Shown piece after piece: positions 1 to 64,000 of a stretch of DNA of 64,000 bases; position 1 is the first letter of the stretch, and every line of letters starts with the position of its first letter. The position numbers were made by a program, and so were the translations under genes. The notes under the pieces are model-generated. The model saw only the letters and a program-made list of their open reading frames with translations, was not told where the DNA came from and did no database searches. This stretch comes from Candidatus Sungiibacteriota bacterium (GTDB taxonomy: Bacteria > Patescibacteriota > Minisyncoccia > Sungbacterales > JACQCQ01): positions 65,991 through 129,990 of the forward strand of contig JACQCQ010000009.1 in the NCBI GenBank assembly GCA_016201505.1, written 5' to 3'.

Positions 1-279
1 TTCCATAAGTGCGCTCCTTTCTGAACCCCGGATATTACTTCTGCTTCTTCTTGCCGGAGCCGGCGCCGATCGCCATCTGGCGATTCTCCCCAGCTCGCCG
101 CACTCGGTTCGCGAGGTAGCGCTGCTTCCGAGCCCGCTCGATGGCGAGCCGGGCATTCTCGGCATTTTTCTGTGATCTCTTCAAATGCTGTAGTATGGCA
201 AGTAATAAATAAGTGCCTTACCTAAGCCAATAAATGAGCATTTTAGCTTAATCCTGATTTAGCCTTATAAGACTAACCC

Positions 280-307
280 AAATCGCCCCGCTCCTGCGGG
301 GCGATTT
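280..307. terminator. GC-rich perfect hairpin downstream of the hppA 3' end (possible bidirectional terminator)
   Basis: aaatcgccccgc/tcct/gcggggcgattt is a 12-bp perfect stem. There is no strong T-run on either side. Confidence 0.4.
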
Positions 308-330
308 GCAATCCTGTTCTGGTTTTAGGT

Positions 331-2328
331 TTATAAAACGCGAACGAGCAGCAAAGCGACGATATTTACTATTTTTATCATCGGGTTAATCGCGGGGCCG
401 GCGGTATCTTTGTAGGGATCGCCCACGGTGTCGCCGGTAACCGCCGCCTGATGGGCCGGAGATTTTTTGCCGCCGTAATTGCCTTCTTCAATATATTTTT
501 TGGCGTTGTCCCAGGCGGCTCCGCCGGCGGTCATGGAAAGCGCCACAAAGAGTCCTGTCAACAGCGTCCCCACTAATATTCCGCCAATAATCTCGGCGGC
601 GTGCCCTCTAAAAATGAGAAGCGCCAACACCGGCACCACCACCGGAATTAACGCCGGAATAATCATCTCGCGAATGGCGGATTTGGTTACAATATCAACC
701 GCGCGCGCATAATTCGGTTTGGCAGTGCCCTCTAAAATACCTTTAATTTCACGGAATTGAGCCCGTACTTCTTCAACAACTTGGCCTGCGGCTTTGCCCA
801 CGGCGCGCATGGCGATTGAAGCAAAAAGATAGGGCATCATGCCGCCAACAAAAAGACCCGCTAATATGTAAGGATTCGAAAGATCAAAGGTGACAAGTTT
901 TCCCGCGATTTTTAGTTCCTCGGTATATGAAGCAAATAAAACCAGCGCCGCCAGTCCGGCCGAAGCGATGGCGTAGCCCTTGGTAATGGCCTTTGTGGTA
1001 TTTCCCACGGCGTCTAACGGATCAGTTACGGCGCGGACTTCTTCAGAGAGTCCCGCCATCTCGGCGATGCCGCCGGCGTTATCGGTGATCGGCCCGAATG
1101 AATCAATGGCGACAATAATTCCGGCGAGCGAAAGCATAGAAACCGCTGCGGTTGCGATTCCGTAAAGGCCAAAAAGCCAGTAAGCCGAGATCATGCCGGC
1201 TGAAATGGCGAGCGCCGGAATCGCGGTCGCCTCCATCGACATGGCCAGGCCCATGATCATGTTTGTCGCATGTCCCGTGGTTGAGGCGCGCGCGATATTT
1301 CTCACCGGCCGGAATTTTTTTGAAGTATAGTATTCGGTTGCGAGCATCATGACGGTGGTAACCAAAAATCCAATGATGCCGGACCAGAAGACATGCATAC
1401 TATCCGGTCCTTGGAAGAATTTGGTCGTCAACGGATAAAGAAAAATGGCAGAAATTATGGCTGAAGCTATGAGTCCTTTATATAAACCGCCCATGATCGA
1501 GCCGCCATCGCGGACGCGAACAAAGAAGTTTCCAATGATTGAGCCGACGATCGCGAGAGACCCAATCATCAGGGGAAACAAAACCATTTTTTCATTGCCG
1601 GGGAAGATGAGCGAGCCGAGTAACATAGCGGCGATAGTTGTTACGGCATAGGTTTCAAATAAATCGGCCGCCATGCCCGCCACGTCGCCCACATTGTCGC
1701 CGACGTTATCCGCAATCACCGCCGGATTTCTGGGGTCGTCTTCCGGAATGCCGGATTCGATTTTTCCGACAAGATCCGCGCCGACGTCAGCGCCTTTCGT
1801 AAATATCCCGCCGCCAAGCCGCGCAAAAATAGAAATTAAGGAGCCGCCAAATCCCAGTCCGATAAGTGCCGTTAGATCACTCGTAAAAAAATAAAAAATG
1901 GAGACGGCAAGTAGGGCGAGCCCCACCACCAAAAATCCCGTGACTGATCCGCCCCGATAGGCGACGCTGAAGGCTTTGGAAAGGCCGGACTTTGCGGCCT
2001 CGGCGGTGCGCGAGTTCGTATCGACCGCCGTCATCATGCCCGAATATCCGGCCAGTGCGGAGGCCACCGCGCCGATTAAAAATCCGATGGCCGTGGTTTT
2101 CCCCAGTAAAAACCAAATAATGACGGCAATCAAAACGGCGACCCAGGCGACCGTGGTATTCTGCCTTCGTAAATAGGCACGCGATCCCTCCTTAATCGCA
2201 TTTGAAATTTCAATCATCTTCGCCTCGCCTTTGGAATACTTTGAGAGCGAGTACATGGTGTAGAGCGCAAATGCCACCGAAATGAGGGCCGCGACAATCG
2301 GCGTAAAAATGGAGATTGATGAAATCAT
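331..2328 (-). CDS. hppA: Membrane-bound H+-translocating pyrophosphatase (V-PPase)
   Basis: 665 aa with many TMs. Motifs [26 protein letters not shown] and [14 protein letters not shown] are diagnostic of the family. Confidence 0.95.
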
Positions 2329-2384
2329 GTTGGTTAGGGATTAGGAAATAGGAAATGGGTAATAGGGAATGGGTAATAGAACGG

Positions 2385-3797
2385 TTACTCGGTTTTTGCT
2401 TTTTTGGCTCGTGGTTTTCTCGGCTTTTTCTTGACTGCCGGTTCATCAGGTTTAGTTTCTGTTCCATTTGACTCCTGCTTCATAATTCCCAGTTCTTTCG
2501 TTTCGTCTGGCTCCATCGAATTTACCACCGCTGAGTCTACTGTCCCGCTAACAACTGGCTCATCTTTATTGCCTATTGCCTTTTCCCCATTCCCCGTGTC
2601 CGGTTTATCAGACCTGACGTCGATTTTCCAGCCGGTGAGTTTGGCGGCGAGGCGCACATTCTGTCCGCCCTTGCCGATGGCGAGCGAGAGCTGATCATCG
2701 GGCACGATGGCTCGGGCTTCGCGGGTTTCCACCTGAGTTTGCACCTCGATTACTTTCGCCGGCGAGAGCGCGTGCGAAATAAAGGCCGCGGGATCCTCCG
2801 CCCATTCGATGATGTCAATTTTTTCTCCGTTTAATTCGTGAATCACAGTTGAAACGCGCACGCCTTTTTGGCCGACCATGGAACCGACCGGATCAATACC
2901 GTCCTGGTTTGAGGAGACGGCAACTTTTGACCGTGACCCAGCTTCGCGCGCGATCATTTTAATTTCAACACTGCCCGAAGCAATTTCGGGCACTTCAATT
3001 TCAAATAGTTTTTTAACCAGTCTCGGGTGAGACCGTGAGACGATAATGCCCGGCCCTTTGGGGTTTTTCTCAACCGAGATGATTAAGACCTTAATCCGCT
3101 CGCCTAAGTGATAGCGATCGATCATAACCTGCTCTTCGGCGGGGAGGAGGGCGGTGGTGCGCCCGATGTCAATAAAAATATTTCGTCCCTCGATGCGCTG
3201 AACGAGGCCGGAAATCAATTCGCCCGCATGATCTTTGTATTCGTTATACACTGCTTCACGTTCGGCCTCGCGGATTCTTTGGATGATGACTTGTTTGGCG
3301 GTTTGCGCCGCAATGCGGCCGAAATCTTCTTTGAACTCAAGCGGGAACTCGATTTCATCGCCCGGGGCGGCGTCTTTTTTAAACTCTTTGGCCTCATCGG
3401 CCATTAAATGCTTCTCCGGATTATAGCGGACTTTTCGCTCCGCGCCCGGAATCTCGGCGTCATCGTCATCGTGCAGTATGCGGCGTTCGCCTCGCCCGGC
3501 ATCGCCTAGGGCTCGTCCAGCCTCCGTCATGCGGTCGGCTCGTTCTTTCTCTTCGGCCTCGATTTCGGCATCGGATTTCAGCATCGACTGATCAACCACG
3601 ATTTTGATCTGGCGCATTATAACGTCGCCGGTCGTCGCGTTAAATGCGGCGCGAATAATCTGGCCCTTCTTGCCGTAGTCTTTTTTGTAGGCCGCGGCCA
3701 GAGCCATTTCAATGGTCTCGATAACCTTCGCCTCGGGTATGCCTTTTTCTTCGGCAATCTGCTGGATGGCTGAAGAAAATTGTTTTAGGTCGATCAT
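2385..3797 (-). CDS. nusA: Transcription termination/antitermination factor NusA with Lys-rich C-terminal tail
   Basis: S1 and KH domains (VIIQRIREAEREAVYNEYKDHAGELISGLV; GPGIIVSRSHPRLV). The ATG at 3797 gives a canonical N-terminus MIDLKQFSSAI. The ORF-track start at 3872 is a TTG extension. Confidence 0.9.
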   Translation of the reverse strand: MIDLKQFSSAIQQIAEEKGIPEAKVIETIEMALAAAYKKDYGKKGQIIRAAFNATTGDVIMRQIKIVVDQSMLKSDAEIEAEEKERADRMTEAGRALGDAGRGERRILHDDDDAEIPGAERKVRYNPEKHLMADEAKEFKKDAAPGDEIEFPLEFKEDFGRIAAQTAKQVIIQRIREAEREAVYNEYKDHAGELISGLVQRIEGRNIFIDIGRTTALLPAEEQVMIDRYHLGERIKVLIISVEKNPKGPGIIVSRSHPRLVKKLFEIEVPEIASGSVEIKMIAREAGSRSKVAVSSNQDGIDPVGSMVGQKGVRVSTVIHELNGEKIDIIEWAEDPAAFISHALSPAKVIEVQTQVETREARAIVPDDQLSLAIGKGGQNVRLAAKLTGWKIDVRSDKPDTGNGEKAIGNKDEPVVSGTVDSAVVNSMEPDETKELGIMKQESNGTETKPDEPAVKKKPRKPRAKKAKTE

Positions 3798-3882
3798 GCC
3801 GGTGTTGTCTAAATTATAGAGTGAGCGTGTCGAGCGAATAGAATTTAGCTGCAACACTGAGCACCCGCCCAAATTTTTTGAA

Positions 3883-4176
3883 TTAGCGATCTTTTAATGA
3901 ATTTTGTAGGACCTTTTGTAAATAATTTCTTCCCCACCCGCTTTTAAAAAACTTTTCACGATGCATGGCGCCCTTTCGATTCCGGTGTAACTCACAATAA
4001 ATCAATTCAAGAGGCCGTCTGTTCTTTGTTGCGGGAACATGGCCTTTTTGATGTTCGATTACTCGAGCTTTCAGATCATGCGCGTACCCAACATACAGAT
4101 TTAGATCCTTTTTGCTTCGCAGAACGTAAACGCCATGCATACTTTCAAAAAATTTGGGCGGGTTTAGGTTTGGCAA
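3883..4176 (-). CDS. GIY-YIG nuclease-domain small protein (UPF0213-like)
   Basis: GVYVLRS...LYVGYAHDLKARVIEHQKG. The likely start is the Met at 4140. It is a paralogue of 18303-18560 and 54363-54602. Confidence 0.8.
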   Translation of the reverse strand: MPNLNPPKFFESMHGVYVLRSKKDLNLYVGYAHDLKARVIEHQKGHVPATKNRRPLELIYCELHRNRKGAMHREKFFKSGWGRNYLQKVLQNSLKDR

Positions 4177-4623
4177 CTACACTTTGTTCGTCTTTCGACT
4201 CCAAACTGTAGGCCAAGCCCTTAATGAGGAAAGACCCCATCCCTGGGGTCCTCTCTGTTTGCCATTTGGCATTGCACCTTTCACTATAGCACCCCGTGCC
4301 CCGCTGTCAACTGCGACTCACGTCGAGTCCGGTTAATATAGAGCTAAACCCATTTCTATTCTCCCCAATGAAACACATCTCTAATTCCTGCCTGCGCTCC
4401 GTCGGCCATAGCCTTTGGCGACGTGCGACCGGCCGGCAGGCGCGCGAATAGTAGAGTATAGACATCTTTGGGGTACTTTTGGAATATCTGCGCAGGAATT
4501 TTGAGCTATTTGAGAAAGCGTTAGGGGCGGCAGATTATTTGCCTTATCTCATCCCCAATGCGTTGAGCTTTCCTATGATAGAATGAATAGTAATCGCGAA
4601 TATACGAATTTACACAAAATATA

Positions 4624-4655
4624 CCAATATACGAATATGCGAATTCGTATATTGG
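4624..4655. promoter_or_regulatory. 32-bp palindrome 10 bp upstream of the pilB start; candidate operator
   Basis: ccaatatacgaat-atgcga-attcgtatattgg has perfect 13-bp arms. Related ATACGAAT motifs lie just upstream. Confidence 0.35.
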
Positions 4656-4665
4656 TGATTGCTCC

Positions 4666-6420
4666 ATGCCTTTAATCCACGACAATCAATTAAAAGCTCT
4701 TCTAAAGGACACAAATGTGGTCTCCGCCGAGCTTTTGACTGCCGCCGAAAAGGAATCAAAGTCGAAAGGTACGCGCCTCCGCGATGTGCTGCTGCATAAC
4801 AGCATGATTAAGGAGGAGGAACTGCATCGGCTGGAGGCTTATATTTTGGGTATCCCTTATGTTGATCTCGAAAAAGAAACGATTGATCCGCAGGTTTTGA
4901 ATATCATCCCCGAGCCGATTGCCAAAAAGAACAACATCGTCGCCTATAAAAAAGCCGGGAAGGATCTGGAGGTCGCCATGCTCGATCCGGAGGATATTCA
5001 GACGATCGAGTTCATTAAAAAGAAAGCCGGGCTGCGGATTTTGCCGCGACTTACGAACGCCGTTTCTATTAAGAATGTGCTTCTGCAGTATCAAAAATCG
5101 CTGGCAGCGGAATTTTCCGAGCTGATTTCAAAAGATACGGCGGAAGCCTTGACGGTCGCGGGAGAGACGGGGAAACCGATTGATGATAAGGATTTGCAGA
5201 AAATGGCCGAAGATCTGCCGATTATTCGGATTGTCGACTCTATTATTCGGCATGCGATTTTAAGCCAAGCCTCGGATATTCACATTGAGCCGGCGGAAAA
5301 AGAAGTTATTGTGCGCTATCGGATTGACGGTATTTTGCATGACGAGATGAAATTGCCGAGAGAAACCGCAGCCGGGGTGGCGGCACGCATTAAAGTTATG
5401 GCGAACTTAAAATTAGATGAGCATCGGCTGCCACAGGACGGACGATTTAAAATCGAAACGTCTGAATATAAGTTTTCATTCCGCGTCTCGGTTCTGCCGG
5501 TTTTTGATGGTGAGAAAATTGTGGTGCGTCTATTGCCAGAAGGCGCGCATAGCCTTTCACTTGAGCAGCTCGGATTTTTTGGCGTGGGGCTGGAACGCAT
5601 CCATAAGGCGATTGTAAAACCCACCGGCATTATCTTGGCAACTGGTCCCACGGGCTCCGGCAAAACAACGACGCTCTACACTATTTTGGATATCTTAAAT
5701 CAGCCGGGCGTTAATATTTCAACCATTGAAGATCCGGTGGAGTACCGCATGCCAAGAGTCAATCAAACGCAGGTGCGCCCCGATATCGGCCTCACCTTTG
5801 CCACAGGACTCCGCTCACTGTTGCGCCAAGATCCGAATATCATTATGGTCGGCGAGATTCGCGACAACGAGACGGCAAATCTTGCGATTAACGCGGCTCT
5901 CACCGGACACCTAGTGCTTTCAACACTCCACACCAATTCCGCCGCCGGCTCGCTGCCGCGGCTGCTTGATATGAAAATTGAGCCGTTTTTAATTGCTTCC
6001 ACCGTAAACGCCATTATTGCCCAACGGCTTGTCAGAACACTGACTGAAGAAAAAGAAATGCGGGTTTTAACCTCGGCCGAAATAAACGCGCTTTCGAAGC
6101 AGGTCGATCTTGAGAAAATTCTCGACAAGCTGAAAGAAGAGAAAATTATCGATAAAAAAACGAATCTCGACTCGCAGAAGTGGGGATTTCCTAAGCCTTC
6201 GGAAAAATCGAAAGACGGCTACAAGGGGCGCATTGGTATTCATGAGGTTTTGGACATGAGTCTTGCGATTAAAGATCTTATTCTAAAAAATTCAACCTCT
6301 GATCAAATCGAAGAAGAGGCCCGAAAAGAAGGCATGCTGACCATGCTCGAAGACGGATTTATTAAAGCCGCGCAGGGAATTACGAGTGTTGAGGAAGTAT
6401 TGAGAGTTACGAGTGAATGA
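4666..6420 (+). CDS. pilB: Type IV pilus assembly ATPase PilB (GspE family)
   Basis: 584 aa. N-terminal GspII_E domain, Walker A ILATGPTGSGKTTTLY, and Asp/His boxes. Confidence 0.95.
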   Translation: MPLIHDNQLKALLKDTNVVSAELLTAAEKESKSKGTRLRDVLLHNSMIKEEELHRLEAYILGIPYVDLEKETIDPQVLNIIPEPIAKKNNIVAYKKAGKDLEVAMLDPEDIQTIEFIKKKAGLRILPRLTNAVSIKNVLLQYQKSLAAEFSELISKDTAEALTVAGETGKPIDDKDLQKMAEDLPIIRIVDSIIRHAILSQASDIHIEPAEKEVIVRYRIDGILHDEMKLPRETAAGVAARIKVMANLKLDEHRLPQDGRFKIETSEYKFSFRVSVLPVFDGEKIVVRLLPEGAHSLSLEQLGFFGVGLERIHKAIVKPTGIILATGPTGSGKTTTLYTILDILNQPGVNISTIEDPVEYRMPRVNQTQVRPDIGLTFATGLRSLLRQDPNIIMVGEIRDNETANLAINAALTGHLVLSTLHTNSAAGSLPRLLDMKIEPFLIASTVNAIIAQRLVRTLTEEKEMRVLTSAEINALSKQVDLEKILDKLKEEKIIDKKTNLDSQKWGFPKPSEKSKDGYKGRIGIHEVLDMSLAIKDLILKNSTSDQIEEEARKEGMLTMLEDGFIKAAQGITSVEEVLRVTSE

Positions 6421-6501
6421 AAAATATAATTTCTAATGTCTAAATAACCTAATAAAAATAAAGTTTAGAAATTAGAAATTTAGGTTTAGAAATTTATTAT
6501 C

Positions 6502-7713
6502 ATGTTGTACCATTTCACCGCCATCGATCGCGCGGGAGCGACCATTAAGGGGGAGCGCGAGACTGAAGACGAAAAAACCTTAGCCAAAGTTCTGCGCCAG
6601 GAAGGGCTGCTACTCACTGCGGCCAAAACAGGCCGCAGATCGTTTTCCCCTTTTGCGATTTTTACGATGTCGTTTGGCGGGATATCGCTCGTCGACAAAA
6701 TGATTTTTGCTCGAAATGTAGCGGTTATGGTTGGTGCCGGACTTTCCATGACCCGAGCCTTGGAAGCCCTGGCAGAGCAGACGAAAAAGCAAAAGTTAAA
6801 AAGCATCATTCAGGACGTGCATGAAAGCATTACGAAAGGCATTAACTTTTCGCAAGCCTTGGGACCACATCAGAAAGTTTTTGGTGATTTCTTCATTCAT
6901 ATGATTGAAGCCGGCGAAGTTTCGGGAAAATTCGAAGGCTCGTTAAAGTTGCTCGCGAGACAAATGAAACGTGACCATGATCTGCGCTCCAAAGTAAAAA
7001 GCGCCATGATGTATCCGGCTATTGTCGCCTCGGTCCTCGTCTTAATCGGGATTATGATGCTGATCTTCGTGGTACCAACGCTGACCCAGACATTTAAAGA
7101 CCTGAAAGTGACGCTCCCGCCGACGACCCAATTTATTCTTTGGCTTTCGTCATTTATGCAGCAGTATGCCTTGCTGACGGGCGCTGGTTTTATCGTTTTC
7201 GCCTTTCTTTTTTATCGGGCGGTCAAGTCCCGAGCCGGCAGTTGGGTTTTTGACAGAATAATTCTCCACGTCCCCGTGATTGGGCCCTTAGTTCAAAAAA
7301 TGAACATCACACGAATGGCGAGAACGCTCGCCTCGCTTTCCTCGGCTGGTCTTTCGATCACGAAATCACTTGATATTACGGAGCGCGTTCTCGGCAATTC
7401 ACAATTCAAGGCCTCCATGCGCCAAGCCACGATCGAAATCGAAAAAGGTAAGCCCCTTGCGGTTGTCTTTAAGGAGTATCCGAAACTCTATCCGCCGATC
7501 GTGGTTGAAATGGTCGCGGTCGGCGAGGAAACCGGGACGTTGGCGCGTATGCTTGTCCGCGTTGCCCTATTCTATGAAGAAGAAGTCAACACGACCACCA
7601 AAAATCTTTCTTCCATCGTCGAGCCAGTGATGATGGTCATCATCGGCGTCATCGTCGGATTCTTTGCGATCTCCATGATCCAGCCGCTCTATTCATCGCT
7701 GTCCCAAGTTTAA
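6502..7713 (+). CDS. pilC: Type IV pilus inner-membrane platform protein PilC (GspF family)
   Basis: 403 aa with two T2SF domains and 3 TM segments. Confidence 0.9.
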   Translation: MLYHFTAIDRAGATIKGERETEDEKTLAKVLRQEGLLLTAAKTGRRSFSPFAIFTMSFGGISLVDKMIFARNVAVMVGAGLSMTRALEALAEQTKKQKLKSIIQDVHESITKGINFSQALGPHQKVFGDFFIHMIEAGEVSGKFEGSLKLLARQMKRDHDLRSKVKSAMMYPAIVASVLVLIGIMMLIFVVPTLTQTFKDLKVTLPPTTQFILWLSSFMQQYALLTGAGFIVFAFLFYRAVKSRAGSWVFDRIILHVPVIGPLVQKMNITRMARTLASLSSAGLSITKSLDITERVLGNSQFKASMRQATIEIEKGKPLAVVFKEYPKLYPPIVVEMVAVGEETGTLARMLVRVALFYEEEVNTTTKNLSSIVEPVMMVIIGVIVGFFAISMIQPLYSSLSQV

Positions 7714-7714
7714 T

Positions 7715-8830
7715 ATGCTAAATCCACTGCGCCTCGTTCATCCACTGGCTAAACGATTTCTCGACGTGCCGGTCGTCGGTCTTGATATTTCTGATCGATC
7801 GGTCAAGTTCATAAAATTCTCGGGACGCGGACGGCACCTTCGAGTAGAACAGCTGGGTATTGAATTTCTGCCGGAGGAGGTGGTGCAAAACGGAGAAATA
7901 AAAAACCCGGAAGAATTGGTGAAGGGCATCGAGGCACTCGGTATTAAGAGTTCCGGAGTTCTCCGCGAGCGGTTTGTGGTTGCGGCTCTGCCGGAGGAGA
8001 AAAGTTTTTTGCGTATCATTCAGGTGCCGTTTGTAAAATTAGAACAGATTGATTCAACCGTCCGCTGGGAGTTAGAGGGCAATATTCCCTTGCCGCCGGA
8101 AGAAGTTTATTTTGATTACGAAGTCATCCGGGGCGAAAAAGTTTCAGGCACGCATTTTGACGTTTTGATTATTGCCTTCCCTCGCGCCATTGTTGATGCC
8201 TATGTTTCGGTCATTAAGGCCGCCGGGTTAATTCCTTTAGCGTTTGAACTTGAATCCCAGTCGATCGCCCGTGCTTTAATCAATCGGCTCGATCCAGAAC
8301 AACCGAAGGTTTTTGTTGATTTCGGCGCTTCGCGGACGAGCCTCGTCTTAATCGGCAGCGGCTCGATTGCGCTGACCTCGACCATCGCGGTCTCGGGCGT
8401 TAAGCTGACCGAAGCTATAGCGAAAGCTCTGGGTGTATCGGTCCAAAAAGCTGATGAAATAAAACGAACCGTCGGACTCCGTGAAGATTTGTATGAAGGC
8501 AAGGTTTATGAGGCACTAAAACCGATGGTTGATATACTGGCTGAAGAAATTGGGAAAAATATTGAATTTTACCGTGATCATTTCGTTGAGCATCATCACG
8601 GGCAAACAGCCAGCTCGGATGTTGAGTCAGTCGTATTCACGGGGGGGGACTCGAGCCTCACGAATCTCGATGCCTATCTCGCACGAGCGCTCAAAAAACC
8701 AGTTTTGATTGCCGATTCATTCACGGCCTTAAAAGGCCTGTTAGGCGACTATCTTCCGCCGATTTCACGAAAAGATGCGCTTAAATTTACGACGGCCATT
8801 GGACTCGCACTGCGCGAGACCGATGTCTGA
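7715..8830 (+). CDS. pilM: Type IV pilus assembly protein PilM (actin-like ATPase fold)
   Basis: VVGLDISDRSVKFIKF start, FtsA/PilM architecture, and a 1-nt gap after pilC. Confidence 0.85.
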   Translation: MLNPLRLVHPLAKRFLDVPVVGLDISDRSVKFIKFSGRGRHLRVEQLGIEFLPEEVVQNGEIKNPEELVKGIEALGIKSSGVLRERFVVAALPEEKSFLRIIQVPFVKLEQIDSTVRWELEGNIPLPPEEVYFDYEVIRGEKVSGTHFDVLIIAFPRAIVDAYVSVIKAAGLIPLAFELESQSIARALINRLDPEQPKVFVDFGASRTSLVLIGSGSIALTSTIAVSGVKLTEAIAKALGVSVQKADEIKRTVGLREDLYEGKVYEALKPMVDILAEEIGKNIEFYRDHFVEHHHGQTASSDVESVVFTGGDSSLTNLDAYLARALKKPVLIADSFTALKGLLGDYLPPISRKDALKFTTAIGLALRETDV

Positions 8831-8934
8831 ATCCCGTTAGAGAATTCATAAGAGGCTCTAAGCAAAAATGAGTTACCTAATACATGGCGATATCAGAATT
8901 TATATGAGGTCAATAGTTAATTTTCTAACGGGAT
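8831..8934. repeat. MITE-like element with ATCCCGTTAGAGAATT / AATTTTCTAACGGGAT terminal inverted repeats, inserted exactly between the pilM stop and pilN start
   Basis: 16-bp TIRs with 1 mismatch. The pilN ATG lies inside the right TIR (ctaacgggATGaaa). Same family as 34644-34746, 52434-52538 and the tRNA-Ser flanks. Confidence 0.6.
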
Positions 8935-9475
8935 GAAAACCTTTCTGCCAAATTTGCTCCCGCCGTCCGTCAAAGATGAAACTCGATTCGTCATTGTTCG
9001 CCATTTGGCAGTCCGGCTTTCGATTGTCGCCGCCTGCGGCATCATCATGTATTCGGTTTTTTTGATACCCTCCTTTTTTCTGCTCAAATTCCAGTTGGAT
9101 GAGATCCAGCGTCAAGTCGCGCTCGTCGACGCCGACCCCAAAATGAACGAAGTCTCAGCCATTAATGGGGGACTCGTATCCGCCAATGCCAGCGTTTCGG
9201 CCCTGAAGAGAGCGCTGGCCACCAGCACTTCGGTCTATACCGCCATGGGAGCGGTCGCTTCGCAGGCAACCCCAGGTATTCATGTGCAGTTTATTTCCTA
9301 TGACCGGCCGACGAGAACCATGTCGCTTGCCGCAAACGCGGCCGTCCGCCAGGACTTGCTCGCTTTTCAGTCTCGTCTCGCGGCCCTCCCCGTTGTTTTG
9401 AAAATTGATTCGCCGATTACGAACTTAGTGAAAGAGAGTAACGTCGATTTTCAGCTAAAAATTAGTTTCAAATAG
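8933..9475 (+). CDS. pilN: PilN-like bitopic pilus assembly protein
   Basis: Short cytoplasmic N-terminus, one TM, periplasmic coiled-coil. Position after pilM. Confidence 0.6.
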   Translation: MKTFLPNLLPPSVKDETRFVIVRHLAVRLSIVAACGIIMYSVFLIPSFFLLKFQLDEIQRQVALVDADPKMNEVSAINGGLVSANASVSALKRALATSTSVYTAMGAVASQATPGIHVQFISYDRPTRTMSLAANAAVRQDLLAFQSRLAALPVVLKIDSPITNLVKESNVDFQLKISFK

Positions 9476-9476
9476 C

Positions 9477-10043
9477 ATGCGCGGTTTAAAAGGCGCCATT
9501 ATTCAAATCATCTTGCTCATCGGAGGACTCGCCCTCTTTTGGTTTTTTGCGCCGTTTCAGATTATGAAAAACATTCACGGCTACGCCGCTGGCATTACTG
9601 CAGGACGGACTCATTTGGCTGTCGCCGGAGAAACGAGGCGCGATGCGTATATGAATAAGCAAAAATTAGACGCGCGATCAGATGATGTCAGCCGTGTTTC
9701 GGGAACCTTCTTCAGCCCGGCCTCGCCGCTTGATTTTATTGAGACATTAGAAAAGCTTGGGACTGCCACGCGGGCTAAGGTGACGATTGATCCGGTACAA
9801 GTTATTGCGCGTCCGCTTCCCGATATCCGCGTGACCATCCTTGGTGATATTCGCCAGGCTCTTGATTTTTTGCGTCTTGTTGAAAATGCTTCGAAGTTGA
9901 TGGAAATCGAGTCGCTGAACCTAAACACCTCCTCGGGTCCTTTGCTTGATTCCGGCTCCGGTGTGCTGGGCGCAAAAATTCCCGCTCGCACGAATCAAGC
10001 CGTAAACTTGATCGTCGTCGTTCGCGCCATAACAAAAAATTAA
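9477..10043 (+). CDS. pilO: PilO-like pilus assembly protein
   Basis: N-terminal TM plus a periplasmic domain. Synteny pilM-N-O. Confidence 0.55.
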   Translation: MRGLKGAIIQIILLIGGLALFWFFAPFQIMKNIHGYAAGITAGRTHLAVAGETRRDAYMNKQKLDARSDDVSRVSGTFFSPASPLDFIETLEKLGTATRAKVTIDPVQVIARPLPDIRVTILGDIRQALDFLRLVENASKLMEIESLNLNTSSGPLLDSGSGVLGAKIPARTNQAVNLIVVVRAITKN

Positions 10044-10044
10044 C

Positions 10045-10332
10045 ATGAAGTTCTTGCCCCATTTTTCTAAGAAAAAGTTTTCCCCGCCGCTGATTGATGT
10101 CGTGAGTTGCATACTGGTTTTGTTTCTCGCTCTCCTGATTTTCGGTTTGGGCTATGCCGCCAAACTTTATTTTTATGATTCGCGCACGGCTGCCGATATC
10201 ACCGAAACGGCCTATGCGCCCAAGATGCTCCAAGAAGCCGATCTAGATTCAGTAATTAAAGTACTTGATGCGCGCGCCGATGAGTTTGACGCCGGCATCA
10301 TAAATCCGGTTCTCGTCAACGTCTTCCGTTGA
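10045..10332 (+). CDS. Small membrane-anchored protein (PilP-like position)
   Basis: 95 aa with one TM, translationally coupled to pilO. Confidence 0.4.
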   Translation: MKFLPHFSKKKFSPPLIDVVSCILVLFLALLIFGLGYAAKLYFYDSRTAADITETAYAPKMLQEADLDSVIKVLDARADEFDAGIINPVLVNVFR

Positions 10333-10387
10333 TTTTTCCGAGAAAATCAGTAGAATTTGGATGATTGATTGGCTGATTATATTGATC

Positions 10388-10459
10388 CCCCTCGTAGTTC
10401 AATGGACAGAACGGGAGACTTCTAAGCTCTTGACCGAGGTTCGATTCCTCGCGAGGGGA
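10388..10459 (+). tRNA. tRNA-Arg (anticodon TCT)
   Basis: Acceptor CCCCTCG/CGAGGGG. D arm GTTC-AATGGACA-GAAC. Anticodon loop CTTCTAA. T arm CGAGG-TTCGATT-CCTCG. Discriminator A. There is one A31:G39 mismatch in the anticodon stem and a 4-nt variable loop. Confidence 0.6.
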
Positions 10460-10718
10460 CACTTTAGAAAAAGGCAAGCCAGAGGAAGCCGCCTCTCCGC
10501 CAACTGGTGGATCGGCGGCCAATTCGTATTGAATTTTGGGGGCAAAAACGAGTTGGCGGTTTCATTTGGGGGACGGAAAAATTTTTAATCATTTGAATTT
10601 TTGAAAAGAAGCTCATAAAGTTTCTTTTTTGTTTTTAGTATGGTATTGATTTTTGTAGCCGTCTTTGCTAGTTTATTTGTGGAACCCTAACAACCAAACA
10701 CAGAAAGGAGAGCTTTTT

Positions 10719-11354
10719 ATGACACAAGAAGCATTGACGACAGAGCTGCTTTCCATGCGAAAGCGAGCGGAACGAACGGCGCAGGGCATCGACCAGATCT
10801 CCCACAACCTTTCTGCCGAGCGGCAATCGCTCCGGCAGGTGGTCAAGGAGTACGGCACGAAGCGAGTCGAACTTCTGAAGCAGACGCTTCAAGCGCGCGG
10901 GATGACCTGGTGCACCTACTGCTCCAAAGCAGTTCCCGTGAACGAAGTCGAACTTCTGCTCGTCGAAGGAGTGGAGGAACGCTCTGGCGGCTACGAGAAC
11001 TCCTGCTGGGGCTGTGAACAGTTCTCTAAGTTGCACCGAGCGTGCCCTTATTGCCGCGAGCGAGCACAGGATCGACATGGGACCCAAGGCCGCTACGACA
11101 GCTTCAACAAGCTTCAGGCGTGCTTCTATGCTTTCCATGTGGAGAAGCGTGAGGACGGCCACTACGCTCGCAAGTTCGGCAACTGGGTCAAGCTCGACGA
11201 CGAGAACTGCAACCTCAATGAGCCGTCGAGTCAGCTGATCGAGAAACTTGCGGAAGAATGGAATCTTCCGCCACGAATCGAAGTCGAGTCGAAGTGGCCG
11301 AGTTCGGAAGAGAAACTCATCGTTCACGAGCGGGCACTGGCCGAAGCGAGTTGA
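10719..11354 (+). CDS. Hypothetical Cys-rich protein (CxxC pairs) in a GC-rich segment directly 3' of tRNA-Arg
   Basis: aaaggagag RBS 8 nt upstream of the ATG. Codon composition is visibly more GC-rich than flanking DNA. A terminator follows. Confidence 0.6.
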   Translation: MTQEALTTELLSMRKRAERTAQGIDQISHNLSAERQSLRQVVKEYGTKRVELLKQTLQARGMTWCTYCSKAVPVNEVELLLVEGVEERSGGYENSCWGCEQFSKLHRACPYCRERAQDRHGTQGRYDSFNKLQACFYAFHVEKREDGHYARKFGNWVKLDDENCNLNEPSSQLIEKLAEEWNLPPRIEVESKWPSSEEKLIVHERALAEAS

Positions 11355-11372
11355 CCATGTGTCCGCAATCGA

Positions 11373-11414
11373 GAGGGTGTCCTGCCAAATGCCGGGCACC
11401 CTCATTTCTTTTTT
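11373..11414 (+). terminator. Rho-independent terminator after the GC-rich gene
   Basis: gagggtg...caccctc stem followed by atttcttttttg. Confidence 0.6.
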
Positions 11415-11696
11415 GATTTTTAATCGAATTAAATTCATAATTAAATTGCCGCCAAAGAAAAACTTGAAATTGTCATCGGTGCGGCTCACTTCGACTTCGC
11501 TCAGTACGAGCCGCCGCCTTTCCGTCCGCCAGCTGGCGGATTCGCGGGGGGATTTCCTCGCCCCGCCGTGGCGGGGCGAAAACGGTTCGCACTATTTCAA
11601 GAATACTGGACTGTATCAACACCCAATGGAGTGAGGGGGGGCGGTGCTCTGGCGAAGCTGCTACGAATAAGAGGCTCTTTTTGGCATAATAGAAAT

Positions 11697-13511
11697 GTGC
11701 CCTTTCGATTTTGTTTAAAAAATGGAGCGAGAGTTTCTGGCTTTAGTCTGATAGAAGTCGTCGTTGGCGTGGGTGTATTTTTAATTATCAGTGTCGGTGT
11801 CTACTCGGTCTATAAGGGAATTTTAAACGCGAATCGCCTGACGCGCGCACGTATCGAGGCGATTTCTCTCGCCAATGAAGAAATTGAACTGGCGCGAAAT
11901 TTGCCCTACGCCGAAGTGGGCACCATCGGCGGCATTCCCTCGGGTGTCATTTCGCAGTCCCAATCGACAACGCGCGACGGCATACCCTTTACCATCACCA
12001 CAACCATTCGCAGCATCGATGATCCGTTTGACGGAACCATCGGCGGAAATCCAAACGACACTGCGCCTGCTGACTACAAGTTAGTTGAGATTGCGATCGC
12101 GTGCACTGCGTGCAGTTCTTCATTCCAGCCGGTAATATTCACTACAACAGTTGCGCCCAAAAATTTGGAAGGGGCATCCACGAATGGCGCCTTATTCATT
12201 CGCGCCTTTGATGCGGCAGGCCTCGCGATTCCCGAGGCCAATGTCCATATTCAAAATAATCTCATAACTCCGAATATTTCGATTGACGATACGACCAACA
12301 ATCAAGGGCTTCTGCAGTTAATTGACGTGCCGCCCTCAATCAATGGCTATCAAATTACCGTTACAAAAAGCGGCTATTCAACCGATAAGACCTACCCGCC
12401 GGGCGGGAACGGGACGACCACTGCGGTCCTGCCGCATGCGACCGTTGCCCAGCAGACTGTGACGCAAACCAGCTTTGCCGTTGACCGTGTTGGTTCGCTC
12501 GATGCAGCGACAGTCAATAATGTTTGCAACGGCATTGCAGATATCAGTTATGTGGTCAGCGGCTCAAAATTAGTTGGCACCAATCCCAACGTTTTAAAAT
12601 ATCGGACGGCGCTGGCGACTGATTCAAACGGCAATCAGCATGTCGCAAACTTAGAGTGGGATTCATATAACGCCGCGATCGCCGCGTCGGGCTATACGCT
12701 GGCCGGCTCAATTCCGATTTTGCCTCTCAATCTGTCGCCGAATACGAATCAGAGCTTAACGTTCGTGTTGGCGGCCAAGCCAGCCGAGAGTATTCTCGTC
12801 ACGGTACGCGATGCGGCCACACTGCTCCCCCTAACCGGTGCCGAAGTCAATCTTTCCGGCGGAAGCTACAACCAGACACAAACCACCGGCCAGGGTTTTT
12901 TTAATCAGACTGATTGGTCGGGCGGGCCAGGCCAGACTCTATTTGCCGATCCCAGCGCCTACTTTTTTGATGATGGCAACATAGACGCTAATTCTCCAGC
13001 CGGGGATGTAATCTTAAAACAGGTGTTTGGCCAATATGTTGCTTCCGGTTATCTTGAGTCTTCGACCATTGATTTCGGGACCAGTATTAATTACGGGACG
13101 ATCGCCTGGGCGCCCGCATCCGAACCCCCCCAAACCGGACCGAGCAGCGTCCGATTTCAAATCGCGACTTCAAACGATGCGGCCACGACGACCTGGAATT
13201 TTCTCGGCCCGGACGGTACCGCCGGAACCTACTACGTCGCTTCGGGGACGAATATTAACGCCATTCATAATTTGAATCGGTATTTGAGATATCGCATGTA
13301 TTTGCAAACTGCCAACGCGAGCTACACGCCTGATGTGGCGGACGTAAGCATTACCTTCAACACCGGCTGCATACCCCCCGGTCAGGTGTTTTTTTCCGGT
13401 ATGAATTCGGGCAGCTATACGCTGCAAGTTTCAAAATCCGGCTACAGCACGTCAACAACGCCCGTTAGCATTTCCGGAAACGCGACGCAGATAATCGATT
13501 TAGGCCCATAG
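11697..13511 (+). CDS. Large type IV pilin-like protein (prepilin N-terminus plus an approximately 570-aa Thr/Ser/Asn-rich domain)
   Basis: Class III signal ...ARVSG/FSLIEVVVGVGVFLI. No in-frame ATG precedes it. The best in-frame start is GTG 11697, giving leader MPFRFCLKNGARVSG. Confidence 0.7.
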   Translation: MPFRFCLKNGARVSGFSLIEVVVGVGVFLIISVGVYSVYKGILNANRLTRARIEAISLANEEIELARNLPYAEVGTIGGIPSGVISQSQSTTRDGIPFTITTTIRSIDDPFDGTIGGNPNDTAPADYKLVEIAIACTACSSSFQPVIFTTTVAPKNLEGASTNGALFIRAFDAAGLAIPEANVHIQNNLITPNISIDDTTNNQGLLQLIDVPPSINGYQITVTKSGYSTDKTYPPGGNGTTTAVLPHATVAQQTVTQTSFAVDRVGSLDAATVNNVCNGIADISYVVSGSKLVGTNPNVLKYRTALATDSNGNQHVANLEWDSYNAAIAASGYTLAGSIPILPLNLSPNTNQSLTFVLAAKPAESILVTVRDAATLLPLTGAEVNLSGGSYNQTQTTGQGFFNQTDWSGGPGQTLFADPSAYFFDDGNIDANSPAGDVILKQVFGQYVASGYLESSTIDFGTSINYGTIAWAPASEPPQTGPSSVRFQIATSNDAATTTWNFLGPDGTAGTYYVASGTNINAIHNLNRYLRYRMYLQTANASYTPDVADVSITFNTGCIPPGQVFFSGMNSGSYTLQVSKSGYSTSTTPVSISGNATQIIDLGP

Positions 13512-13512
13512 C

Positions 13513-14139
13513 ATGAGAGCGTCTGCGAAAAAAACTGATGCAGCACTGCGCGGCGGGTATACGCTGGTTGAGTTTCTCGTTGCCATTGGGCTTTTGGTGC
13601 TCATCGGCATGATTGTCTATCAGTTTACCTACAGTGTCATCACCTACAGCCGAATCTTAACTTCCCAGTTAATCGCCCAGAATGAAGTGCGCAAGACGGT
13701 AGACGTGATGGTTGAAGAATTGCGCACCATGGCGACATCCGATTCGGGCGCCTACCCCATTGAGGCGGCGGCGACCAGTTCGCTTACCTTTTACTCCAGC
13801 ATTGATAATACTCCGTCAAAAGAGCGTGTCCGGTATTTCTTGCAAGGCTCGACCTTGGAAAAAGGCGTGATCCAGGCGACCGGAACTCCGCCGACGTACC
13901 CGGCGGCCAGTGAAGTCGTAACGCCGCTCGTCAATTTGATTGTGAACGGCACGACTTCGATTTTTTCATACTACGATGGGAGTTATGGCGGGACCTCCTC
14001 GCCGCTTACACTGCCTGTCATCATCTCGAGTGTCCGTTATATCAAGCTTTCTGTTATTGTGGATGATAACAATCGCTCGCCAAATCCCATTATGGTGACC
14101 TCATCCGTGACCCTGCGTAATCTAAAGGATAATTTTTAA
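13513..14139 (+). CDS. Type IV pilin / pseudopilin
   Basis: MRASAKKTDAALRGG/YTLVEFLVAIGLLVL prepilin motif with Glu5. Starts 2 nt after the previous stop. Confidence 0.75.
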   Translation: MRASAKKTDAALRGGYTLVEFLVAIGLLVLIGMIVYQFTYSVITYSRILTSQLIAQNEVRKTVDVMVEELRTMATSDSGAYPIEAAATSSLTFYSSIDNTPSKERVRYFLQGSTLEKGVIQATGTPPTYPAASEVVTPLVNLIVNGTTSIFSYYDGSYGGTSSPLTLPVIISSVRYIKLSVIVDDNNRSPNPIMVTSSVTLRNLKDNF

Positions 14140-14141
14140 CT

Positions 14142-15572
14142 ATGAAACGGCGATTGATTGACACGAGTAAACCTGCCAGCATGACGGTGACTGTGATTGT
14201 CTACGGCGCGGTTGCGATTTACATTATGGTCGGGCTGGTTAATTGGCTGCTGACCAACTCGCGGCTAAGTAAAGAACGCGTACATAAAGAAGAAGCCTTT
14301 GACGTGGCTGATGCCGGAGTCGAATATTACCGCTGGCATTTGGCGCACGCGGCCAATGATTACCAAGACGGAACCGGCCATGCTGGTCCGTACTACCACG
14401 ACTACAAAGATAAAGATGGAAATATTCTCGGCCAGTTTCGTTTAGATATCACCGCGCCCCCACTTGGCTCGACGCTGGTGACTATCAATTCAACGGGAAC
14501 GACGACCGCCAATCCAAACGTCAAGCGCGTCATCCAGGCTAAATATGCCATTCCGTCGCTTGCCAAGTATGCCGTGGTGGCCAATGACAACATGCGCTTT
14601 GGTGCCGGCACCGAAACCTTCGGACCGATTCAATCCAATCTCGGCATTCGTTTTGACGGCTTGGCGCATAATCTCATATCCAGCGCGCTTTCAACCTATA
14701 CCGATCCGGATAATGGTTTGAATGAATGGGCGGTTTACACGCAAGTTGCCCCGGCCGATCCCCGTCCTCCCACGGCTCTTCCCAGTCGTCCGGATGTATT
14801 CGTTGCCGGCCGGCAGCTTTCCGTGCCGGCGGTCGATTTTCCCGGCCTGACCGCCGATCTATCCGCATTAAAAACGCTTGGCCAGTCGGCCGACGGCCGG
14901 TATTTTGGACCTTCCGGCGGGCTCGGGTATCTCATGGTGCTAAAGACCAATGATACTTTCGATCTCTACAAAGTTACTTCGTTGCAAAATGCTCCCGGTG
15001 GATGCACCAATCAACTCAATCAATCGGGTTGGGGCACCTGGAGCGTCAAAAACAAAACGCTGCTGAATAATTACGCTTTTCCGGCAAACGGCGTGGTATT
15101 CCTGGAAGATCATGTCTGGATCGAGGGCCAAATTCAGACGGCCCGCCTTACGATCGCCTCCGGTAAGTTCCCCGAACAGCAGTCCACCAATACGAGCATT
15201 ACGGTAAATAACAACTTGCTCTATACGACCTATAATGGGCAAGATGTTCTGGGACTCATCGCGCAAAATAATTTTAATGTTGGTTTATTCAGTGCTTCCA
15301 CGCTTGAAATTGACGCTGCTTTGATTGCCAAAAATGGCCGAGCCGGGAGGTATTACTACGATGCTTCATGCGCTCCGAACTCGATTAAGACAAAGTTGAC
15401 GCTCGTCGGCATCATCGGAACGGCGCTGCGCTATGGGTTCGCCTACACCGATGGCACGGGATATACCACCAGGATCATTAATTATGATGCGAATCTGCTC
15501 TACGGCCCCCCGCCTTCATTTCCCTTGTCGGGGAATCAGTATCAGATTGTTTCCTGGCAGGAGGTAAAGTAG
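14142..15572 (+). CDS. Pilus-associated membrane-anchored protein (PilX/minor-pilin-like position)
   Basis: 476 aa with an N-terminal TM (TVTVIVYGAVAIYIMVGLV) but no canonical G-F-T-L-I-E motif. Coupled to the pilin gene. Confidence 0.55.
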   Translation: MKRRLIDTSKPASMTVTVIVYGAVAIYIMVGLVNWLLTNSRLSKERVHKEEAFDVADAGVEYYRWHLAHAANDYQDGTGHAGPYYHDYKDKDGNILGQFRLDITAPPLGSTLVTINSTGTTTANPNVKRVIQAKYAIPSLAKYAVVANDNMRFGAGTETFGPIQSNLGIRFDGLAHNLISSALSTYTDPDNGLNEWAVYTQVAPADPRPPTALPSRPDVFVAGRQLSVPAVDFPGLTADLSALKTLGQSADGRYFGPSGGLGYLMVLKTNDTFDLYKVTSLQNAPGGCTNQLNQSGWGTWSVKNKTLLNNYAFPANGVVFLEDHVWIEGQIQTARLTIASGKFPEQQSTNTSITVNNNLLYTTYNGQDVLGLIAQNNFNVGLFSASTLEIDAALIAKNGRAGRYYYDASCAPNSIKTKLTLVGIIGTALRYGFAYTDGTGYTTRIINYDANLLYGPPPSFPLSGNQYQIVSWQEVK

Positions 15573-15766
15573 GCAATAGCGAATAGTAAATGGCGAATAT
15601 CACGGAAAATTCTAAATTCGAATATCGAAATCCTCAACAAATCCAAAATTCTAATGCTGTATATTCAAAACACGAAACAATTTTCGTATCGTTTGTGATT
15701 TTGAGCTTGGGGCATTGTAGTTTGTTTAGAATTTAGTGCTTAGAGATTCGGATTTGAGCTGACTGT

Positions 15767-16093
15767 ATGAACTTCTATCAGAAGGTCTACCAGGTTGTGA
15801 AAAAAATCCCAAGCGGCAAAGTTGCTACCTACGGCCAAATTGGCTCGATTATTTCTTCGCCACGGTCGGCACAGATTGTCGGATTCGCTCTGCGTGCTTT
15901 GCCGGAGAATTCGGGTGTCCCTTGGCAGCGCGTCATTAACTCTGAAGGCAGGATTTCAATTCAGAATTTGCGCCACAGGCAATCCGAGCAGGCGGACTTA
16001 TTGAAAAAAGAAGGTGTCGAGGTTGAATTTCGCGACAACGCTTACTGCGTTGATCTTGCAAAATATCTACATAGATTTAAAAGATTCGGGTAA
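15767..16093 (+). CDS. Alkyltransferase-like protein (ATL; catalytically inactive MGMT/Ogt DNA-binding domain)
   Basis: The MGMT C-terminal domain has PWQRVIN where active MGMT has PCHRV, so Trp replaces the Cys, as in YbaZ/Atl1. Confidence 0.8.
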   Translation: MNFYQKVYQVVKKIPSGKVATYGQIGSIISSPRSAQIVGFALRALPENSGVPWQRVINSEGRISIQNLRHRQSEQADLLKKEGVEVEFRDNAYCVDLAKYLHRFKRFG

Positions 16094-16138
16094 ATTGAAG
16101 TAGTGACCGCTAAGGGGACGGGATAAGAAAAGAGAGCA

Positions 16139-16192
16139 AAACCCATTTACTATTACTTTACACGATCGTGTAAAGTAATAGTAAATGGGTTT
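16139..16192. promoter_or_regulatory. 54-bp perfect palindrome centred on CGATCG, overlapping the start codon of the PaaX-like gene
   Basis: aaacccatttactattactttacacgat|cgtgtaaagtaatagtaaatgggttt has 27-bp arms with no mismatch. Confidence 0.55.
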
Positions 16193-16748
16193 GCGGGCGA
16201 AAAGGGGAGAAATTGTGCGAGGAGTACTGGCGGTACTTGCCGTATCTGCGGTGGTTCTTGCGGCTGCGACGTTTCCCGGTGCAGCGATTGCCCTGCGGCC
16301 CTTTTTTAAACGAAAATCTAATAAGATGAAACAGCGATCAGTCGAAGCCGCAGTGAAGCGCTTGAAAGAAAGGCGGCTGGTTGAAATTGTAATGAAAAAT
16401 GGAACGGAAACGCTCTCGATTACCGAACGGGGGAGAGGCTATTTAAAGCGTCTGGACTTTGATTTGCGTCGACTTCCTGTTCCAAAACATTGGGATGGAC
16501 ACTGGACTGTGATATTGTTTGATATTCCCGAAACTGAGCGCAAAGGACGTGATGCCTTGCGAATAAAATTAAAACAGCTGGGGTGCTTTAAATTCCATAA
16601 AAGCGTATTTGTGCATCCCGCTGATTGTGAAGATGAGATAGATTTTGTTACTGAAATTTTTGGTATACGACGCTATGTCACGGTATTTCGCACGAAGCAA
16701 TTAGGTCACCAAGAATATAGGGCAGTACGGTACTTCGAACTTTCTTGA
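16185..16748 (+). CDS. PaaX-family-like regulator (winged helix plus Cas2-like/PaaX C-terminal domain) with a hydrophobic N-terminus
   Basis: WDGHWTVILFDIPETERKGRDALRIKLKQLGCFKFHKSVFVHP matches the PaaX W-G-W-Y-PE...SVW pattern. Upstream is the wHTH-like stretch VKRLKERRLVEIVMKNG. Confidence 0.55.
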   Translation: MGLRAKRGEIVRGVLAVLAVSAVVLAAATFPGAAIALRPFFKRKSNKMKQRSVEAAVKRLKERRLVEIVMKNGTETLSITERGRGYLKRLDFDLRRLPVPKHWDGHWTVILFDIPETERKGRDALRIKLKQLGCFKFHKSVFVHPADCEDEIDFVTEIFGIRRYVTVFRTKQLGHQEYRAVRYFELS

Positions 16749-16845
16749 TCCATTGATTTATTCACTCACTCGCGACCGGTCACCGTTGCCCAGCGGTCAT
16801 TAATAGCTATGCAAGTCATTCATAGCTATGTAATATAAAGCGCAT

Positions 16846-16883
16846 CCGCTATTACTTTACACGATCGTGTAAAGTAATAGCGG
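16846..16883. promoter_or_regulatory. 38-bp perfect palindrome, second copy of the core ctattactttacacgatcgtgtaaagtaatag
   Basis: 19-bp arms. It shares a 32-bp identical core with 16139-16192 and lies 98 bp after the PaaX-like stop. Confidence 0.55.
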
Positions 16884-16940
16884 GACGTTTGTAGTTTTCC
16901 ATACGTTATTCTCTTTTTAAATACGGCCGCAATTAAAATC

Positions 16941-16966
16941 AAAACCCGCCTTTAGAGGCGGGTTTT
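16941..16966 (-). terminator. Terminator hairpin overlapping the hisS stop codon
   Basis: aaaacccgcc-ttta-gaggcgggtttt. On the minus strand it is followed by A/T-rich sequence. Confidence 0.6.
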
Positions 16967-18292
16967 GATGTAAGCAGCTAAATCTTTTTCCTCTACCGAC
17001 TCTTGTTTCCCGCTTCGCAGATCTTTTATTTCAATCTTGCCGCTGGCGCGCTCCTTTTCGCCGTACAGCAGAATGAAAGGAATTTCTTTTTTTACCGCGT
17101 AGGCCAGTTGATTTTGAAATGCGCGGTCGTCTCCCAGATAAAGAGCCGTGTTAATGCCGTATGCGCGGGTGGCGCTGGCGAATCTGGCGTAATCGCTAGC
17201 AAATTCGTCGGCTAAATTAAAAATTAAAACTTGTACGAGCGTTTTTCGCTTTTGGATCGTGCCGATGGTTTCGAGTGCCGCGTACAGGCGATCAATGCCA
17301 AGCGAGGCGCCCACGGCCGGAGTCGAATCTTTGGAGAACCGGTTGGTGAGCCCGTCATAGCGCCCTCCAGCAAATATGGTCCCGATATTCGGCAAGTCGG
17401 TAAGCAGAATCTCAAATACCGTGCCGGTGTAGTAGCCAAGCCCCCGCACCAGTGAAGCGTCATAAATTAAATATTTTTGCGGGACCCCAAAAGCTTCGAC
17501 TTTTTGGCGGAGCTCGCGGATGCTGGTTGAATCAAGTAAATTCTCGCCGGAAATCTTCCAAAGGTACTCTTTCAATTTTTCGTCTTCAAGCCCAGAAGCT
17601 CCCGCGACTTCATCCGCCCACTCATCGGGCAGGATCTTATCTTTTTTATCAACCGCGATTAGCGTCGCCATTGTGCGATCTTCGGGAACTCCGACCTCGT
17701 CTAAAAGCTTCAGCGCTTCTTCTTTGTTGTTTAGCCGGATCATAAACTCATCGATGCCGAGTGCTTTCATCGTCTCATACATGACCTGAATAATTTCAGC
17801 GTCCGCGTCCGGTGATTTTACTCCCAGAATATCAATGTCCGCCTGGATAAATTCGCGGTAGCGTCCGGCTTGAGACCGCTCCCCCCTCCAGACTTTGGCG
17901 ATTTGATAACGCTTAAAGGGTTTGGCAATATCCGGATTTTTTGCGAGCACGCGGGCGAGCGGCACGGTTAAATCAAATCGAAGCGACTTGTCCTGAGCTT
18001 TGTCGAAGGAGGTATCAGATGAATCAGCCTCATCCCGCGAACCTTTGACGTTAAAAATTATTTTAGCTGACTCTGACTCGCCTCCGGTCAAGACTTCTGT
18101 CCGCTCGATGGCCGAAGTCTGCATGGGGTCATAGCCAAAGCGTTCATAAACGCCTTTTACAATCTCGATCATGGCTTCTTTGGCGATGGCATCTTCCGGC
18201 AGGGCGTCGCGAAAGCCGCCCGGCAATTCGGGATCGATCATTTTTTTATTTTGCGGTTTTTTCGTTTCGTCCATGACAACATTCACCCCCAC
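16952..18292 (-). CDS. hisS: Histidyl-tRNA synthetase
   Basis: Class II motifs: KRYQIAKVWRGERSQAGRYREFIQADIDILG (motif 2) and GGRYDGL (motif 3). C-terminal anticodon-binding domain. Confidence 0.95.
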   Translation of the reverse strand: MGVNVVMDETKKPQNKKMIDPELPGGFRDALPEDAIAKEAMIEIVKGVYERFGYDPMQTSAIERTEVLTGGESESAKIIFNVKGSRDEADSSDTSFDKAQDKSLRFDLTVPLARVLAKNPDIAKPFKRYQIAKVWRGERSQAGRYREFIQADIDILGVKSPDADAEIIQVMYETMKALGIDEFMIRLNNKEEALKLLDEVGVPEDRTMATLIAVDKKDKILPDEWADEVAGASGLEDEKLKEYLWKISGENLLDSTSIRELRQKVEAFGVPQKYLIYDASLVRGLGYYTGTVFEILLTDLPNIGTIFAGGRYDGLTNRFSKDSTPAVGASLGIDRLYAALETIGTIQKRKTLVQVLIFNLADEFASDYARFASATRAYGINTALYLGDDRAFQNQLAYAVKKEIPFILLYGEKERASGKIEIKDLRSGKQESVEEKDLAAYIKTRL

Positions 18293-18302
18293 GCCAAAAG
18301 GC

Positions 18303-18560
18303 TTAAAGGGAGATAGATTCTTTTATCCTTTTTTGGAGTTGTTGTAAAGCACGGGCTCTAAGCTTTAGGTTTTTCTCTCTTTGTCTTGCCTCAGACTCGC
18401 TTCGATACGCTTCGTAATAGACTGGTCTAAGAGGGCGACGAAATTTTGTTGAAGCTATTAATCCTGAATTGTGCTCACGTAATCTCCGTCTCAAGTCATT
18501 CGTAGAACCAGTATACAGCTTTAGGTCTTTTAGACTTTTCAAAATGTACACGAAGAACAT
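18303..18560 (-). CDS. GIY-YIG nuclease-domain small protein
   Basis: MFFVYILKSLKDLKLYTGSTNDLRRRLREHNSG. The ORF track extends it to 18620. Confidence 0.8.
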   Translation of the reverse strand: MFFVYILKSLKDLKLYTGSTNDLRRRLREHNSGLIASTKFRRPLRPVYYEAYRSESEARQREKNLKLRARALQQLQKRIKESISL

Positions 18561-18641
18561 GTGGACATATTTTATCATAACTAAGCCTTTTGGTGTGGGG
18601 GTAAAACTTGATATTTTCAACTAAACTGTCTTAATAAGGAC

Positions 18642-18890
18642 ATGGAAACGCCTATTGGAAAGGTCGTGCACTATTTCGGCAAGGTGGGGGCGGCAGTCGT
18701 CAAACTGACACAGCCCCTGGCAGTCGGCGATAAGATCAAAATCAAAGACGGGGAAAACTCCTGGGAGCAGGAGGTCGCCTCGATGCAGGTTGATCGGGTT
18801 GCTGTTTCATCTGCCAAGGCCGGAGACGAGGTTGCGATCAAGCTGGATAGCAAGGCGCGCGAGGGCGCGTTGCTTATCGTAGAAAAGTAG
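18642..18890 (+). CDS. Small beta-barrel protein resembling translation-factor domain 2
   Basis: 82 aa. VGDKIKIKDGENSWEQEV...GDEVAIKLD pattern. Assignment by eye only. Confidence 0.4.
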   Translation: METPIGKVVHYFGKVGAAVVKLTQPLAVGDKIKIKDGENSWEQEVASMQVDRVAVSSAKAGDEVAIKLDSKAREGALLIVEK

Positions 18891-18952
18891 TTTCCGTGAG
18901 AAGAATAGTAGATTCTCCTCATCAATCTTTAGTTGTGCGGAAAAATTAATAT

Positions 18953-19024
18953 GGCGGCCTTGGTGTAGTGGTAACACAGCAGCTTGTGGAGCTGTTTTCA
19001 CGGGTTCGATCCCCGTAGGCCGCC
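18953..19024 (+). tRNA. tRNA-His (GTG) with encoded G-1
   Basis: Extra 5' G pairing with discriminator C. Anticodon loop TTGTGGA. 4-nt variable loop. T arm ACGGG-TTCGATC-CCCGT. Confidence 0.8.
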
Positions 19025-19068
19025 CCGCAACCTGGGAAATTATGGTTGCTCGCGATTTTTAAAACCGC

Positions 19069-19710
19069 ATGGATGAATTAATCAAGGCGCTCGAGGCAAA
19101 AGGTGTTTTGGCATCGGCAGCGCTCTGCCGGGCATTTGCCAAAGTCGATCGGGCGCATTTTGTACCGCCCAGTGTCTTCCCGCTGGCCTATCACGACACG
19201 GCTCTGCCGATTGGCTGGGGCCAGACAATTTCTCAACCCTACACGGTGGCATTTATGCTCGAGCTTTTAGCCCCCCAAGCGGGCGACCATATCCTGGACG
19301 TCGGTTCGGGATCTGGCTGGCAGACGGCAATGCTCGCGGAGATGGTAGGGAGACGCGGAAAAGTCTATGCGATTGAATTGGTCAGAAACCTTTTTGAATT
19401 TGGCAAGAAAAATATAGAGCAGTACCCGCAGCTGTTTCAACGAGTTCGGTTCTACTGCCAGAACGCCGAGACGGGACTCCCACAGGTGGCGGAAGCGATT
19501 GCCGGATTTGACGCGATCATCGCTGCCGCTCGAGTAGCCGAAGTTCCCCAAGCCTGGAGAGCGCAGTTAAAAATTGGCGGAAGATTGGTCTATCCCAAGG
19601 CCAACGCAATCTACCGGGAAATCAAACGAGAACAGGGGTGGGAGGTGACGAAATATCCCGGCTTTGTATTTGTGCCTTTTAAGAGTTCCGCCAAAGCTCA
19701 CACTACTTAA
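19069..19710 (+). CDS. pcm: Protein-L-isoaspartate O-methyltransferase
   Basis: GQTISQPYTVAFMLELL...DVGSGSGWQTAMLAEMVGRRGKVYAIE are canonical PCMT motifs. Confidence 0.9.
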   Translation: MDELIKALEAKGVLASAALCRAFAKVDRAHFVPPSVFPLAYHDTALPIGWGQTISQPYTVAFMLELLAPQAGDHILDVGSGSGWQTAMLAEMVGRRGKVYAIELVRNLFEFGKKNIEQYPQLFQRVRFYCQNAETGLPQVAEAIAGFDAIIAAARVAEVPQAWRAQLKIGGRLVYPKANAIYREIKREQGWEVTKYPGFVFVPFKSSAKAHTT

Positions 19711-19735
19711 ACCAGATTCGAAAAGTTTACCACAA
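19698..19735. repeat. Direct repeat (copy 1) spanning the pcm stop codon; copy 2 at 23632-23672
   Basis: ttaaaccagattcgaaaagtttaccacaa is identical over 29 bp, with weaker similarity 8 bp further upstream. Confidence 0.6.
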
Positions 19736-19883
19736 GTAACTTGAACGAAGGCGGCTTGCCTTGAATTTATTGAAGAGTTTTCTTCCTTCTCCGTCGGCTG
19801 ACGGATTCGGACGGACAAGCAATGACCGCTAGTTGTTGGCATAAACGATAGTGAGTAGCGGAGTAGGGTAAGTTTTTGATAAA

Positions 19884-20066
19884 ATGGTTTTTATGGCTGA
19901 AGAAGTAGAGAAAAATAGTAAAAAGTATTACAAGTGCGAGGAGTGCGGTTTAATTTACTCGGATAAGGGAATAGCAGAAAAGTGCCAAGCGTGGTGCTTG
20001 GAACATAAAAGTTGCAATCTTGAGATTATCGAATACGCCGTAAAGGACTTGCCAGAAAATGATTAA
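19884..20066 (+). CDS. Small zinc-ribbon protein
   Basis: 60 aa with CEECG...CQAWC. Confidence 0.35.
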   Translation: MVFMAEEVEKNSKKYYKCEECGLIYSDKGIAEKCQAWCLEHKSCNLEIIEYAVKDLPEND

Positions 20067-20163
20067 ACATGCCCGCCCGCAGCTTCTGGTCTTAAATCTG
20101 GAATATAAATATACCCAGGTTGCTTCCCAATAATGGTTCTGACGTCATCTACGATGCCGCTCC

Positions 20164-20199
20164 AAAAGTAATAACCCTTCGCGAAGGGTTATTACTTTT
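20164..20199. terminator. 36-bp perfect palindrome; likely bidirectional terminator
   Basis: aaaagtaataacccttcg|cgaagggttattactttt, T-rich on both sides. Confidence 0.5.
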
Positions 20200-20227
20200 T
20201 ATGTTTAAATAATTTCTTTGGGCAAGT

Positions 20228-20325
20228 GCGATTTATCCCCACACCAGAAAGCCCTGTCCGTAAAGACGTGGACGAAGGGTTAAAAAACGCGAAGTAGAAG
20301 CCAAGAAAGCCGCGGGTGTAGGGGG
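20228..20325. repeat. Approximately 95-bp repeat, second copy at 34232-34330
   Basis: cacaccagaaagccctgtccgtaaagacgtggacgaagggttaaaaaacgcgaagtagaagccaagaaagcc is roughly 80 percent identical to the copy beside hicB. Confidence 0.5.
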
Positions 20326-20338
20326 GTTTACTTTTTGT

Positions 20339-20824
20339 CTAGTGATGCGTCATTGAATCACTGCTGGTGCCGGTCATGTTTGGGCTGTGCATCATACTGT
20401 CGTTATGCATGGTTGAATTTGATTTTGCCGTCCAATCGCGTAGATACTCTGCATTGATCATCGGGCTATCTCCCGAGACGCCGCCTGAAACGCCAACATA
20501 ATCGCCAACCGCGATTCCTGACAAACCATTTGAAGGGACAATCGTCGTATTGGCGGCCATAGTCACTGTCCAAATGCCGCCCCATGATGCGACAGAAATT
20601 GAGCTCGTCGCGACTGATGTCACTACTCCTCGCAGAAGTCCGTGGCCGCTATTCGAGACAGTGAGAACCATGGGTCTTGGCGGGTGCATCATCATCACCG
20701 AGCTCGGCATCATGCTGCCGTGCAGCGAGTCGTCCATCATCTTATTGTCAGCCAGAGCAACGCCGATGAGAGCAAAGAGTGATGCTGTCGTTATTAGACC
20801 GGCTATCGTGATGTTATTTTTCAT
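20339..20824 (-). CDS. Secreted Met/His-rich protein (possible Cu(I)-binding)
   Basis: Signal peptide, then MMDDSLHGSMMPSSVMMMHPP. C-terminus MHNDSMMHSPNM...SMTHH. MxxM/MxH motifs as in CopA/PcoC/CusF. Confidence 0.55.
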   Translation of the reverse strand: MKNNITIAGLITTASLFALIGVALADNKMMDDSLHGSMMPSSVMMMHPPRPMVLTVSNSGHGLLRGVVTSVATSSISVASWGGIWTVTMAANTTIVPSNGLSGIAVGDYVGVSGGVSGDSPMINAEYLRDWTAKSNSTMHNDSMMHSPNMTGTSSDSMTHH

Positions 20825-20934
20825 AGCAAAAATTTTTATTAATTAATAATGTACATAATGCCTTAGACGATTTTCACTATACCAAGACCCAATCTTATGT
20901 AAAGCTGACTTGACATATAATCTGTGGATAGCCA

Positions 20935-22086
20935 TTACCCAAAAGTCAATGTATATGCCTGTAATCCGGGGCTGTTTACCATAATCTCTAAGGTATGTTG
21001 GCCATAATCCGAGCCGGAAATGAGTTTATATAATCGGTTGGCTTGTATTACGACAGTCCCGTCGGGCGAAACATCAGAACCTCTATCTCGGCTGACGACT
21101 TCGCCGTCTTCCATAACCGTAATCTTCACCGGCTCGCTTGCACTCGCGACGAAATAGACATTTTTTGCGCTGTATCGGAAAACCATCTTTGCGTTTGATG
21201 ATTGACTCTTGGCATATTGATCCTTGAAATCCCAACTGCCATCAAGGTACAGCATGTTTGGCTGAATGGGAGACGGCAGCAAAAGCTGTTGAACGCCAGT
21301 TACGCCTTGCGCTCCATTACCAAGGTACTCGTTTCTTGCAGATCCAAAATAAGTCTCGGGACTTTGAACTTTGGCGGAATCAAGTTGGATTACATCCGCC
21401 GGGTTCGTTATATCGTTTGAGACATTGTCTTCGGTGCCCAGTACCTGCTCGCGTTCTTTCAGCGCCGCCTGAATAGCGCGCTCCGTTTCGTCATAGCCGC
21501 CTTCACCGATGTGGTCATGGACGATATAACCGTCGATGTCGATCAGGTACTCATGTGGCCAGTACTGATTTTCATATGTCTGCCAGGTGGCGTAGTTGTT
21601 GTCTTGGACAACCGGGTAGGTAATGCCGAGATCTCGGGTGCCTTTTACGACGTTGTCGTAGACTTTTTCAAAATCGAATTCTGGAGTATGTACGCCAACA
21701 ATAACCAGACCCCGATCTTTGTATTTTGCGTACCAAGCATTGAGATATGGAGTGGTGCGCTGACAGTTAATACAGCTGTATGTCCAGAAATCAAGCAGTA
21801 TCACCTTTTTGCCGATAAAATCTTTGAGTCTAAATGGGCCGCCGTTGATGAACCCGCCGCCTGGCGTTATCTCGCGAGCCGGCCCGTATTTTTTTGCTTT
21901 TTCTGCCCTGCGCAGGGACGCATCAGCTACGGCGGATGCTGATCCCGGGAGATTGCTGGCGAGAATTTCTCCCCGCGTGTTGCTCGCGGGCTTTATCTTG
22001 CCTGTTTCGAAATACCAGATAGTCCCGATGATCAGAACAAGTGCAATACCGAGCACGACATTTTTGGTTAGCATAGGTGTGTTCAC
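20935..22086 (-). CDS. Membrane-anchored thioredoxin-like thiol:disulfide oxidoreductase (TlpA/ResA family) with a C-terminal extension
   Basis: N-terminal TM. GKKVILLDFWTYSCINCQRTTPYLNAWY gives a CxxC thioredoxin fold. An extra 180-aa beta-rich domain follows. Confidence 0.85.
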   Translation of the reverse strand: MNTPMLTKNVVLGIALVLIIGTIWYFETGKIKPASNTRGEILASNLPGSASAVADASLRRAEKAKKYGPAREITPGGGFINGGPFRLKDFIGKKVILLDFWTYSCINCQRTTPYLNAWYAKYKDRGLVIVGVHTPEFDFEKVYDNVVKGTRDLGITYPVVQDNNYATWQTYENQYWPHEYLIDIDGYIVHDHIGEGGYDETERAIQAALKEREQVLGTEDNVSNDITNPADVIQLDSAKVQSPETYFGSARNEYLGNGAQGVTGVQQLLLPSPIQPNMLYLDGSWDFKDQYAKSQSSNAKMVFRYSAKNVYFVASASEPVKITVMEDGEVVSRDRGSDVSPDGTVVIQANRLYKLISGSDYGQHTLEIMVNSPGLQAYTLTFG

Positions 22087-22850
22087 TTCTTTTGAATGCC
22101 TGTCTCTGCCAAGTACGACAAAAAGCCGGGTATGATGGGGAGCACGCAGGGAGAGAGAAATGATGCGAGTCCGGCGAAAAGCGCTATAGCAAAATTCGTA
22201 GCGGAAAGCGAGGTGATGCCGCTTCCGGCGCTTGTGCCCGCATGGATTGATAGCAAGACGTTCGTCAATGCTTGGAAGTTTGCAATTTTACTTAATTCAC
22301 CGACAAATATGAGTATTCCGATAATAACCAGCAATAGACCGAAAATATATTCCACGTAGCGGAGCCAAGGCCCCGCTTTATTAATGAATTCTTGTGCCTG
22401 GTTTGTGAATAGACCGACAACGAGGAACGGGATGCCGACCCCAAGTGTATAGGCAAATAGCAGTAGAAAAGCACTTCCCGCATTAGCCGCCGCCAGTACC
22501 AATATGGCGCCTAGAGCCGCCGAGACGCAGGGGGTCCAGCCAACTGCAAACGCCGCGCCGAAAACAAACGAGGTCAGATATTTTGATCCAAACTCACCTC
22601 GAATGGCTATTTTGTGGTCGCGCTTCAGAAATTCTGGAGTAAAAAGTCCGAGTACAAAAAGGCCAAAGAGGATGATGATAATCCCGCCGATTCTCCCGAG
22701 CCAGGCTTGCACCGCATATGAGGAGTGGGCGAGAACGGTCTGCAAAAGCACTCCCACCAGAGAAAAGACGATTGAGAAACCAAGAACAAAAAATAGGCTA
22801 CTTAAAAATACACTCCAATCTCGGGACTGGTGCGGGCGGGTTACATCCAT
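22083..22850 (-). CDS. ccdA: CcdA/DsbD-family thiol-disulfide transporter with apparently permuted TM order
   Basis: Six TMs. GWTPC is in TM3 and FLSPCVLPIIPGFLSYL is in the last TM. Canonical CcdA has the SPC helix first. Overlaps the tlpA-like gene by 4 nt. Confidence 0.8.
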   Translation of the reverse strand: MDVTRPHQSRDWSVFLSSLFFVLGFSIVFSLVGVLLQTVLAHSSYAVQAWLGRIGGIIIILFGLFVLGLFTPEFLKRDHKIAIRGEFGSKYLTSFVFGAAFAVGWTPCVSAALGAILVLAAANAGSAFLLLFAYTLGVGIPFLVVGLFTNQAQEFINKAGPWLRYVEYIFGLLLVIIGILIFVGELSKIANFQALTNVLLSIHAGTSAGSGITSLSATNFAIALFAGLASFLSPCVLPIIPGFLSYLAETGIQKK

Positions 22851-22915
22851 GCATTAATAGTAGCCCCCATTTCGTAAACGTCAAGTTAGCTTTACATTTA
22901 TTTTTGTTGAAAAAC

Positions 22916-23281
22916 TTACCAATTGCGGTCGCTGTAGAATCGAGTACCTATTTTAGCCAGAACCATGGTGACGAGAACCACAACCAGCCAGATATCAAGC
23001 ACATCTTGATAACTCTGGTAGATGATAGCGATGATGAGTAACGCGGCACCTGCGAGAAACGCCGCCCGCCCGGCAAACATGCGGTGTAGACTGTCTCTTT
23101 CATCTCGTGACTGCTCACGCAGCATGAACGTTGCAAACAAGCCGAAGGTGACCACCATCCCAGCCAGTAATGCCATGTGCGCCATGTTCGGCATCCAAAA
23201 ATGATAGGGATTCGCGATCAATATCAATACCGTAATAAGAACTCCCGCTACGGTTGCTTGTTTAAGATCGTTTTTTGTCAT
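22916..23281 (-). CDS. Small 3-TM membrane protein co-transcribed with the XRE regulator
   Basis: Likely start MTKNDLKQ. Overlaps the XRE gene by 20 nt. Confidence 0.5.
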   Translation of the reverse strand: MTKNDLKQATVAGVLITVLILIANPYHFWMPNMAHMALLAGMVVTFGLFATFMLREQSRDERDSLHRMFAGRAAFLAGAALLIIAIIYQSYQDVLDIWLVVVLVTMVLAKIGTRFYSDRNW

Positions 23282-23483
23282 ATGCAATTTTGAAAATCTT
23301 CTCCACGGAAGTCTTGAAAAATTGTGCAATCTTTATGGCCAGAAGAACTGACGGGGTGTAGTTGCCCCCCTCTATGGCGATTACGGTTTGCCGACTTACT
23401 CCGACCGCACGGGCTAACTCTTCTTGGGTGATGCCCTTCTGTAGCCGCAGATTCTGCACCTCATTGGCAATATGCTGGCTCAT
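23262..23483 (-). CDS. XRE-family helix-turn-helix regulator
   Basis: QNLRLQKGITQEELARAVGVSRQTVIAIEGG. Confidence 0.8.
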   Translation of the reverse strand: MSQHIANEVQNLRLQKGITQEELARAVGVSRQTVIAIEGGNYTPSVLLAIKIAQFFKTSVEKIFKIAYDKKRS

Positions 23484-23631
23484 GAATTGGTATCTAGAGT
23501 ATATAATACCTAGTCTCCAAAATGTCAAAGATACTTTACAAGATAATTTTTATTTATCAGCGAATTATTGCCTGAACGAATACTGTATCCATCGGTAGAG
23601 ACGATTCTTTTTTGAACCTATTGGAATCCCA

Positions 23632-23672
23632 ACCAAACTACTTTAAACCAGATTCGAAAAGTTTACCACAAA
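23632..23672. repeat. Direct repeat copy 2 (candidate attR-like island boundary)
   Basis: Matches 19698-19735. Confidence 0.6.
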
Positions 23673-23739
23673 TAGCAGTCTCTAACCGACGGCCCACACA
23701 TTTGACACAAGTTAATCTTAAGATAAACTTAATCTGTCT

Positions 23740-23991
23740 ATGGCAACGATCATTGGATTGAAACAGCTTCGGGAGAATGTGGAGAAATACGTCTTGGAGG
23801 TACATAAGGGAAAATCGTTTACGGTGGTTAAAAAATCAAAGCCTGTGTTTCGCATTGTGCCTCCCGATGAAGATAACGAGATGTGGGAAACGGTCGTGGA
23901 CTTTACTGAATTTAACAAAAAGGGGGTTCCGGCACGAGAACTTTTAAGGCGGCTTCGCTCGTTAAATGCCAAATCTCGAAAGACTGCTTAG
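23740..23991 (+). CDS. Phd/YefM-family antitoxin
   Basis: MATIIGLKQLRENVEKYVLEVHKGKSFTVVKKSKPVFRIVP. Confidence 0.75.
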   Translation: MATIIGLKQLRENVEKYVLEVHKGKSFTVVKKSKPVFRIVPPDEDNEMWETVVDFTEFNKKGVPARELLRRLRSLNAKSRKTA

Positions 23992-24205
23992 AAGGTTTTC
24001 TCCCAAAGAAAGAAAAGAGCTCGAGCCGGTGGTAGAGAGAATTGTTAAGCGCGATCTGGCTGGTCTTGATTGTAAAAAGTTAAAAGGATTGATAAATCTT
24101 TTTCGGGTGAGAAGGCGTAAGATCCGCATCATTTTTGAGATATCCGGTAAAGAAGCGCTCATTTTGAGCATTGAGCGAAGACGTGCAGCTACATACAAGT
24201 TCTAA
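23966..24205 (+). CDS. RelE/ParE-family toxin
   Basis: LKGLINLFRVRRRKIRIIFEISGKEALILSIERRRAATYKF. Overlaps the antitoxin. Confidence 0.75.
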   Translation: MPNLERLLRRFSPKERKELEPVVERIVKRDLAGLDCKKLKGLINLFRVRRRKIRIIFEISGKEALILSIERRRAATYKF

Positions 24206-24282
24206 TCCTTTGACTTCGGGTGAGCGCGCACGGCGGGCCGGCCGATACACTGAAAACCAAGAGTAGATTAAACAATAAAAAC

Positions 24283-24900
24283 ATGAGTTTCGATATAGTA
24301 GCGAGCAAAGACACACAAGAGAACTTAGTCACAACGCTCAAAGGGCGAAATGTCGAGGTCATACTTGCAGAAAACGGCGCCGCGGCGTTAGACAAAATCA
24401 AGTCGCTGATTCCCCAAGGAGCCTCGGTGATGAACGGTTCTTCCGTTACGCTGGAAACGATCGGCTTTGTCGATTACCTAAAATCCGGCGCACACGGCTG
24501 GAATAATCTGCATGCGGCCATTCTCGCCGAAAAAGATCCGGCGAAACAATCGGCTTTGCGCAAACAGGCGGTGCTTTCGGATTATTATCTCGGCAGTGTG
24601 CACGCGATCGCCGAAACCGGCGAGATGATTATTGGATCGAATTCGGGAAGCCAATTGCCGCACGTTGTGTTTACTTCACCGAATATTATTTTTGTCGCCG
24701 GTGCGCAGAAGATCGTCCCTACATTTGACACAGCCATGCAGCGGCTGAAGGAGTATGTTATCCCGCTGGAAGATCGGCATATGCAGGAGAAATATGGTGT
24801 GGGGACGTACCCCTCAAAGATCGTCATCTTTAATCGCGAGAATCCGATGATGGGGCGCACAGTGTGGCTGATGCTTGTCAACGAAAAACTCGGGTTTTAG
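24283..24900 (+). CDS. LUD-domain protein (LutC/YkgG-like)
   Basis: VILAENGAA...IAETGEMIIGSNSG...PHVVFTSPNIIFVAGAQKIVPTFD. The ORF track starts at 24220; Met 24283 is the likely start. Confidence 0.7.
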   Translation: MSFDIVASKDTQENLVTTLKGRNVEVILAENGAAALDKIKSLIPQGASVMNGSSVTLETIGFVDYLKSGAHGWNNLHAAILAEKDPAKQSALRKQAVLSDYYLGSVHAIAETGEMIIGSNSGSQLPHVVFTSPNIIFVAGAQKIVPTFDTAMQRLKEYVIPLEDRHMQEKYGVGTYPSKIVIFNRENPMMGRTVWLMLVNEKLGF

Positions 24901-25051
24901 GCTGGAAAGGCTTCTTTTAGGTACACGCCTCAAGATAGTGCGCGGTCTTATACCGAAAGCTGTGAGGCGCGGAGAATAATAGGAACACAAAAAGAATCAG
25001 CCGGAGCATAATACAAAAGAGCGATATAAATGTTTTTCATAATTTAATCAT

Positions 25052-25423
25052 ATGGATACTACGCAAAAAATTAATTGGATTCTGCGGCTTGGTGTTGCCG
25101 GTGAATTCCTCGGCCATGGCTTACTGGCCATTAACGGAAAAAAGGATTGGATCGGCTGGATTTCGTCGCTCGCCCACGTCTCTCCGGAAAACGCCGCCAC
25201 GCTTCTCCTCCTCATCGGCGTTTCTGATGTGATTGTGGCTGGGATTATTTTAGTGCGCCCGGTGCGTCCGGTCCTGCTTTGGGCGGCGTTTTGGGGCTTC
25301 TGGACGGCTTTGGTGCGTCCGATTGTCGGTGTCGGCTGGCTTGATTTCATCGAGCGCTTTACCAATTTTGCCGCTCCCTTGGCGCTTTTCTACGTCACTA
25401 AATTGCCGGGATATAGAAGATAA
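25052..25423 (+). CDS. Hypothetical 4-TM membrane protein (DoxX-like)
   Basis: Hydrophobic helices. Terminator at 25456. Confidence 0.55.
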   Translation: MDTTQKINWILRLGVAGEFLGHGLLAINGKKDWIGWISSLAHVSPENAATLLLLIGVSDVIVAGIILVRPVRPVLLWAAFWGFWTALVRPIVGVGWLDFIERFTNFAAPLALFYVTKLPGYRR

Positions 25424-25455
25424 ATTTTAAGTTAAGAGTTAGGCTAAAACATTTT

Positions 25456-25484
25456 GCCGCAATGATTTTGATTGCGGCTTTTTG
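25456..25484 (+). terminator. Rho-independent terminator
   Basis: gccgcaat-gattttg-attgcggc followed by tttttg. Confidence 0.7.
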
Positions 25485-25518
25485 ATGCATCATGGTGATT
25501 TCCGCTAGGAGGCGCACT

Positions 25519-25550
25519 CATATCTCTAATTCGTGCGAATTAGAGATATG
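25519..25550. terminator. 32-bp perfect palindrome (bidirectional terminator candidate) between convergent genes
   Basis: catatctctaattcg-tg-cgaattagagatatg. Confidence 0.5.
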
Positions 25551-25566
25551 AAAAATGCCCAGCACC

Positions 25567-25911
25567 TTACGGTGGCATGGGCTTGGTTTTAGGAACAAAG
25601 AAATGGAAACAAAGGCCAAGGCCAGACCAGTGCCAGCTGTCTTCCCACGCGATGAGGGTGAAGGCCGGCGGCATTTTGGCCTCGATTAAGCGGCAGATGA
25701 TGGCATCGGCCCTGATCCAGCAGCCTTCGAATTTTTTCAGCTGGTTAAAGGCTCTTTGGATTTCATCGGGTTGGCTCGTCGGCCCCAAAACGCACACCCA
25801 CGCGACATCATCCAATGCTGGCTTCTCTTTCAATAGGAGGTAGTCCTCATTTTCCATGGCATCCTCCTGGTAGCTATAACTTCGGCAACATTCGTTAGTT
25901 TCAGAATCCAA
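25567..25911 (-). CDS. Hypothetical protein
   Basis: 114-aa ORF with no recognisable motifs. Confidence 0.4.
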   Translation of the reverse strand: MDSETNECCRSYSYQEDAMENEDYLLLKEKPALDDVAWVCVLGPTSQPDEIQRAFNQLKKFEGCWIRADAIICRLIEAKMPPAFTLIAWEDSWHWSGLGLCFHFFVPKTKPMPP

Positions 25912-25959
25912 ATAGCTTCCTGCCGGGGACTAAACCTGGCTATACTAAAGATAGATTCT

Positions 25960-26397
25960 ATGAATGAGTTGCCGCATAAAAAAACCTGGCACCGCACGCA
26001 CCGTGAATCGCTGACCCTGGCCCAGCGCATTTCAGACGGACTGGCGAACGGCATGGGTTCCTGGACGTTCATTATTGTCCAGACTATCATTGTGATCTGC
26101 TGGATGATTTTAAATCTGGTCGCTTATATGCAGCATTGGGATCCCTATCCGTTTATACTGCTCAATCTTTTATTTTCAACCCAGGCGGCCTATGCCGCGC
26201 CGATAATTATGATGTCGCAAAACCGGCAAAACGACCGCGATCGCCATCAGGCCGAAGCCGATTATGAGACGAATACAAAAGCCAAGCTTGAAATCGAAGA
26301 TTTACAGAAAAACTTGGCGCGCATCGAGCAAGTAAAACTCGACAGGATCATTGCTCTCTTAGAAAAAGACGAGAGAAATGAAGCTCCACGGGCGTAA
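25960..26397 (+). CDS. DUF1003-family membrane protein
   Basis: PYPFILLNLLFSTQAAYAAPIIMMSQNRQNDRDR...DYETNTKAKLEIE. Terminator hairpin ccacgggc-gtaa-gcccgtgg overlaps the stop. Confidence 0.8.
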   Translation: MNELPHKKTWHRTHRESLTLAQRISDGLANGMGSWTFIIVQTIIVICWMILNLVAYMQHWDPYPFILLNLLFSTQAAYAAPIIMMSQNRQNDRDRHQAEADYETNTKAKLEIEDLQKNLARIEQVKLDRIIALLEKDERNEAPRA

Positions 26398-26554
26398 GCC
26401 CGTGGCATCTCGTATTTCGCCGCAGGCGGACTCATGCGAGATCTGCGGAATCCGCCAAAGCATCGGCTCTCAACTCACCATTAGGCTTTCAGTTACTCTT
26501 TTCGCATTCATTCACCGGCTTACGCAGGTGGTCTTTTGCGACGGCGGATAAGGT

Positions 26555-27388
26555 CTAATTCTTTTCATTACTGGACTCGCTGATGACGGGCCGGAGAATG
26601 CCGTATTGATCGATGGTGTAGCGGATGCTAAAGGGGTCGGGCGGGATAAATCGAATAATCTGTTTTTTGACGAGATCATCAAGCGAAACGGGAAATGAGC
26701 CCGTTTTTTGTTTGTATTGGGCCACGGCTTTATCGAGAATATCGAGAATCTGGAAGTGCTCGATATAGAGTTTCGCACGTTCGCGCAAAACTTCGTCATT
26801 CGAGGTCTCATAAATCGAGGTCCAAATTTGCTCGGTTTGGACCCGGATGTTCTTGGCGGCACCATAATTGGCGGCAATCGTTTTTACGGCTTCGGGCGCA
26901 CCAGGAACGCGCGAGGCAATGTCAAAGTACCGTGCGGCATCGGCGCGCTTGCCCAGGGTGTGATAATCCAGCGCGACATAATAGGGAATCCTCCAATCAG
27001 CGGGAGAGTTTAAGACACCGCGCTTTCCAATTTCAATTGCGATATTTGTTTTGGCCGGGTCAATGGCTGGGATGATAATGGCAGCAAAAGCGTAGGGATA
27101 GGAAAACTTTGGGTCAAGCTCGTTGATGGTATTGATGTTTGAAACAAAGATTTTTTCGTAATGCTTCCAGCGGATATCGGAGAATTCCTGGATGGTGTTG
27201 AGCCACAACAGATTGGCCGCCGCGTTATGCAGACCCAAATCGATGGCTCGTACGGTCCTTGGCGGTGGAACCAGAAAGGGCAAAGGGTCGGTTTTGCCGC
27301 GTAGGCGGTCCCATTGGTACTGGCTGGTGATGATTAAAGCCCAGAGGGCGAGCGGGATAAAAATTTTAATGGGGAGCGCAAAAGACAT
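26555..27388 (-). CDS. Hypothetical membrane-anchored protein downstream of the ABC-2 transporter
   Basis: N-terminal TM. Shares an operon position with the ABC genes. Confidence 0.55.
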   Translation of the reverse strand: MSFALPIKIFIPLALWALIITSQYQWDRLRGKTDPLPFLVPPPRTVRAIDLGLHNAAANLLWLNTIQEFSDIRWKHYEKIFVSNINTINELDPKFSYPYAFAAIIIPAIDPAKTNIAIEIGKRGVLNSPADWRIPYYVALDYHTLGKRADAARYFDIASRVPGAPEAVKTIAANYGAAKNIRVQTEQIWTSIYETSNDEVLRERAKLYIEHFQILDILDKAVAQYKQKTGSFPVSLDDLVKKQIIRFIPPDPFSIRYTIDQYGILRPVISESSNEKN

Positions 27389-27396
27389 AAGGTCGT

Positions 27397-28158
27397 CTAT
27401 AACTCTCGTTCCTTAAAAATGGCAGTCGCAGCCAGCAGCAGCAGGATAATGTAGACGATGGCGTAGGCAAGTGAGAGAAACAGTTCTGGCCATGGAATGC
27501 GGATGCCGTAAATGACCGAATTGCGGATATTAAATTTTTCCAGATTGGGGAATAGGTAGTAGATAACCAGAACGATTTTTTGGACGATGACGGGTTTTGT
27601 TTTGACAGCACTCGTAAGCAGCGAAAGCGAATGGCCGATATAGAGAACCAGGATGGCATATAATGTGGAGGCAAGCGGCGCGGCAATCGTCGAGAAAAAA
27701 ATCGTGAGCGCGACAAAAAGACCCATCTCGGCGATTTGCAGGGCTATGGCTTCAAGCACTACGGCGTCTACACCGCCGCCTTTTGCGGCCACAACCGCCA
27801 GGTAAACGACCGCCATAAGAATGGTTGTAAGCGTAACACTTGAAACCAATCCCAAAAACTTTCCCCAGATGACATCCCGATGCCGCACCGGTTTTGAGAG
27901 AATAAAATAAAGCGTCCGCTTCTCGAATTCTTTATACATCAGCGAAGCGCCCAAAAAAATGGTTACCACCATGCCAAAGAAATATATGCCGGCCAGACCC
28001 AGATTGCGGATGACGGCGAGGTCCTCACCAAGCGAAATTGAACCCAGAAATACGGTAAACATTAAAAATACGACCGCAAAGGCCATGATGCCGTAGAGAA
28101 TCCGGTCGCGGATGGTTTCTTTTAGCGTGTTTTGGGCGATGACGAGAATATTTTTCAT
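27397..28158 (-). CDS. ABC-2 family transporter permease
   Basis: 6 TMs. Overlaps the ATPase gene by 4 nt. Confidence 0.8.
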   Translation of the reverse strand: MKNILVIAQNTLKETIRDRILYGIMAFAVVFLMFTVFLGSISLGEDLAVIRNLGLAGIYFFGMVVTIFLGASLMYKEFEKRTLYFILSKPVRHRDVIWGKFLGLVSSVTLTTILMAVVYLAVVAAKGGGVDAVVLEAIALQIAEMGLFVALTIFFSTIAAPLASTLYAILVLYIGHSLSLLTSAVKTKPVIVQKIVLVIYYLFPNLEKFNIRNSVIYGIRIPWPELFLSLAYAIVYIILLLLAATAIFKEREL

Positions 28159-28874
28159 GCTTTGGCAGGGCTGGCCGCTTTTACCGTTTCCACAAATCGT
28201 TCTTCCAGTGATTTTCCCTTGGTGAAGTGTCCGATTGGCCCCGAGTAGAGCAGGCGGCCTTGGTGGATGATGCCAATTTCATCGCACAGCTCCTCGGTGT
28301 CGAAAAGAATGTGCGAATTGAAGAAAATAGTTTTGCCGCGGGATTTTAGTGTTTTGATAATTTCTTTTAGCTCGCGCCGGCCGATCGGATCGAGCCCGTC
28401 GAGCGGCTCATCTAAAAAGATATAATCCGGATCATGAATGACGGCTTGGGCAAATCCCAGCCGCTGGCGCATGCCTTTGGAGTAAGTTCGAATGAGGCGG
28501 TTGGCGGCGTTTAAAATCCCGACCTCTGCCAGCGTTTTCGTATAGACAGCATCCGGTTTTCTATCTATTTCTGGGAATAAACTGTCGCAGAATTTTAAAA
28601 ATTCAAGACCGGTCAGGTATTCATAAAAATAGGGCGCTTCGGGCATAAACCCGATCATGGCGCGCATGGCCGGGTCTTGGGGAGTCCTGCCCTCGAGCCG
28701 GATGGTGCCCGCATCAGGACGCGAAAGGCCGACAATCATTTTGATGGTAGTCGTTTTTCCCGCCCCATTCGGGCCTAGAAAGCCAAAAACTGTTCCTTTT
28801 TTGATGGCGAGCGAGAGATCATCCACGACGTTTCGCCCCTCATAGGCTTTTTCTACTCGAGAGATTTCAAGCAT
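28155..28874 (-). CDS. ABC transporter ATP-binding protein
   Basis: Walker A GPNGAGKTTTIKM, signature YSKGMRQRLGFAQA, Walker B IFLDEP. Confidence 0.9.
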   Translation of the reverse strand: MLEISRVEKAYEGRNVVDDLSLAIKKGTVFGFLGPNGAGKTTTIKMIVGLSRPDAGTIRLEGRTPQDPAMRAMIGFMPEAPYFYEYLTGLEFLKFCDSLFPEIDRKPDAVYTKTLAEVGILNAANRLIRTYSKGMRQRLGFAQAVIHDPDYIFLDEPLDGLDPIGRRELKEIIKTLKSRGKTIFFNSHILFDTEELCDEIGIIHQGRLLYSGPIGHFTKGKSLEERFVETVKAASPAKA

Positions 28875-28953
28875 AGAATAAATAAAATTATAACCGCATC
28901 AAGCCCATTGGGCAAGAAAAAGCGTCCCGCAGAATACGGCGGGACGCTTTTGT

Positions 28954-29193
28954 CTACTCGGGCAAAGGTCCCGGCCCGCCGGGATTTGCACAATCTCCTG
29001 ATGGCGGAAAGAGAAAATCGCCAATAGCCAGATGGGCGGGAAGCGCGTTTTTGTTTACGGTAATGACGACAAATGGATTCGTTCCCGAACCAGTTACATG
29101 ACAAAGAGTAACCTTATCTGCGCCATCTGCCATGGCCGCTGAGGCGGCCAGCACTCCAATCAGGACGGAAACTGATGTGATAATTTTTTTCAT
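28954..29193 (-). CDS. Small secreted protein
   Basis: MKKIITSVSVLIGVLAASAAMA signal peptide, two Cys. Confidence 0.45.
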   Translation of the reverse strand: MKKIITSVSVLIGVLAASAAMADGADKVTLCHVTGSGTNPFVVITVNKNALPAHLAIGDFLFPPSGDCANPGGPGPLPE

Positions 29194-29288
29194 GGGTAAG
29201 ACGTTAAGATATTCTCCGACCTTTCTCATCCTCCATTGTAGTATTTTTTTGGACTGACTCCAGGCTAGGAAAGGGATAGAATGGAATT

Positions 29289-29795
29289 ATGGCGCAGCGC
29301 ACCAAACAGCAGAGCGAAATCTATCTGCGCAACTTTATTTTCGGCGTTGAAGACAGTCTCGTCTCAACCGTGGGGTTGCTCGCCGGGGTGGCGGAGGCGG
29401 GCAGTTCGCGCGGCGTGATTTTAGTTACGGGTATGGTCTATATAGTCGTCGAGGCCTTTTCGATGGCGGTCGGCAGTTTTTTATCCGAGCATTCGATCGA
29501 GGAGTATGAAGGCGATGCAAAATCGGTTTCGCGTTCGATTATCGGGGCTTCTACTATGTTTCTCTCTTTTGTCATCGCCGGGCTTATTCCGCTGTTTCCC
29601 TATCTCGTGCTTTCACTACAGACTGGATTTTTCCTTTCCATCATCGTCTCGCTTCTGGCGCTGCTTTTGCTCGGCATCCTGAATGCTCAATTTTCAAACA
29701 AATCCTGGATCTATAAATCAATTGAAATGGTCGTCATTGGCGGCGCGGCGATTGCGATTGGCCTAGTTGCGGGTAAACTTTTCCGTATTGCTTAA
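29289..29795 (+). CDS. VIT1/CCC1-family Fe/Mn transporter
   Basis: FIFGVEDSLVSTVGLLAGVAEAG and C-terminal TM bundle. Confidence 0.85.
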   Translation: MAQRTKQQSEIYLRNFIFGVEDSLVSTVGLLAGVAEAGSSRGVILVTGMVYIVVEAFSMAVGSFLSEHSIEEYEGDAKSVSRSIIGASTMFLSFVIAGLIPLFPYLVLSLQTGFFLSIIVSLLALLLLGILNAQFSNKSWIYKSIEMVVIGGAAIAIGLVAGKLFRIA

Positions 29796-29804
29796 ACAAC
29801 GGGT

Positions 29805-30002
29805 ATGGGGAAAATTTTGATCACCTTAATGCTCGCGGTCATCCTGGTTGCGGTCGTCGTCAATTTTGAGTATATTCATCCAAACGCGCTCGGCGATTTA
29901 AGAAATCAAGTTACCCAGTGCCATCTGCAGCAGTGTTTTTTGTTGGGCGGAATTATTTTCTTCCTGGTCTTTATTATTTTGTTTTCGATTATTTTCGATT
30001 AG
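29805..30002 (+). CDS. Small 2-TM membrane protein
   Basis: 65 aa, hydrophobic. Confidence 0.35.
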   Translation: MGKILITLMLAVILVAVVVNFEYIHPNALGDLRNQVTQCHLQQCFLLGGIIFFLVFIILFSIIFD

Positions 30003-30006
30003 TAGT

Positions 30007-30125
30007 CGCGAATATACCTGCCCGCCATCAGCCTGTCGTACGGAGTAGACAATCATTCGAGAGTATAGAGTGCTTCACGAAAAAGATTGCACCTCGCGGC
30101 ACAGGCATCTGGCAGGCGGGCGAAT
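30007..30125. repeat. 119-bp inverted repeat, left copy (partner 31076-31194)
   Basis: Reverse complement matches the partner with 4 mismatches in 119. Confidence 0.85.
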
Positions 30126-30186
30126 GGTCGCAAAATATACGAATACGTGAAGTCATCCGAGGGAAGAGTTTTTTTATGTGAGCCGA

Positions 30187-31050
30187 TTATGGGCTGACTT
30201 CCTGGAATCCCGGAACTTTTAAGACGGTGATAAGGCTCACATTACTTGTTAAGCCATTGTAGGCCGCGGTAATATTTGCCGCTCCCACACTTGATGAAAC
30301 TGCGGTAACCAACCCTTTGCCGGCGCCATTATTTACCGTCGCTGCGGCGGTATTGTCAGAAGACCAATTGGCCGAAGCCGTTACATCCGAAGGCCCCGCG
30401 CCCCCCGGTCCATCGGGGTCATAGGTGGCGGTAAGCTGTACCGTCTGGGTGGGGTTTAAGGATTTACTAATTGGCGAAATAGTCAGCGTTGCCGTGTTGA
30501 TGACGACCGTATCGCCCGTGGTGCCTCCCGGGCCGGTACAAGAGAGCGTGTAGGATTGTGAAGCAGTTATATTGCCGGTCGACTGGCCGGGATTGGATGT
30601 GCCGGTCCAGCCGCCGGGAGAGACGGTGCAACTTGTTGCGTGAGCCGAAGTCCAGGAGAGCGTGGCCGCAGTATTATAGGTGATCACAATCGGCCCATCC
30701 GCGCCGTTCGCCTTAATGTCGGGTGTTGGCAAGGTACAATCCGGTGTGGTTATCGTCTGCGTATCGTCAATCGTATGGCCGCTGCCGGTGATATAGACCC
30801 AGATGCCGTAGTTGGTAAGCGAAAGGGGTACCGCTCCCGGCCCCCAGTCGACCGAGGTGGCTGAACAGGGTATGCCAGACCCGCAGGCGGGAGTAAAGAT
30901 GGCAGCCCCAGTCGCGTCAGTCCAGCGGGAGGGGGAGTATTGGCTGATGGCCGCGGCACTCGAATGTCCGTTTGAAAAAAATAAAACACCGCCCGCAGCT
31001 ATCAGGCCGAAGGCGAGTATCGAGATTGCGGCGACTTTAGTGCGCGACAT
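30187..31050 (-). CDS. Secreted surface protein with a C-terminal bacterial Ig-like (Big_2-like) domain
   Basis: Signal/TM MSRTKVAAISILAFGLIAAGGVLFF. Thr/Ser/Gly-rich. The ORF-track N-terminal extension to 31113 is translation of the inverted repeat. Confidence 0.7.
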   Translation of the reverse strand: MSRTKVAAISILAFGLIAAGGVLFFSNGHSSAAAISQYSPSRWTDATGAAIFTPACGSGIPCSATSVDWGPGAVPLSLTNYGIWVYITGSGHTIDDTQTITTPDCTLPTPDIKANGADGPIVITYNTAATLSWTSAHATSCTVSPGGWTGTSNPGQSTGNITASQSYTLSCTGPGGTTGDTVVINTATLTISPISKSLNPTQTVQLTATYDPDGPGGAGPSDVTASANWSSDNTAAATVNNGAGKGLVTAVSSSVGAANITAAYNGLTSNVSLITVLKVPGFQEVSP

Positions 31051-31075
31051 ATCTTCTTCGTCTATTTGGGGAGGA

Positions 31076-31194
31076 TTTGCCCGCCCGCCAGATGCCCGTG
31101 CCGCGAGGTGCAATCTTTTTCGTGAAGCACTCTATACTCTCGAATGATTGTCTACTGCGTACGACAGGCTGATGGCGGGCAGGTATATTCGCGA
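31076..31194. repeat. 119-bp inverted repeat, right copy
   Basis: See 30007-30125. Confidence 0.85.
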
Positions 31195-31198
31195 TTAC

Positions 31199-31958
31199 TT
31201 ACTCAACGGGCGGCACTTCGTGGAAATTATTTACCGGCTGGTTTACCTGAACATGCGCCGAGCCCGAGCCGTTGTTTCCGGTTACGGTGCAGTCTTGGGA
31301 AACTGTCGGGGCCAACGTCACCTGACCGTTTATAGATCCGTTGCCGAGGTCTCCCGTACAGCTGTAGATTCCCTGGCCGCATGCGGGGCATGAAAGGACC
31401 GTTGTCTGGCCTCTTGTAATGGTTGGGGGGGTAAACGAGACCGGGGCATTCCCGGGCGGCGTGCCTGGCGGTGGTGTCCCGGGCGGCGGCGGGGGGGGCG
31501 TCCCCGCGCTGCAATCCGGTGTGGTTATCGTCTGCGTATCGTCAATCGTATGGCCGCTGCCGGTGATATAGACCCAGATGCCGTAGTTGGTAAGCGAAAG
31601 GGGTACCGCTCCCGGCCCCCAGTCGACCGAGGTGGCTGAACAGGGTATGCCAGCTGTAGGAGTCACACGTGGCAGCTGACGTATCAGTCCAGTTGATGGT
31701 GATGATGGGTTGGCCATTTGAGCATGAAGTGGTGAGGGCGGAAGACCCGCAGGCGGGAGTAAAGATGGCAGCCCCAGTCGCGTCAGTCCAGCGGGAGGGG
31801 GATTTAAGGGCGCTTGCAGTTGAATGGTTGGAAAACGCCAAAACTCCGCCAGCGACAGAAAAGGCGGCAGCTATGATGAGCAGTGAAATTAATCGAGAGC
31901 GCGGCATTGATTCCATTATACCCGGTAATGAAACTTCGACAATAAAAAATGCCCACAT
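31199..31958 (-). pseudogene. Tandem paralogue of 30187-31050, mosaic and frameshifted
   Basis: Two blocks of roughly 150 and 60 bp are identical to the downstream gene (…IPCSATSVDWGPGAVPLSLTNYGIWVYITGSGHTIDDTQTITTPDC…). A 91-bp insertion breaks the frame and is unique to this copy. N- and C-termini are unique (PPPPPPGTPPPGTPPG). Confidence 0.55.
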
Positions 31959-32107
31959 GGCAGAGATTTATCCCTATCCACCTTTTTTGTTCTGTATTGA
32001 ATTGCATAGGAGGCAATGCGCGGTGCAGCAGTCGAAGTTCTACTAACCGGGTTATAGGCCGCTTATCTCTAATTTACTTTTCTTTTATCCACACAAGATT
32101 ATTCATC

Positions 32108-32147
32108 CCGCACCAAAAAGTTCCCGTGCGGGAACTTTTTGGTGCGG
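32108..32147. terminator. 40-bp palindrome / bidirectional terminator
   Basis: ccgcaccaaaaagttcccg-tg-cgggaactttttggtgcgg. Confidence 0.6.
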
Positions 32148-32348
32148 CTATTTCATCGCAAGCAGATCTCGTAAATCTTTTACGTCACTCTCCAAGCGCT
32201 CAATGCGGCGTTTATGGTCAGCCAGGATTAGTTTCTCAATGCGATCAAACCGTTTATGAACATCTTCAAATTGCCGATCAATATCATTAAAACCACGCTG
32301 GACCATGCTCGCGAGCCCTTCTATCGTCACTTTCTTTTTGGTAGCCAT
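32148..32348 (-). CDS. Small coiled-coil protein (homologue of 60259-60531)
   Basis: MATKKKVTIEGLASMVQRGFNDIDR...RLESDVKDLRDLL compared with MAKKKRTKPMSLENVARMTQAGFLGVGRRIDT...LERDVEDLKSRL. Confidence 0.45.
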   Translation of the reverse strand: MATKKKVTIEGLASMVQRGFNDIDRQFEDVHKRFDRIEKLILADHKRRIERLESDVKDLRDLLAMK

Positions 32349-32394
32349 GTTTAGTATGTTAAAGGTATCAAGTCTAACGAATCTGTCAAAATTC

Positions 32395-33177
32395 TCACCT
32401 GAATGCTTCACTCCTCCGCAAATTTTCTTTGATAGCCGCTTTAAATTGATCGAGCCCCTGGGCCGCATCATCTTTTTGATTCCCCGGGTAGGCTTTATAC
32501 CAATCTTGGAGCGAAAGGTGATGGGCTAAATTCAGTGCTGATTCAAATGAATTTTGGGCGTCTTTTTCGCCTAAGTTTAACTCTGCCACCCCGAGCGCGT
32601 TCCAAAGCCAGGGATTGGTATCGGCGTTTGGAATCTTTCGCATCGCGAGCCGTATGGTTTCTTTGGCTTCTTTAAACTTCCCGTCTTTGGAATAGACCCA
32701 GGCCAAATCATTGTATCCCGCCCATTCAGACGGTGCCCACTCAGTAAATCTTCTAAAATTGTCTTCAGCTTTCACTAAGTCGCCCTGTGTCCCGTAAATT
32801 AATCCCCGCACGTAGAGTGTGCGTAAATTTCCGGGATTGGCTCCGAGCTCTTTCGCAGTTTCACTAATCGCCTGATCGAATTTTCCCTCAATAAAATAAA
32901 TCCGCGCCAATTGATAGTGCCCCCAAAAAATACGGGGATCAATTGTCACTGCTTTCCGGTAGGCTTTCTCGGCAATGTCTAAGTTGTATGCACCGCCGTT
33001 GAAATAATACGCCCCAATGCCCGAGGCCAACTTCGCGTCCGTTTGGTCGAGTGTAACGGCAACCTCTCCCCAGCGATGTCCCCACAGAACCCGCGCCAGA
33101 GCCGTAGCTTGCCAATATAAAATCAGCGCACTAAAAAATAAAAAAGCAATGATGTATTGCCCTGTGTTTCTATACAT
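32395..33177 (-). CDS. Membrane-anchored TPR-repeat protein
   Basis: N-terminal TM then TPR motifs (AEKAYRKAVTIDPRIFWGHYQLARIYFIEGKFDQA...). Confidence 0.8.
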   Translation of the reverse strand: MYRNTGQYIIAFLFFSALILYWQATALARVLWGHRWGEVAVTLDQTDAKLASGIGAYYFNGGAYNLDIAEKAYRKAVTIDPRIFWGHYQLARIYFIEGKFDQAISETAKELGANPGNLRTLYVRGLIYGTQGDLVKAEDNFRRFTEWAPSEWAGYNDLAWVYSKDGKFKEAKETIRLAMRKIPNADTNPWLWNALGVAELNLGEKDAQNSFESALNLAHHLSLQDWYKAYPGNQKDDAAQGLDQFKAAIKENLRRSEAFR

Positions 33178-33213
33178 AAGTATCTTTGCGTTGAAGAACA
33201 CAGTAATAGGGGA

Positions 33214-33555
33214 TTACAGTCTGTCTCTCAACATCATAGGAAAACAGTAGCGCTGAATAATCAGCGAACAGTAGCAAAAATTAAGACCCCCATAACATTT
33301 CGGACACTCCCAATGTTCGGCGTACGCATAGGGTTTCGGGTCCTTTTTCAGAACATCAACAACCATATCGCCTATGTGACATTTTACAACACCGGTTCGA
33401 TGGGCAATGTCCAGTTCCTTCTTTCGGAAAAGCGGAATTTTGCCGAAATAGTGGCCCCCTCGATATCTGCCGCCCTTATACTGTGTGAGCCAGATATCCC
33501 TCGTACATATTGAGCATTTCTTTATAGATCGTTTCTTGATTTCTTTATATGCCAT
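33214..33555 (-). CDS. Hypothetical Cys-rich protein (zinc-ribbon-like)
   Basis: CSICTRD...CPKCYGG. Its fragment is duplicated at 34838-35035. Confidence 0.45.
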   Translation of the reverse strand: MAYKEIKKRSIKKCSICTRDIWLTQYKGGRYRGGHYFGKIPLFRKKELDIAHRTGVVKCHIGDMVVDVLKKDPKPYAYAEHWECPKCYGGLNFCYCSLIIQRYCFPMMLRDRL

Positions 33556-33634
33556 AAATTAAGATAACGCGTTGCAATTTCGACTAGAGCGTGCCACTTT
33601 AATCTGGGTGCTTCCAAAACGAAGAATGTTAAAT

Positions 33635-33862
33635 TCACAAATAATTCGAAAACTGTTCGGGAGTAAACTCTATTTCGCGTAAAATCTGACGCAATAATCC
33701 GCGGCCTATGTCCTCGCCTCCGTGTTTCGGCACAAGCGTCGTTCTCCCGTCCGGATGCTGAAAGAAAATGTGTGAACCGCTCTGACGCACTTTCGTAAAG
33801 CCGATGGAATATAAAACGCGCATGAGATCGCGCGCCTTCAGCATCCGCACCTTTTTGCTCAT
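33635..33862 (-). CDS. hicA: HicA mRNA-interferase toxin
   Basis: LMRVLYSIGFTKVRQSGSHIFFQHPDGRTTLVPKHGGEDIGRGLLRQIL. Confidence 0.85.
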   Translation of the reverse strand: MSKKVRMLKARDLMRVLYSIGFTKVRQSGSHIFFQHPDGRTTLVPKHGGEDIGRGLLRQILREIEFTPEQFSNYL

Positions 33863-33869
33863 GATCTAT

Positions 33870-34124
33870 CTATATGGTAACCACCTCCATTCCCACGAAC
33901 GCCGGTTCATACGCGAACCATTTAATTCTCTTCCGGTACAACGGATTTATTCTTGTGACCTCGAGTGAGAGACGAATCGCGTCGCGGACTCGTTCTCGGA
34001 GCTCATTCATTGTTTTTGCCTGGGTTGAACATCCCGGCAATGCAGGAACCGACGCAACAAAATAGCCGTCTTCGTCGTGCTCGACTACAACTTTAAATTG
34101 ATTTTGCGAGAATCTCTTATTCAT
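33870..34124 (-). CDS. hicB: HicB antitoxin
   Basis: VVVEHDEDGYFVASVPALPGCSTQAKTMNELRERVRDAI. Confidence 0.85.
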   Translation of the reverse strand: MNKRFSQNQFKVVVEHDEDGYFVASVPALPGCSTQAKTMNELRERVRDAIRLSLEVTRINPLYRKRIKWFAYEPAFVGMEVVTI

Positions 34125-34231
34125 AAAACCCGAAGATAGATATTATACAATCTACCGTATTAATGGTCAGAAATCAATCATCCGGCATCATCCAATATCA
34201 ATACTCTAATCTTTCTATAAAGTCTTTTACC

Positions 34232-34330
34232 CCTCACGCCAGAAAGCTCCGTTTGTAAAGACGGAGACGAATAGCTAAAAAACGCGAAGTAGAGGCCAGA
34301 AAGCCATGAGTGTACACCCGTAGTGTGGGA
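34232..34330. repeat. Second copy of the approximately 95-bp repeat
   Basis: See 20228-20325. Confidence 0.5.
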
Positions 34331-34357
34331 GTTTACGAGAATTTGCGCCCCAGCATT

Positions 34358-34645
34358 TCAACCCAAATAAATCCGTGCCAGCTGATAATGCCCCCACAAA
34401 ATCTTCGGATCAATCGCCACCGCTTTTTTGTAGCCTTTTTCTGCGAGATTTAAATCATACGCCCCGCCGTTGAAGTAATAGCCGCCAATTTGAGAGGCAA
34501 GTTTAGCGTCTTTTCTATCAAGCATTATGGCAATTTGTCCCCACCGATGATGCTCCCAGGCTATTTCAGCGAGTGTAGTGCCTACAGAATACAAAATCAA
34601 CGCACAAAAAAACAAAACAGCAACAATAGCGTGCCAAGATTTCAT
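34358..34645 (-). pseudogene. Truncated paralogue (N-terminal 95 aa) of the TPR gene 32395-33177
   Basis: MKSWHAIVAVLFFCALILYSVGTTLAEIAWEHHRWGQIAIMLDRKDAKLASQIGGYYFNGGAYDLNLAEKGYKKAV aligns residue by residue. Confidence 0.5.
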
Positions 34646-34746
34646 CCCGTTAGAGAATTAACGAGTAACTTTATGGCAAGTTTAATGTCTCTATGTGTCG
34701 TGAGCCTCATTTTGAAATACAGCCCCGATTAATTCTCTAACGGGAT
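34644..34746. repeat. MITE-like element with ATCCCGTTAGAGAATTA TIRs (perfect 17-bp)
   Basis: atcccgttagagaatta ... taattctctaacgggat. The start codon of the truncated TPR paralogue lies in the TIR. Confidence 0.6.
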
Positions 34747-34837
34747 TCATCCATTCACGATCGCGTCTGCCTGCTCGCCTCGCTGGAGCTTTGGCGAAGC
34801 GGGCTGGCAGAGCTTCTAATTGGTATTCATAAAAAAA

Positions 34838-35035
34838 TTAAGATCCCCAATAACAAACGGGGTATTCCCAATACTCGACGTACGCATAGGGTTTCGGATC
34901 CTTTTCCAGAACGTCAATAATCATAGTGTCTAGGCGGCGTTTGATCGCGCCGGCACGATGGACAATGTCCAATTCCTTCTTTCGGAAAAGCGGAATCTTG
35001 CCGAAATAGTGACCCCACGGTATCTGCCATCGCAA
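34838..35035 (-). pseudogene. Fragment paralogous to 33214-33555
   Basis: HYFGKIPLFRKKELDIVHRAGAIKRRLDTMIIDVLEKDPKPYAY compared with the full copy. Confidence 0.4.
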
Positions 35036-35134
35036 TACTTACTGTATGAGCTGGATATCCCCCGTGCATATTGAGCATTTCTTAACAGATCGCTTCTTGA
35101 TTTCTCTTCTCACCATAAAGAAGATGATACTGAC

Positions 35135-35395
35135 TCAAGAATACAAGTTACTATGCTTATCGATAATGGTAAACTCAACAGTAGTCTCATCGAGAGTTTT
35201 ATAGAAAGCACGGAAATCGCCAGTGACATTGATACTGCGGAAATCCCGCCACTCACCATGGAGAGCATGATTGTTGAGTGTCGGGTTAAAGGGATCAGCC
35301 ATAAATAGCCGAAGCCTTTTCTTGAATTTGTTTCTTACCGATACCGGAAGTTTTTGATAGTTTTTATCAAAATTCTTATGAAAGAGAACTTTCAT
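35135..35395 (-). CDS. RelE/YafQ-type toxin
   Basis: FDKNYQKLPVSVRNKFKKRLRLFMADPFNP...GDFRAFYK. Confidence 0.8.
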   Translation of the reverse strand: MKVLFHKNFDKNYQKLPVSVRNKFKKRLRLFMADPFNPTLNNHALHGEWRDFRSINVTGDFRAFYKTLDETTVEFTIIDKHSNLYS

Positions 35396-35667
35396 AGTCG
35401 ATCAAGGTACTGAAGTGCTTCTTTATGGGTGAACGGCCCACGAGCATTCTTCCTGCCCCTGATGTCTTTTATAATTTGCATAAGCAGTTTCTGGGTGCGT
35501 CTGTTCGGTACCGGAGGCGCTGAAAAAATAACCCGCTTTTCCCGTATGAATTCCTTAAGATAGGCGTTAATAATGGTTCCCAACGGAAGTCCAAGCTCCC
35601 GTGCCGCCAGCTGCGCTTCTTCCTTAAGCTTTTTGTCGGTTTTTATATTCAGCAGTATTTTTTCCAT
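35392..35667 (-). CDS. RelB/DinJ-type antitoxin
   Basis: LLNIKTDKKLKEEAQLAARELGLPLGTIINAYLKEFI. Overlaps the toxin by 4 nt. Confidence 0.8.
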   Translation of the reverse strand: MEKILLNIKTDKKLKEEAQLAARELGLPLGTIINAYLKEFIREKRVIFSAPPVPNRRTQKLLMQIIKDIRGRKNARGPFTHKEALQYLDRL

Positions 35668-35816
35668 ATATCCATAATATATACTTTGGTTGTATTTCCC
35701 GTCAATGGTATAGACTGAACCAAATTCAAATTCACGCGGCTTCGGCGAGTGTCGTGCGTAGAGAATACGAAACTGATGCGCCGAAAAATAAAATCACAGT
35801 AAGTAACTGCCAGATC

Positions 35817-36104
35817 TTAGGCATAGGTGTCCTCTCTCCTGAGTCCGCAGTAGTGGAAACTCACTCCACGGTCTTTAATATCATAGCGAAAACGAAGACG
35901 TCCCAAAGACAGCCTCCACCGTCCTTCGCCCTGGGGGATATCGATAAGTTTTTTGATCGCGTAATGATGTGTTTGGTTATACGGATCAGTCTCAAGGATG
36001 CCGATTGCACGAACGTAGATGCCTTTTACCTCCGGGTTACGCTTTATAAGCGCACGAAGCAGGCGCTCAAAATGAGGGGTAGCGGAAACTAAAAAAGACG
36101 GCAT
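35817..36104 (-). CDS. RelE/ParE-family toxin
   Basis: RWRLSLGRLRFRYDIKDRGVSFHYCGLRR. Confidence 0.8.
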   Translation of the reverse strand: MPSFLVSATPHFERLLRALIKRNPEVKGIYVRAIGILETDPYNQTHHYAIKKLIDIPQGEGRWRLSLGRLRFRYDIKDRGVSFHYCGLRREDTYA

Positions 36105-36110
36105 GGGTCC

Positions 36111-36392
36111 TTACCGTTTGATCTTTCTTTCTAGAGAAGGAGAAAGCTCTGCCAAAATTGCCCGAGCCGGACGAGCTTTGCCCGCCAGATATTCTTTTCG
36201 GCTCACTTCAATGTGAGCTTTCACTTTGGGATCTCGTAGCTCGAGATAATCCTCAAACTCGTCAATATCCATAACACCGGCAACAGGGATACCATCCTTT
36301 TCTAAAATTATATATTCCTTGTTTAGATGTACCCGCTTGATAATAGCTCCAAGATTAATCCGGGCTTTTGTAAGTGGGAGACGCTGCACCAT
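36111..36392 (-). CDS. Phd/YefM-family antitoxin
   Basis: LPLTKARINLGAIIKRVHLNKEYIILEKDGIPVAGVMDIDEFEDYLEL. Confidence 0.8.
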   Translation of the reverse strand: MVQRLPLTKARINLGAIIKRVHLNKEYIILEKDGIPVAGVMDIDEFEDYLELRDPKVKAHIEVSRKEYLAGKARPARAILAELSPSLERKIKR

Positions 36393-36564
36393 ACCAATTG
36401 ATTAAGATTGATTAATGCTAGCAATTATACATTATCGACTGGACGAGATTCAAATTCCTGCGGCTTCAGTGAGTGTGGTACTTTGCCAATACAAAAAGTA
36501 GCCGACTATAACCAAGAATAGGATGAGATATGAGATTATTCTTTTCTGCACAGGCAAGTTTCTC

Positions 36565-37293
36565 CTAGTGCCCAATTGCTAGTGTATAAATTAGTGATTC
36601 GTTAACCCCATCAATATTAAGAAGCCTTTCTAGGCTCTCATCTCTTGTGCCCACTAAGGCACAACACTTTAACCCAAGTACATTCGTGGTCAAATATACG
36701 TTTTGACCAATGTGTCCGCTCTCAATAAATATATAGCGATAACCCCTTTCCCCATATTTATTTTGTGTTCTCCAGAAAACCGCGCTCATTAACAAGACCA
36801 CACTGGCATTTTTTACCCACGGATATGTGAAATACGAGTCAATTTCAGCATCAGTAAATTCTCGTTGTTCTAGTATGTCGAGTTGGTGTGTTTTTACATT
36901 ATAGTGATATAGACCAGCGATAATATCTTTACTCGGGCGAAAGATCAGAGGATATATCTCAATAGGGAATCTTCCACCTGCAGATGGTTGTGCCCGAAGT
37001 GGTTGGTTGTCCCTAATGCCATTTTCTCCACAGGAATGCTTAAGTAATACTGAAAGCTCATGAAGCATAATTGGCTCTCGATTAAAATCACGGCGTGATC
37101 TTCTTTGTTTTATCAGATCGAAAAAGTCTGCCCTAAGAGAAATGTTTGCAAGGTCGATTTTAGGTAAGCGGGGGTATGATTTATAGTATATTGTTTTCCA
37201 TTCATCGGGCCATTCTTCAAAAGGAATTGGTGGGTGGCCTTTGGCATGATCTTTTGATGATGAATGGAAGAGGCGAGAAAAATCCGAATTCAT
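36565..37293 (-). CDS. SagB/ThcOx-type dehydrogenase (nitroreductase superfamily)
   Basis: PSAGGRFPIEIYPLIF...GLYHYNVKTHQLD...ESGHIGQNVYL is characteristic of SagB-type FMN dehydrogenases. Confidence 0.7.
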   Translation of the reverse strand: MNSDFSRLFHSSSKDHAKGHPPIPFEEWPDEWKTIYYKSYPRLPKIDLANISLRADFFDLIKQRRSRRDFNREPIMLHELSVLLKHSCGENGIRDNQPLRAQPSAGGRFPIEIYPLIFRPSKDIIAGLYHYNVKTHQLDILEQREFTDAEIDSYFTYPWVKNASVVLLMSAVFWRTQNKYGERGYRYIFIESGHIGQNVYLTTNVLGLKCCALVGTRDESLERLLNIDGVNESLIYTLAIGH

Positions 37294-37467
37294 ATCAACA
37301 CATTATATCTCAACGCATATTGGTTCCAAAACATTAGAGCTTGCTGTCCCCCTCTCAAGCACTTGACAAATTCATTTGCAGGATGTATATAAATAATACA
37401 GGAACTTAATAGGTTATTTGGTCCTTATACCAAGTCGCTCTAATCCTCGAGACTGGAGAACAGAGCA

Positions 37468-37740
37468 ATGATAAAGATACTGTTCTTGGTGCTCTCAATC
37501 TCGGCAGTGGTAGGAGGCGAAGTCTTCGGTCAGGAGACAGGACGTGTTGCTAGCCCGATCGTCGCCACAAGGTCAGATCTTGCGACAGAAAGGGCTATCA
37601 GTGAGGGTCTCAATGCAATCTGCCACGATCGGGGCAGAGGATTTCATTGGGATGGAGAAAAGTGCAACCCTATCAGCGAGGATGCGAGAAAGATCATGAG
37701 AGGGGATATCGAACACCTCAACCAGCCGCCGCTCTTCTAG
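37468..37740 (+). CDS. Small secreted protein (GC-richer segment)
   Basis: Signal peptide MIKILFLVLSISAVVGG, two Cys. Confidence 0.45.
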   Translation: MIKILFLVLSISAVVGGEVFGQETGRVASPIVATRSDLATERAISEGLNAICHDRGRGFHWDGEKCNPISEDARKIMRGDIEHLNQPPLF

Positions 37741-37775
37741 AATGTGACGTGGACCCCGGAAGGAGTAGAGTTCCT

Positions 37776-38393
37776 ATGAGACAAACTCTGTCGCCGGCGA
37801 TTTTCTTAGCCGCCGCCGTACTTCTGACGTCGGCTCCTACGGCCGTTGCGCAATCAGAGGCGCCCCCACCCAATGTGAAAGTTGTCCCATCTCCCAGTCC
37901 AAATCCGGGGAGTTGGTGGCTTCTGGAAACCCCAAGTGGGAGCCTCAAGATCGAGCTTTTGTCGGTTGACGCGAGTAAGTTCGTAGCACGAGTAGGAGAA
38001 CGGCAGGTTCCCTATACTAGGGAATGGAACATGCTGGTGGGCGTCGGAAGAACTGGCGCACCAGTGGACTACAATCCTCACTTGCGTTCGCTTTCCTTTC
38101 CTCTGTGGGAGGGAAAGCGCTGGGGCGGAGTCGTCTGGTGGACAGCTGGACCCGAAAGCGGTTCGTTCTCTGTCAACGCGCAGGCGAAGAAGTGGGAGCG
38201 GATTGGGGTCTTGGCAGGGACGTTCGAAGCGCTGCGTGTCGAGACCACTACTTCAGGGGCACAGCTCAATTTCTGGCTGAAATGCTGGTACGTGCCTGAA
38301 GTTCAGCGCTTCATCAAGTGCGATTCCAACAACGCCAGGTTGCAGTTCGAGCTCTCGCAATACGGCCTTGTTGGTTCAACCGCAAGTCAGTAA
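37776..38393 (+). CDS. Secreted hypothetical protein (GC-richer segment)
   Basis: MRQTLSPAIFLAAAVLLTSAPTAVAQS signal peptide. The ORF track starts earlier, at 37647. Confidence 0.5.
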   Translation: MRQTLSPAIFLAAAVLLTSAPTAVAQSEAPPPNVKVVPSPSPNPGSWWLLETPSGSLKIELLSVDASKFVARVGERQVPYTREWNMLVGVGRTGAPVDYNPHLRSLSFPLWEGKRWGGVVWWTAGPESGSFSVNAQAKKWERIGVLAGTFEALRVETTTSGAQLNFWLKCWYVPEVQRFIKCDSNNARLQFELSQYGLVGSTASQ

Positions 38394-38458
38394 GTCAGGG
38401 AACCATTGATGTAAAGACCAACGGTCCGAGGCATAACCTTGGACTGTTTTATTTGATC

Positions 38459-39463
38459 CTAACTAAAGACAGTGTACATTTTTAATATGCCCGCACCTAC
38501 TCTCATTAAGAGAGAGTCGGGAACGAGATGGAGCGTATTCTCTACGTCATTTTTGGTTGATCGCGTTGGCTTAGCGACGAAATCGTGAATTCCGTTTGAA
38601 CAAAGTTTGAATGCCACGAGACAGCCGCCATGTATCCTGGTCGTTTTGTAGTAATAATCGGAGGGATTTAATATCTCGGCGAGTTTCGGGTCATACAGTA
38701 ACGCGCCCAAGCTGTAAAAAATTAATCCATCCCTATACCTTTCAATTAGCTGCATTCCGTGCGGCTGATGTCCGACGACAATATTCGCTCCATAATCAAT
38801 TGCTAGTCGGTAATACATTTTTTGATGTTCGTCAGGGAAGAAAGAAAATCCCGCATAAACGTTTCCGACTGTGTGCAGCGCGACAATGACAATGTCAGAC
38901 GATACTCTCGCTCGTTTTATCGCACCGGAGAGGTGCTCCTTTGTTAACGACGCTACGCCGCTTTTTCCTTGTGCTGGATGCATATTCTCGTCCAGCAGGT
39001 CGGTCTGTGCTAAAAAAGACACCCGAAGATTTTGAAGGTTAACTACCTTCGGCATGAAAGCCTCATAGTTATCTTCTCCTATTCAGATGAAGTCAATTTT
39101 TTCGGTTTTTAACAAATTAAGGCATTCCTCGAGTGCAGTTCTGCCATAGTCAAAACTATGGTTATTCGCAAAAGATAAAATATAACGGCGATCCCCCCTG
39201 AACAAACTAAAAATCGCTGGGTCAGATCGAAAAAGAAACTCCTGGTTCCCGTTTCTTCTTGGCTGGCCGCCACGGGAAATGACGCCCTCGTAATTAAGAA
39301 ATATTACGTCACTTTTTTCTATGGTGTCTCGAAACTTTCCCCATATAGAATTGTGATCAATCTTGGACACCCCCCTACTAGTTTCCGTATTAAAAATCAA
39401 ATCACCGCCGACTAGAACGGTTCCTTGATATTGACATGCCGTATGTTGAAATATCTGCATCAT
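38459..39463 (-). pseudogene. CapA/PGA_cap-family metallophosphatase homologue interrupted by one in-frame TGA
   Basis: LVGGDLIF...SFANNHSFDYG...KIDFI-TGA-IGEDNYEAFMPKV...VIVALHTVGNVY...IVVGHQPHGMQ. The two ORFs 39083-39463 and 38459-39055 are in the same frame. The stop is at 39083-39085. Confidence 0.6.
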
Positions 39464-39465
39464 TG

Positions 39466-39885
39466 TTATATGGGACGTGGCCGATACCTAGTAAGGTATA
39501 GAACATCAGTTATTTTCCACGCGCCATCTTTACCACGATGGTAATGAACCCGATACATATTGCTTGCCCTCGTATCATTCTGCTGTATTATCTCGAAGAT
39601 TCCTTGCACCGTAGCTTCATCCTCGCTCGCCCGTATTACCGCATTATCCATTTTTGCCGTCTTTAAATTTGAAAGGGTGTTGCTTAAAATTACACTATAC
39701 TCTTCGGTGCCAACCCTTTTATTAACAGTGAGAGAATCTACGAACGCGCCTTCTTCGAAACTCGCTATTATATGTCCAATATCTCTCCGGTTGTAGGCTT
39801 CCAAAAAGTCGGTCATCAGATTCGCGATTTCTTTCTCCCGAAGTGTCGCAGGCTTTTTGTAAAATCTAATAAGTTTTTCTAACAT
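39466..39885 (-). CDS. NTF2/SnoaL-like fold protein
   Basis: 139 aa. EAYNRRDIGHIIASFEEGAFVD pattern, with a conserved His/Asp-rich C-terminal half. Confidence 0.5.
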   Translation of the reverse strand: MLEKLIRFYKKPATLREKEIANLMTDFLEAYNRRDIGHIIASFEEGAFVDSLTVNKRVGTEEYSVILSNTLSNLKTAKMDNAVIRASEDEATVQGIFEIIQQNDTRASNMYRVHYHRGKDGAWKITDVLYLTRYRPRPI

Positions 39886-39974
39886 TTGGGTAATCTTTCA
39901 ACAAAAACCTCGCCAGCTTGATGCGCGGCGTAAGCATAATTTACATTAAAGAATGAAGTCTCTTTAACTCTCCT

Positions 39975-41099
39975 CTATTTATATTTCACTAGCTCGCTAG
40001 TAACTAGCTCCTTTTCCAAATAAAGGCTAACCCAGCTATCGCCTGTTTTAGCCGCATTCTCGAGAGCTGCTTGAGCCTTTTTCTTCTCGCCGGTCTCAAA
40101 ATAAGCAAGGGCTAAAACTCTCCAAGGGGACGCGAAGGCTTTAAGCATCGTCGGATCGCGAGGCCATCCCTCTGCTGGTTCATTAAGATCGTGATCTATT
40201 GGTATCACGTTGTTTTCAAGTTGGCTGATAGCTTCTTTATATTGTTTTAATGCTGTCAGATACATACTAGCCGACGTATTTGCTAGAATCCGTGCGGCAG
40301 GGTGCAGCTTCTGAAAACCCAGACTATTTATTACATCCATCCATTTCTTGAGCAATCTTTGTGTTATATCAGGATTAATCTTAGCTCCTCTAATATTGAT
40401 GGTATCGTTTTCTGATGACAGTGCCTCGTTCCACTTTGCAAGAGTATTTTTTATGTCAGTATCGTCCATGATACTAAGCCGTGCCGGGTATGGTTTCGAG
40501 TGATCTGGTCCCACGATCAGAGATCTTATTTGCGCTGAAGGGGTTACTACGAGACCCATAACCGGATGTGGGAAAAACCGGCCTGACGGTATGAGGTAGT
40601 TACTACCCAGACTTGTTTGATGGACAATAATTTGCTTTTGACTTTCCAGAGATCCAACGATAACTCCATAATATCCACCACCTGGTCTCAGGGACGGGCT
40701 ACCATTCATAATAGAGACAATAATTGGCGTACTCGAAGATTGATTCAAGAAATTGCGAAGACCCCTTTGATTCTGTAGTGTAACAATTTTAGCTTCATAT
40801 CCCTGACTTTCAAAGAATCTTTTGAAATCGGTGAATGTAAAATTTCCCCTAGTCGTTTCAGCGGGCAAGGTTCTTTTGAGATCTAAAAATGATAGCCTTT
40901 TATCGCCCCAATATCGGAGTATCATCGCCGCCGTCGACTCAACATCATACGCTAGCGGCGTTCCGGAGAAAGTGCCGAAATAAGGAACACCGAGAATAAT
41001 ATTATCAATGGCGCGGGTGGATAATGAATAATAGAAAACACCTAAAACTACCAGCCCAATCAGTAGAGCAATTGAGGTGAGTTTCGTCCTGCGCGTCAT
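39975..41099 (-). CDS. Membrane-anchored peptidase-C39-like (apparently inactive) plus TPR-like domain protein
   Basis: N-terminal TM. C39-like core (…AAMILRYWG…PIIVSIMNG…GGYYGVIVG) lacks the catalytic Cys/His. C-terminal helical repeats. Confidence 0.55.
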   Translation of the reverse strand: MTRRTKLTSIALLIGLVVLGVFYYSLSTRAIDNIILGVPYFGTFSGTPLAYDVESTAAMILRYWGDKRLSFLDLKRTLPAETTRGNFTFTDFKRFFESQGYEAKIVTLQNQRGLRNFLNQSSSTPIIVSIMNGSPSLRPGGGYYGVIVGSLESQKQIIVHQTSLGSNYLIPSGRFFPHPVMGLVVTPSAQIRSLIVGPDHSKPYPARLSIMDDTDIKNTLAKWNEALSSENDTINIRGAKINPDITQRLLKKWMDVINSLGFQKLHPAARILANTSASMYLTALKQYKEAISQLENNVIPIDHDLNEPAEGWPRDPTMLKAFASPWRVLALAYFETGEKKKAQAALENAAKTGDSWVSLYLEKELVTSELVKYK

Positions 41100-41120
41100 A
41101 GAAGTTTATACTTAAGTATT

Positions 41121-41375
41121 TTAGAAAACGGTACAGCAATCGTTACCACAGCCAGAGCCAGTAGAACCCTCAGAGCCAGTAGAACCCTCAGAGCCAGTAG
41201 AGCCGCCGGGGTCAACATAAACATCCGCCGAAGCATGATTGGTTAAGGAGTTACCGAGAGCAAGTTCTTCACCACCTTGTTTTTTGCCGCTAAAAATATT
41301 TTGACCAACAGAAATCAAAGCTAGGGCAATTGCGAACAAAACCAGCTTTGAAATGTTTCTGAGAAAGTGGGACAT
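41121..41375 (-). CDS. Small protein with signal/TM segment, (GSTGSE)n tandem repeat and C-terminal Cys-rich tail; candidate RiPP precursor
   Basis: MSHFLRNISKLVLFAIALALISVG...GSTGSEGSTGSEGSTGSGCGNDCCTVF-stop. Directly downstream of the YcaO gene on the same strand. Confidence 0.55.
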   Translation of the reverse strand: MSHFLRNISKLVLFAIALALISVGQNIFSGKKQGGEELALGNSLTNHASADVYVDPGGSTGSEGSTGSEGSTGSGCGNDCCTVF

Positions 41376-41447
41376 CTTTGTCCATAGTATAGCAAAAATA
41401 ATTTCTGACAATCAAGCTATATTCACAATCAGTTTTGGTTACTGTTA

Positions 41448-43016
41448 CTATGGAAAAGGGTGCGGAAAAGTGTTGAATTTTCTCTTAATCTGATAGCCCA
41501 GTTTTGGCAGGACTGTTCTAAGTCTCGAGGCTCCCAAGGGTGCAAAAGTTTCGTTAAGGTATAATGGGACTAATTCAGGCACCACAACCTGAGTTACATT
41601 ATAACCCAATTCATGGTTTAAGAAATAATCGCGAACCTCAAATCCGTAAACTTCGTAGCCTATTCCCAACGACTCGACCCTTTTGACCAAGAAGTTTAAT
41701 TCATCACGAGTTGTCGCAAAGCTTCTTGGAAAATCAAAGCGGACTTTTTGAATATCCTGGGCATGTCCTTCAAGGAAAAAAGCAATGTGTTCGCGCATCT
41801 TTGGGTTAGCCCAAAGATGCAAACGTTCTTCTTGACCTAATGAAGGGTCACCAAACGGCCTATAATTATCAGCTAACTCATATACGGGATGACTGTCTTT
41901 CTTAGATCGGAGACTATAATAAACTCCCCAAGCTTCTTCATATGCCTTTGTCGCCGCGATTTCTGGATTTGCGTGACAGCCACCCCCCATTGATAAGTAG
42001 GGCCCCACCCAGGATTCATCTAGAATGATCGCAACAAAACTGGGCGGGCCTATGTCGAGTGTTGTGTTTAATATGTGACACTTGAATCTGCATCTTTGCA
42101 CTTGGAGTATTGAACTCCTCAAATCTTTGTTGAGAGACGAAATATCAATTTGTGGCGGAGAGATTCTATTAAGCCAGAAAATGAGAAAGGCATCTCTTTC
42201 AATAAGTTCATATAAACCCGCCAGCATTGCCCCCTCTCGATTAAACATCCCCCCGCTACCATTTGTATTTGGCTCTCTAAGAAATACTTCTGGTATGTCC
42301 CCGCTGATGTAGTTCCAAAAGATTAGCTGTGCGGGCAGCATGGTTTTTTGTCCTGTAGACACTCGAACACCTTGAACCCAGTGAAGTCTATGCTCTGGGG
42401 TCCAAGCAAAACGATTTGATTGATTTTGCTGTTCCTCCGAGAAACTCACCAACTTCTTAGGATCTAAAGCCCGGGCTCTTCTGTTCAAATCTACATAAGA
42501 ATTCGTCACAAAATTTTTTCTACTGTACTTAGTCAAATAATATCGCTCCAAAAATTCCCCGATACTTTTACTAACCATACTAATTAAGTCTTGACCGGAG
42601 CTATGTCCGAATGTACGAACAATTTTTCTCCCATCAGTATTATATGTATCATCAATGGATGGAGTTATATCAATCCGACTGAATGCTGGAGAGTCGTTAA
42701 AACGGCGGTGGTCTATGAATACGTCTTTGACAAGTCCACGCTCCTTTAATTTTCTAATAATTTTTATAAACGGACGTAGGGATTCCTCATATTTATTGAG
42801 GATTGCATAGGAAGTCCTTTCAGAAATTTTATCAAGGTCTTTATACAACCTTGATAATATCCTCTTCTCGAAAGAATTGCTCTCCAGATCGTAGAAACTT
42901 GCTGTCAAAGAATTCTGTCCCGGCCCCCCTGCATCGAAATATTCGGACATTAATACAAGCCCATCATAATCAAGCGGCTGGTAGAGACTGAAGTCTTGTT
43001 CTTTTGGTGTGCTCAC
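41448..43016 (-). CDS. YcaO-domain protein (ATP-dependent cyclodehydratase/amide-activating family)
   Basis: TNGSGGMFNREGAMLAGLYELIERDAFLIFWLNRISPPQID is the signature YcaO ATP-binding region. 522 aa with an approximately 170-aa N-terminal extension. Confidence 0.85.
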   Translation of the reverse strand: MSTPKEQDFSLYQPLDYDGLVLMSEYFDAGGPGQNSLTASFYDLESNSFEKRILSRLYKDLDKISERTSYAILNKYEESLRPFIKIIRKLKERGLVKDVFIDHRRFNDSPAFSRIDITPSIDDTYNTDGRKIVRTFGHSSGQDLISMVSKSIGEFLERYYLTKYSRKNFVTNSYVDLNRRARALDPKKLVSFSEEQQNQSNRFAWTPEHRLHWVQGVRVSTGQKTMLPAQLIFWNYISGDIPEVFLREPNTNGSGGMFNREGAMLAGLYELIERDAFLIFWLNRISPPQIDISSLNKDLRSSILQVQRCRFKCHILNTTLDIGPPSFVAIILDESWVGPYLSMGGGCHANPEIAATKAYEEAWGVYYSLRSKKDSHPVYELADNYRPFGDPSLGQEERLHLWANPKMREHIAFFLEGHAQDIQKVRFDFPRSFATTRDELNFLVKRVESLGIGYEVYGFEVRDYFLNHELGYNVTQVVVPELVPLYLNETFAPLGASRLRTVLPKLGYQIKRKFNTFPHPFP

Positions 43017-43067
43017 AAGAATATCTAAAATAGTATCGCTATTACCTTACTCTAGATATACGAAGAG

Positions 43068-43121
43068 GGGCAAATTTTGTTTAGGGGACAGATTTCGCAC
43101 TTGGGAGAGCGGGCGAGGCAG
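43068..43121. repeat. Decayed copy of the nth 3' terminus (remnant C1)
   Basis: The reverse complement reads CLARSPKCEICPLNKICP. It is homologous to nth codons at 46824-46887. Confidence 0.8.
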
Positions 43122-43187
43122 ATAGCTCAAGACTGGCGAGAGTCCCAGTGGCTTGAATGTATACTAATAATATTCTAATCTGGTGTC

Positions 43188-43427
43188 ATGACGCAAAAAG
43201 TATTGAAAGTTGGCTCTTCGGCGGCGGTGACGATTCCCAAAAAGTCTTTAAAAGAACTGGGGCTTAAAATCGGCGATGAGGTTCAGGTGGATGTGGATCA
43301 GCGGAGGAAGTTGGTTTCAATTACTCCTGCCCAAAATCTCTCCAAGGAAGACTCTAAAATTGCAAAATTGACACTTGCATTCATCGAGAGATACCGAAAA
43401 GACTTAGAATCGCTCGCCGATAAATAA
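43188..43427 (+). CDS. AbrB/SpoVT-fold antitoxin partnered with Doc
   Basis: MTQKVLKVGSSAAVTIPKKSLKELGLKIGDEV. Confidence 0.7.
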   Translation: MTQKVLKVGSSAAVTIPKKSLKELGLKIGDEVQVDVDQRRKLVSITPAQNLSKEDSKIAKLTLAFIERYRKDLESLADK

Positions 43428-43817
43428 GTGAAGTATTTACGATACTCACAGATTTTTCTGATTCATTCAATGATGATTGATGAAACAGGTGGCAGTCACG
43501 GCGTGAGAGATTCTCATGCAATTTTAAGTTTGGAACATTCTCCGAGGCAAAAAGTATTTGGGAAAACACTCTATCCTTCAGTGTACCAAAAGGCCGCGGT
43601 GTATGCGCGAGCTATCATTATGGAGCATCCATTTATTGACGGAAATAAGCGGACCGGCATTTCAGCAGCCAGTATTTTTTTGGAGAATAATGGTTACCAA
43701 CTCATTGCCAAAGAGGGCGAACTTGAGTCGTTTGCATTGCGAATTGTGGATCAAAAATATGGAATAGCAGAAATTGCCGGCTGGTTTCGCAAGAACTCAA
43801 GGAGAAATAAAAAATAA
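43428..43817 (+). CDS. doc: Doc (death-on-curing) Fic-family toxin
   Basis: Fic motif HPFIDGNKRTGISAASIFL. Confidence 0.85.
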   Translation: MKYLRYSQIFLIHSMMIDETGGSHGVRDSHAILSLEHSPRQKVFGKTLYPSVYQKAAVYARAIIMEHPFIDGNKRTGISAASIFLENNGYQLIAKEGELESFALRIVDQKYGIAEIAGWFRKNSRRNKK

Positions 43818-43838
43818 ATTTTATCCCAGGCGAGTAGT

Positions 43839-43870
43839 TTATTCTCATATTCTTGAGAATATGAGAATAA
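43839..43870. repeat. AT-rich perfect palindrome P (variant) at a cassette boundary
   Basis: ttattctcatattct-tg-agaatatgagaataa. Related to 45304-45339 and 45969-45998. Confidence 0.6.
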
Positions 43871-43911
43871 CGCTATGCTTGGTAAGCTTTTAGAACTAGA
43901 TTCTCGAAGAG

Positions 43912-43965
43912 GGGCAAGTTTTGTTTAGGGGACAGATTTCGCACCTGGGAGAGCGGGTGGTGCGG
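43912..43965. repeat. Decayed copy of the nth 3' terminus (remnant C2)
   Basis: gggcaagttttgtttaggggacagatttcgcacctgggagagcggg. Confidence 0.8.
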
Positions 43966-44041
43966 CTGAACATGTTGGCGCAATAAAGGGCGAGAGTCCC
44001 AGCGGCTTGAATGTATACTAATAATATACTAATCTTTACAC

Positions 44042-44149
44042 ATGACGCAAAAAGTATTGAAAGTCGGCTCTTCGGCGGCCGTTACGATTTCCAAAAAATC
44101 TTTGAAAGAGCTCGGTCTTAAAATCGGCGCAATATTAACATATGATTGA
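44042..44149 (+). pseudogene. Truncated copy (35 codons) of the Doc-partner antitoxin gene
   Basis: First 31 codons are identical to 44667-44897, then it diverges to a stop. Confidence 0.5.
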
Positions 44150-44160
44150 CTCATATTATT

Positions 44161-44385
44161 ATGAAAAGCATCATACAATTTCATATTCATAGGGGTGAAA
44201 CCCACTATATTGCGGAGGGAGTTGATTTACCGGTCGTAACTCAAGGGAAAACCCTAGATGAGCTCGCCGCGAATCTCAAAGAGGCGGTTGCCTTGCAACT
44301 CGAAGGAGAGAACCCGGCTGATTTTGGTCTGACGTCGAGTCCTTCTGTTTTGGCAAATTTCGAACTTTCCGAGATTCGTGCCTAA
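44161..44385 (+). CDS. hicB: HicB antitoxin
   Basis: YIAEGVDLPVVTQGKTLDELAANLKEAVALQLEG. Confidence 0.8.
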   Translation: MKSIIQFHIHRGETHYIAEGVDLPVVTQGKTLDELAANLKEAVALQLEGENPADFGLTSSPSVLANFELSEIRA

Positions 44386-44623
44386 ATTGAGAATTCTTTC
44401 AGGGCACGATGTTGTTGCGATCTTAGAAGGCCTCGGTTTTTCTGTGGTTGCCCAAAAAGGCAGTCATGTAAAATTGCGCAGAACTGTTGAGGGTGGAACA
44501 AAGCAGAGCCTCACAATCCCGCTACATGCCGAGATGGATAAATGGACGCTCAAAGCGATTTACACGCAAGCTTCTCGGTATATTCCCGAAACTGAATTGC
44601 GAGAGCACTTCTATACCAAGTAG
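44378..44623 (+). CDS. hicA: HicA toxin
   Basis: ILEGLGFSVVAQKGSHVKLRRTVEGGTKQSLTIPLHAEM. Confidence 0.85.
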   Translation: MPKLRILSGHDVVAILEGLGFSVVAQKGSHVKLRRTVEGGTKQSLTIPLHAEMDKWTLKAIYTQASRYIPETELREHFYTK

Positions 44624-44666
44624 GTGCGTAGGAGTTTAGATTATATTAATTTCATCTGTACACGTT

Positions 44667-44897
44667 ATGACACAAAAAGTATTGAAAGTCGGCTCTTCGG
44701 CGGCCGTTACGATTTCCAAAAAATCTTTGAAAGAGCTCGGTCTTAAAATCGGGGATGAGGTGCGAGTGAACATTAATCACAAAGAAAAGCTTGTGATTAT
44801 TGAGCCGGCGCATCAAGTGAAAAAGGAATTGCTTGATTGGACGGAGCAGTTTATTAAAACCTACCGGCCGGCCTTGCTCGCGCTCGCGAAAAAATGA
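44667..44897 (+). CDS. AbrB/SpoVT-fold antitoxin (second copy)
   Basis: Paralogue of 43188-43427. Confidence 0.7.
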   Translation: MTQKVLKVGSSAAVTISKKSLKELGLKIGDEVRVNINHKEKLVIIEPAHQVKKELLDWTEQFIKTYRPALLALAKK

Positions 44898-45286
44898 CCC
44901 GATATCTGGATCCCGAGGAGATGCTCGTGATTCACGCGAAGATTATAGACGAAACGGGTGGACTCCACGGCGTACGAGATATGAACCTATTCGCCTCGAT
45001 TGCCGGGCGGCCGAAAATGCAGTTTGGCGGGAAAGAATTATATCCCTCGGTATTTGAAAAAGCAGCGGCATATTTTGAGTCTACTGCCTTTCATCATGTC
45101 TTTGTGGATGGAAACAAACGAACGGCAATCGCCATAGCTGCTCGTTTTCTTTTTCTCAATGGATACGACCTAACAACCTCAAATAAAGTTCTGGAGAGGT
45201 TTGTGCTTGGTACAGTCACGAAGAAATCTAATTTAAAAATCATCGCATTGTGGTTTCAAAAACATTCAAAGAAAATCAGAAAGTAG
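44894..45286 (+). CDS. doc: Doc toxin (second copy)
   Basis: HHVFVDGNKRTAIAIAARFL. Confidence 0.85.
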   Translation: MTRYLDPEEMLVIHAKIIDETGGLHGVRDMNLFASIAGRPKMQFGGKELYPSVFEKAAAYFESTAFHHVFVDGNKRTAIAIAARFLFLNGYDLTTSNKVLERFVLGTVTKKSNLKIIALWFQKHSKKIRK

Positions 45287-45303
45287 TTTTATGAGGCCGG
45301 ACG

Positions 45304-45339
45304 GTTTATTCTCAAGTTCTTAAGAACTTGAGAATAAAC
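45304..45339. repeat. 36-bp perfect palindrome P
   Basis: gtttattctcaagttctt|aagaacttgagaataaac. Confidence 0.6.
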
Positions 45340-45361
45340 ATTCTTCTAGACATGGGATGAA

Positions 45362-45427
45362 GGGCAAATTTTGTTTAGCGGGCAGATGAGGCATTGGGGG
45401 GAGCGGGCGCGGCAGACGGCGCGGCCC
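45362..45427. repeat. Decayed copy of the nth 3' terminus (remnant C3)
   Basis: gggcaaattttgtttagcgggcagat...gggggagcgggcgcggcagacggcgcggccc. Confidence 0.8.
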
Positions 45428-45697
45428 GTCGCTACATTTGACGATACACGGAGTGGTCTCCCACTGAATGGAACCATGCAGTATTTTTCTTGATAAATTC
45501 AAAAATGATTCGATGGCGTGTATCGATAGAGAACGCCTAGAAATCTTTAAGACGTCCGTGCAATTTATGAGTGCCCGGTCTGGGGTCAAATTGGTTTTTG
45601 CGGAATATACACTCTTTTTCTTCTGCTACTTTTTTAACGGACAGCGCGAGGGTTTTATATTCTCGCCTGAATTTCGAGGAATAGAAGATTCGCATTA

Positions 45698-45910
45698 GCG
45701 CAGGTCTCTCAACGAACGAAGTAACTTACCCTTGCCCCGTTTTAGCTCATCCCGGCTTTCTCCAAGCCCTTCGGCCAACTTTCCTTCAAGCCAAAGACGA
45801 ACGAGCGTTCAGAAGAATTCGCTTTTTGTCGAGAATTGGTTTTGCTTTAATTGTTTCTCAACCTCAGCCGCCATTTCGCGGGGTAGTGAGATATTAATGA
45901 CGCTCCGCAT
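45698..45910 (-). pseudogene. Ribbon-helix-helix (CopG/ParD-like) antitoxin homologue with an in-frame TGA at codon 34
   Basis: MRSVINISLPREMAAEVEKQLKQNQFSTKSEFF-TGA-TLVRLWLEGKLAEGLGESRDELKRGKGKLL. The stop is at 45809-45811. Confidence 0.5.
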
Positions 45911-45968
45911 AAGATGTGTAATACTTTATTTTACAAGACTATCTTCTTTGATTTCTCCATCAATAACT

Positions 45969-45998
45969 TATTCTCAAGTTCTTAAGAACTTGAGAATA
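45969..45998. repeat. 30-bp perfect palindrome P
   Basis: tattctcaagttctt|aagaacttgagaata. Confidence 0.6.
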
Positions 45999-46023
45999 GG
46001 CTCTTTGGCTGAACCCTACGAGA

Positions 46024-46087
46024 TGGGCAGATTTTGTTTAAGGGGCATATCACGCACTTGGGGGAGCGGGCCTGGCAGACGGCGCGG
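46024..46087. repeat. Decayed copy of the nth 3' terminus (remnant C4, closest to the live gene end)
   Basis: The reverse complement reads AVCQARSPKCVICPLNKICPS followed by a divergent tail. Confidence 0.85.
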
Positions 46088-46101
46088 CGTGACCGACTCA
46101 T

Positions 46102-46428
46102 TTATTTTTTCAGGCGAGCGGCCAGGGCGAAGCTGTACAAATAATTGTCAAGACCTTGAAGGTCGCTGCCATATGCGCTACCTCCCGAAAAAGCATCGGC
46201 TAAAGTTTCACGCAAGCGCGAAAGTTCTTTGAGCTTAGATACCGAGCGCCATCGTCTGTCACTGCGCGTCAAATCAATAAGCGCAAGCGCCCGCTCGAAA
46301 GCTTTTTCATAATCGCCCAGATTTCGCGCGCTTCTCATGCGCGACAATTCGCTCCCGATATTCCCCAGTTGATCCGCAAATGAGAGGCCCTCCCATCGCT
46401 CCTTCTCAATCGAATGATGAACGTTCAT
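46102..46428 (-). CDS. Hypothetical protein, downstream member of an overlapping gene pair
   Basis: 108 aa. 4-nt overlap with the upstream gene. No confident family. Confidence 0.45.
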   Translation of the reverse strand: MNVHHSIEKERWEGLSFADQLGNIGSELSRMRSARNLGDYEKAFERALALIDLTRSDRRWRSVSKLKELSRLRETLADAFSGGSAYGSDLQGLDNYLYSFALAARLKK

Positions 46429-46772
46429 GATGTCGTGCGCTCGGCGATAATTGACTTTATTAATTCACGGATTGATTCATCTTCTATCCCGCGGGATTTA
46501 TTTCCTTGCGACGGCCGGATATTAATCATCGAGTCGAATTCAATCCACTCGGCCGGAGACCGCTCGAGATAAAGATTAATTCCCCATATTTGTTCTTGTT
46601 TTGAGCCGTCATGCAGCAAGACCGCCTCTTCGTCTGCGTGGAGCTCTCCCCCAACTGCCAGGATGCGGCGTTCGACATCCACCGCGGCCTTCACTAAGTT
46701 GCCAAACTGCTGATCGGCGATGGCTTTCAATTCTGCCTTTTTGATTTTGTCCCTCACGACCACAATTTCCAT
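46425..46772 (-). CDS. Hypothetical protein, upstream member of the overlapping pair (TA-like organisation)
   Basis: 115 aa. The bicistronic overlap resembles an MNT/HEPN-type or other TA pair, but no motif is confirmed. Confidence 0.45.
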   Translation of the reverse strand: MEIVVVRDKIKKAELKAIADQQFGNLVKAAVDVERRILAVGGELHADEEAVLLHDGSKQEQIWGINLYLERSPAEWIEFDSMINIRPSQGNKSRGIEDESIRELIKSIIAERTTS

Positions 46773-46807
46773 ATCGACAGTGTATCACAGCGGCACTTGC
46801 GAAGATT

Positions 46808-47497
46808 TTATGTCTTTGCCGACGGACAGATTTTGTTTAAGGGACATATCACGCACTTGGGGGAGCGGGCCTGGCAGACGGCGCGGCCGTGATCGATGAA
46901 AAGCGTGTTGACTTTGGGCCACATTTCTTTTTTGTCTTTATAAATCTCCATTAAATCTTTTTCGATTTTATTGGGGTCGTCATGTTTGGTGAGTCCCAAG
47001 CGCTGGGAGACGCGGCGGACGTGGGTATCAACGGCTATGCCGCCAATAAGCTCATGAACATTCCAAAGCACGATGCTCGCCGTTTTTCGGCCAACACCGC
47101 GGAGCGTGATTAAGTCCTCAATTGTTTTGGGAATTTTCCCGCCAAAGTTTTTTTCGATAAGTTTTGCCGTCGCGATAATAGCCTTCGCCTTTGTTTGGTA
47201 TAACCCAATGCGTGAAATTTCTTTGCTAAATATTTTTGGATTAGCATTGGCAAAGTCTTTCGGTGTTTTGTATTTTTTGAATAGTTCAGCCGTGACAATA
47301 TTTACCATCTTATCAGTCGCTTGAGCCGATAAAATAACCGCCGCCAGCATCTGCATCGGCGTTTTGTAAAGAAGCGCGGTCTTTGATTCGGGGTTTAATT
47401 TGTCGAGACCGGCTAAAATCTTGGCCGCCCGCTTTTTCTTTTCGGCCGGAGATTCCTTTTTAATCCAATTTTTCCTATACTCGTTGTATTGTCCCAT
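46808..47497 (-). CDS. nth: Endonuclease III
   Basis: HhH-GPD (LRGVGRKTASIVL) and C-terminal 4Fe-4S loop CQARSPKCVICPLNKICP. The ORF track extends it to 47509. Confidence 0.9.
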   Translation of the reverse strand: MGQYNEYRKNWIKKESPAEKKKRAAKILAGLDKLNPESKTALLYKTPMQMLAAVILSAQATDKMVNIVTAELFKKYKTPKDFANANPKIFSKEISRIGLYQTKAKAIIATAKLIEKNFGGKIPKTIEDLITLRGVGRKTASIVLWNVHELIGGIAVDTHVRRVSQRLGLTKHDDPNKIEKDLMEIYKDKKEMWPKVNTLFIDHGRAVCQARSPKCVICPLNKICPSAKT

Positions 47498-47696
47498 GTT
47501 GGTTGCCACTAAAATTTACTCCATCAATGAAATCGTGCCTGTCTCTGGCAACTACATCTGCGTCCCTTGTGGCTATGTGCAGTATTTTGAAGCGGGGGAC
47601 AAGTTCATTGAGTGCCTTGCCTGTCTCGCGGGGACTCTCTATGGCCCGGCCGGGTTTCAGAGTCCGGCAGATGAGTTTTGGCAGTTTGTCGGCTAG
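47496..47696 (+). CDS. Small zinc-ribbon protein
   Basis: YICVPCGYVQYFEAGDKFIECLAC. Start inferred at the second Met. Confidence 0.35.
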   Translation: MLVATKIYSINEIVPVSGNYICVPCGYVQYFEAGDKFIECLACLAGTLYGPAGFQSPADEFWQFVG

Positions 47697-48806
47697 CTAT
47701 TTTCGTTCCGCCAGAACCGCTGAAGTCTCAAATTCAGGGTCACTTCCGCGCAGGACTTTAAATGTCAGTCTGTCGCCGATCTCGGATGTTTCGAGCACTT
47801 CTTCTAAAATATTTTTTTCGTCCAAGGGTTTTCCGTTCACTGACAAAATGATGTCTTTTTCGCGGATACCCGCCTCGGCCGCCGGACTGCCCTTAACGAC
47901 GCCTGCATGCTCCGGCGCGTGTTCACCGCGGATTAAAATCCCGTATGCGGTGGAGAGATGCAGTTTTTCTTTTAGAAAATCATTGATGGGAACGTAGCGA
48001 ATGCCAAGAAATGGCTTTTTTAATTTGCCGAATTTCATGACGGATGCTAAATCCTTCTTGGCGCGGTTAATGGGGATGGCAAATCCAATGTTTTGCGCAC
48101 CCTGCGCGATGGCCGAGTTAATAGCAATGACTTCTCCGGCGAGATTGACCAAAGGCCCGCCGGAGTTTCCCGGATTAATCGCGGCATCGGTTTGAATCAG
48201 TCCCCGCAAGTGCTCGGCGTGATGCTCATCATCCGACATGGCGGTAATAAAGCGCGAAAGGCCCGAAACGATGCCGGCCGAAACCGTGTTTTGAAATTCA
48301 CCGAGCGCGTTTCCGAGCGCCACCACGCTTTGGCCGAGTTTTATATCGTCTGAATTTCCAAGCTCCACGCTCGGCACGTTATTCGCCTCAATTTTTAAAA
48401 TCGCCACATCATTTAAGGGATCGCGGGCTAGGACTTTTGCGGTGTAGGTGTCATTGGCGGCGGTTAGGACGGTGTATTCGGCATCGGCATCAATGACGAC
48501 ATGCTTGTTCGTCAGGATATAGCCTTCGCGAGAGACCAAAAACCCGGAGCCAAAACCGACGCGGACTTTGCCGTCATCAGTTTTCGGCATATGCCGGATG
48601 ATCTCGCTTCTGGTTGTCGCGGCATGTTCGTCTTTTGCCTCACGCTCGATCTCCTGCCACATGCTTTCTGGGATAGAGTGGAGCAAGGCCTCGCTGTCTT
48701 TTCCGATCACAATGGAGACGACCGCCGGCAACGCTTTCTTGATAGCCTCAATAATTGATTCTTCGTGAGTCATGGAGTCAGTATATAGCGACTGGCGGTT
48801 AGCCAC
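47697..48806 (-). CDS. htrA: HtrA/DegP-family serine protease with PDZ domain
   Basis: Catalytic-triad context HVV, D, GNSGGPLVN. C-terminal PDZ. Confidence 0.9.
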   Translation of the reverse strand: MANRQSLYTDSMTHEESIIEAIKKALPAVVSIVIGKDSEALLHSIPESMWQEIEREAKDEHAATTRSEIIRHMPKTDDGKVRVGFGSGFLVSREGYILTNKHVVIDADAEYTVLTAANDTYTAKVLARDPLNDVAILKIEANNVPSVELGNSDDIKLGQSVVALGNALGEFQNTVSAGIVSGLSRFITAMSDDEHHAEHLRGLIQTDAAINPGNSGGPLVNLAGEVIAINSAIAQGAQNIGFAIPINRAKKDLASVMKFGKLKKPFLGIRYVPINDFLKEKLHLSTAYGILIRGEHAPEHAGVVKGSPAAEAGIREKDIILSVNGKPLDEKNILEEVLETSEIGDRLTFKVLRGSDPEFETSAVLAERK

Positions 48807-48871
48807 TAGCCACTAGAAATGGCATCAATAAGTCGCTATAGTGCGTAATGATCTGATAGAAAAAAAGTCTA

Positions 48872-48943
48872 GCCCTCGTAGTTCAACGGATAGAACAGCA
48901 CAGTCCTAACGTGCTAATAGAGGTTCAATTCCTCTCGAGGGCG
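48872..48943 (+). tRNA. tRNA-Arg (CCT)
   Basis: Acceptor GCCCTCG/CGAGGGC. Anticodon loop GTCCTAA. T arm AGAGG-TTCAATT-CCTCT. Discriminator G. It has an A31:C39 mismatch, like the other tRNA-Arg. Confidence 0.6.
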
Positions 48944-48986
48944 CCAGGCGCCCTTTCACAATCAAATACCGAAAAGGAGAAAAACG

Positions 48987-49535
48987 GTGGAGAAGACGTA
49001 TCACCTGACGCGTCTGGCCGGCTGTTCGTGGACAGCTGAAACCCCGGACAGGCTGTTGGCTGATCTGGAAAAGTTATTGAAGGATCATCTGCCGTTCCGC
49101 CATTACGGAGTGATGCACGAAAACGGCCAGGGCACATTCCAACTCGTGGCCCAACGAGTAATGGATGAGTTCCGCATGACCCGCGAATTCCCGGTCATCA
49201 TTCTCGGATTTCGCGACGATCTCGCGGGGCCGGGAAAATTTATCGCAGAGCGTTTTTTCGGCGGCCCGGACAGCTGGTATGAAACGAGACCCCTGCCTTT
49301 CGCCAACTTTAAAAGCCACGAGTTGTTGCTGCGTCACATCCGTCAGCAGTTTTCAGCTCATCTCTCCTGCCGTCAAGCGGCGCGATGGGGCAGTGAGGCG
49401 CGATCAAAGCTCGGCGCGGAGTATATCGCCTTCCGACTGCATCTCCTCGGGCGTGAAGGAACGCCCTTTCCGATTGGCCTCATCACCTTGGTCGAGGCCA
49501 AAGAGGAACGTGAAGCGCCGGCTCACATGACATGA
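48987..49535 (+). CDS. Hypothetical protein in a GC-rich segment directly 3' of tRNA-Arg
   Basis: 182 aa. Composition differs from its neighbours. No recognised family. Confidence 0.55.
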   Translation: MEKTYHLTRLAGCSWTAETPDRLLADLEKLLKDHLPFRHYGVMHENGQGTFQLVAQRVMDEFRMTREFPVIILGFRDDLAGPGKFIAERFFGGPDSWYETRPLPFANFKSHELLLRHIRQQFSAHLSCRQAARWGSEARSKLGAEYIAFRLHLLGREGTPFPIGLITLVEAKEEREAPAHMT

Positions 49536-49640
49536 GCCGGCGCGTTTTCATCCACCGTCACAGCAGACCTCGAGCATCAGCCCGAGGCTTGGTGCAAACC
49601 ATAGACAGATGTACCCTCGACAGGGTTGAAGTCTAGATGC

Positions 49641-49740
49641 TGTGGCGGATTCCGCTGATCTCGCAAGAGTTTCCGCCTTCGGCGGAAACTGCGAGATACC
49701 ACGGCCGCGTCAGACGCGGCCGTGGAGCTTCATTTGACTT
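49641..49740 (+). ncRNA. Conserved two-hairpin RNA motif (copy A) in the 5' leader of the abrB-like/efflux operon
   Basis: TGGCGGATTCCGC, then hairpin ATCTCGCAAGAGTT..UUCG..TGCGAGAT, then hairpin CACGGCCGCG-TCAGA-CGCGGCCGTG, then AGCTTCA. Confidence 0.45.
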
Positions 49741-49796
49741 ATTTTTTCCGCCGCGTACACTAAAATCATACTTTTCATACTTTTTTAAGAAGCCTT

Positions 49797-50045
49797 ATGA
49801 AACCCAAACCCTTCGGTCAGCATACATTGTACGGCTCAACCACGGTCGGCGCTCGGGGCCAAGTCGTCATTCCGATTAAGGCGCGGCGCGATCTTAAATT
49901 AAAAGCCGGCGAAGAGATGCTCGTCGCTGGCGCGCATGGGCGCTTCTTAATGATCATGAAGATCTCGGAGATGAAGGGCATTATGGAGGAGCTTGCCGAA
50001 CGCATCTCGGAATTTAAAAAACTCGCCTCGACTGCAAAAAAATAA
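49797..50045 (+). CDS. AbrB/MazE (SpoVT-AbrB) family small DNA-binding protein
   Basis: GQVVIPIKARRDLKLKAGEEMLV swapped-hairpin motif. Confidence 0.65.
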   Translation: MKPKPFGQHTLYGSTTVGARGQVVIPIKARRDLKLKAGEEMLVAGAHGRFLMIMKISEMKGIMEELAERISEFKKLASTAKK

Positions 50046-50048
50046 CCT

Positions 50049-51575
50049 ATGGTTTTGAAATTGAGTCTTAAAACGTGGCTTTGGATTTTGGGCGCTGCCG
50101 TCATTCTCGGCGGTGGATATTTCGTGTTCCATAAATCCGCGCCGAAGACCGAACTGGTAAAAGCCAAAATGCGCGACGTGGTGGATGTGGTTACCGTAAC
50201 AGGATCCATCGAGCCGGCAACCAGCATCAATTTAGAATTTCTTTCAAGCGGCAAGGTGGTCTATCGGCCGGTGTGGGTAGGGTCTCAAGTTTCCGCCAGC
50301 CAGGTTCTGATGAGCCTGGATGGGCGCGACATCAATTTGCAAATTCAAAAAGCCGAAGCGGTGCAGGAAGGCAATCAAGCGAAACTCGATCAATTAAAAG
50401 CCGGAGCGACATCGGGGACTGTTGCCCAGCTGGAGAATGCACTGGCCGCAAGTTACGAGGAGGCGTTGGTTGCGCTGGATACGGCGCTCACCAAAGCCGA
50501 CAAGGCATTCACCATACTGCGCAGCGACGTGTATACGCAAACCAACACGGTGCGTACGGATTTTCAACTGCAGTTGGATTCAAGCGTGGCCAAAGCCCAA
50601 AACGATAAAAATGCCGCTGATGCGGCGGAGGCAGACGTGCGGTCTATGCGTGACGTGGCAGCGGTTAGCATTGCGGGGCCAAATCCATCCGGGAATTTGA
50701 ATGTCGATCTCTTCTTTCAAAAGGCGCCGGCGGAATTAAATGCGGTGAGCCAGTCGCTCGTCAGTTCGGTCGCATTGTTACGAGCCGTTATCTCGCCGAC
50801 CGTGAGCCAGTCAACCGTTAGCGGATATTTAACCGATATCGCCGGTGTTCAAAGCGAACTGAATACGGCCATGACCTCGCTCACGGATGCGGTTGCCGCC
50901 ATCCAGTCAGCCAAAGACGCGTTGCGGGTAAAAATTGAGCCGCCGCGCGCGGTAGATCTCGCAGTTTTGGAAGCTAACGTCAATTCTGCCACGGCCGATG
51001 TGGCTATCCTCAAGGAACAAAAAAGTGATTTAAGTTTGGTCGCTCCGGTTGGGGGAACGGTCACCGCGCTTAATTATGAAATCGGCGAAATTGCGCGTCC
51101 CAGCATAACGGCGGTCTCATTAATTTCGCGAGGTGGATTTGAAGTCGAGGCCAATGTCCCAGAAGTTGATATTGCCAAAGTCGCGCTTGCTGATCGCGTC
51201 AAAATTACGTTCGATTCATTGCCCGGGGAGACGTTCGATGGAAAAGTCACGCACATCGATCCAGCCGAAACCGTGGTCTCGGGGGTAACCAACTACAAGA
51301 TTAAAGTCGCGCTTGAAATAAAAGACAACCGCATTAAAAGCGGCGGGACGGCAAATCTCGCCATCGAGACCTTGCGAAAACCGCATGTCTTGACACTGCC
51401 GCAGTTTGGCATTATCGAGCGTGATGACGGCACGTTCGTCCATAAAATAGTCAACGGCAAAGAAGAGGAGGTCAAAATTACGACCGGCATTCGCAGTTCG
51501 GACGGGTATGTTGAAATTCTTTCGGGATTGCAAGAAGGCGAAGCGGTCGTGAATGTCGGAGTGAAAACGCATTAG
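50049..51575 (+). CDS. Periplasmic adaptor (HlyD/membrane-fusion) protein of an ABC efflux system
   Basis: N-terminal TM, long coiled-coil, beta-barrel C-terminus. Precedes MacB-like ABC genes. Confidence 0.8.
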   Translation: MVLKLSLKTWLWILGAAVILGGGYFVFHKSAPKTELVKAKMRDVVDVVTVTGSIEPATSINLEFLSSGKVVYRPVWVGSQVSASQVLMSLDGRDINLQIQKAEAVQEGNQAKLDQLKAGATSGTVAQLENALAASYEEALVALDTALTKADKAFTILRSDVYTQTNTVRTDFQLQLDSSVAKAQNDKNAADAAEADVRSMRDVAAVSIAGPNPSGNLNVDLFFQKAPAELNAVSQSLVSSVALLRAVISPTVSQSTVSGYLTDIAGVQSELNTAMTSLTDAVAAIQSAKDALRVKIEPPRAVDLAVLEANVNSATADVAILKEQKSDLSLVAPVGGTVTALNYEIGEIARPSITAVSLISRGGFEVEANVPEVDIAKVALADRVKITFDSLPGETFDGKVTHIDPAETVVSGVTNYKIKVALEIKDNRIKSGGTANLAIETLRKPHVLTLPQFGIIERDDGTFVHKIVNGKEEEVKITTGIRSSDGYVEILSGLQEGEAVVNVGVKTH

Positions 51576-51579
51576 CGTT

Positions 51580-51700
51580 AATTTCTAGATCCTAATTTCT
51601 AAATCCGAAACAAATGCCAACGCACAAAATCCCAAATTTAGAACTTTTGAATTTAGAATTTGTTTAGAGTTTAGGATTTCGTGCTTAGGATTTTGAACCT
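51580..51700. repeat. Approximately 115-bp AT-rich intergenic repeat (copy 1; copy 2 at 59318-59430)
   Basis: tcctaatttctaaatccgaaacaaat ... ttttgaatttgtttagagtttaggatttcgtgcttag is shared almost verbatim. Confidence 0.6.
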
Positions 51701-52417
51701 GTGATTTCCGTAAAAAATCTGGCAAAAGAATATCTCGTCGATGAAACAGCGACCAAAGCGCTTCGCGGTATCTCATTTGATATCGATGAAGGCGAGTTTG
51801 TGGCCGTCATGGGGCCATCAGGTTCGGGGAAATCGACTCTACTCCATATTTTGAGTTTTTTGGATCGTCCCACGGTAGGTTCGTATACATTCTTGGGAAA
51901 AAGTATTCAGGATTTAAGCGATCAAGAATTGGCCCACATTCGAAATCAAGAAATGGGATTTATCTTTCAGGCTTTTAACTTGCTTTCGCGCTCGTCCGTC
52001 TATCAAAATGTCGAAATTCCCTTGCTCTATTCAGATCTGCCGGTACGAGAGCGGAGACCACGCATTTTGAGCGCTGTGGCGTCAGTCGGACTTTCCGAAA
52101 AGTTAGGGACTGAAGCCGGCAGACTTTCAGGCGGTCAAAAACAGCGGGTGGCCATTGCCCGGGCGCTGGTTAATGAACCGGCCATCGTGTTCGCCGATGA
52201 GCCGACGGGTAATCTCGATTCAGAATCGGGCGGCGAGGTCATGGAAATTTTTGAAAAGCTGCATAATCAAGGCCGCACGATTGTGCTGGTTACGCATGAG
52301 ACCTACACCTCCGAATTTGCGCGTCGACTCATTCGATTAAAAGACGGCTTGATTGAAGTTGACGAGCCGATTGTGAAGCGGCATCGGCACCTTAACGGCG
52401 AAAAACTATTTAAATAA
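51701..52417 (+). CDS. ABC transporter ATP-binding protein (MacB/LolD-like)
   Basis: GPSGSGKSTLLHIL, LSGGQKQRVAIARAL, IVFADEPTGNLD. Confidence 0.9.
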   Translation: MISVKNLAKEYLVDETATKALRGISFDIDEGEFVAVMGPSGSGKSTLLHILSFLDRPTVGSYTFLGKSIQDLSDQELAHIRNQEMGFIFQAFNLLSRSSVYQNVEIPLLYSDLPVRERRPRILSAVASVGLSEKLGTEAGRLSGGQKQRVAIARALVNEPAIVFADEPTGNLDSESGGEVMEIFEKLHNQGRTIVLVTHETYTSEFARRLIRLKDGLIEVDEPIVKRHRHLNGEKLFK

Positions 52418-52433
52418 ACTTCTGAAAAAATAC

Positions 52434-52538
52434 ATCCCGTTAGAAGCCGCGATCGCGAAAGACGGAATACATATGAAAATTATAATTAAAATGATTTTAC
52501 AGCAAACGCGTTTGATCGCGATCTGCTTCTAACGGGAT
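52434..52538. repeat. MITE-like element with ATCCCGTTAGAAGC / GCTTCTAACGGGAT TIRs between the ABC ATPase and permease genes
   Basis: Perfect 14-bp TIRs. The permease ATG lies in the right TIR (ctaacgggATGaaa). Confidence 0.6.
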
Positions 52539-53784
52539 GAAATTTCAAGATGTGGCCAAAACTTCAGTCGAAGCCTTAAAACGAAATAAAACCCGCTCGA
52601 TATTGACGATGCTCGGCATTATCATCGGCATTGCCTCGGTTATTCTTTTAATGTCGCTCGGCCAATCGGCGCAGAATTTAATTTTAAACCAAGTCCAAGG
52701 GACCGGCTCAAATTTAATTTTCGTCATACCCGGGGGGACCGACAAAGGCTCGCGCTTTTCTTCTCCGGCATCTGTTCAGGGAATTGTCATCAAGACATTG
52801 ATCCAAGATGATTTAGATGCGTTAAAACGCGAGCCGACCATTGCCAAGGCCTCGGCCGAAGTAAGGGGTCAGGCCAAAATCGTCTACCAAAATAATGACT
52901 CAACGGTAACGTTCGATGGGACGAACGCCGATTTTTTCAGCATCCGTAATTTTACGATTGCGCGCGGCGCGGCATTCACCGATTCTGATCTCAACTCGTT
53001 CAATCGCGTCGCGGTTCTCGGGTCTGAAATTTCAAAAACTTTATTCGGCGAGCTCGATCCGATCGGCAAAACAATTCGACTGAAAGACGTTTCGTTTCGC
53101 GTGGTCGGCGTCTTAGACGCCAAGGGCTTAGGCCCGTTCGGCATCGATCAGGACAATTTAGTCTTGGTTCCGATCACGGTTGCGCAAAGACAGATGCTCG
53201 GGATTAATTATTTTAATGTGATTACGGTCGAGGCCTCGGACGCCTACACCATTGATTTTACCAAAGCGCGGATTATTTCCGTTTTGCGCCAGGATCATCG
53301 GATTACCGATCCCCACAAAGATGACTTTACCATCCGTACCCAGGAAGATGCGCTCGCACTCCTTGGCAACATTACTTCGATTATGAAATTATTTTTGATT
53401 TCAATCGCCTGCATTTCTTTAATTGTCGGCGGCATCGGCATTATGAACATCATGCTGGTCTCCGTCGTTGAGCGAACGCGCGAAATCGGCCTGCGGAAAG
53501 CCGTTGGGGCTACAAATAATGACATCCTGCAGCAATTTTTATTTGAAGCCGTCATGCTGACGTTTGCCGGCGGCGTTATCGGCATTGTCATCGGTTCGGG
53601 ACTTTCGGTGCTGGCGTATGTTGTGTTATCGAAACTCGTCTCGACCGGCTGGACGCTTTCACTCCCCATTTCCGCCGTCATTCTTGCGGCGGGCGTTTCT
53701 TCTCTGATCGGACTTGTCTTCGGCATTTATCCGGCGCGAAAAGCGGCCATCGCCAACCCCATTGATTCGCTGCGGTATGAGTAG
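52537..53784 (+). CDS. ABC transporter permease (MacB/FtsX-like)
   Basis: N-terminal TM, large periplasmic domain, C-terminal 3 TMs with FtsX motifs. Confidence 0.9.
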   Translation: MKFQDVAKTSVEALKRNKTRSILTMLGIIIGIASVILLMSLGQSAQNLILNQVQGTGSNLIFVIPGGTDKGSRFSSPASVQGIVIKTLIQDDLDALKREPTIAKASAEVRGQAKIVYQNNDSTVTFDGTNADFFSIRNFTIARGAAFTDSDLNSFNRVAVLGSEISKTLFGELDPIGKTIRLKDVSFRVVGVLDAKGLGPFGIDQDNLVLVPITVAQRQMLGINYFNVITVEASDAYTIDFTKARIISVLRQDHRITDPHKDDFTIRTQEDALALLGNITSIMKLFLISIACISLIVGGIGIMNIMLVSVVERTREIGLRKAVGATNNDILQQFLFEAVMLTFAGGVIGIVIGSGLSVLAYVVLSKLVSTGWTLSLPISAVILAAGVSSLIGLVFGIYPARKAAIANPIDSLRYE

Positions 53785-54076
53785 CGGGCATTCGGCTTTT
53801 ATTTTTTGCAAACGGCGATTTTCCCACCGAGAAAATCACTTTCCCAATCTCCTCGCTCGTCCTGCCACGGCTTAGGACACCATGGTCGCTCGTCGATTGA
53901 GGATTTCAAAAAATAATAGTCTCATTTTTGTCTTTCTGAATGCAGGCCGTTGGCCTTTTTTAAATAAAGAACCCAGCCCTGTTCACTATGATCTTCCTCC
54001 TGCGTTGAAAACGCGTCTTTTTGCTGGTATTCTGTTAAGACGTTAAACGCGCAAAAATTTCAAGTCGAGTATTTCG

Positions 54077-54147
54077 GGGCCTATGGTATAGCGGCAACAC
54101 AACTCCATGGCATGGAGTAGTCCCGGGTCCGATTCCCGGTAGGTCCA
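54077..54147 (+). tRNA. tRNA-Ala (GGC)
   Basis: G3:U70 wobble in the acceptor. Anticodon stem ACTCC/GGAGT with loop ATGGCAT. T arm CCGGG...CCCGG. Discriminator A. D-arm pairing is imperfect, so it needs tRNAscan confirmation. Confidence 0.55.
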
Positions 54148-54354
54148 CTGCTTCGCCTTCGGGCTACGCAGTGCAAGCACTGTTAGCACAAGAAAGGCCT
54201 ATCAAAAGAGATGAGATCAAAATCAAGAAGCAGTGTCCTGCGTAGCTCGGAGAGCGAAGCAGGGCAAGCACTGTTAGCACAAGAAAGGCCTATCAAAAGA
54301 GATGAGATCAAAATCAAGAAGCAGTGTCCTGCGTAGCTCGGAGAGCGAAGCGGG
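54148..54354. repeat. 2 x 91-bp tandem direct repeat, each unit closed by an inverted-repeat arm, immediately 3' of tRNA-Ala
   Basis: The units 54173-54263 and 54264-54354 differ at 1 position. Arm ctgcttcgccttcgggctacgcag (54148-54171) is the complement of ctgcgtagctcggagagcgaagc at each unit end. Confidence 0.8.
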
Positions 54355-54362
54355 GCAACGAT

Positions 54363-54602
54363 ATGTATTTCACCTATATTCTTCGGAGTGATAAAGATGG
54401 AAGCTGTTATACTGGCATAACGGATAATTTGAAACGGCGTATAGCTGAGCACAATTCGGGCAATGTAACTTATACATCAAGTAAGAGCCCTTTTAGGCTT
54501 GTATGGTTTTGCGGATTCCCGACTAAGAAAAAAGCTTTAGAGTTTGAGCTATATCTGAAGTCGCATTCTGGGATTGCGTTTAGGAATAAGAGGTTGATTT
54601 AG
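54363..54602 (+). CDS. GIY-YIG nuclease-domain small protein
   Basis: MYFTYILRSDKDGSCYTGITDNLKRRIAEHNSG. Confidence 0.8.
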   Translation: MYFTYILRSDKDGSCYTGITDNLKRRIAEHNSGNVTYTSSKSPFRLVWFCGFPTKKKALEFELYLKSHSGIAFRNKRLI

Positions 54603-54778
54603 ATTGTAAAAAGTTTGATTCTCATCGGGATATAAAAAGAACTCCCTCGAACCTCCACCGGTGAAGATGGAGATCCGAGAGGTAACGCATGTTGCCTAAC
54701 GTCCAGATAAGGTCCACCAAATGAAAAAAGTTAACCGTGAGACAAAAAATTGAGGGCTCTTTTGCAAAAGAGCCCCGG

Positions 54779-55039
54779 TTAGGAGGAGGACGGTACTGCT
54801 CCCGGTCCTTTGAAGATGGCAATGGTTGAGCCGTCTGGCTCAATCCGGATATATCCGGCGGCCGCCATTTCATGGAGCACCTGACGGAAGGGCCGATCCG
54901 CAGAAAAAAAGAGATCGAGTCCGAGCCCACGCATTCTCGTCAAGGTATCGGCCAGAAGCTCGTTCGGACTCCGCTTCCGATCATCAGCCGCCACGACATC
55001 GAGCATGATGGAAACAACTCGATCCTCGGTTGTTATCAT
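54779..55039 (-). CDS. Hypothetical protein (GC-richer)
   Basis: 86 aa from the Met at 55039. No family recognised. Confidence 0.35.
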   Translation of the reverse strand: MITTEDRVVSIMLDVVAADDRKRSPNELLADTLTRMRGLGLDLFFSADRPFRQVLHEMAAAGYIRIEPDGSTIAIFKGPGAVPSSS

Positions 55040-55184
55040 GGCAACACCTCCTGTAACTCCAGTATAGTCGCATCGGCCCGATAAGTTTTCCACCCACCCT
55101 TTCTCGCGCGAAACCTTTGACGAATGGGCACAGTTATAGTAGACAAAGGGAGTCAGCCAATCCTTTAAATGGAACATTTCGCAC

Positions 55185-55808
55185 ATGTCTTTGGATCAAA
55201 ATGACTCTCAGCTTGGTTTCTACGACGAAGGACAAGATGGACTAAAAGACGAGGTTCTGCTCCACGCTTCCGCGGACGACCCTCGTCTTTTTGAGGTTAT
55301 CGTCCGCCGCTATCAGGAGCCGTTTTTACGAGCCGCGACCCGCATTGTGCGCCGGCGTGAAGATGCCGAAGACATCGTCCAGGAAGCCTTTTTAAAAATT
55401 TATAGAAATGCGGGAAAATTCGTAAAACAGGAAAATATCGAATTTAAAAGTTGGGCCTACAAGGTTGTGTTAAATACCGCCTTCACGCATTATCAACGGC
55501 TAAAAAAACGCGGGATTTCCGAAGAGTCAGACGAAGCACTGCTCACGGTTGGAAAAGATGAGCACATAGAGGACGCGCTTCATACCAAGATGTTGCTCGA
55601 GCGCGTTATGGCTGATCTCCCCGAAGATCTGGCCCACGTTTTGCGCCAACACTACATAGCCGATAAAGCCTATGAGACCATTGCGGGCGAAGAAAGAACG
55701 ACGATCGCCTCAATTAAAATGAGGCTCTATCGAGCGCGCAAGGCCTTTAAGAAACTTTCAGACGATAAGCCGAGTTCCATAGAAAAGAAGCCTAATCACA
55801 CTTATTGA
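55185..55808 (+). CDS. ECF-type RNA polymerase sigma factor
   Basis: Region 2 EDAEDIVQEAFLKIYRN and region 4 TIASIKMRLYRARKAFKK. Confidence 0.85.
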   Translation: MSLDQNDSQLGFYDEGQDGLKDEVLLHASADDPRLFEVIVRRYQEPFLRAATRIVRRREDAEDIVQEAFLKIYRNAGKFVKQENIEFKSWAYKVVLNTAFTHYQRLKKRGISEESDEALLTVGKDEHIEDALHTKMLLERVMADLPEDLAHVLRQHYIADKAYETIAGEERTTIASIKMRLYRARKAFKKLSDDKPSSIEKKPNHTY

Positions 55809-55809
55809 T

Positions 55810-56166
55810 ATGCAAATTAGCGTGCCACATGACCATTTAACCAAGCGGATCATGCGCCGGGTCTTTGCCACCTGGTTTATTCGGCGGATACTGCCGCCGC
55901 TCGTTTTAGAGTTTGGCGCCCTGGGGCTCGTGCTTGCCGGAATTCATGAATATATTTCCATTCGGTTTGTGATGCGGAACGCCGTTCACGCCATTCACGG
56001 CGTTCCGTCTCTAATTATGTTCTCCGAGAGCGCCCTGGCACACACGGCTTTTGTGCCGCGCCTGCTGATGGCGGCGTCAATTATGCTCGCCATACTTCTT
56101 ATTCGGGATCTGCGGCGCATTGTGTCGCGGCCCATGGCACGAGCTCGCGGCTTTGTATCGGTCTAA
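55810..56166 (+). CDS. Membrane protein, candidate anti-sigma factor
   Basis: Starts 2 nt after the sigma gene. Has 2-3 TMs. Confidence 0.45.
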   Translation: MQISVPHDHLTKRIMRRVFATWFIRRILPPLVLEFGALGLVLAGIHEYISIRFVMRNAVHAIHGVPSLIMFSESALAHTAFVPRLLMAASIMLAILLIRDLRRIVSRPMARARGFVSV

Positions 56167-56199
56167 TTTTTTTCAAAAGAAAAGTTCGACGACGAAAAA

Positions 56200-56228
56200 C
56201 GCCACTCAGCCTGAGTGGCGTTTTTTTC
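56200..56228 (+). terminator. Rho-independent terminator
   Basis: cgccactcag-cc-tgagtggcg followed by ttttttt. Confidence 0.8.
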
Positions 56229-56317
56229 TTCCGCCGCCGCCAGAGATTAAGTTTATAGGAATAAGTCATACCAGAAAGAGAATAACCGGGATGGGGTAGA
56301 AATTCGATGTGTGTGCT

Positions 56318-56405
56318 TTGGCGGATTCCGCAGTATCTTGCAAGAGTTCACCTTCGGTGAAATGCAAGATATTCACGGCCTCTGGCCATGAAGCTCCAAT
56401 TTCTG
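56318..56405 (+). ncRNA. Conserved two-hairpin RNA motif (copy B) in the 5' leader of the PPC/DUF296 gene
   Basis: TGGCGGATTCCGC, then ATCTTGCAAGAGTT-cacc-UUCG-ggtg-TGCAAGAT, then CACGGCC-TCTG-GCCATGA, then AGCTCCA. Base pairs are compensatory relative to copy A. Confidence 0.45.
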
Positions 56406-56425
56406 CTACGATAGTTACGATTTTT

Positions 56426-56854
56426 ATGAAGGTCATTCACGAAAGTGAAAATTCATACATTCTTGCCTGGTTTCGCGGCGAGGAGGTAATTTCGTCGCTC
56501 TCTGAATTTTTAGAGAGAGAAAATATCCGGGCCTCGCATTTTAGCGGGCTCGGCGCGGCCGAATCGCTTGAAATCGCATTTTACAATCTGGATGCCAAAG
56601 AATATGAGAAAAAATCGGCCAATTATGACGTTGAGATTCTCTCGCTGGTTGGAAACAGTGCCATGATGGACGGGCGCCCCATCGTGCATATGCACGGCGT
56701 ATTCGCCAAACGCGATTTTTCCGCCTTCGGCGGCCATGTATTTTCCATTCATGTCTCGGGGGCGTGTGAACTGCATGTAACGCGCATGTCCGGCATCATG
56801 AAGCGCGAGTACGATGAGGCCTCGGGGCTCAATCTCCTCTGTGAACTCGACTGA
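56426..56854 (+). CDS. PPC/DUF296-domain protein
   Basis: MKVIHESENSYILAWFRGEEVISSLSEFLERENIRASHFSGLGA...DGRPIVHMHGVF. Confidence 0.7.
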   Translation: MKVIHESENSYILAWFRGEEVISSLSEFLERENIRASHFSGLGAAESLEIAFYNLDAKEYEKKSANYDVEILSLVGNSAMMDGRPIVHMHGVFAKRDFSAFGGHVFSIHVSGACELHVTRMSGIMKREYDEASGLNLLCELD

Positions 56855-56968
56855 AAGCTTAGAGCGAACTCAACTAAACTATTTATTGAATTGAGCCTCA
56901 TTTCCTGCTAGATTGGCTTGGTATTTAGCCTTAGGGAAGCGTGGCAGAGTAATTGAATGGGGCGGCTC

Positions 56969-57081
56969 GTCCCGTTAGAAATGGCGGGGTGCCAGAGTGG
57001 GTGAATGGGGCGGTCCCGAAAACCGTTAAGGGAGAAATCCCTTCGTGAGTTCGAATCTCACCCCCGCCGTTTCTAACGGGA
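56969..57081. repeat. 19-bp inverted repeat flanking tRNA-Ser (extends the acceptor stem by 12 bp); same TIR family as the MITE-like elements
   Basis: cccgttagaaatggcgggg ... ccccgccgtttctaacggg with 1 mismatch. Upstream, at 56942-56975, is a degenerate copy of the tRNA 5' half. Confidence 0.6.
56983..57069 (+). tRNA. tRNA-Ser (CGA), class II with long variable arm
   Basis: Acceptor GGCGGGG/CCCCGCC. Anticodon arm GCGGT-CCCGAAA-ACCGT. Variable hairpin AGGGA-GAAA-TCCCT. T arm GTGAG-TTCGAAT-CTCAC. Discriminator G. Position 33 is C. Confidence 0.75.
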
Positions 57082-57224
57082 TCGAGAAAACCGTTATACC
57101 GGCAACGGTATCGGAAGCCTGCCCGCCTAAGTTTTGCTCAGCAAAGTTTTGGCAGGTTCGGATCCACCCGCTTCCGTCGCATAAAGCTGGGCGCGAAGCC
57201 GCGTTCGACGTGCAAACAAAACAC

Positions 57225-57689
57225 ATGAGTCCGACGATTCCGCAAATTGAAATAGCATTAGGCACGCTGATTCTTTTTTTTCTTGCCTTTGGTTATTTTC
57301 TCTACGACACGCGGAAGAAATTAGTACGGTTGTTTCTCAATAAAGTTCCCGAGTCGCATGAAGAGTTTCTTTCGCAAATCGTCCGCCATGTTGAGCGTCA
57401 TGAAAACAATTTCAATACCCTCATCCCCAAAATTGAAGCGCTGGAGAGTCTCGCCAATCGGAGTTTCCAAAAAATCGGCTTTATACGGTTTAATCCCTTT
57501 GCCGATACCGGCGGGGATCAGAGCTTTTCCCTGGCCATCCTCGATCAGGAAAATAACGGCATCATTATTTCATCGCTCTATGGTCGGGAGGGAACGCGAG
57601 TCTATGCCAAAGCCGTGGACCACGGAGTTCCCAAACAGCCGATCAGCGGGGAAGAAGAGGAGGTGCTCGCCCGCGCCATGTCGAAATGA
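57225..57689 (+). CDS. DUF4446-family protein (membrane-anchored)
   Basis: FIRFNPFADTGGDQSFSLAILDQENNGIIISSLYGREGTRVYAKAV. The ORF-track N-terminus overlaps the tRNA and is ignored. Confidence 0.65.
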   Translation: MSPTIPQIEIALGTLILFFLAFGYFLYDTRKKLVRLFLNKVPESHEEFLSQIVRHVERHENNFNTLIPKIEALESLANRSFQKIGFIRFNPFADTGGDQSFSLAILDQENNGIIISSLYGREGTRVYAKAVDHGVPKQPISGEEEEVLARAMSK

Positions 57690-57771
57690 TTGATTTCTCA
57701 TTAATCTCATTGACCTACATGGCGGGATTTATTTAGAAATTAGAAATTCGGAATTAGAAATTAAAAACTGT

Positions 57772-59316
57772 ATGGCCAAAACTGAAATCAAAAATCAAAA
57801 AACTGATGTTGGGGTTGCCAGACCCCCGGTCATCGTCGTGATGGGCCATGTTGATCATGGAAAAACGTCGCTGCTTGATTACATCCGTAAATCTCGGGTT
57901 GCTGAAAAAGAAACGGGCGGCATTACCCAGCACATCGGCGCCTATACGATTGGAAATGTCGCCGCCCCTTCTTCGCCAAAGGCTATGGAAGGGCAAAGAA
58001 AAATGACATTCATCGACACGCCGGGCCATGAGGCCTTTACCGCGATGCGCTCGCGCGGCGCGAGGGTGGCAGATATTGGAGTGCTCGTCGTTGCCGCCGA
58101 CGAAGGCGTGAAGCCGCAAACAAAAGAAGCCATTTCGATTTTAAAAGCGGCTGCTATTCCCTTTGTCGTCGCGCTCAACAAAATTGACCGGCCGGGGAAA
58201 GATGTCGAGAAAGTAAAACAGGAGTTGTCGGTGAATGAAGTGCAAGTTGAATCCTGGGGAGGAAAGATTCCCTCGGTTGAGGTCTCGGCCAAAACCGGCG
58301 AGGGCATTGATACTTTACTTGAGACAATTTTGCTGCTCGCTGAACTCGAAGAGCTTTCGTCGAACCCAAAAACAAACGCAAAAGGTGTGGTGATTGAGTC
58401 GCATCGTGATCCGCGGCGTGGTGGAACGGCCACGCTCCTCGTCCGTGAGGGGTCGCTTCGTCGCGGAGACTTTATCGTGATTGACGCGGCGGTGAGCTCG
58501 GTAAAAATTTTCGAGGATTTCCAGGGGAATGCTATTAGAGAGGCCGGTCCTTCGGATCCGGTGCGGATCGCTGGCCTTTCGGAGGTGCCGAATGTGGGGA
58601 GTGACGCCGAAGCATTCGCCTCAAAATCCGCAGCCGATCAGTTTGCCGCGAGCAAAGCTAGAGCCCACCCCCAAAAAGCTGAAGAAGTTGTTGGGGGGAA
58701 ATCCTATATTAATGTCATTTTGAAAACCGATGTTTCTGGTTCAAAGGAAGCCATTGAAGGAGTGTTGCAAACCATGCAGCTCCCCGATGTTGGGATACGC
58801 CTCATTCGATCCGAGGTCGGCGACGTCAATGATTCCGATGCGCAGCTCGCTCTCTCTTCAACCAACGTTGTCATCATTGGATTTAAGGTAAAGATGCCGG
58901 CACATCTCTTTGAGCAGTTAAAAAATTCAGACGCGCAAATTATTCAGGGAGAAATTATTTATGAAATCTTCGATAAGTTAAAAGAGGCCATTAAGCATTT
59001 AATTCCGGCTGAAATTCGCGAGGTGATTGCGGGGAAATTGAAGGTGCTCAAGTTTTTTAAGACTGATAAGTCAAGGCAGGTGATTGGCGGAAGAGTGGTT
59101 GAAGGAAAACTAAATCCGGGACTTGCCTTTCGTGTCCTGCGAAAAAATACCGTCCTGGGTCAGGGAAAAATTATTGGCTTGCAGAATCGAAAAGAGGCCA
59201 TATCCGAGGTGGCCGAAGGCAATGAATGTGGACTCTTGGCTGAAGCAGACATGCTGATTCAGGAAAATGATGTGCTTGAGGCGTATCGAGAGGAGAGGAT
59301 TGAGCGGTCGTTTTAA
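57772..59316 (+). CDS. infB: Translation initiation factor IF-2 (short form)
   Basis: GHVDHGKTSLLD, DTPGHEAF, NKID G-domain motifs plus the IF-2 beta-barrels. Confidence 0.95.
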   Translation: MAKTEIKNQKTDVGVARPPVIVVMGHVDHGKTSLLDYIRKSRVAEKETGGITQHIGAYTIGNVAAPSSPKAMEGQRKMTFIDTPGHEAFTAMRSRGARVADIGVLVVAADEGVKPQTKEAISILKAAAIPFVVALNKIDRPGKDVEKVKQELSVNEVQVESWGGKIPSVEVSAKTGEGIDTLLETILLLAELEELSSNPKTNAKGVVIESHRDPRRGGTATLLVREGSLRRGDFIVIDAAVSSVKIFEDFQGNAIREAGPSDPVRIAGLSEVPNVGSDAEAFASKSAADQFAASKARAHPQKAEEVVGGKSYINVILKTDVSGSKEAIEGVLQTMQLPDVGIRLIRSEVGDVNDSDAQLALSSTNVVIIGFKVKMPAHLFEQLKNSDAQIIQGEIIYEIFDKLKEAIKHLIPAEIREVIAGKLKVLKFFKTDKSRQVIGGRVVEGKLNPGLAFRVLRKNTVLGQGKIIGLQNRKEAISEVAEGNECGLLAEADMLIQENDVLEAYREERIERSF

Positions 59317-59317
59317 A

Positions 59318-59430
59318 ATCCTAAATCCTAATTTCTAAATCCGAAACAAATCTCAATTCCCAAATCCAAAATCTGAAACATTAGAGTTTTGAATTTGTTT
59401 AGAGTTTAGGATTTCGTGCTTAGAGTTTAA
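59318..59430. repeat. Approximately 115-bp AT-rich intergenic repeat (copy 2), ending at the rbfA start
   Basis: See 51580-51700. Confidence 0.6.
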
Positions 59431-59432
59431 CT

Positions 59433-59777
59433 ATGAGACGCATCGAACAGGTAAATGATCTGATTCGCGCGGAACTCGGGCCGATTATGGATCGCGAGAT
59501 GGAGTTTCCGGTTGATTCGCTTGTCACTATCACGCGCGTTGTCACCTCGGCTGATTTGCACTACGCGGATATTTTTCTTTCCGTAATGCCGGTTGCAAGT
59601 GAAGGCGATGTGCTCGCGGTGCTCGAAAAAGAAGTTGGCAAGCTGCAGCATCTTTTAAATAAGAAACTGCGCATGCGGCCCGTGCCGCGAATTAAATTTA
59701 TGATTGACGTCGAGCAAAAGCGAGCCGATCGGATTGAGAAGCTTCTCTCGAAAGAGAATTTGAAAGAAAGAGGATAA
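59433..59777 (+). CDS. rbfA: Ribosome-binding factor A
   Basis: MRRIEQVNDLIRAELGPIM...VTITRVVTSADLHYADIF. Confidence 0.85.
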   Translation: MRRIEQVNDLIRAELGPIMDREMEFPVDSLVTITRVVTSADLHYADIFLSVMPVASEGDVLAVLEKEVGKLQHLLNKKLRMRPVPRIKFMIDVEQKRADRIEKLLSKENLKERG

Positions 59778-59818
59778 TAATGCACAATACTTCGCAGTAT
59801 AATTCCGCATAAAAGTCT

Positions 59819-59889
59819 GGCTGGGTGGCGGAGTGGTTACGCAAGGGTCTGCAAAACCCTGTACACGGGTTCAATTCCCGTCCCAGCCT
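59819..59889 (+). tRNA. tRNA-Cys (GCA)
   Basis: Acceptor GGCTGGG/CCCAGCC. Anticodon arm AGGGT-CTGCAAA-ACCCT. T arm ACGGG-TTCAATT-CCCGT. Discriminator U. Confidence 0.8.
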
Positions 59890-59965
59890 CAATCGGATTT
59901 TTGTGAAGGATTGCGATTTGTCTCCAAACTTTCTACACTTTGTTCGAAAGCCTGGACAAATTGGG

Positions 59966-60006
59966 AACAAAACCTTTTACACGGGTTCGACTCCCGTCCT
60001 AGCACT
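59966..60006 (+). other. Degenerate duplicate of the tRNA-Cys 3' half (pseudo-tRNA fragment / att-like remnant)
   Basis: aaaaccttttacacgggttcgactcccgtcctagca compared with tRNA-Cys aaaaccctgtacacgggttcaattcccgtcccagcc. Confidence 0.55.
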
Positions 60007-60008
60007 CC

Positions 60009-60095
60009 GGGAGAGTGGCGGAATTGGTATACGCGGTTGACTTAAAATCAACTGTCCATTTGGACTTGAGGGTTCGAGTCCCTCCTCTCCCACCA
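60009..60095 (+). tRNA. tRNA-Leu (TAA), class II, CCA encoded
   Basis: Acceptor GGGAGAG/CTCTCCC. Anticodon arm GTTGA-CTTAAAA-TCAAC. Variable hairpin GTCCA-TTT-GGAC. T arm GAGGG-TTCGAGT-CCCTC. Ends A-CCA. Confidence 0.85.
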
Positions 60096-60120
60096 TAGGA
60101 GAAACAAAATTATTTTCAGT

Positions 60121-60154
60121 GGCGTTTTCTTTGGCTTCCGCCAAAGAAAACGCC
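60121..60154. terminator. 34-bp perfect hairpin after the tRNA cluster
   Basis: ggcgttttctttggc-ttcc-gccaaagaaaacgcc. Confidence 0.5.
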
Positions 60155-60258
60155 TTGTGCTAGGCACGGAAACTAGCCCGCACTAATTCAGGTATCCTGC
60201 ACCGCAAGTTATATTATATTGACATTGACTTGGCGCACACTAGAGTAGACCTACGACC

Positions 60259-60531
60259 ATGGCAAAGAAAAAGAGGACAAAACCGATGTCGCTGGAAAAT
60301 GTAGCTCGCATGACACAAGCAGGATTTTTGGGTGTGGGCCGACGCATCGATACGTTAGAAAAGAATACAGGTGAAGGTTTTAAAGGAATACTTGAGCTTC
60401 TTGACGCGATGAGGACGGACGTGAACTATATCAAGCACTCCATAAAGAATCTTCCGCTTTTAGAGCGTGACGTTGAGGATTTAAAATCTCGTCTTGTTTT
60501 GGTAGAGAAGCGCGTCGGATTGCGTCGCTAG
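60259..60531 (+). CDS. Small coiled-coil protein (homologue of 32148-32348)
   Basis: TTGACA...TAGAGT promoter-like boxes lie upstream. See 32148-32348. Confidence 0.45.
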   Translation: MAKKKRTKPMSLENVARMTQAGFLGVGRRIDTLEKNTGEGFKGILELLDAMRTDVNYIKHSIKNLPLLERDVEDLKSRLVLVEKRVGLRR

Positions 60532-60680
60532 ATTTTTAAGGTTATCTATTCTGTCGTCCACCAGAAAGGAATTCGCAAGTTTTGAAGGTTCGCCTCGCGG
60601 AGTTTGTCCCGCATTTTACAGGACTCGGCGGCCTATTGCTCGGCCATGCAAGGTACAGCTTAGAGAGCCGCACCGCTGTC

Positions 60681-61001
60681 ATGCACCAAGTTATGCAAAA
60701 ACAGCAACAGGAAATTGATTCTTGGTTTAAAGAAAAAGGCTGGTCATACTGGTCGCCGCTTTCTATTTTGGCGCGCTTAATGGAGGAGACCGGTGAATTT
60801 GCAAGACTGGTAAATCACTTATTTGGCGATAAGCCAAAGAGAAGTGAAGGGGCAGATCAGCGGTTAGAAGATGAATTGGGGGATATTCTTTATACGCTTG
60901 CCTGCTTTGGGAATTCGCACAATATCGATCTTGATGCAGCACTCCAGAAAAGTATTGATAAAGTAAACAATCGCGACAGCGAAAGAAAATTTAAAAATTA
61001 A
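60681..61001 (+). CDS. MazG-like nucleoside-triphosphate pyrophosphohydrolase domain protein
   Basis: EETGEFARLVNHLFG...EDELGDILYTLACFGNSHNIDLDAALQKSIDKVNNR is the EExxE/DxxD MazG signature. The ORF track starts at 60582. Confidence 0.7.
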   Translation: MHQVMQKQQQEIDSWFKEKGWSYWSPLSILARLMEETGEFARLVNHLFGDKPKRSEGADQRLEDELGDILYTLACFGNSHNIDLDAALQKSIDKVNNRDSERKFKN

Positions 61002-61020
61002 TCGCGCTTAGCGAAATGGG

Positions 61021-61043
61021 CAAAACGATTTATTATCGTTTTG
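61021..61043 (+). terminator. Terminator hairpin
   Basis: caaaacgat-ttatt-atcgttttg. Confidence 0.6.
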
Positions 61044-61074
61044 CGGGACTTTACATTTAAACCGAATCCGAGGC

Positions 61075-61149
61075 GGGCGTTTAGCTCAGTGGTAGAGCGT
61101 CTCGTTTACACCGAGAAGGTCCAAGGTTCAATCCCTTGAACGCCCACCA
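61075..61149 (+). tRNA. tRNA-Val (TAC), CCA encoded
   Basis: GGGCGTT acceptor. D arm GCTC-AGTGGTA-GAGC. Anticodon arm TCTCG-TTTACAC-CGAGA. T arm CAAGG-TTCAATC-CCTTG. Ends A-CCA. Confidence 0.85.
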
Positions 61150-62659
61150 TAAGGAGATTAAGAGGAATTTTATTTTCCAAACAATGGGCTTCCGCAATGG
61201 AAGCCCATTGTTTTTGTGGAACGCCACGCGCTTCGCGCGCGTGGAGTGTCAGGTTCAATCCGAAGATTTTTAGAGCCGTAACCTTTTTATGACTTAACAA
61301 GGGGGAAGAAACGATTTCGTCTATATTTTGCGCGTCTTTTATCCACTCCCGCAGAGGTTCTATCCAAACCGAGACCCCCTTTGCGACTTGGGCTATTTTC
61401 TCCTCCAACGACTTCTTGCGGGAGAGAAGGTTTGCCTTCTCGGAGCGGTAGATTTCCCGCTCAATATCTTGGTCAAGGTATGCGGTAAGAAGGCGTTGGA
61501 GTTTTTGAGAAATGGCCTGTATCTCGGTTCTCGTCTCTTGTATGGTGGCGGCCGTAGATTGGCTGGCCTCCTGTTCGTCCTTGTCGGCCATTTTAGATAG
61601 CTCTGCCGCCCATTCAGAAGGCAAGGCATAGTTTTTGATAAGCGCGGACAACTGCCGGTCAAGCTCCTCCTCGCGGATACAAGGTTCGGAGCATTTCATC
61701 GCTTTGGATTTCTTGGAACAGCGATAATAAGTGTAGTGATGAACATTGCCGTTCTGCTGATATTTCGTCTTCTGCTCGGCAGTTACCATCATCCCGCAAG
61801 TAGCGCACCGGAGCAGTCCGCAGAGGGCTTGAGGATTGTTAGCCTTTCTCTCCGGCTTGCCCCGTAACCGCAAGACTTCCTGAACGCGGTCAAAAAGTTG
61901 CTTCGTGATAACGGTTTCATGCTTGCCCTCATACATTTCTCCGCCGTAGCGAAAGAGGCCGCAATACAGAGGATTAGTTAAGATTCTCACAATGCGGGTG
62001 GAGTGGAGGCGGTTGCCTTCTTTAGACCTTACGCCGTGCTTTAGGAAAAGCTTGGATATATCCTCCAGCCGCGATTGTCCGTGCGAGTATAACTCAAAGG
62101 CCTCTTTCACAATTTTCGCCTTCTTGCGATCAACGACAATCTGTTTGATACGTACATCGTTTATATAGCCGATGGGCGCGATATTCGGATACTCGCCGCG
62201 CTTCACTTTCTCGTAGAGGCCGCGCTTGGTGTTCGTGCTTAAATCAAGAATATATTGATTGGCCATTCCGAACTCCACACTCATCATCAAAACATTGTCG
62301 TTGGGGCGATAGCTTCTGTCGTGTGTTTGGATGTGTTGAATTATGTCGCGCTGTAACATCCAGCTTATTTGTCCGCCGTCCACCGGATTGCGAGCAAGAC
62401 GATCTAATTTCCAACAAACAATGCCCTGCGCTTCGCCTTTCTCTACTCGTTCCATCATCTCGTTGAAGATCGGGCGGCCGGGCATTTTTGCCGACTGCTT
62501 TTCAATAAATTCTTCGGAGACGTTCAACTCTTCCGTTTTCGCTAACGCGCGCAAGACCGCAAGTTGGTCATCAATAGACCGGACTTGCTTGTCCTCAACA
62601 TCGGTAGATTTGCGGGCGTATAGAAAATATTTTGTCATTGTAGTATAGTACTTATACAT
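61106..62659 (-). CDS. Large serine recombinase (integrase)
   Basis: N-terminal resolvase domain (YARKSTDVEDKQVRSIDDQ), recombinase domain, zinc ribbon (CGLLRCATCG...YYRCSKK...C), coiled-coil. The ORF reads through the terminator hairpin and the tRNA-Val 3' end, so the true C-terminus is uncertain. Confidence 0.85.
   Translation of the reverse strand: MYKYYTTMTKYFLYARKSTDVEDKQVRSIDDQLAVLRALAKTEELNVSEEFIEKQSAKMPGRPIFNEMMERVEKGEAQGIVCWKLDRLARNPVDGGQISWMLQRDIIQHIQTHDRSYRPNDNVLMMSVEFGMANQYILDLSTNTKRGLYEKVKRGEYPNIAPIGYINDVRIKQIVVDRKKAKIVKEAFELYSHGQSRLEDISKLFLKHGVRSKEGNRLHSTRIVRILTNPLYCGLFRYGGEMYEGKHETVITKQLFDRVQEVLRLRGKPERKANNPQALCGLLRCATCGMMVTAEQKTKYQQNGNVHHYTYYRCSKKSKAMKCSEPCIREEELDRQLSALIKNYALPSEWAAELSKMADKDEQEASQSTAATIQETRTEIQAISQKLQRLLTAYLDQDIEREIYRSEKANLLSRKKSLEEKIAQVAKGVSVWIEPLREWIKDAQNIDEIVSSPLLSHKKVTALKIFGLNLTLHAREARGVPQKQWASIAEAHCLENKIPLNLLMVGVQGIEPWTFSV
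61177..61216 (+). terminator. Strong rho-independent terminator
   Basis: ccaaacaatgggcttcc-gcaa-tggaagcccattgttttt. Confidence 0.75.
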
Positions 62660-62697
62660 ATCAACTCATAAGTCATTATATATAGAGTTATATAGGT

Positions 62698-62907
62698 ATG
62701 TCAAAAGACCAATCAACAATAGGAAAGACAATTCGTAAATACAGGCAGGAAAAGGAAATGTCGCAAGAGGCGTTAGCGCGGGCGGCTAACCTATCTCTCC
62801 CTACTATCGTTAAGATTGAATCCGGTGAGACACCTAATCCTACTATTGATACAGTTAAAAAGATTGCTGATGCGCTTGGCGTTTCTCTTGATGATTTGAT
62901 AAAATAA
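62698..62907 (+). CDS. XRE-family HTH regulator
   Basis: EKEMSQEALARAANLSLPTIVKIESGETPNPTIDTVKKIADALG. Confidence 0.8.
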   Translation: MSKDQSTIGKTIRKYRQEKEMSQEALARAANLSLPTIVKIESGETPNPTIDTVKKIADALGVSLDDLIK

Positions 62908-62911
62908 AACC

Positions 62912-63325
62912 ATGCTTTGCTTACACAAAAAACTTTCTGAAAATCTAATACTTTTTACGCTTGCCTCGTTTATTTTCATGAGCATTTTAGGGATAGGCGT
63001 AGGTATGGAAATGAAAGGCGGGCAAATGTCTTCTTGTCCGTTTACGGCAGGACAGGAAGCGATGTGCCAAATGAACATAATGGAACACATTGCCCAATGG
63101 CAACAGGCATTTCTCGGCATACCAACAAAGGGTAATTTTCTCGCACTCGCCGTATTGTTATTCGCCGTAGCTTTCATTCCATTCGCAAAACAATTTTCCC
63201 AACTTGAAAAACTAACCGAGCTTGCCGCGCGACTGTTTGCCTATCATAAAGCCAATCTTGTAAAAGTTTTTGATCCACTCCTCGTTGCTTTTTCAGACGG
63301 TATTCTCAATCCTAAAATTTACTAA
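62912..63325 (+). CDS. Small membrane protein with Cys/Met-rich loop
   Basis: Two TMs, SSCPFTAGQEAMCQMNIMEH. Confidence 0.45.
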   Translation: MLCLHKKLSENLILFTLASFIFMSILGIGVGMEMKGGQMSSCPFTAGQEAMCQMNIMEHIAQWQQAFLGIPTKGNFLALAVLLFAVAFIPFAKQFSQLEKLTELAARLFAYHKANLVKVFDPLLVAFSDGILNPKIY

Positions 63326-63437
63326 GATAGCATTCTTTAATACTTGCGGACTTTGCCGACTTTAGTTTTTGGTTGCTTGGCAAATCGTAACCGCGAGTAT
63401 TTTGTTTTGCTGTGTCTTTTAGTTATCTCACAAACCT

Positions 63438-64000
63438 ATGAATAAAAAACTATCAATCACAATTCTTGCCTTCACAATTCTTGTTGGGGGATATTTCTAT
63501 CTTTCCCAAAAACAGGTGTTCGATTTTTCGGGCCAGTCTTCAGGAGAAAAAACATCGGGAGGTATCGTTAATGAAGCTTTGGCGGCGCGATTCGACTACT
63601 TGAGTAAAAATGGTAATTCGTCTTGCTCCGGCGGATTCAAAGATTCCATCACCAATATGCCGGATGATGCTCGCCTGCAAGGTTCTTGTTGCAGTCCCAT
63701 GAGCATGCATCGCTACAGCGAGCAGGTTGAGGGACTAAAGAAATTCAAATCCATTGCCAGCCAGAACATCGCGGAAATTCCTGACGATCCTTATAGTGTT
63801 GAGGCAAAACTCGCGAAGCAACTGATGTCATACTACGACATGGGGCTCACGCCAGAAGAACAAAAAGCGTATGACTACGCTATGCAAAATTCCAGTGAAA
63901 AAGGCCCTTGCTGTTGCAAATGTTGGCGATGGTATGTCTATGGTGGTCTCGGCAAATTACTAATCCAAAAATATCACTTCACCGGTGAACAAGTAACTGA
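63438..64000 (+). CDS. Membrane-anchored Cys-rich hypothetical protein (partial, runs off the window)
   Basis: ATG at 63438, MNKKLSITILAFTILVGGYFY, open frame to the window end. Not in the ORF track because no stop is seen. Confidence 0.4.
   Translation, partial: MNKKLSITILAFTILVGGYFYLSQKQVFDFSGQSSGEKTSGGIVNEALAARFDYLSKNGNSSCSGGFKDSITNMPDDARLQGSCCSPMSMHRYSEQVEGLKKFKSIASQNIAEIPDDPYSVEAKLAKQLMSYYDMGLTPEEQKAYDYAMQNSSEKGPCCCKCWRWYVYGGLGKLLIQKYHFTGEQVT

Follow-up and report, generated by a model that had tools for sequence, protein, structure and literature searches.

A probable gene cluster for a modified Cys/Gly-rich peptide in Candidatus Sungbacteria, one member of a family spread across CPR bacteria

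Is a small Cys-containing protein, encoded beside a YcaO gene in a genome of the CPR lineage Candidatus Sungbacteria, a peptide that this YcaO modifies? The window analysed here, a stretch of 64,000 nucleotides, had been given a first-pass annotation that proposed a RiPP-like locus at 36565-43016, and gene calls together with Pfam and NCBIfam profile scores bear the overall observation out. As judged from its sequence, the locus is a real gene cluster, probably working, for a Cys/Gly-rich peptide that is made on the ribosome and chemically modified. It belongs to a family spread across CPR bacteria, which does without the usual helper protein and whose precursor is membrane-anchored.

Core genes and the small-protein family

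The minus strand carries the following genes.

43016..41448, minus strand: YcaO-domain protein, predicted ATP-dependent cyclodehydratase (522 aa; Pfam YcaO, 2.8e-51)
41375..41121, minus strand: 84-aa precursor-like small protein, 72 bp downstream of YcaO
41099..39975, minus strand: 374-aa single-pass membrane protein with an N-terminal membrane helix
39885..39466, minus strand: NTF2/SnoaL-like protein, 139 aa (Pfam SnoaL_4, 6.4e-05)
39463..38459, minus strand: CapA/PGA_cap-family gene, weakly MslH-epimerase-like, one frame with an in-frame TGA (39085..39083)
37293..36565, minus strand: SagB-type FMN dehydrogenase, predicted azoline oxidase (242 aa)

Comparison of 76 related YcaO loci, almost all from Patescibacteria, revealed a recurring order of SagB, YcaO, small protein and ~375-aa membrane protein. 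SagB accompanies YcaO in 63 of the 76 and adjoins it in 53; the small-protein family occurs in 48, immediately 3' of YcaO in 24, and the membrane protein follows the peptide in 42 of 51 cases. This neighbourhood check was an attempt to refute the pairing of YcaO with such peptides, and it failed. In the reverse search, all five members retrieved with the leader profile alone (5/5) had a YcaO and a nitroreductase gene no more than 6 kb away.

The ORF proposed at 41121-41375 stands, and its length of 85 aa is corrected to 84 aa plus the stop codon; an alternative upstream TTG start at 41411 would give a 96-aa protein. It ends in ...GSTGSEGSTGSEGSTGSGCGNDCCTVF, with tail cysteines at Cys76, Cys80 and Cys81, and has these parts.

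41292..41345, minus strand: membrane helix, preceded by a positively charged N-terminus
41223..41234, minus strand: A-S-A-D motif
41124..41225, minus strand: Gly/Ser/Cys tail, with Cys codons at 41148-41150 and 41133-41138
41153..41201, minus strand: 18-bp tandem repeat in the tail, encoding (GSTGSE)n (2.7 copies, 100% identical, TRF score 98)

The repeat, noted at first pass, is thus confirmed by TRF as perfect, and the tails of relatives contain comparable short repeats. Throughout the family a positive N-terminus is followed by a membrane helix, a spacer of ~20 residues, an invariant A-x-A-D and a hypervariable Gly/Ser/Cys tail. Outside A-x-A-D the leader is conserved as features, with a net charge of +3.2 before the helix versus +0.4 after it and a median of 20 residues from helix to motif. 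Tails average 33% Gly, 20% Ser and 9% Cys. Cysteine is found in 33 of 36 tails, usually with Gly or Ser before it, as in McbA, and is absent from 3 of 41 family tails; within one subfamily, identity is 80% in the leader and 63% in the tail. The 84-aa ORF and its family combine a gene adjacent to YcaO, a conserved leader and a variable Cys/Ser/Thr-rich core, as expected of a precursor. In some relatives a self-cleaving Hint domain adjoins the tail, suggesting that the tail segment is released.

The tight adjacency found from both search directions bears directly on what we consider the strongest alternative, itself unlikely: that the small protein belongs to a CPR-specific family of ordinary low-complexity proteins, secreted or anchored at the surface, with a signal-anchor, an A-x-A-D processing site and an acidic Gly/Ser linker, and is not a YcaO substrate. 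The YcaO and the dehydrogenase would then act elsewhere, for example on Cys-rich surface proteins or on a housekeeping protein. Such a view would accommodate the several tails without Cys and the lack of a detected leader-binding domain. It would also fit the TPR, Cys-rich/PKD/Big_2, ~376-aa helical and C39-like neighbours, all of which bear a membrane helix at the N-terminus and seem extracytoplasmic. In locus L078 the leader of the peptide family and a Gly-rich linker stand at the head of a 498-aa protein, so the leader is not confined to short peptides, and it likewise heads the Hint-domain proteins of 240-300 aa. Yet the tail composition resembles that of microcin B17, with Gly/Ser before Cys; the YcaO, which has PxPxP, is of the type that forms azolines; and a dedicated azoline-oxidase-type partner is encoded in 63 of the 76 loci.

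Catalytic motifs and the cysteine-less C39-like protein

Five features map within the core proteins.

42582..43016, minus strand: family-specific N-terminal extension of YcaO (residues ~1-145)
41451..41465, minus strand: PHPFP (PxPxP) C-terminus, which ends the YcaO protein
36754..36759, minus strand: Lys179-Tyr180 of the SagB homologue
~40530..41012, minus strand: C39-like papain-fold domain without cysteine, in the 374-aa protein
~39978..40460, minus strand: C-terminal TPR-like domain of the 374-aa protein

The 522-aa protein is a YcaO as first annotated (PF02624, 175.2 bits versus a cutoff of 25.7). Its best NCBIfam model is TIGR03604 (SagD), at 190.1 bits under the trusted cutoff of 219.25. 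A family profile searched against the PDB placed the azoline-forming heterocyclases MusD, TruD and LynD nearest (5e-31 to 1e-27). The GE..ER residues are invariant across the family, as are P518 and H519, while conservation of P520 and F521 reaches at least 90% (YcaO alignment A1). The PHPFP end aligns with NPTPMPF of TruD, and a C-terminal PxPxP is a motif of azoline-forming YcaOs. The SagB/ThcOx-type assignment of the dehydrogenase at 36565-37293 also held, with 130.6 bits for TIGR03605 against a cutoff of 78.4, and its PDB relatives are 3eo7, CyaGox, BmdC and McbC. K179 is kept in 60 of 64 homologues and Y180 in 63 of 64; alignment offsets suggest that they correspond to K201/Y202 of McbC, whose catalytic pair is Lys201-Tyr202 (PMC6395948).

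The YcaO domain is preceded by an extension of ~140 residues that has no detectable structural relative. This N-terminal domain forms 115 clusters among 1.84 billion representatives, where it is solely N-terminal and in ~500-aa proteins. No leader-binding domain was detected. An E1-like partner is a defining part of canonical TOMM synthetases; here neither the window nor the conserved neighbours contain an E1-like (C protein), Ocin-ThiF-like (F protein) or RRE partner, separate or fused. The reading of the locus by TOMM logic nevertheless gains support from co-occurrence with peptides, SagB partners, an azoline-type YcaO and the retained Lys-Tyr pair.

Amidines and thioamides are known to be made by YcaOs that lack an E1-like partner, and the YcaO here might accordingly perform one of these other backbone chemistries on the peptide, with no azoline formed. 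We regard this as improbable. The McrA thioamidation YcaO is the second-best NCBIfam match, but at 72 bits versus 190 for SagD, and both PxPxP and the closest PDB relatives are those of azoline-forming enzymes. Membrane-anchored rhodanese (sulfur-transfer) genes lie in 9 related loci, sometimes in triplicate, but the window is without one and no TfuA was found. Nor do the SagB-type dehydrogenases of 63 of the 76 loci have a role in thioamidation.

Structure modelling gives the 374-aa protein a papain-like C39 fold followed by TPR. At E values up to 0.01 the protein has no Pfam C39 match, only weak C-terminal TPR matches, and a PDB sequence profile search likewise returned TPR matches only. The earlier description of it as C39-like and inactive holds because there is no cysteine anywhere in its 374 aa, and so no catalytic Cys of peptidase C39. 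Most relatives encode an unrelated all-helical membrane protein of ~376 aa in its place. Both features singled out at first pass as atypical, the membrane segment of the peptide and a C39-like protein without catalytic Cys, are real, and both are family traits.

Accessory genes and the state of this copy

The system reaches past 36565-43016, adding a TPR protein and Cys-rich/Big_2 surface proteins that are conserved neighbours at other loci.

37647..38393, plus strand: secreted protein, probable true start near 37776 (~205 aa; signal peptide ...TAVA/QS)
34645..34358, minus strand: truncated duplicate of the TPR-gene N-terminus, 95 aa
33201..32395, minus strand: membrane-anchored TPR protein, conserved accessory gene (268 aa; Pfam TPR)
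31958..30187, minus strand: two paralogous membrane-anchored Cys-rich/Big_2 surface proteins
31958..31199, minus strand: split Cys-rich/Big_2 paralogue (138-aa and 172-aa ORFs)
31113..30187, minus strand: intact Cys-rich/Big_2 paralogue, 308 aa

The TPR protein matches its homologue in L033 (tblastn, 4e-69) and belongs to a family present in 45 of the 76 loci, usually with a Cys-rich surface protein as partner. The Cys-rich/Big_2 pair are weak homologues of a Cys-rich ~317-aa family found 3' of the TPR gene in 31 loci. The secreted protein is a recurrent neighbour as well, with homologues near YcaO in L009, L026, L038, L055, L073 and L081. For the NTF2/SnoaL-like protein both profile scores are sub-threshold (SnoaL_4, 23.4 bits versus 24; SnoaL_2, 22 versus 27); a homologue lies directly 3' of YcaO in the closest relative, L078, and the remaining loci have no counterpart.

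The CapA homologue with an in-frame TGA is, as first reported, one frame broken by a single TGA. Its two halves both match PF09587 (positions 1-110 and 123-252), with the TGA between them, so the domain is not intact; its MslH model score is far under the cutoff, and the other YcaO loci hold no counterpart. TGA is an ordinary stop in the window, where it ends 11 of 39 long ORFs, and the gene has probably become a pseudogene or been misassembled. Two statements of the first-pass annotation need revision. The two secreted-protein genes described as GC-richer, a plus-strand pair of GC 0.47-0.50, are at the window average, and it is instead the YcaO operon, at 0.41-0.44, that is AT-richer than this average. 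The nth array that the locus was said to abut is a single nth gene (47509..46808).

Toxin-antitoxin modules separate the truncated TPR duplicate from the SagB gene and from the intact TPR copy. With these insertions, the interrupted CapA gene and the split paralogue, the cluster in this window is fragmented and may be partly decayed. That it is a non-functional remnant of a CPR cluster seems hard to credit: the premature TGA, the split Cys-rich paralogue, the truncated TPR duplicate, the four toxin-antitoxin modules between cluster genes and the missing AMMECR1-toroid and PRTase-propeller genes of relatives would agree with decay, but the damaged or missing genes lie outside the core module, and YcaO, peptide, C39-like, SagB, TPR and one Cys-rich gene all retain their full length and their conserved motifs.

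Proposed maturation and relation to known systems

We think it fairly likely that the locus encodes a TOMM/LAP-like system, of a type widespread in CPR bacteria, for maturing a linear azol(in)e-peptide. The 84-aa protein would be the substrate, its charged N-terminus, helix, ~20-residue spacer and A-x-A-D serving as leader and its Gly/Ser/Cys tail as core. In the cytoplasm, YcaO with ATP would cyclodehydrate Cys76, Cys80, Cys81 and possibly Ser/Thr to azolines, which the SagB-type FMN dehydrogenase would oxidise to azoles. With no E1-like partner, substrate recognition has its best candidate in the 140-residue N-terminal extension of YcaO. The leader would then enter the membrane with its N-terminus inside, placing the modified tail outside the cell; because this predicted topology separates the tail from the cytoplasmic enzymes, modification would have to precede insertion. 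Outside, the anchored C39-like/TPR protein may bind the tail without cutting it. The tail might be freed by a cut at or close to A-x-A|D, made by an enzyme encoded outside the cluster, or might remain tethered to the surface. Several points count against this proposal: the missing E1-like/RRE partner, the TIGR03604 score below cutoff, the Cys-less tails, the leader on a 498-aa protein, and a tail predicted outside while the enzymes are cytoplasmic. A further one is the A-x-A site, which at ~20 residues from the helix is far for type I signal peptidase; in the secreted protein of the locus, A-V-A stands immediately past the hydrophobic segment.

Standalone YcaOs, for example in bottromycin biosynthesis, need no E1-like or Ocin-ThiF partner. 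The likeness to the YcaO here lies in this partner-lessness, by description and not by sequence relationship, and we know of no bottromycin cluster with a SagB-type dehydrogenase so partnered or with a membrane-anchored precursor. Among solved structures the YcaO domain, including its C-terminal Pro-rich motif, is nearest to TruD, LynD and MusD of cyanobactin and muscoride synthesis, but these carry an N-terminal E1-like and RRE region of ~400 residues where the YcaO here has an unrelated 140-residue extension. The HlyB C39-like domain (CLD) and PCAT C39 domains are fused to ABC transporters. Here there is no such fusion; the protein has a single N-terminal helix anchor, is predicted to face outward, continues into TPR repeats and lacks a Pfam C39 match.

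Microcin B17 shares a Gly/Ser/Cys-rich core in which Gly precedes Cys and Ser (McbA), and a YcaO (McbD) with a SagB-type FMN dehydrogenase (McbC) bearing the catalytic Lys-Tyr pair. Its leader peptidase is likewise encoded outside the cluster (PMC6395948). The McbA leader, however, is soluble and of 26 residues, whereas a membrane helix is present here; McbD is only distantly related to this YcaO (2.6e-07). McbB, the E1-like leader clamp with RRE, has no counterpart, and the operon holds no McbEFG-type exporter or immunity genes.

The cluster listing of Sharrar et al. (2020, mBio, PMC7298704), at antiSMASH level, records 110 'LAP' clusters in 93 CPR genomes, 89 of them with an adjacent nitroreductase, from Parcubacteria and Microgenomates. 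As listed there, these clusters share with ours a YcaO, an adjoining nitroreductase-type dehydrogenase, a gene annotated as peptidase and a putative precursor of ~84 aa beside YcaO, and the kind is therefore known. As far as we are aware, that listing describes no membrane-anchored leader, A-x-A-D or missing E1-like partner, and no cysteine-less C39-like protein, TPR/Cys-rich accessory genes or Hint fusions. The anchored leader, the partner-less YcaO and the pseudo-peptidase together make the present cluster an uncharacterised variant of this known kind.

The YcaO locus and its surroundings

The first-pass annotation had recognised at this locus a YcaO protein, a Cys-rich small protein, a C39-like membrane protein, an NTF2-like protein, a CapA homologue, two secreted proteins and a SagB-type dehydrogenase. 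This gene set held up, with three small corrections, as follows.

43016..41448, minus strand: YcaO protein, 522 aa (Pfam YcaO, 2.8e-51)
41375..41121, minus strand: small ORF, 84 aa plus stop (96 aa with the upstream TTG start)
41099..39975, minus strand: membrane protein, 374 aa
39885..39466, minus strand: NTF2/SnoaL-like protein, 139 aa (sub-threshold Pfam matches)
39463..38459, minus strand: PGA_cap/CapA-family frame with a single TGA break
37468..38393, plus strand: two secreted-protein genes, between the CapA-like and SagB genes
37293..36565, minus strand: SagB-type dehydrogenase, 242 aa (TIGR03605, 130.6 bits against a cutoff of 78.4)

The small protein, MSHFLRNISKLVLFAIALALISVGQNIFSGKKQGGEELALGNSLTNHASADVYVDPGGSTGSEGSTGSEGSTGSGCGNDCCTVF, has 84 residues, not 85, and its GSTGSE units are encoded by a perfect 18-bp repeat (2.7 copies, 41153-41201). 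The secreted-protein genes, described as GC-richer, lie at the window's average GC, and it is the YcaO operon that departs from it, being AT-richer; the presumed nth array is a single nearby nth gene (47509..46808). The in-frame TGA noted in the CapA homologue is indeed present (39085..39083). An alternative genetic code was considered for it and rejected, as TGA closes 11 of 39 long ORFs in the window and the 522-aa YcaO gene has no internal TGA. TGA is therefore a normal stop here, and the CapA-like gene is interrupted, not recoded.

The cluster extends beyond these genes, and several toxin-antitoxin modules and a gene fragment lie between its outer part and the SagB gene.

31958..30187: two Cys-rich/Big_2 paralogues, one split
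33201..32395: conserved TPR gene
33635-34124: HicAB toxin-antitoxin pair
34645..34358: duplicated TPR N-terminus fragment
35135-35667: YafQ/ParE-like toxin with partner
35817-36392: Phd with toxin

Two MazE-Doc (Fic) pairs flank YcaO on its other side, so that toxin-antitoxin pairs are dense around and within the cluster (33635-36392 and 43188-45286). The split paralogue (31199-31958, minus strand), a relative of 30187..31113, consists of overlapping ORFs of 138 and 172 aa, probably through a frameshift. A segmental duplication (33000-33555 and 34358-35035) carries the TPR-gene N-terminus and a small Cys-containing ORF twice; the two small ORFs (33214..33555 and 34838..35035) have GHYFGKIPLFRKKELDI... 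in common, and the HicAB module lies between the copies. Overall, the core genes are intact and the periphery is worn.

Some of the accessory genes recur in related YcaO loci of other genomes (L-numbers below). Homologues of the secreted protein at 37647..38393 stand close to YcaO in six other loci. As a 248-aa ORF from TTG 37647 it overlaps the 90-aa secreted-protein ORF (37468-37776); its homologues are about 206 aa long, which makes the Met of MRQTLSPAIFLAAAV..., near 37776, the probable true start. Apart from the window, the NTF2-like gene is present in L078 alone, beside the closest YcaO relative (46% identical), and the CapA-like gene recurs in no other compared locus. An ABC-2 type transporter (26555-28874, minus strand) and an HlyD-like protein with a MacB-type ABC pump (50049-53784, plus strand) lie within 7-10 kb of the cluster, and a MacB-type pump is also found near YcaO in L081; it is possible that these transporters export the cluster's product. 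Type IV pilus assembly genes (PilB-like ATPase, PilC-like platform protein, PilM) are located elsewhere in the window (4666-8830). Promoter and terminator scans gave counts at or near chance and were not used.

A small-protein family associated with YcaO

A pattern scan covering a single genome for each species recovered 73 loci encoding YcaO relatives, nearly all in Patescibacteria (Saccharibacteria and the Adler-, Kaiser-, Morani-, Pacei-, Lipton-, Lloyd- and Sung- groups), with a few in bins labelled Myxococcales, Bdellovibrionales or Rickettsiales. Together with two metagenome loci and the window these gave 76 non-redundant loci, in which we clustered all ORFs within 7 kb of YcaO. An HMM built from the small proteins identified 51 family genes in 48 of the 76 loci; 24 of these genes lie directly downstream of YcaO, and 42 are followed by a helical membrane protein or a homologue of the window's 374-aa protein. 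In a reverse test, a leader-only profile was run against a collection of 5.8 billion proteins, and each of five matches inspected on contigs outside the 76 loci proved to lie within 6 kb of a YcaO gene and a nitroreductase gene; three of the five directly follow YcaO. YcaO homologues in related genomes thus do pair with such peptides, and the scenario in which the two never co-occur can be set aside.

The SagB-type gene is present in 63 of the 76 loci, next to YcaO in 53. Other recurrent neighbours are a membrane-anchored TPR protein of about 265 aa (45/76), an all-helical membrane protein of about 376 aa (35/76) with a related family of about 388 aa (13 loci), a Cys-rich/PKD-like surface protein (31/76) and a phosphoribosyltransferase-beta-propeller fusion (28/76). 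The propeller of this fusion, which is about 550 aa long, is PQQ/BamB-like; it is frequent beside SagB-YcaO (L072 15031-16686, L012 4194-5960 and 26 more), occurs also at L082, L084 and L085, and has no counterpart in the window. Apparent second YcaO paralogues upstream of YcaO in about 17 loci proved to be a clustering artefact; these are AMMECR1-domain proteins of about 640 aa, directly upstream of YcaO (L005 5945-7882, L007 5834-7762, L011 5486-7447, L063 2828-4765 and 13 more), with weak squalene-cyclase/thioester-domain-like (alpha/alpha toroid) matches in the C-terminal half, and the window lacks them. Some related clusters carry up to three membrane-anchored rhodanese-domain genes in tandem (L017 4445-6040, L023 4069-5567, L029 10763-12280), of which the window has none.

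The small proteins share a leader whose N-terminus is rich in Lys/Arg, with a net charge of +3.2 over the 12 residues preceding the helix, against +0.4 after it. The hydrophobic helix of about 18-20 residues comes next, and then a spacer of 12-37 residues (median 20). An N-terminus-inside topology is predicted to be favoured for 39 of 41 leaders. The leader is closed by A-x-A-D, invariant in the 39-sequence leader alignment and commonly AHAD-V-P. The low-complexity tail that follows, of about 17-100 residues, is 33% Gly, 20% Ser, 9% Cys, 9% Ala and 8% Asp; Cys occurs in 33 of 36 short tails, mostly after Gly (47 cases) or after Ser (33 cases). In composition and Cys context the tails are similar to the microcin B17 core. 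Short internal repeats comparable to that in the window occur in many of them, which would fit slippage-driven variability. In an Adlerbacteria subfamily leaders are 80% identical and tails 63%; such a contrast between conserved leader and variable core typically marks modified-peptide precursors.

The leader is not confined to short peptides, as a 498-aa protein beside the closest YcaO relative (L078 446-1942, minus strand) has the same leader (membrane helix ... NPARADVPGGGGGDGSGG) followed by a large globular part. Some family members contain a Hint/bacterial-intein-like domain (C...VHN): L001 9551-10366, L079 7119-7841 (minus strand), L049 3484-4272 (minus strand), L066 3771-4619, L068 2134-2949, L071 1939-2757 and L072 9134-10039. 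This domain follows the Gly/Cys-rich segment in some members and in others lies between the first A-x-A-D and a second motif, 'IPTASADD', located ahead of the tail. L049 has Ser immediately behind HN, making true splicing conceivable. Hint self-cleavage could release or rejoin the tail, and the Hint-flanked tails of these relatives suggest that release of the tail segment matters.

Predicted modification enzymes and the membrane partner

The YcaO protein matches, at 100% identity, one annotated in a Candidatus Sungbacteria MAG. Among NCBIfam models it fits the SagD cyclodehydratase family best (190 bits, under the 219-bit cutoff), and the McrA thioamidation type scores far lower, at 72 bits. 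With a profile of 25 family members, the nearest solved relatives are the azoline-forming MusD, TruD and LynD (5e-31 to 1e-27), followed by an archaeal thioamidation YcaO (1.6e-24); McbD is distant (2.6e-07). Across the family GE..ER is invariant, and the conserved PHPFP C-terminus, the counterpart of the PxPxP motif of azoline-forming YcaOs, lines up with the NPTPMPF end of TruD. The dehydrogenase is related to CyaGox, BmdC and McbC; its Lys179 is kept in 60 and its Tyr180 in 63 of 64 homologues, and in McbC a Lys201-Tyr202 pair is catalytic (PMC6395948).

Neither the window nor the set of conserved neighbours yielded an E1-like, Ocin-ThiF-like or RRE-containing partner, and the operon lacks genes for an active leader peptidase and for a dedicated exporter. 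A profile of the YcaO N-terminal extension matched only the N-termini of proteins of about 500 aa (115 clusters among 1.84 billion representatives); the extension is specific to this YcaO clade. It is the best, if unproven, candidate for substrate recognition.

In the 374-aa protein, Arg/Lys residues lead into a membrane helix at the N-terminus, and sequence profiles detect only C-terminal TPR repeats. The suggestion that its C39-like fold is inactive was borne out: it has no cysteine at all and so cannot be a cysteine peptidase. By analogy with the HlyB domain, we infer that it may bind the peptide outside the membrane rather than cleave it. In L001, L007 and L043 a homologue immediately follows the peptide gene, and in L079/L080 one adjoins it; in most other loci the helical family of about 376 aa takes this slot. 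The helical families of about 376 and 388 aa are mutually related (hhalign, 97%), and homology of the 374-aa protein to them was rejected (probability <=13%). A metagenome scan found no relatives of it and the protein database only two, so its structure model rests on three sequences.

A putative azole-peptide system in CPR bacteria

The best-supported reading of the locus is a TOMM/LAP-type system, and we think it reasonably probable that the peptide serves as its substrate and acquires azol(in)es. YcaO would carry out ATP-dependent cyclodehydration of the tail cysteines, perhaps of Ser/Thr too, the SagB-type enzyme would oxidise the products to azoles, and the leader would double as a membrane anchor. 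As the predicted topology places the tail outside the cell, modification would have to precede insertion. The invariant A-x-A-D resembles a type I signal-peptidase site, yet it lies about 20 residues from the helix, whereas the neighbouring secreted protein has A-V-A directly after its hydrophobic segment; cleavage at A-x-A-D is therefore only a hypothesis. Against the TOMM/LAP model stand the missing partner, the few tails without Cys, and the same leader on the 498-aa L078 protein.

It is tempting to speculate, though we hold the full picture doubtful, that CPR bacteria possess a distinct class of azole peptides, in which the precursor is a small membrane protein and a partner-less YcaO uses its own N-terminal recognition domain. 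The general insertion machinery, with no dedicated transporter, would place the modified Gly/Cys-rich tail outside, where a dead C39-like or helical receptor might hold it; the tail might then be displayed on the cell surface or, with a built-in Hint domain doing the cutting in some lineages, be released, and it would have a role in interaction with host cells or competitors. If true, azoline-forming YcaO enzymes can work without an E1-like leader clamp, via a new recognition domain, and a bacterial modified-peptide precursor can have a membrane anchor as its leader. The family would also supply a set of natural microcin-B17-like sequences for tests of antibiotic or surface function. To our knowledge, CPR/Patescibacteria genomes are tiny, and hardly any secondary metabolism is recognised in these bacteria; that many of their lineages keep this module despite such genomes suggests that it is probably important for the episymbiotic lifestyle. 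The system is small (three or four genes) and thus directly testable by heterologous expression.

CPR clusters of LAP type are already on record, as prediction only in the relevant part of Sharrar et al. 2020 (PMC7298704). From a Microgenomates genome that paper describes an antiSMASH 'LAP' cluster which combines YcaO with a nitroreductase, a peptidase and a putative precursor of 84 aa, and it counts 110 similar clusters in 93 CPR genomes, the nitroreductase being adjacent in 89. That part of the report does not cover a partner-less YcaO with its own N-terminal domain, a signal-anchor leader with A-x-A-D, a cysteine-less C39-like or helical partner, or extracytoplasmic accessory genes and Hint fusions. 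Canonical TOMM synthetases, in contrast to the partner-less YcaO of this locus, are defined by such a partner.

Follow-up and report, generated by a model that had tools for sequence, protein, structure and literature searches.

Behind the endonuclease III gene nth, in the 64,000-nucleotide stretch of DNA analysed here (the window), four small cassettes stand in a row, bounded by copies of the gene's own 3' end. We argue that this array was, on balance, probably built by accretion, the serial site-specific insertion of integrase-less cassettes at the 3' end of nth, as the arrangement of the sequence suggests. Accretion at gene 3' ends is already known as a kind of event, and the nth array would be a variant of that kind.

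The nth locus and its gene-end copies

The host is a tiny-genome groundwater bacterium (Candidatus Sungbacteria). The window nth is identical to P0001, endonuclease III from a Candidatus Sungbacteria MAG, and no relative above 70% identity was found. Upstream of the array are nth and htrA, and the 3.8 kb interval from nth to a YcaO gene holds the whole array. The nth ends are listed below with the E values of a nucleotide profile that was built from the live nth ends of seven genomes, with the remnants left out.

46808-47509, minus strand: nth (endonuclease III), intact; Pfam HhH-GPD (3e-23), HHH and EndIII_4Fe-2S; alternative ATG start at 47497
46821-46894, minus strand: E0, the live nth end and attL-like copy, GATCAC (Asp-His) through Pro-Ser
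46022-46094, minus strand: E4, nth-end remnant R4, RRAVCQARSPKCVICPLNKICPSRRVQ..., E 2.3e-11
45359-45430, minus strand: E3, nth-end remnant R3, GRAVCRARSPQCLICPLNKICPSSHV and a stop, E 5.2e-10
43909-43975, minus strand: E2, nth-end remnant R2, its 5' third decayed, ...RSPRCEICPLNKTCPSSRI and a stop, E 6.9e-8
43052-43131, minus strand: E1, R1, presumed the oldest nth-end remnant, AICLARSPKCEICPLNKICPSSYI and a stop, E 2.9e-12
43016: start of the YcaO gene, 36 nt downstream of E1

The shared unit is 67 nt long and occurs in five same-strand copies (43065-43131, 43909-43975, 45359-45425, 46022-46088 and 46821-46887), the last of which is the live end. The four extra copies that the preliminary description placed downstream of nth in one orientation are therefore real. 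They align to the nth 3' ends of relatives too, since the profile of live ends finds all four (E 6.9e-8 to 2.9e-12). A dispersed family can be set aside: matches to a 19-nt degenerate core number five in the 64 kb, exactly these copies, where shuffles expect 0.03. Identity to the live end is 64/67 for R4, with an identical tract over the first 44 nt, 54/67 for R3, 44/67 for R2 and 51/67 for R1. Since R2 scores lower than the more distant R1, the gradient is not monotonic, and the earlier statement that similarity falls with distance from nth has to be dropped.

The remnants as former working ends

In each of the four extra copies the frame is kept and gives ...C-x2-C-x5-C-P-S... Past Pro-Ser the tails differ completely among copies. 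Three remnants end in SS[RYH][IV] and a stop, like the live ends of relatives, and R4 has no stop. The live end of the window itself finishes with AKT and a stop, unlike the SSR[VIA] or SARV before the stop in relatives.

Nei-Gojobori counts over the 23 codons, a short alignment, give pS 0.61 and pN 0.07 for the live end against R3, 0.66 and 0.11 against R1, and 0.49 and 0.09 for R4 against R3. The live end and R4 differ by 4 synonymous changes and 1 non-synonymous change, and a random control gives pS 0.69 and pN 0.56. The copies differ mainly at synonymous sites and therefore diverged under protein-level selection, as working nth ends. Judged by this pattern, each remnant was a functional nth end until its displacement. 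The preliminary description was right that the remnants are nth 3' ends. Decay of a local duplication does not fit, since the frame and the cysteines are kept and synonymous changes dominate.

It is possible to picture a history in which the nth end was duplicated locally in tandem and decayed neutrally while toxin-antitoxin genes landed independently, or in which the copies are silent C-terminal cassettes that vary Nth. In favour, the copies are close together in the same orientation and their frames are intact. However, a pN/pS of ~0.1-0.17 among copies with near-saturated synonymous sites is incompatible with neutral decay in situ, and the wholly different tails speak against it too. Programmed variation would hardly be expected to act on the Fe-S loop of a repair enzyme, and the window has no invertase or shufflon recombinase. 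We find both versions very hard to credit. A diversity-generating retroelement was also considered and rejected: there is no reverse transcriptase in the window, and the differences between the live end and R4 (T/C, T/C, G/A and G/T at third positions) are not adenine-specific.

Cargo of the cassettes

The cassettes are 0.6-1.4 kb in size, and three of the four carry toxin-antitoxin modules.

46102-46772, minus strand: cassette 4 cargo, presumed the newest, a DUF5674 gene and an overlapping partner
46425-46772, minus strand: DUF5674 gene, Pfam DUF5674 8.6e-34
46102-46428, minus strand: 108-aa gene overlapping the DUF5674 gene
45432-45910, minus strand: cassette 3 cargo, an RHH antitoxin gene and a RelE/YafQ-like toxin gene, each with a single nonsense change
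45695-45910, minus strand: RHH antitoxin gene, in-frame TGA at 45809-45811, weak NCBIfam ParD match
45432-45695, minus strand: RelE/YafQ-like toxin gene, in-frame TAG at 45537-45539, weak NCBIfam YafQ/RelE match
43976-45286, plus strand: cassette 2 cargo, antisense to nth; Pfam MazE_antitoxin, Fic/Doc and HicA_toxin
44043-44150, plus strand: truncated abrB
44146-44385, plus strand: hicB
44378-44623, plus strand: hicA, Pfam HicA_toxin
44667-44897, plus strand: abrB2
44894-45286, plus strand: doc2
43188-43817, plus strand: cassette 1 cargo, abrB1 and doc1 (Pfam), antisense to nth
43188-43427, plus strand: abrB1
43428-43817, plus strand: doc1

Pfam and the translations bear out the cargo as first described: AbrB/MazE-Doc twice, HicB-HicA, a truncated abrB, an RHH gene with a TGA and an overlapping gene pair. 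The TAG in the RelE-like toxin gene is a second in-frame stop that the first description missed. In L081 and L194 the homologues are intact, with R in place of the TGA of the RHH gene and W in place of the TAG of the toxin gene. The cassette 4 cargo has no match in NCBIfam, PADLOC or PDB. The same DUF5674 pair lies behind nth in L001, L081, L082, L083 and L197 as well. In cassette 2 the alignment shows that the 5' end of abrB is duplicated around hicBA (~90 nt, ~99% identical), so abrB is truncated because the hicBA insertion duplicated this end.

The hairpins

45968-45999: family-1 palindrome, lying upstream of the RHH gene and 22 nt past E4 on the 3' side (nth sense)
45304-45339: family-1 palindrome, perfect over 18+18 nt, between E3 and the 3' end of doc2; 32-nt core at 45306-45337
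43839-43870: family-1c palindrome variant, TTATTCTCATATTCT TG AGAATATGAGAATAA

Three nearly identical AT-rich palindromes had been claimed, 15-35 bp from the remnants. Two of them (45306-45337 and 45968-45999) do differ by one mismatch, but the third (43839-43870) is an 84% variant. Counted from the full paired extents (45304-45339 for the middle one), the gaps to the remnants are 22, 19 and 38 nt, so the third is outside that range.

The hairpin sits 3' of an nth-end copy, and this includes the live nth ends of L180 and L194. The module of nth end plus family-1 hairpin is common to units with differing cargo (C1-C3 of the window, L180 and L194); no hairpin accompanies cassette 4 or remnant R1. 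The family-1c core flanks an HTH gene in L197. A sister family of palindromes (family 2) is seen at sites away from nth, between convergent genes (25518-25551), and also on the flanks of genes for ArsR-type HTH proteins. Since the hairpin follows live nth ends and has a sister family elsewhere, it looks like a terminator or operator rather than a crossover site; it is conserved and accompanies the nth-end copy. The boundary of palindrome and remnant, as first proposed, is better read in this way. The hairpin would serve as a two-way terminator or as a site where a regulator binds, keeping nth insulated from the cargo.

Another line of reasoning would make the hairpins the recombination sites. 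The array would then be an integron-like platform or CALIN with attC-like sites that act as folded single strands for an integron- or Xer-type tyrosine recombinase encoded elsewhere, and the nth-end copies would merely travel along. The cassettes are small, rich in toxin-antitoxin genes, found in both orientations and without an integrase among them. Chromosomal integrons share with the nth array such small cassettes, a structured repeat at each boundary and a newest cassette that is proximal. Only the hairpin folds strongly, and its middle 4 nt vary in a compensatory way that preserves the pairing (TCAA/TTGA, CAAT/ATTG, TTAC/GTAA and TCAT/ATGA). Divided as 13+6+13, the 32-nt palindrome even resembles a lox, FRT or dif core.

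However, there is no intI, attI or Pc beside the array, and the palindromes as read from the sequence are perfect; they contain neither extrahelical bases nor RYYYAAC/GTTRRRY cores and so misfit the attC model. An assignment to integrons or CALINs was rejected on these grounds. The nth cassettes also have their own promoters, and unlike in integrons what is repeated is the end of a gene on which protein-level selection acts. That selection puts the joint inside nth and not at the hairpin. The hairpin-free cassette 4 and R1, and family 2 away from nth, argue against this scenario as well, and a dif site is not in line with the lack of a GC-skew sign change at the locus. We consider it quite improbable that the hairpins are the attachment sites.

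Probable serial insertion at the end of nth

We argue instead for insertion into nth itself. Four successive insertions would have hit one site, near the Asp-His-Gly codons ~70 nt before the stop. Each cassette would bring, at one of its edges, a copy of the last ~22 nth codons. In most cases the hairpin would come 1-40 nt after this copy, and then the cargo, which is the DUF5674 gene pair in the newest unit and otherwise a toxin-antitoxin operon. Reciprocal recombination between the cassette copy (attP-like) and the chromosomal nth end (attB-like) would join a new working end to nth. The older end would be pushed downstream and stay as a remnant, so the newest cassette would adjoin nth. The recombinase would be encoded outside the array and act in trans. 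From this arrangement we infer the site-specific enzymology, a circular intermediate and the order of events.

One line of evidence is the 5' limit of the similarity. For E4 of the window and for E1 of L194, where the cargo is unrelated, it falls at the GATCAC(G)G (Asp-His-Gly) codons. Among the handful of joints that are readable, window E3 lies within 5 nt of this point, and window E3 and E1 within 5-15 nt. Such a shared limit, together with the remnants, fits the insertion of DNA that would supply a replacement end at a fixed site.

The same topology may have arisen without a dedicated recombinase. Circularised or imported DNA of diverged relatives, with an nth 3' segment and its neighbours, could enter by a RecA-dependent Campbell-type single crossover or by homology-facilitated illegitimate recombination after natural transformation, and either would duplicate the short shared segment. 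The hicBA insertion within abrB has the same signature in unrelated sequence, and one site-specific enzyme would not explain both sites. In L184 an AbiEii pair lies between 192-nt direct repeats. L001 has a nearly empty 'cassette', with 64 nt from the live end to the remnant, which is awkward for an inserted element. The arrays examined lack a recombinase, the 44-nt identical tract of the live end and R4 is enough for RecA, and the window has putative type IV pilus genes (read from ORF translations). On the other side, illegitimate joints should scatter and not share a limit in two genomes with unrelated cargo. The older copies, 66-81% identical to the live end, are a poor RecA substrate, and the nth-end and hairpin module on differing cargo looks like a portable attachment module. 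We hold this route to be unlikely.

Other Sungbacteria

In L001 (E 4e-4, with further weaker pieces), L183 (E 5e-4) and L194 (E 6e-11, frame intact), nth is likewise followed by remnants. The cargo there differs and comprises an HTH_5 gene, AbrB-RelE, RHH-RelE and the DUF5674 pair. L177 and L192 have no cassettes, and housekeeping genes directly follow nth; lineages thus vary in this region. In the related P0014 population, ten contigs share a single fixed gene order with no polymorphism. DUF5674 is 59% identical between the window and L001 where nth is 66%, and 71% between L001 and L081 where nth is 83%. Cargo identity thus tracks nth identity, with no sign of recent horizontal transfer of the cargo. 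Repeated site-specific integration, as first proposed, is in line with the remnants, their recurrence and the shared 5' limit; the fixed P0014 order and the tracking of nth by its cargo count against it.

Recombinases

No recombinase was found in or next to the arrays of the window, L001, L183 and L194, and none of the window array ORFs is an integrase, as first noted. No tyrosine recombinase is present among window ORFs of at least 160 aa (translations read by eye). The sole recombinase in the window is a large serine recombinase (61106-62659) that abuts tRNA-Val 14 kb away. It is Ccr/XisF-like, with 75-105 bits against family cut-offs of 375-900. The window also has a tRNA-Cys 3'-end remnant. 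Integration that duplicates gene ends therefore does occur in this genome.

Comparison with known systems

In the literature searched, nth was not found as an attachment site. Part of the ICE/IME literature treats tandem accretion as a concept. There, tandem units lie between direct repeats that stem from a housekeeping gene's 3' end, some units have no recombinase and are served in trans, and the incoming end keeps the gene intact. Likewise five same-strand nth-end copies bound four units, nth is intact, and the remnants keep frame and cysteines. ICESt1/ICESt3 at fda of Streptococcus thermophilus are an example, where integrative elements and CIMEs accrete at the 3' end of a gene. The nth units differ in their small size, in carrying only toxin-antitoxin or other small gene pairs, in that none has an integrase, and in their host, a Candidate Phyla Radiation bacterium.

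SCC/SCCmec composite islands insert at the 3' end of rlmH (orfX). They too are serial insertions at the 3' end of a conserved gene, and recombinase-less pseudo-SCC units lie between target-site repeats with the recombinase in trans. SCC repeats are ~15-20 bp, with Ccr large serine recombinases inside at least one unit, whereas the nth repeat is ~70 nt of coding sequence. An SCC-like element was rejected: the target is nth, and nothing links the serine recombinase to it.

We regard a broader idea as rather unlikely. Sungbacteria, and perhaps other CPR bacteria, might have a cassette-capture platform that resembles an integron in function but not in construction, with the Fe-S-loop end of nth as the attachment site, toxin-antitoxin units of ~1 kb, a portable module of nth end and hairpin, and a host recombinase that acts in trans, possibly on the folded hairpin. 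If so, nth would be a dedicated landing pad through which addiction or defence modules could be gained and lost by tiny genomes that need no integrases of their own.

IMEX elements at dif (CTXphi, TLCphi and the gonococcal island) are integrated by the host XerCD (PMC3442271, PMC4246890). There too integrase-less elements stack at one chromosomal site via host recombinases, older sites remain as non-functional copies, and the attachment region forms a hairpin. The nth site differs in that it lies inside coding sequence, and an Xer/dif element was rejected since the locus has no GC-skew switch and no dif-like motif was seen by eye. It must be added that the Endo III protein assists CTXphi integration, as the title of PMC3442271 states. 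The link to Endo III here is apparently through the DNA of the gene rather than the protein, and may be a coincidence.

Four displaced ends of nth

The gene for endonuclease III, nth, is followed by four extra copies of its own 3' end. Their coordinates bear out the preliminary description, which placed four such copies downstream of nth in the same orientation (R1-R4, with R4 nearest nth).

46808-47509, minus strand: nth (endonuclease III; Pfam HhH-GPD, HHH and EndoIII Fe-S domain)
46022-46088, same orientation as nth: R4, nth-end copy, ~67-nt repeat
45359-45425, same orientation as nth: R3, nth-end copy, ~67-nt repeat
43909-43975, same orientation as nth: R2, nth-end copy, ~67-nt repeat
43065-43131, same orientation as nth: R1, nth-end copy, ~67-nt repeat

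The nth product is identical to a Candidatus Sungbacteria MAG protein named endonuclease III, whose database record uses a 229-aa start instead of the 233-aa form. A 19-nt degenerate core matches exactly five places in the 64-kb window, all of them nth ends, against 0.03 expected. A nucleotide profile (nhmmer) was made solely from the live nth ends of seven genomes, with the remnants left out. Checked in this way against the nth 3' ends of relatives, R4, R3, R2 and R1 are all recovered (E = 2.3e-11, 5.2e-10, 6.9e-8 and 2.9e-12). The core-match count and the profile together rule out chance or a dispersed repeat as the source of the copies. An assembly artefact is unlikely; the joints between cargo and remnant must be present in real molecules. 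The same pattern is seen in independent assemblies of related nth loci (L182/L183 from two runs, L001 and L194). The array is a real feature, beyond chance and recurrent over lineages. Similarity to the live end had been said to fall with distance from nth, but it is not monotonic (R4 64/67, R3 54/67, R2 44/67, R1 51/67).

The strongest single result is the selection signature of the copies. All four keep C-x2-C-x5-C-P-S in frame. R1-R3 end in SS[RYH][IV]-stop, which matches the live ends of relatives, and R4 ends in SRRV and then reads through, its stop lost. The present live tail is AKT-stop. Synonymous differences dominate throughout, and between the live end and R4 there are 4 synonymous and 1 non-synonymous.

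Nei-Gojobori counts over 23 codons
Live end vs R3: pS 0.61, pN 0.07
Live end vs R1: pS 0.66, pN 0.11
R4 vs R3: pS 0.49, pN 0.09
Live end vs unrelated control: pS 0.69, pN 0.56

The copies do not come from local duplication and decay, because such differences build up only in a translated, working protein. On this codon pattern every copy was once an nth end, whether in the window lineage or in the genome that the incoming DNA came from, and was then displaced. The synonymous bias supports the earlier proposal that each insertion brought a replacement end. It contradicts local duplication or programmed C-terminal variation of nth, which we consider very improbable. A diversity-generating retroelement (VR/TR) is ruled out, as the window lacks an RT and mismatches are not confined to adenines.

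Position of the joint and proposed mode of insertion

The joint was mapped by pairwise alignment of each remnant with its own live end. Similarity starts at GATCAC(G)G (Asp-His-Gly codons) in R4, which follows a DUF5674 pair, and in the L194 remnant, which follows AbrB-RelE. It starts at most 5 nt from this point in R3 and within ~15 nt in R1. The second copy in L001 appears by eye to start around the Gly-Arg codons just downstream, where automatic alignment missed the register. The 3' limit is Pro-Ser, and the tails beyond are unrelated. The nth-end copy folds into no structure; only the palindrome folds strongly at the boundary.

We argue that the best-supported model, and one somewhat better than an even bet, is a series of reciprocal exchanges in which the nth-end copy of a small cassette recombines with the end of nth on the chromosome. 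The YcaO gene, whose start lies 36 nt beyond the end of R1, would originally have followed nth directly. A small circular cassette would carry an attP-like nth-end copy, and this would recombine reciprocally and repeatedly with the chromosomal end, with the crossover near GATCACGG and the recombinase supplied in trans. The newest unit would end up adjoining nth.

Several points stand against this model. Recombinase genes were looked for among the array genes and none is present, which agrees with the earlier statement that no integrase lies inside. Cargo divergence follows nth divergence, one sampled population is monomorphic, and L001 has a nearly empty unit. There is also a second target, hicBA in abrB, which one site-specific enzyme would not explain. 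Because of these points the main rival, to which we give a much smaller but real chance, is homology-driven Campbell-type or homology-facilitated insertion of DNA from diverged relatives. A 5' limit that different genomes share in spite of unrelated cargo, read at a handful of joints, is a prediction of a fixed crossover and not of illegitimate joints. Hairpin recombination of the integron or Xer type is improbable: the palindromes lack attC features, no intI was found and the locus has no skew switch.

Cargo of the four intervals

Cassette 4 (adjoining nth): DUF5674 gene and an overlapping 108-aa partner
Cassette 3: RHH antitoxin gene with in-frame TGA, and RelE/YafQ-like toxin gene with in-frame TAG
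Cassette 2: truncated abrB, hicB-hicA, abrB-doc
Cassette 1 (farthest from nth): second abrB-doc

This confirms the cargo first described, with small corrections such as the added in-frame TAG. Where the window genes have these two stops, the intact RHH and RelE-like homologues of L081 and L194 encode Arg and Trp, so each window gene was disabled by a single transition. The DUF5674 pair has no match in NCBIfam, PADLOC or PDB, and the array has none among phages and plasmids. Known RNA families are absent from the array, with only tRNAs elsewhere in the window. G+C is 0.42-0.45 in window 32000-46000, a part that spans the array and the YcaO region, and 0.48-0.52 elsewhere.

In cassette 2, hicB-hicA lies within abrB, of which ~90 nt of the 5' end are duplicated nearly identically (44043-44131 and 44667-44755). 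The upstream abrB copy is truncated and retains a promoter resembling that of cassette 1. The downstream copy is complete, and the sequence preceding it is new. The nth locus shows the same signature of insertion with duplication; here it affects the 5' end of a gene.

Palindromes

45968-45999: perfect 32-nt palindrome, near R4
45306-45337: perfect 32-nt palindrome, near R3
43839-43870: palindrome variant (84%), near R2
25518-25551: family-2 perfect palindrome, TCATATCTCTAATTCG TG CGAATTAGAGATATGA, between convergent genes

Three near-identical palindromes had been reported 15-35 bp from the remnants. Two are near-identical, the third is the 84% variant, and the measured spacing is 19-38 nt. 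The family-1 hairpin, TATTC-N4-GTTCTTAAGAAC-N4-GAATA and variants, stands 3' of nth ends in the window, L180, L194 and L195, and of the live end in L180 and L194. Its middle positions differ with perfect compensation, so the pairing is conserved. It is positive in a loose terminator scan on both strands. Family 2, CTAATTCG-YR-CGAATTAG, is found 3' of nth ends in L001, L171 and L183, upstream of nth in L083 and to either side of genes for ArsR-type HTH proteins in L183, L001 and L184. The divergent HTH gene of L197 is flanked by family-1c palindromes, not family 2. The 25518-25551 core recurs in other Sungbacteria (L001, L171, L183, L184) and represents a candidate operator/terminator family conserved between genomes. 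The window has many further long perfect palindromes, and no palindrome core was found in viral contigs.

We conclude that the hairpin is cassette-borne, immediately 3' of the cassette's nth-end copy. In cassettes 1 and 2 the nth end and doc converge, with the hairpin between them. The palindrome had been read as a boundary site of the cassette. Since family 2 also occurs away from nth, we reread it as most likely a predicted two-way terminator or regulator-binding site that would insulate nth from the cargo. It may still have a role in recombination.

Two very long loop-less palindromes at 16139-16192 and 16846-16883 (27- and 19-nt arms, common core ATTACTTTACACGATCGTGTAAAGTAAT) flank a 187-aa ORF (16185-16748), a layout like that around HTH genes in related loci. 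The HTH_5 gene at the AbiEii locus of L184 has two flanking copies of a TTATTCGTACGAATAA palindrome.

Related genomes

No relative of the window Nth above 70% identity was found. Strain-level presence or absence is thus unreadable, and the comparison is at the level of lineages. BLAST of each locus against its own nth end was too insensitive and missed L001, so the nhmmer profile was used instead. Significant remnants are found in 4 of the 12 Sungbacteria-type lineages recovered: the window and the three below.

L001, 2742-2779: remnant, E 4e-4; a split second nth-end copy 3' of the same DUF5674 pair
L183, 2234-2281: remnant after an HTH_5 gene, E 5e-4
L194, 3753-3822: full-length, in-frame remnant, E 6e-11; AbrB-RelE pair before it, RHH-RelE pair (homologous to window cassette 3) after it

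In the other loci described here no remnant reaches significance. Two hairpins occur in L171, together with what by eye seems a decayed remnant. In L180 the live end is followed by a hairpin, then an AbrB-RelE pair, then another hairpin where the contig stops. The DUF5674 pair is inverted in L197, and in L177 and L192 housekeeping genes directly follow nth. In L195 a hairpin is followed by ~1.5 kb of GC-rich DNA 3' of nth (8900-10500) in which neither a convincing ORF nor an Rfam family at gathering score was found. A family-1 palindrome (8862-8895) lies at one edge of it, and at the other a CCGTTACCACGG-type palindrome (~10319-10360), of a kind also present in L001. Ten population contigs of the L081 type carry nth, the DUF5674 pair and RHH-RelE with 0 remnants and 0 polymorphism. 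Differences in cargo and remnants are seen between lineages, but not within this one population.

Extra copies are absent from some 150 nth loci of Bathyarchaeota, other CPR and other bacteria, which rules out a general trait of nth. Remnants in several Sungbacteria lineages and their absence from these loci mean that the array is recurrent and clade-specific, with lineage-dependent cargo. A TruD 'duplication' in L184 was rejected as a second target gene, since the two genes are 25% identical paralogues.

Many Sungbacteria nth contigs end 0.1-1.7 kb downstream of nth (L173-L176, L180-L181, L198-L203), and six end inside or near a palindrome (L173, L174, L176, L180, L181, L182). These stops could be a technical effect of the palindrome on assembly or population heterogeneity there. 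In L081 (5133-5516) and L161-L170 the interval from htrA to nth holds a gene of the 23S_rRNA_IVP family (four-helix bundle). It is present in most contigs of the P0014 population, to which L081 belongs, but uncalled in L162 and a shorter ORF in L164.

Comparison with known systems

To our knowledge, the movement of chromosomal toxin-antitoxin modules is largely unexplained so far, and CPR mobile elements are poorly known. SCC composite islands accrete at rlmH. They follow the same logic as the nth array, as does ICE/IME/CIME accretion at gene 3' ends. Integron arrays have cassettes of similar size and a similar TA content, and IMEX arrays likewise lack integrases. The nth array differs from these systems in its target, in its very small units uniformly without integrases, in a ~70-nt repeat that is coding sequence under selection and in its CPR host. 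No paper in the searched literature names nth as an attachment site. Endo III protein is reported to help Xer-mediated CTXphi integration (PMC3442271), a parallel that is possibly no more than a coincidence. A 2026 survey found chromosomal toxin-antitoxin modules only weakly associated with integrases (PMC13617665).

At nth, displaced gene ends that retain the selection signature of their working past record how four small cassettes were inserted, at one landing site common to at least four lineages. Should a recombinase turn up, the locus would represent a minimal cassette system built on a portable attachment module of ~110 nt and a target that is a conserved protein-coding gene. Such a system would be of interest for reduced-genome evolution and might serve as a tool. 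Should there be no such enzyme, the locus offers a clear example from nature of cassettes accreting without a recombinase.

Other repeats and a recombinase gene

In L184, 192-nt direct repeats (9299-9490 and 10670-10861, 99.5% identical) surround a pair of genes, one for 75 aa and one AbiEii. The 3' end of the window tRNA-Cys (59852-59887) has an 86% identical 36-nt copy at 59968-60003, 116 nt downstream and directly before tRNA-Leu. It looks like an integration or excision scar at a tRNA gene. The sole recombinase seen in the window is a large serine recombinase of 517 aa (61075-62659, minus strand) with weak XisF/CcrB/CcrC-like NCBIfam matches. Its gene extends into the 3' half of a plus-strand tRNA-Val, probably at the boundary of an integrated element reaching past 62.7 kb.

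Follow-up and report, generated by a model that had tools for sequence, protein, structure and literature searches.

The 64-kb window, i.e., the whole stretch of DNA that was analysed, contains three copies of a probably mobile, gene-less element of about 170 nt, located at 26, 49 and 56 kb on mixed strands (copies A and B on the plus strand, copy C on the minus strand). Copy A lies upstream of an AbrB-like/HlyD/MacAB operon and copy B upstream of a PPC/DUF296 gene, with same-strand start codons occurring 59-63 nt downstream of A and 26 nt downstream of B, while copy C is flanked by two convergent genes. Copies A and B had been recognized in the original prediction as a conserved two-hairpin RNA motif, and both are real: a profile made solely from copies found outside the window recovers them with E-values of 6e-20 and 2e-13, respectively, far beyond chance. 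A third copy, on the minus strand at 26378-26547, has to be added to these two.

Copies, boundaries and preservation

When the whole window was searched with a covariance model and the filters off, only copies A, B and C were returned. A wider search yielded 8 further distinct copies (D to K) from MAGs of the candidate phyla radiation (CPR) and metagenomes, bringing the total to 11 distinct copies, whose hosts are represented by a Candidatus Sungbacteria MAG, a MAG labelled Saccharibacteria, and groundwater metagenomes. These external copies were found with search patterns that left out the transposon-end features, i.e., the absence of terminal inverted repeats (TIR) and of target duplication (TSD), the target, the hairpin pair, the guides, the TCAY end, the AT beside the left hairpin and the points at which G and H diverge. 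A first scan of genome contigs with a looser pattern gave at least 117 loci, and about 115 of the 117 listed are chance matches. Scans of viral contigs gave chance matches only, and BLAST searches against plasmids and phages returned nothing relevant.

Comparison of the 11 copies delineates a unit of 169-182 nt, with two longer variants of 221 and 253 nt, which displays sharp ends common to all copies and surrounded by unrelated flanks. Copies G and H, which are identical but for two insertions and occupy different loci, diverge exactly at TTAC| on the left and TCAC| on the right. In copies A and B, the true 5' start is located about 90 nt upstream of the start previously assigned, and the 90-100 nt initially delimited correspond to the right-hand half of the unit, which comprises the core, the long hairpin P3 and the right hairpin. 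The features of the three copies of the window are as follows:

49552..49733 (+), 182 nt: copy A, whole element, which starts directly 3' of TCAT (49548-49551) and closes with the right TCAT, according to the 11-copy comparison
49552..49587 (+): copy A, left end, with the 12-nt linker CCACCGTCACAG (49552-49563) and CAGA at the guide position (49564-49567)
49568-49587 (+): copy A, left subterminal hairpin, CCTCGAGC-ATCA-GCCCGAGG
49636..49655 (+): copy A, conserved core GATGCTGTGGCGGATTCCGC, made of the 5' strand of helix P1 and the small P2 hairpin GGCGG-ATT-CCGC
49658..49697 (+): copy A, long hairpin P3, the "first hairpin" of the original prediction
49695..49733 (+): copy A, right end, with the guide GATA (49695-49698), the spacer AGCT and the putative cleavage motif TCAT (49730-49733)
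49699-49725 (+): copy A, right subterminal hairpin, the former "second hairpin"
49734..49761 (+): sigma-70-like promoter TTGACT-16-TACACT in the 3' flank of copy A, outside the element and upstream of the AbrB-like gene (ATG at 49797)
56231..56399 (+), 169 nt: copy B, whole element, degenerate
56319-56331 and 56335-56370 (+): copy B, intact parts, core P2 and P3, respectively
26378..26547 (-), 170 nt: copy C, whole element, the best preserved of the window
26551-26512 (-): copy C, left parts, with the target TTAT (26551-26548), linker (26547-26536), guide AAGA (26535-26532) and left hairpin (26531-26512)
26457-26378 (-): copy C, right parts, with P2 (26457-26445), P3 (26442-26407), guide GATG (26409-26406), right hairpin (26405-26386) and TCAT (26381-26378)
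26555-27388 (-) and 25960-26397 (+): convergent neighbours of copy C

The three copies differ in their state of preservation. With a profile of the right domain built from the non-window copies, C, A and B score 77, 67 and 46 bits, respectively; the corresponding left-end profile gives 37 bits for C, a weak 12 bits (11.8) for A, and nothing for B. In copy B, no left hairpin can be recognised, the right hairpin contains a mismatch, and the right end reads CCAA instead of TCAY. A related lineage sharing the same ABC-transporter/277-aa gene synteny is devoid of a copy, which, with the near-identity of G and H in different flanks and the different neighbours of all 11 copies, points to a recent spread. 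The nearest relatives of the window genome exhibit only about 50% protein identity, and exact-protein look-ups matched short contigs of the same strain only; no empty site or presence/absence polymorphism was seen. As regards orientation relative to replication, the upstream gene lies on the strand of the element in 9 of the 11 copies, but the GC skew across the window contains no usable origin or terminus signal.

Genomic surroundings of the copies

The original prediction interpreted the motif as a leader, and a cis-regulatory RNA, of riboswitch or attenuator type, serving both the AbrB-like/HlyD/MacAB operon and the PPC/DUF296 gene could indeed be imagined from the short distances separating A and B from their downstream starts, from the right hairpin which, together with its T-rich flank, resembles a terminator in A and C, and from a multi-helix fold that associates a conserved core with variable stems kept by compensatory changes. 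The genomic context already contradicts this reading, however. A convergent gene is located downstream of copies C, F and G, and probably also of H, on weaker ORF calls, whereas a terminator-like hairpin follows copy I. The element is thus not consistently found upstream of genes and, where downstream genes occur, they are unrelated; a DEAD-box helicase and a DNA polymerase III delta'-like protein are among them, as read by eye. The flanking genes are functionally unrelated, the 11 distinct copies have different neighbours, and the gene families preceded by the motif do not form any coherent set or regulon.

The position of the unit relative to upstream genes points in the same direction, since it begins right after the stop codon of the upstream gene or after a terminator T-run (0-9 nt from the stop codon in four copies). 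Moreover, near copy A a sigma-70-like promoter was detected only on the 3' side of the element, which argues that copy A is outside the leader of the AbrB-like operon. Comparison with Rfam, as had been recommended at the outset, gave tRNAs and chance matches only, both for the whole window at the gathering threshold and for four copies scanned by E-value, and no family matched the element. Taking also into account that its ends are transposon ends, a leader function appears very unlikely.

Ends of the element and comparison with IS608

The ends of the element are those of a transposon devoid of both terminal inverted repeats and target duplication. Comparison of the first 20 nt with the reverse-complemented last 20 nt gives 4-8 matching positions out of 20 in all 11 copies, i.e., the random level, and the longest word common to the 12-nt flanks of each copy measures 2-5 nt and is a T-rich sequence of low complexity. 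The tetranucleotide directly 5' of the element is TTAC in four copies and TTAT in four others, the remaining ones reading TGAC (J), TCAT (A) and TCTT (the degenerate B), so that TTAC/TTAT accounts for about 8-9 of 11 and copies A and B are off-consensus at the target position. Two subterminal hairpins, belonging to a single sequence family CCAYGGSC-GNRA-GSCCRTGG with compensatory changes, are separated from the 5' and 3' tips by 16 and 8 nt, respectively. The CACGGCC hairpin and the AGCTYCA tail of the original prediction are both present and belong to the right end.

Each hairpin is directly preceded by a tetranucleotide resembling the guides of IS608. On the left, it reads AAAG in G, H and I, and AAUG, AAAA, GAAA or AAGA elsewhere, and its last base tracks the last base of the target, with G accompanying TTAC/TGAC (5 copies) and A accompanying TTAT/TCAT (4 copies). 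On the right, the guide is GAUR and the element ends with TCAY; when the crossed pairing rule of the IS608 left end is applied, by analogy, at the right end as well, all 10 intact copies can pair at positions 1, 2 and 4, G:T pairs being counted. Covariation between guide and cleavage site is not significant at the right end alone and mostly separates two subfamilies, so that it may reflect only one or two events. The dinucleotide AT follows directly the foot of the left hairpin in 7 of 10 copies. No conserved ORF occurs in the unit, which at 169-253 nt is too short for a transposase and in which indels between copies break all frames.

This organization closely follows that of IS608 (ISHp608), the IS200/IS605-family element of Helicobacter pylori. 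IS608 uses TTAC as target and left cleavage motif, as compared to TTAY for the present element; its left guide, AAAG, which abuts the left hairpin on the 5' side, is identical in G, H and I, and the AT found 3' of the left hairpin recalls the ATAC of IS608. Similarly, the right guide (GAxx, GAAT in IS608) and the right end (TCAx, TCAA in IS608), located 8-10 nt after the right hairpin, an AG following the foot of the right hairpin, the likeness of the two hairpins to each other, and the lack of terminal inverted repeats and target duplication are common to both. The hairpins lie 16 nt (left) and 8 nt (right) from the ends, as compared to 19 and 10 nt in IS608. In contrast, the element measures about 170 nt instead of about 1.8 kb and contains neither tnpA nor tnpB; its hairpin reads CCACGGGC... 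instead of CCCCTAGC... and forms a perfect palindrome in the best copies instead of an imperfect one; the linker measures 12 instead of 15 nt and the right spacer 4 instead of 6 nt; and the inner core is devoid of any sequence similarity to the right end of IS608.

The element also corresponds to the published definition of PATEs (palindrome-associated transposable elements). Like those of Haloquadratum walsbyi and Geobacillus stearothermophilus, it is too short for a transposase, without inverted terminal repeats or target duplication, and possesses mutually related near-terminal palindromes, the 5' one being farther from its end than the 3' one, together with a conserved terminal oligonucleotide and a targeting sequence of 4-5 nt; mobilisation in trans is presumed. 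It differs from the known PATEs by its hosts, which belong to the CPR/Patescibacteria, and no parent IS605-type transposon with matching ends was identified here. The absence of TIR and TSD, the TTAY target, the paired hairpins, the guides and the TCAY end thus give the element the anatomy of an IS608-like transposon without genes, and each copy is probably a non-autonomous insertion sequence of this type (PATE) of about 170 nt. Taken together with the unrelated or convergent flanks, these ends argue for an ordinary selfish repeat and not for a new riboswitch or leader.

By analogy with IS608, a TnpA protein (a Y1, HUH transposase) encoded elsewhere would bind both similar subterminal hairpins on the top strand, when the DNA is single-stranded. 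The tetranucleotide located 5' of each hairpin, of the AAAG type on the left and GAUR on the right, would pair with the cleavage sites, TTAY in the left flank and TCAY at the right tip. Cleavage after TTAY and after TCAY would excise the strand as a circle, and re-insertion would occur 3' of another TTAY, here often in a terminator T-run, without target duplication. Searches of the window and of about 130 kb of element-carrying loci, by tblastn with the exact IS608 TnpA, a motif scan, and Pfam on 20 window ORFs, revealed neither tnpA nor tnpB. The search for homologues of IS608 TnpA gave Campylobacterota-type proteins only among the best 120 matches, and supplied the actual IS608 end sequences for the comparison above.

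Other classes of multi-copy, intergenic and hairpin-rich repeats fit these data poorly. A REP is a palindrome of 20-40 nt with a GTAG motif, integron attC sites occur in cassette arrays and carry R''/R' boxes of the GTTRRRY type, and a MITE associates terminal inverted repeats with a duplication. The element is far longer than a REP, with its unit of about 170 nt and four or more helices, and the conserved GTAG of the REP/BIME repeats recognised by RAYT was not seen; the lack of TIR and TSD speaks against a TIR-type MITE, and the absence of a cassette array against attC. Operators for a dimeric DNA-binding protein might be suspected from the GGCGGA-T-TCCGCC palindrome, since in E, J and K P2 forms a perfect palindrome of 13 bp and the words GGCGGA/TCCGCC are repeated in the linker, P2 and some of the P3 tips. 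However, GGCGGA is not conserved in the P3 tips (B, D, F, G, I and K differ), and long-range helices of variable length with compensatory changes are not expected of operators. Membership in any of these classes is most improbable.

The inner core and its possible significance

Between the two ends lies a core that recognition by TnpA does not account for. The sequence TGGCGGATTCCGC, found at 49643-49655 in A and 56319-56331 in B, is conserved as originally described, but its supposed single-strandedness is not certain, the sequence being a near-palindrome which folds as GGCGG-AUU-CCGC. The long hairpin with its ATCTYGCA...TGCRAGAT base and its C:G to T:A swap is likewise present, and its distal stems are unrelated in sequence, yet complementary, in A and B. 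The cap proposed as a UUCG tetraloop folds instead as a UUC triloop in both copies and is not conserved elsewhere, the P3 loops of other copies being AAA, CCC, GAA, UGG and others. Pairing is kept by compensatory changes, with 95.7% of the cells paired and 8 of 26 pairs changed on both sides, a level reached by 0 of 500 shuffles. The notion of a folded nucleic-acid element with compensatory changes stands; its assignment to RNA does not follow, because single-strand transposon ends also show compensatory changes, so that covariation does not tell an RNA from ssDNA hairpins recognised by a Y1 transposase.

Several candidates for the core were rejected. A small ORF in the ATG-containing core was ruled out by indels that shift the frame between copies. 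Likeness by eye to the hammerhead, twister-sister and T-box was dismissed on the absence of their core motifs and of any Rfam match. A sigma-54 or sigma-70 promoter within the core has an unfit spacing, and scans of three window regions found only the site downstream of copy A. An RNA from the opposite strand, prompted by the A:C mismatches, was discarded on the similar numbers of G:T and A:C mismatches, as in neutral decay, and on the GNRA and UUCG-type loops located on the strand originally read.

In this respect, the right-end domain (P1-P4, about 100 nt) might, in addition to being part of a PATE, act as a functional RNA, most likely as a guide scaffold of the omega-RNA type that a TnpB/IscB-like nuclease would use in trans, with a guide in the 3' flank and TTAY as adjacent motif, or else as a domesticated small RNA. 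Such a role would explain the survival of the inner module in A and B, where the core and P3 are intact and the transposition ends have decayed. It is also consistent with the GNRA and UUCG-type loops on the top strand, with the closed four-way junction into which the right domain folds (z = -8 for copy A), and with the literature, which describes PATEs as frequent sources of omega RNAs used in trans. The likeness to the omega RNA (reRNA) scaffolds of TnpB/IscB is confined to position and size: in either case, about 100 nt of structured sequence run up to the right boundary and carry the right hairpin close to the 3' end. No TnpB/IscB was found by the motif scan or by Pfam on 20 window ORFs, no nuclease gene occurs nearby, and there is no Rfam match; all 12 metagenome stretches containing the core pattern are gene-less, PATE-sized, and not linked to tnpB. 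In addition, G:T and A:C mismatches in the helices (about 3 and 4, respectively) look like neutral decay, and P2, which never varies, and P1, which hardly does, lend no support to pairing by variation. A functional RNA in the right-end domain is accordingly rather unlikely on present evidence, and the same doubt applies to the narrower proposal that the inner module itself (GATGCTKTGGCGGATTCCGC and P3, closed by P1) is an omega-RNA-like guide scaffold for a nuclease whose gene lies elsewhere, or an RNA carried by the PATE and co-opted by the CPR host.

The PATE reading removes one false candidate from the riboswitches and leader RNAs, and illustrates that single-strand transposon ends can pass for structured RNAs with covariation. 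As for annotation, the three copies of the window are to be marked as mobile-element repeats, one of which, copy A, may add a terminator between neighbouring genes by means of its hairpin and T-rich flank. An IS608-type PATE family documented in CPR/Patescibacteria implies present or recent activity of a Y1 transposase in these reduced genomes. The inner core (TGGCGGATTCCGC and the first hairpin), retained in A and B despite the decay of their left ends, may serve as a guide-RNA scaffold; if it does, the elements would hint at a nuclease that is guided by RNA and works in trans in CPR bacteria.

Copies and extent of the element

Besides the two copies already predicted (A and B), an exact 13-mer search of the window identified a third one (C) at 26445-26457 on the minus strand, and an unfiltered scan of the window with a covariance model of the right-hand domain retrieved only copies A, B and C. 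The Rfam scan proposed together with the original prediction gave, at gathering thresholds, only seven tRNAs and no match for the element, and permissive scans of four copies returned no meaningful match either. In species-representative genomes, the matches to a loose pattern were mostly due to chance, and a profile search then singled out, among the matches listed, two true homologues (copies D and E) in one MAG labelled Saccharibacteria. A stricter pattern applied to JGI metagenomes yielded 12 stretches, 6 of them distinct (copies F-K). In an alignment of the 11 distinct copies with longer flanks, conservation begins about 90 nt 5' of the predicted motif and stops abruptly at both sides. 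The unit measures 169-182 nt, with insertion-bearing variants of 221 and 253 nt.

Whole-element copies in the window, from the 11-copy comparison
49552-49733, plus strand, copy A
56231-56399, plus strand, copy B
26547-26378, minus strand, copy C

Copies G and H, which occupy different loci, are identical except for two insertions and diverge exactly after TTAC on one side and after TCAC on the other, so that the boundaries of the element are fixed and recent copying is indicated. Copy H (L122 2118-2370) contains two insertions, one of 82 nt that separates the left cleavage site from the guide (the tetranucleotide directly 5' of a subterminal hairpin) and a palindromic one of 17 nt within the loop of the right hairpin, and copy J (L126 1579-1799) an extra hairpin 3' of the left palindrome. 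Nested insertions are tolerated or accumulated by the element. The same family occurs in MAG CAZBTX01 (L028, L081; labelled Saccharibacteria) and in the Candidatus Sungbacteria MAG from which the window originates, which suggests either that the family has spread horizontally between classes of the CPR or that a MAG was mis-binned.

Anatomy, folding and conserved core

The anatomy is illustrated by the well-preserved copy G, read 5' to 3' on the strand of the predicted motif.

Organization of copy G
5' flank, ending in TTAC
Linker of 12 nt, CCGCCGTCGCAG, directly after TTAC
Left guide, AAAG, after the linker
Left hairpin, CCACGGGC-GGAA-GCCCGTGG, after AAAG
Post-hairpin stretch, ATGAATGCGA, then a variable region
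Core, GATGCTTTGGCGGATTCCGC, after the variable region
P3, a long hairpin whose 3' base ends in GATG, after the core
Second hairpin, of the same family as the first, after P3
Right end, AGCT then TCAC, followed by the 3' flank

Neither terminal inverted repeats nor target duplications occur at the copies. The stretches of copies A and B described in the original prediction are present and clearly homologous: they share TGGCGGATTCCGC, the hairpin ATCTYGCA...TGCRAGAT (P3) with its C:G to T:A swap, distal stems of unrelated sequence which are nevertheless each complementary, and the CACGGCC hairpin followed by the AGCTYCA tail. Over an alignment of 10 right-hand domains, a four-helix model has 95.7% of its cells paired and 8 of its 26 pairs changed on both sides, a support approached by none of 500 shuffles and by no slid register. 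This support is located in P3 and the right hairpin, the helix P2 inside the core being invariant and P1 showing a single double change; compensated changes also occur in the left hairpin. The predicted covariation is thus real, but it does not imply RNA, because the ends of IS200/IS605 elements act as folded single-stranded DNA. G:T and A:C mismatches are about equally frequent in the older copies, the pattern expected from neutral decay.

Copies A, B and C share an identical core and P3 base, the remaining sequence differing by 20-30%. Profiles built exclusively from non-window copies score 37, 12 and 0 bits for the left ends of C, A and B, respectively, and 77, 67 and 46 bits for their right domains; the core and P3 base survive in A and B, the left ends of which have decayed. 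Core conservation is unbiased for A, B and C only, the invariance in the eight external copies being a product of search patterns that required the core. Recognition by the Y1 transposase TnpA, as known from IS608, does not require this region and would leave the conserved core unexplained. Omega RNAs, which TnpB uses in trans, are reportedly frequent in PATEs (palindrome-associated transposable elements), and the right domain, whose position and size would fit, could be an omega-RNA-like guide scaffold. This is nevertheless unlikely, since neither TnpB nor IscB was found in the window or the loci carrying the element, every metagenome match to the core is a gene-less unit, and Rfam offers no match.

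Genomic setting of the copies

The motif had been predicted to form the leader of downstream genes, and an RNA of this kind, or a riboswitch, is very improbable in view of the surroundings of the copies. The gene downstream is convergent for at least three of them (copy C of the window and the external copies F and G) and, on weak ORF calls, probably also for H; downstream of copy I, close to the end of its contig, lies a terminator-like hairpin. The same-strand downstream genes, inspected as proposed, encode an AbrB-like/efflux operon, a PPC/DUF296 protein and, as identified by eye, a DEAD-box helicase and a DNA polymerase III delta'-like protein, and their functions are unrelated. Near copy A, a sigma-70-like promoter was recognized at one site only (TTGACT-16-TACACT, 49734-49761), in the 3' flank between the copy and the AbrB-like gene. 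In 9 of the 11 copies, the element and the gene upstream of it lie on the same strand; four copies start 0-9 nt past the stop codon of that gene and several begin after the T-run of a terminator.

Directly after copy A (49742-49760), TTTTTTCCGCCGCGTACAC overlaps the promoter-like site and resembles the start of the element itself (a T-run plus CCGCCGYCGCAG); it could be a second left-end remnant or a chance match. Beside copy C, the annotated end of a convergent 145-aa ORF (25960-26397), which we take, without a Pfam scan, to be DUF1003-like, extends over 20 nt of the right hairpin, in the right end of the copy (26378-26405): either the insertion altered its C-terminus or the ORF call overruns. 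Elsewhere in the window, two Fic/DOC-family paralogues (43428-43817 and 44894-45286) reside in a stretch of lower G+C (about 32000-46000; 0.42-0.45 versus 0.48-0.52 elsewhere) which may be an acquired island, and a type IV pilus cluster (PilB-type ATPase, PilC/T2SSF, PilM) occupies 4666-8830.

No transposase gene was found in the window or the loci carrying the element. No empty site was seen. The proteins of the nearest relatives are only about 50% identical to those of the window genome, and the element is absent from one related lineage in which synteny is conserved. The GC skew of the window gave no signal usable for a replication-strand test.

Comparison with IS608

IS608 inserts 3' of TTAC, which is also its left cleavage site, 19 nt from the left palindrome. 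Its left guide AAAG lies directly 5' of that palindrome, an A and a T 3' of which form base triplets; the right guide is GAAT and the right cleavage site, TCAA, is located 10 nt beyond the right palindrome. In IS608, cleavage is redirected when the last guide base is changed. The published rules on ends and guides were checked against real IS608 DNA, retrieved via its transposase, which reads TTTAC/N15-AAAG/palindrome/ATAC at the left end and GAAT/palindrome/AGTATGTCAA/ at the right. In the Helicobacter pylori control loci (L140/L141 1-970), a serine-resolvase/MerR gene and OrfB (TnpB) pair, read as an IS607-like arrangement, adjoins a truncated IS608.

The element agrees with IS608 point for point. 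It lies directly after TTAY in 9 of 11 copies. Its AAAG-type left guide has a last base that tracks the last base of the target (five copies combine G and C, four combine A and T), and AT follows the left hairpin in 7 of 10 copies. At the other end, a right guide GAUR and a right end TCAY correspond to GAAT and TCAA of IS608; their positions 1, 2 and 4 are pairable under the crossed rule, which is seen at the IS608 left end and carried to the right end by analogy only. The left-end and tip features were absent from the search patterns that found the external copies. It also shows all the features by which PATEs are defined in the literature. The element is probably an IS608-like PATE residing in CPR bacteria.
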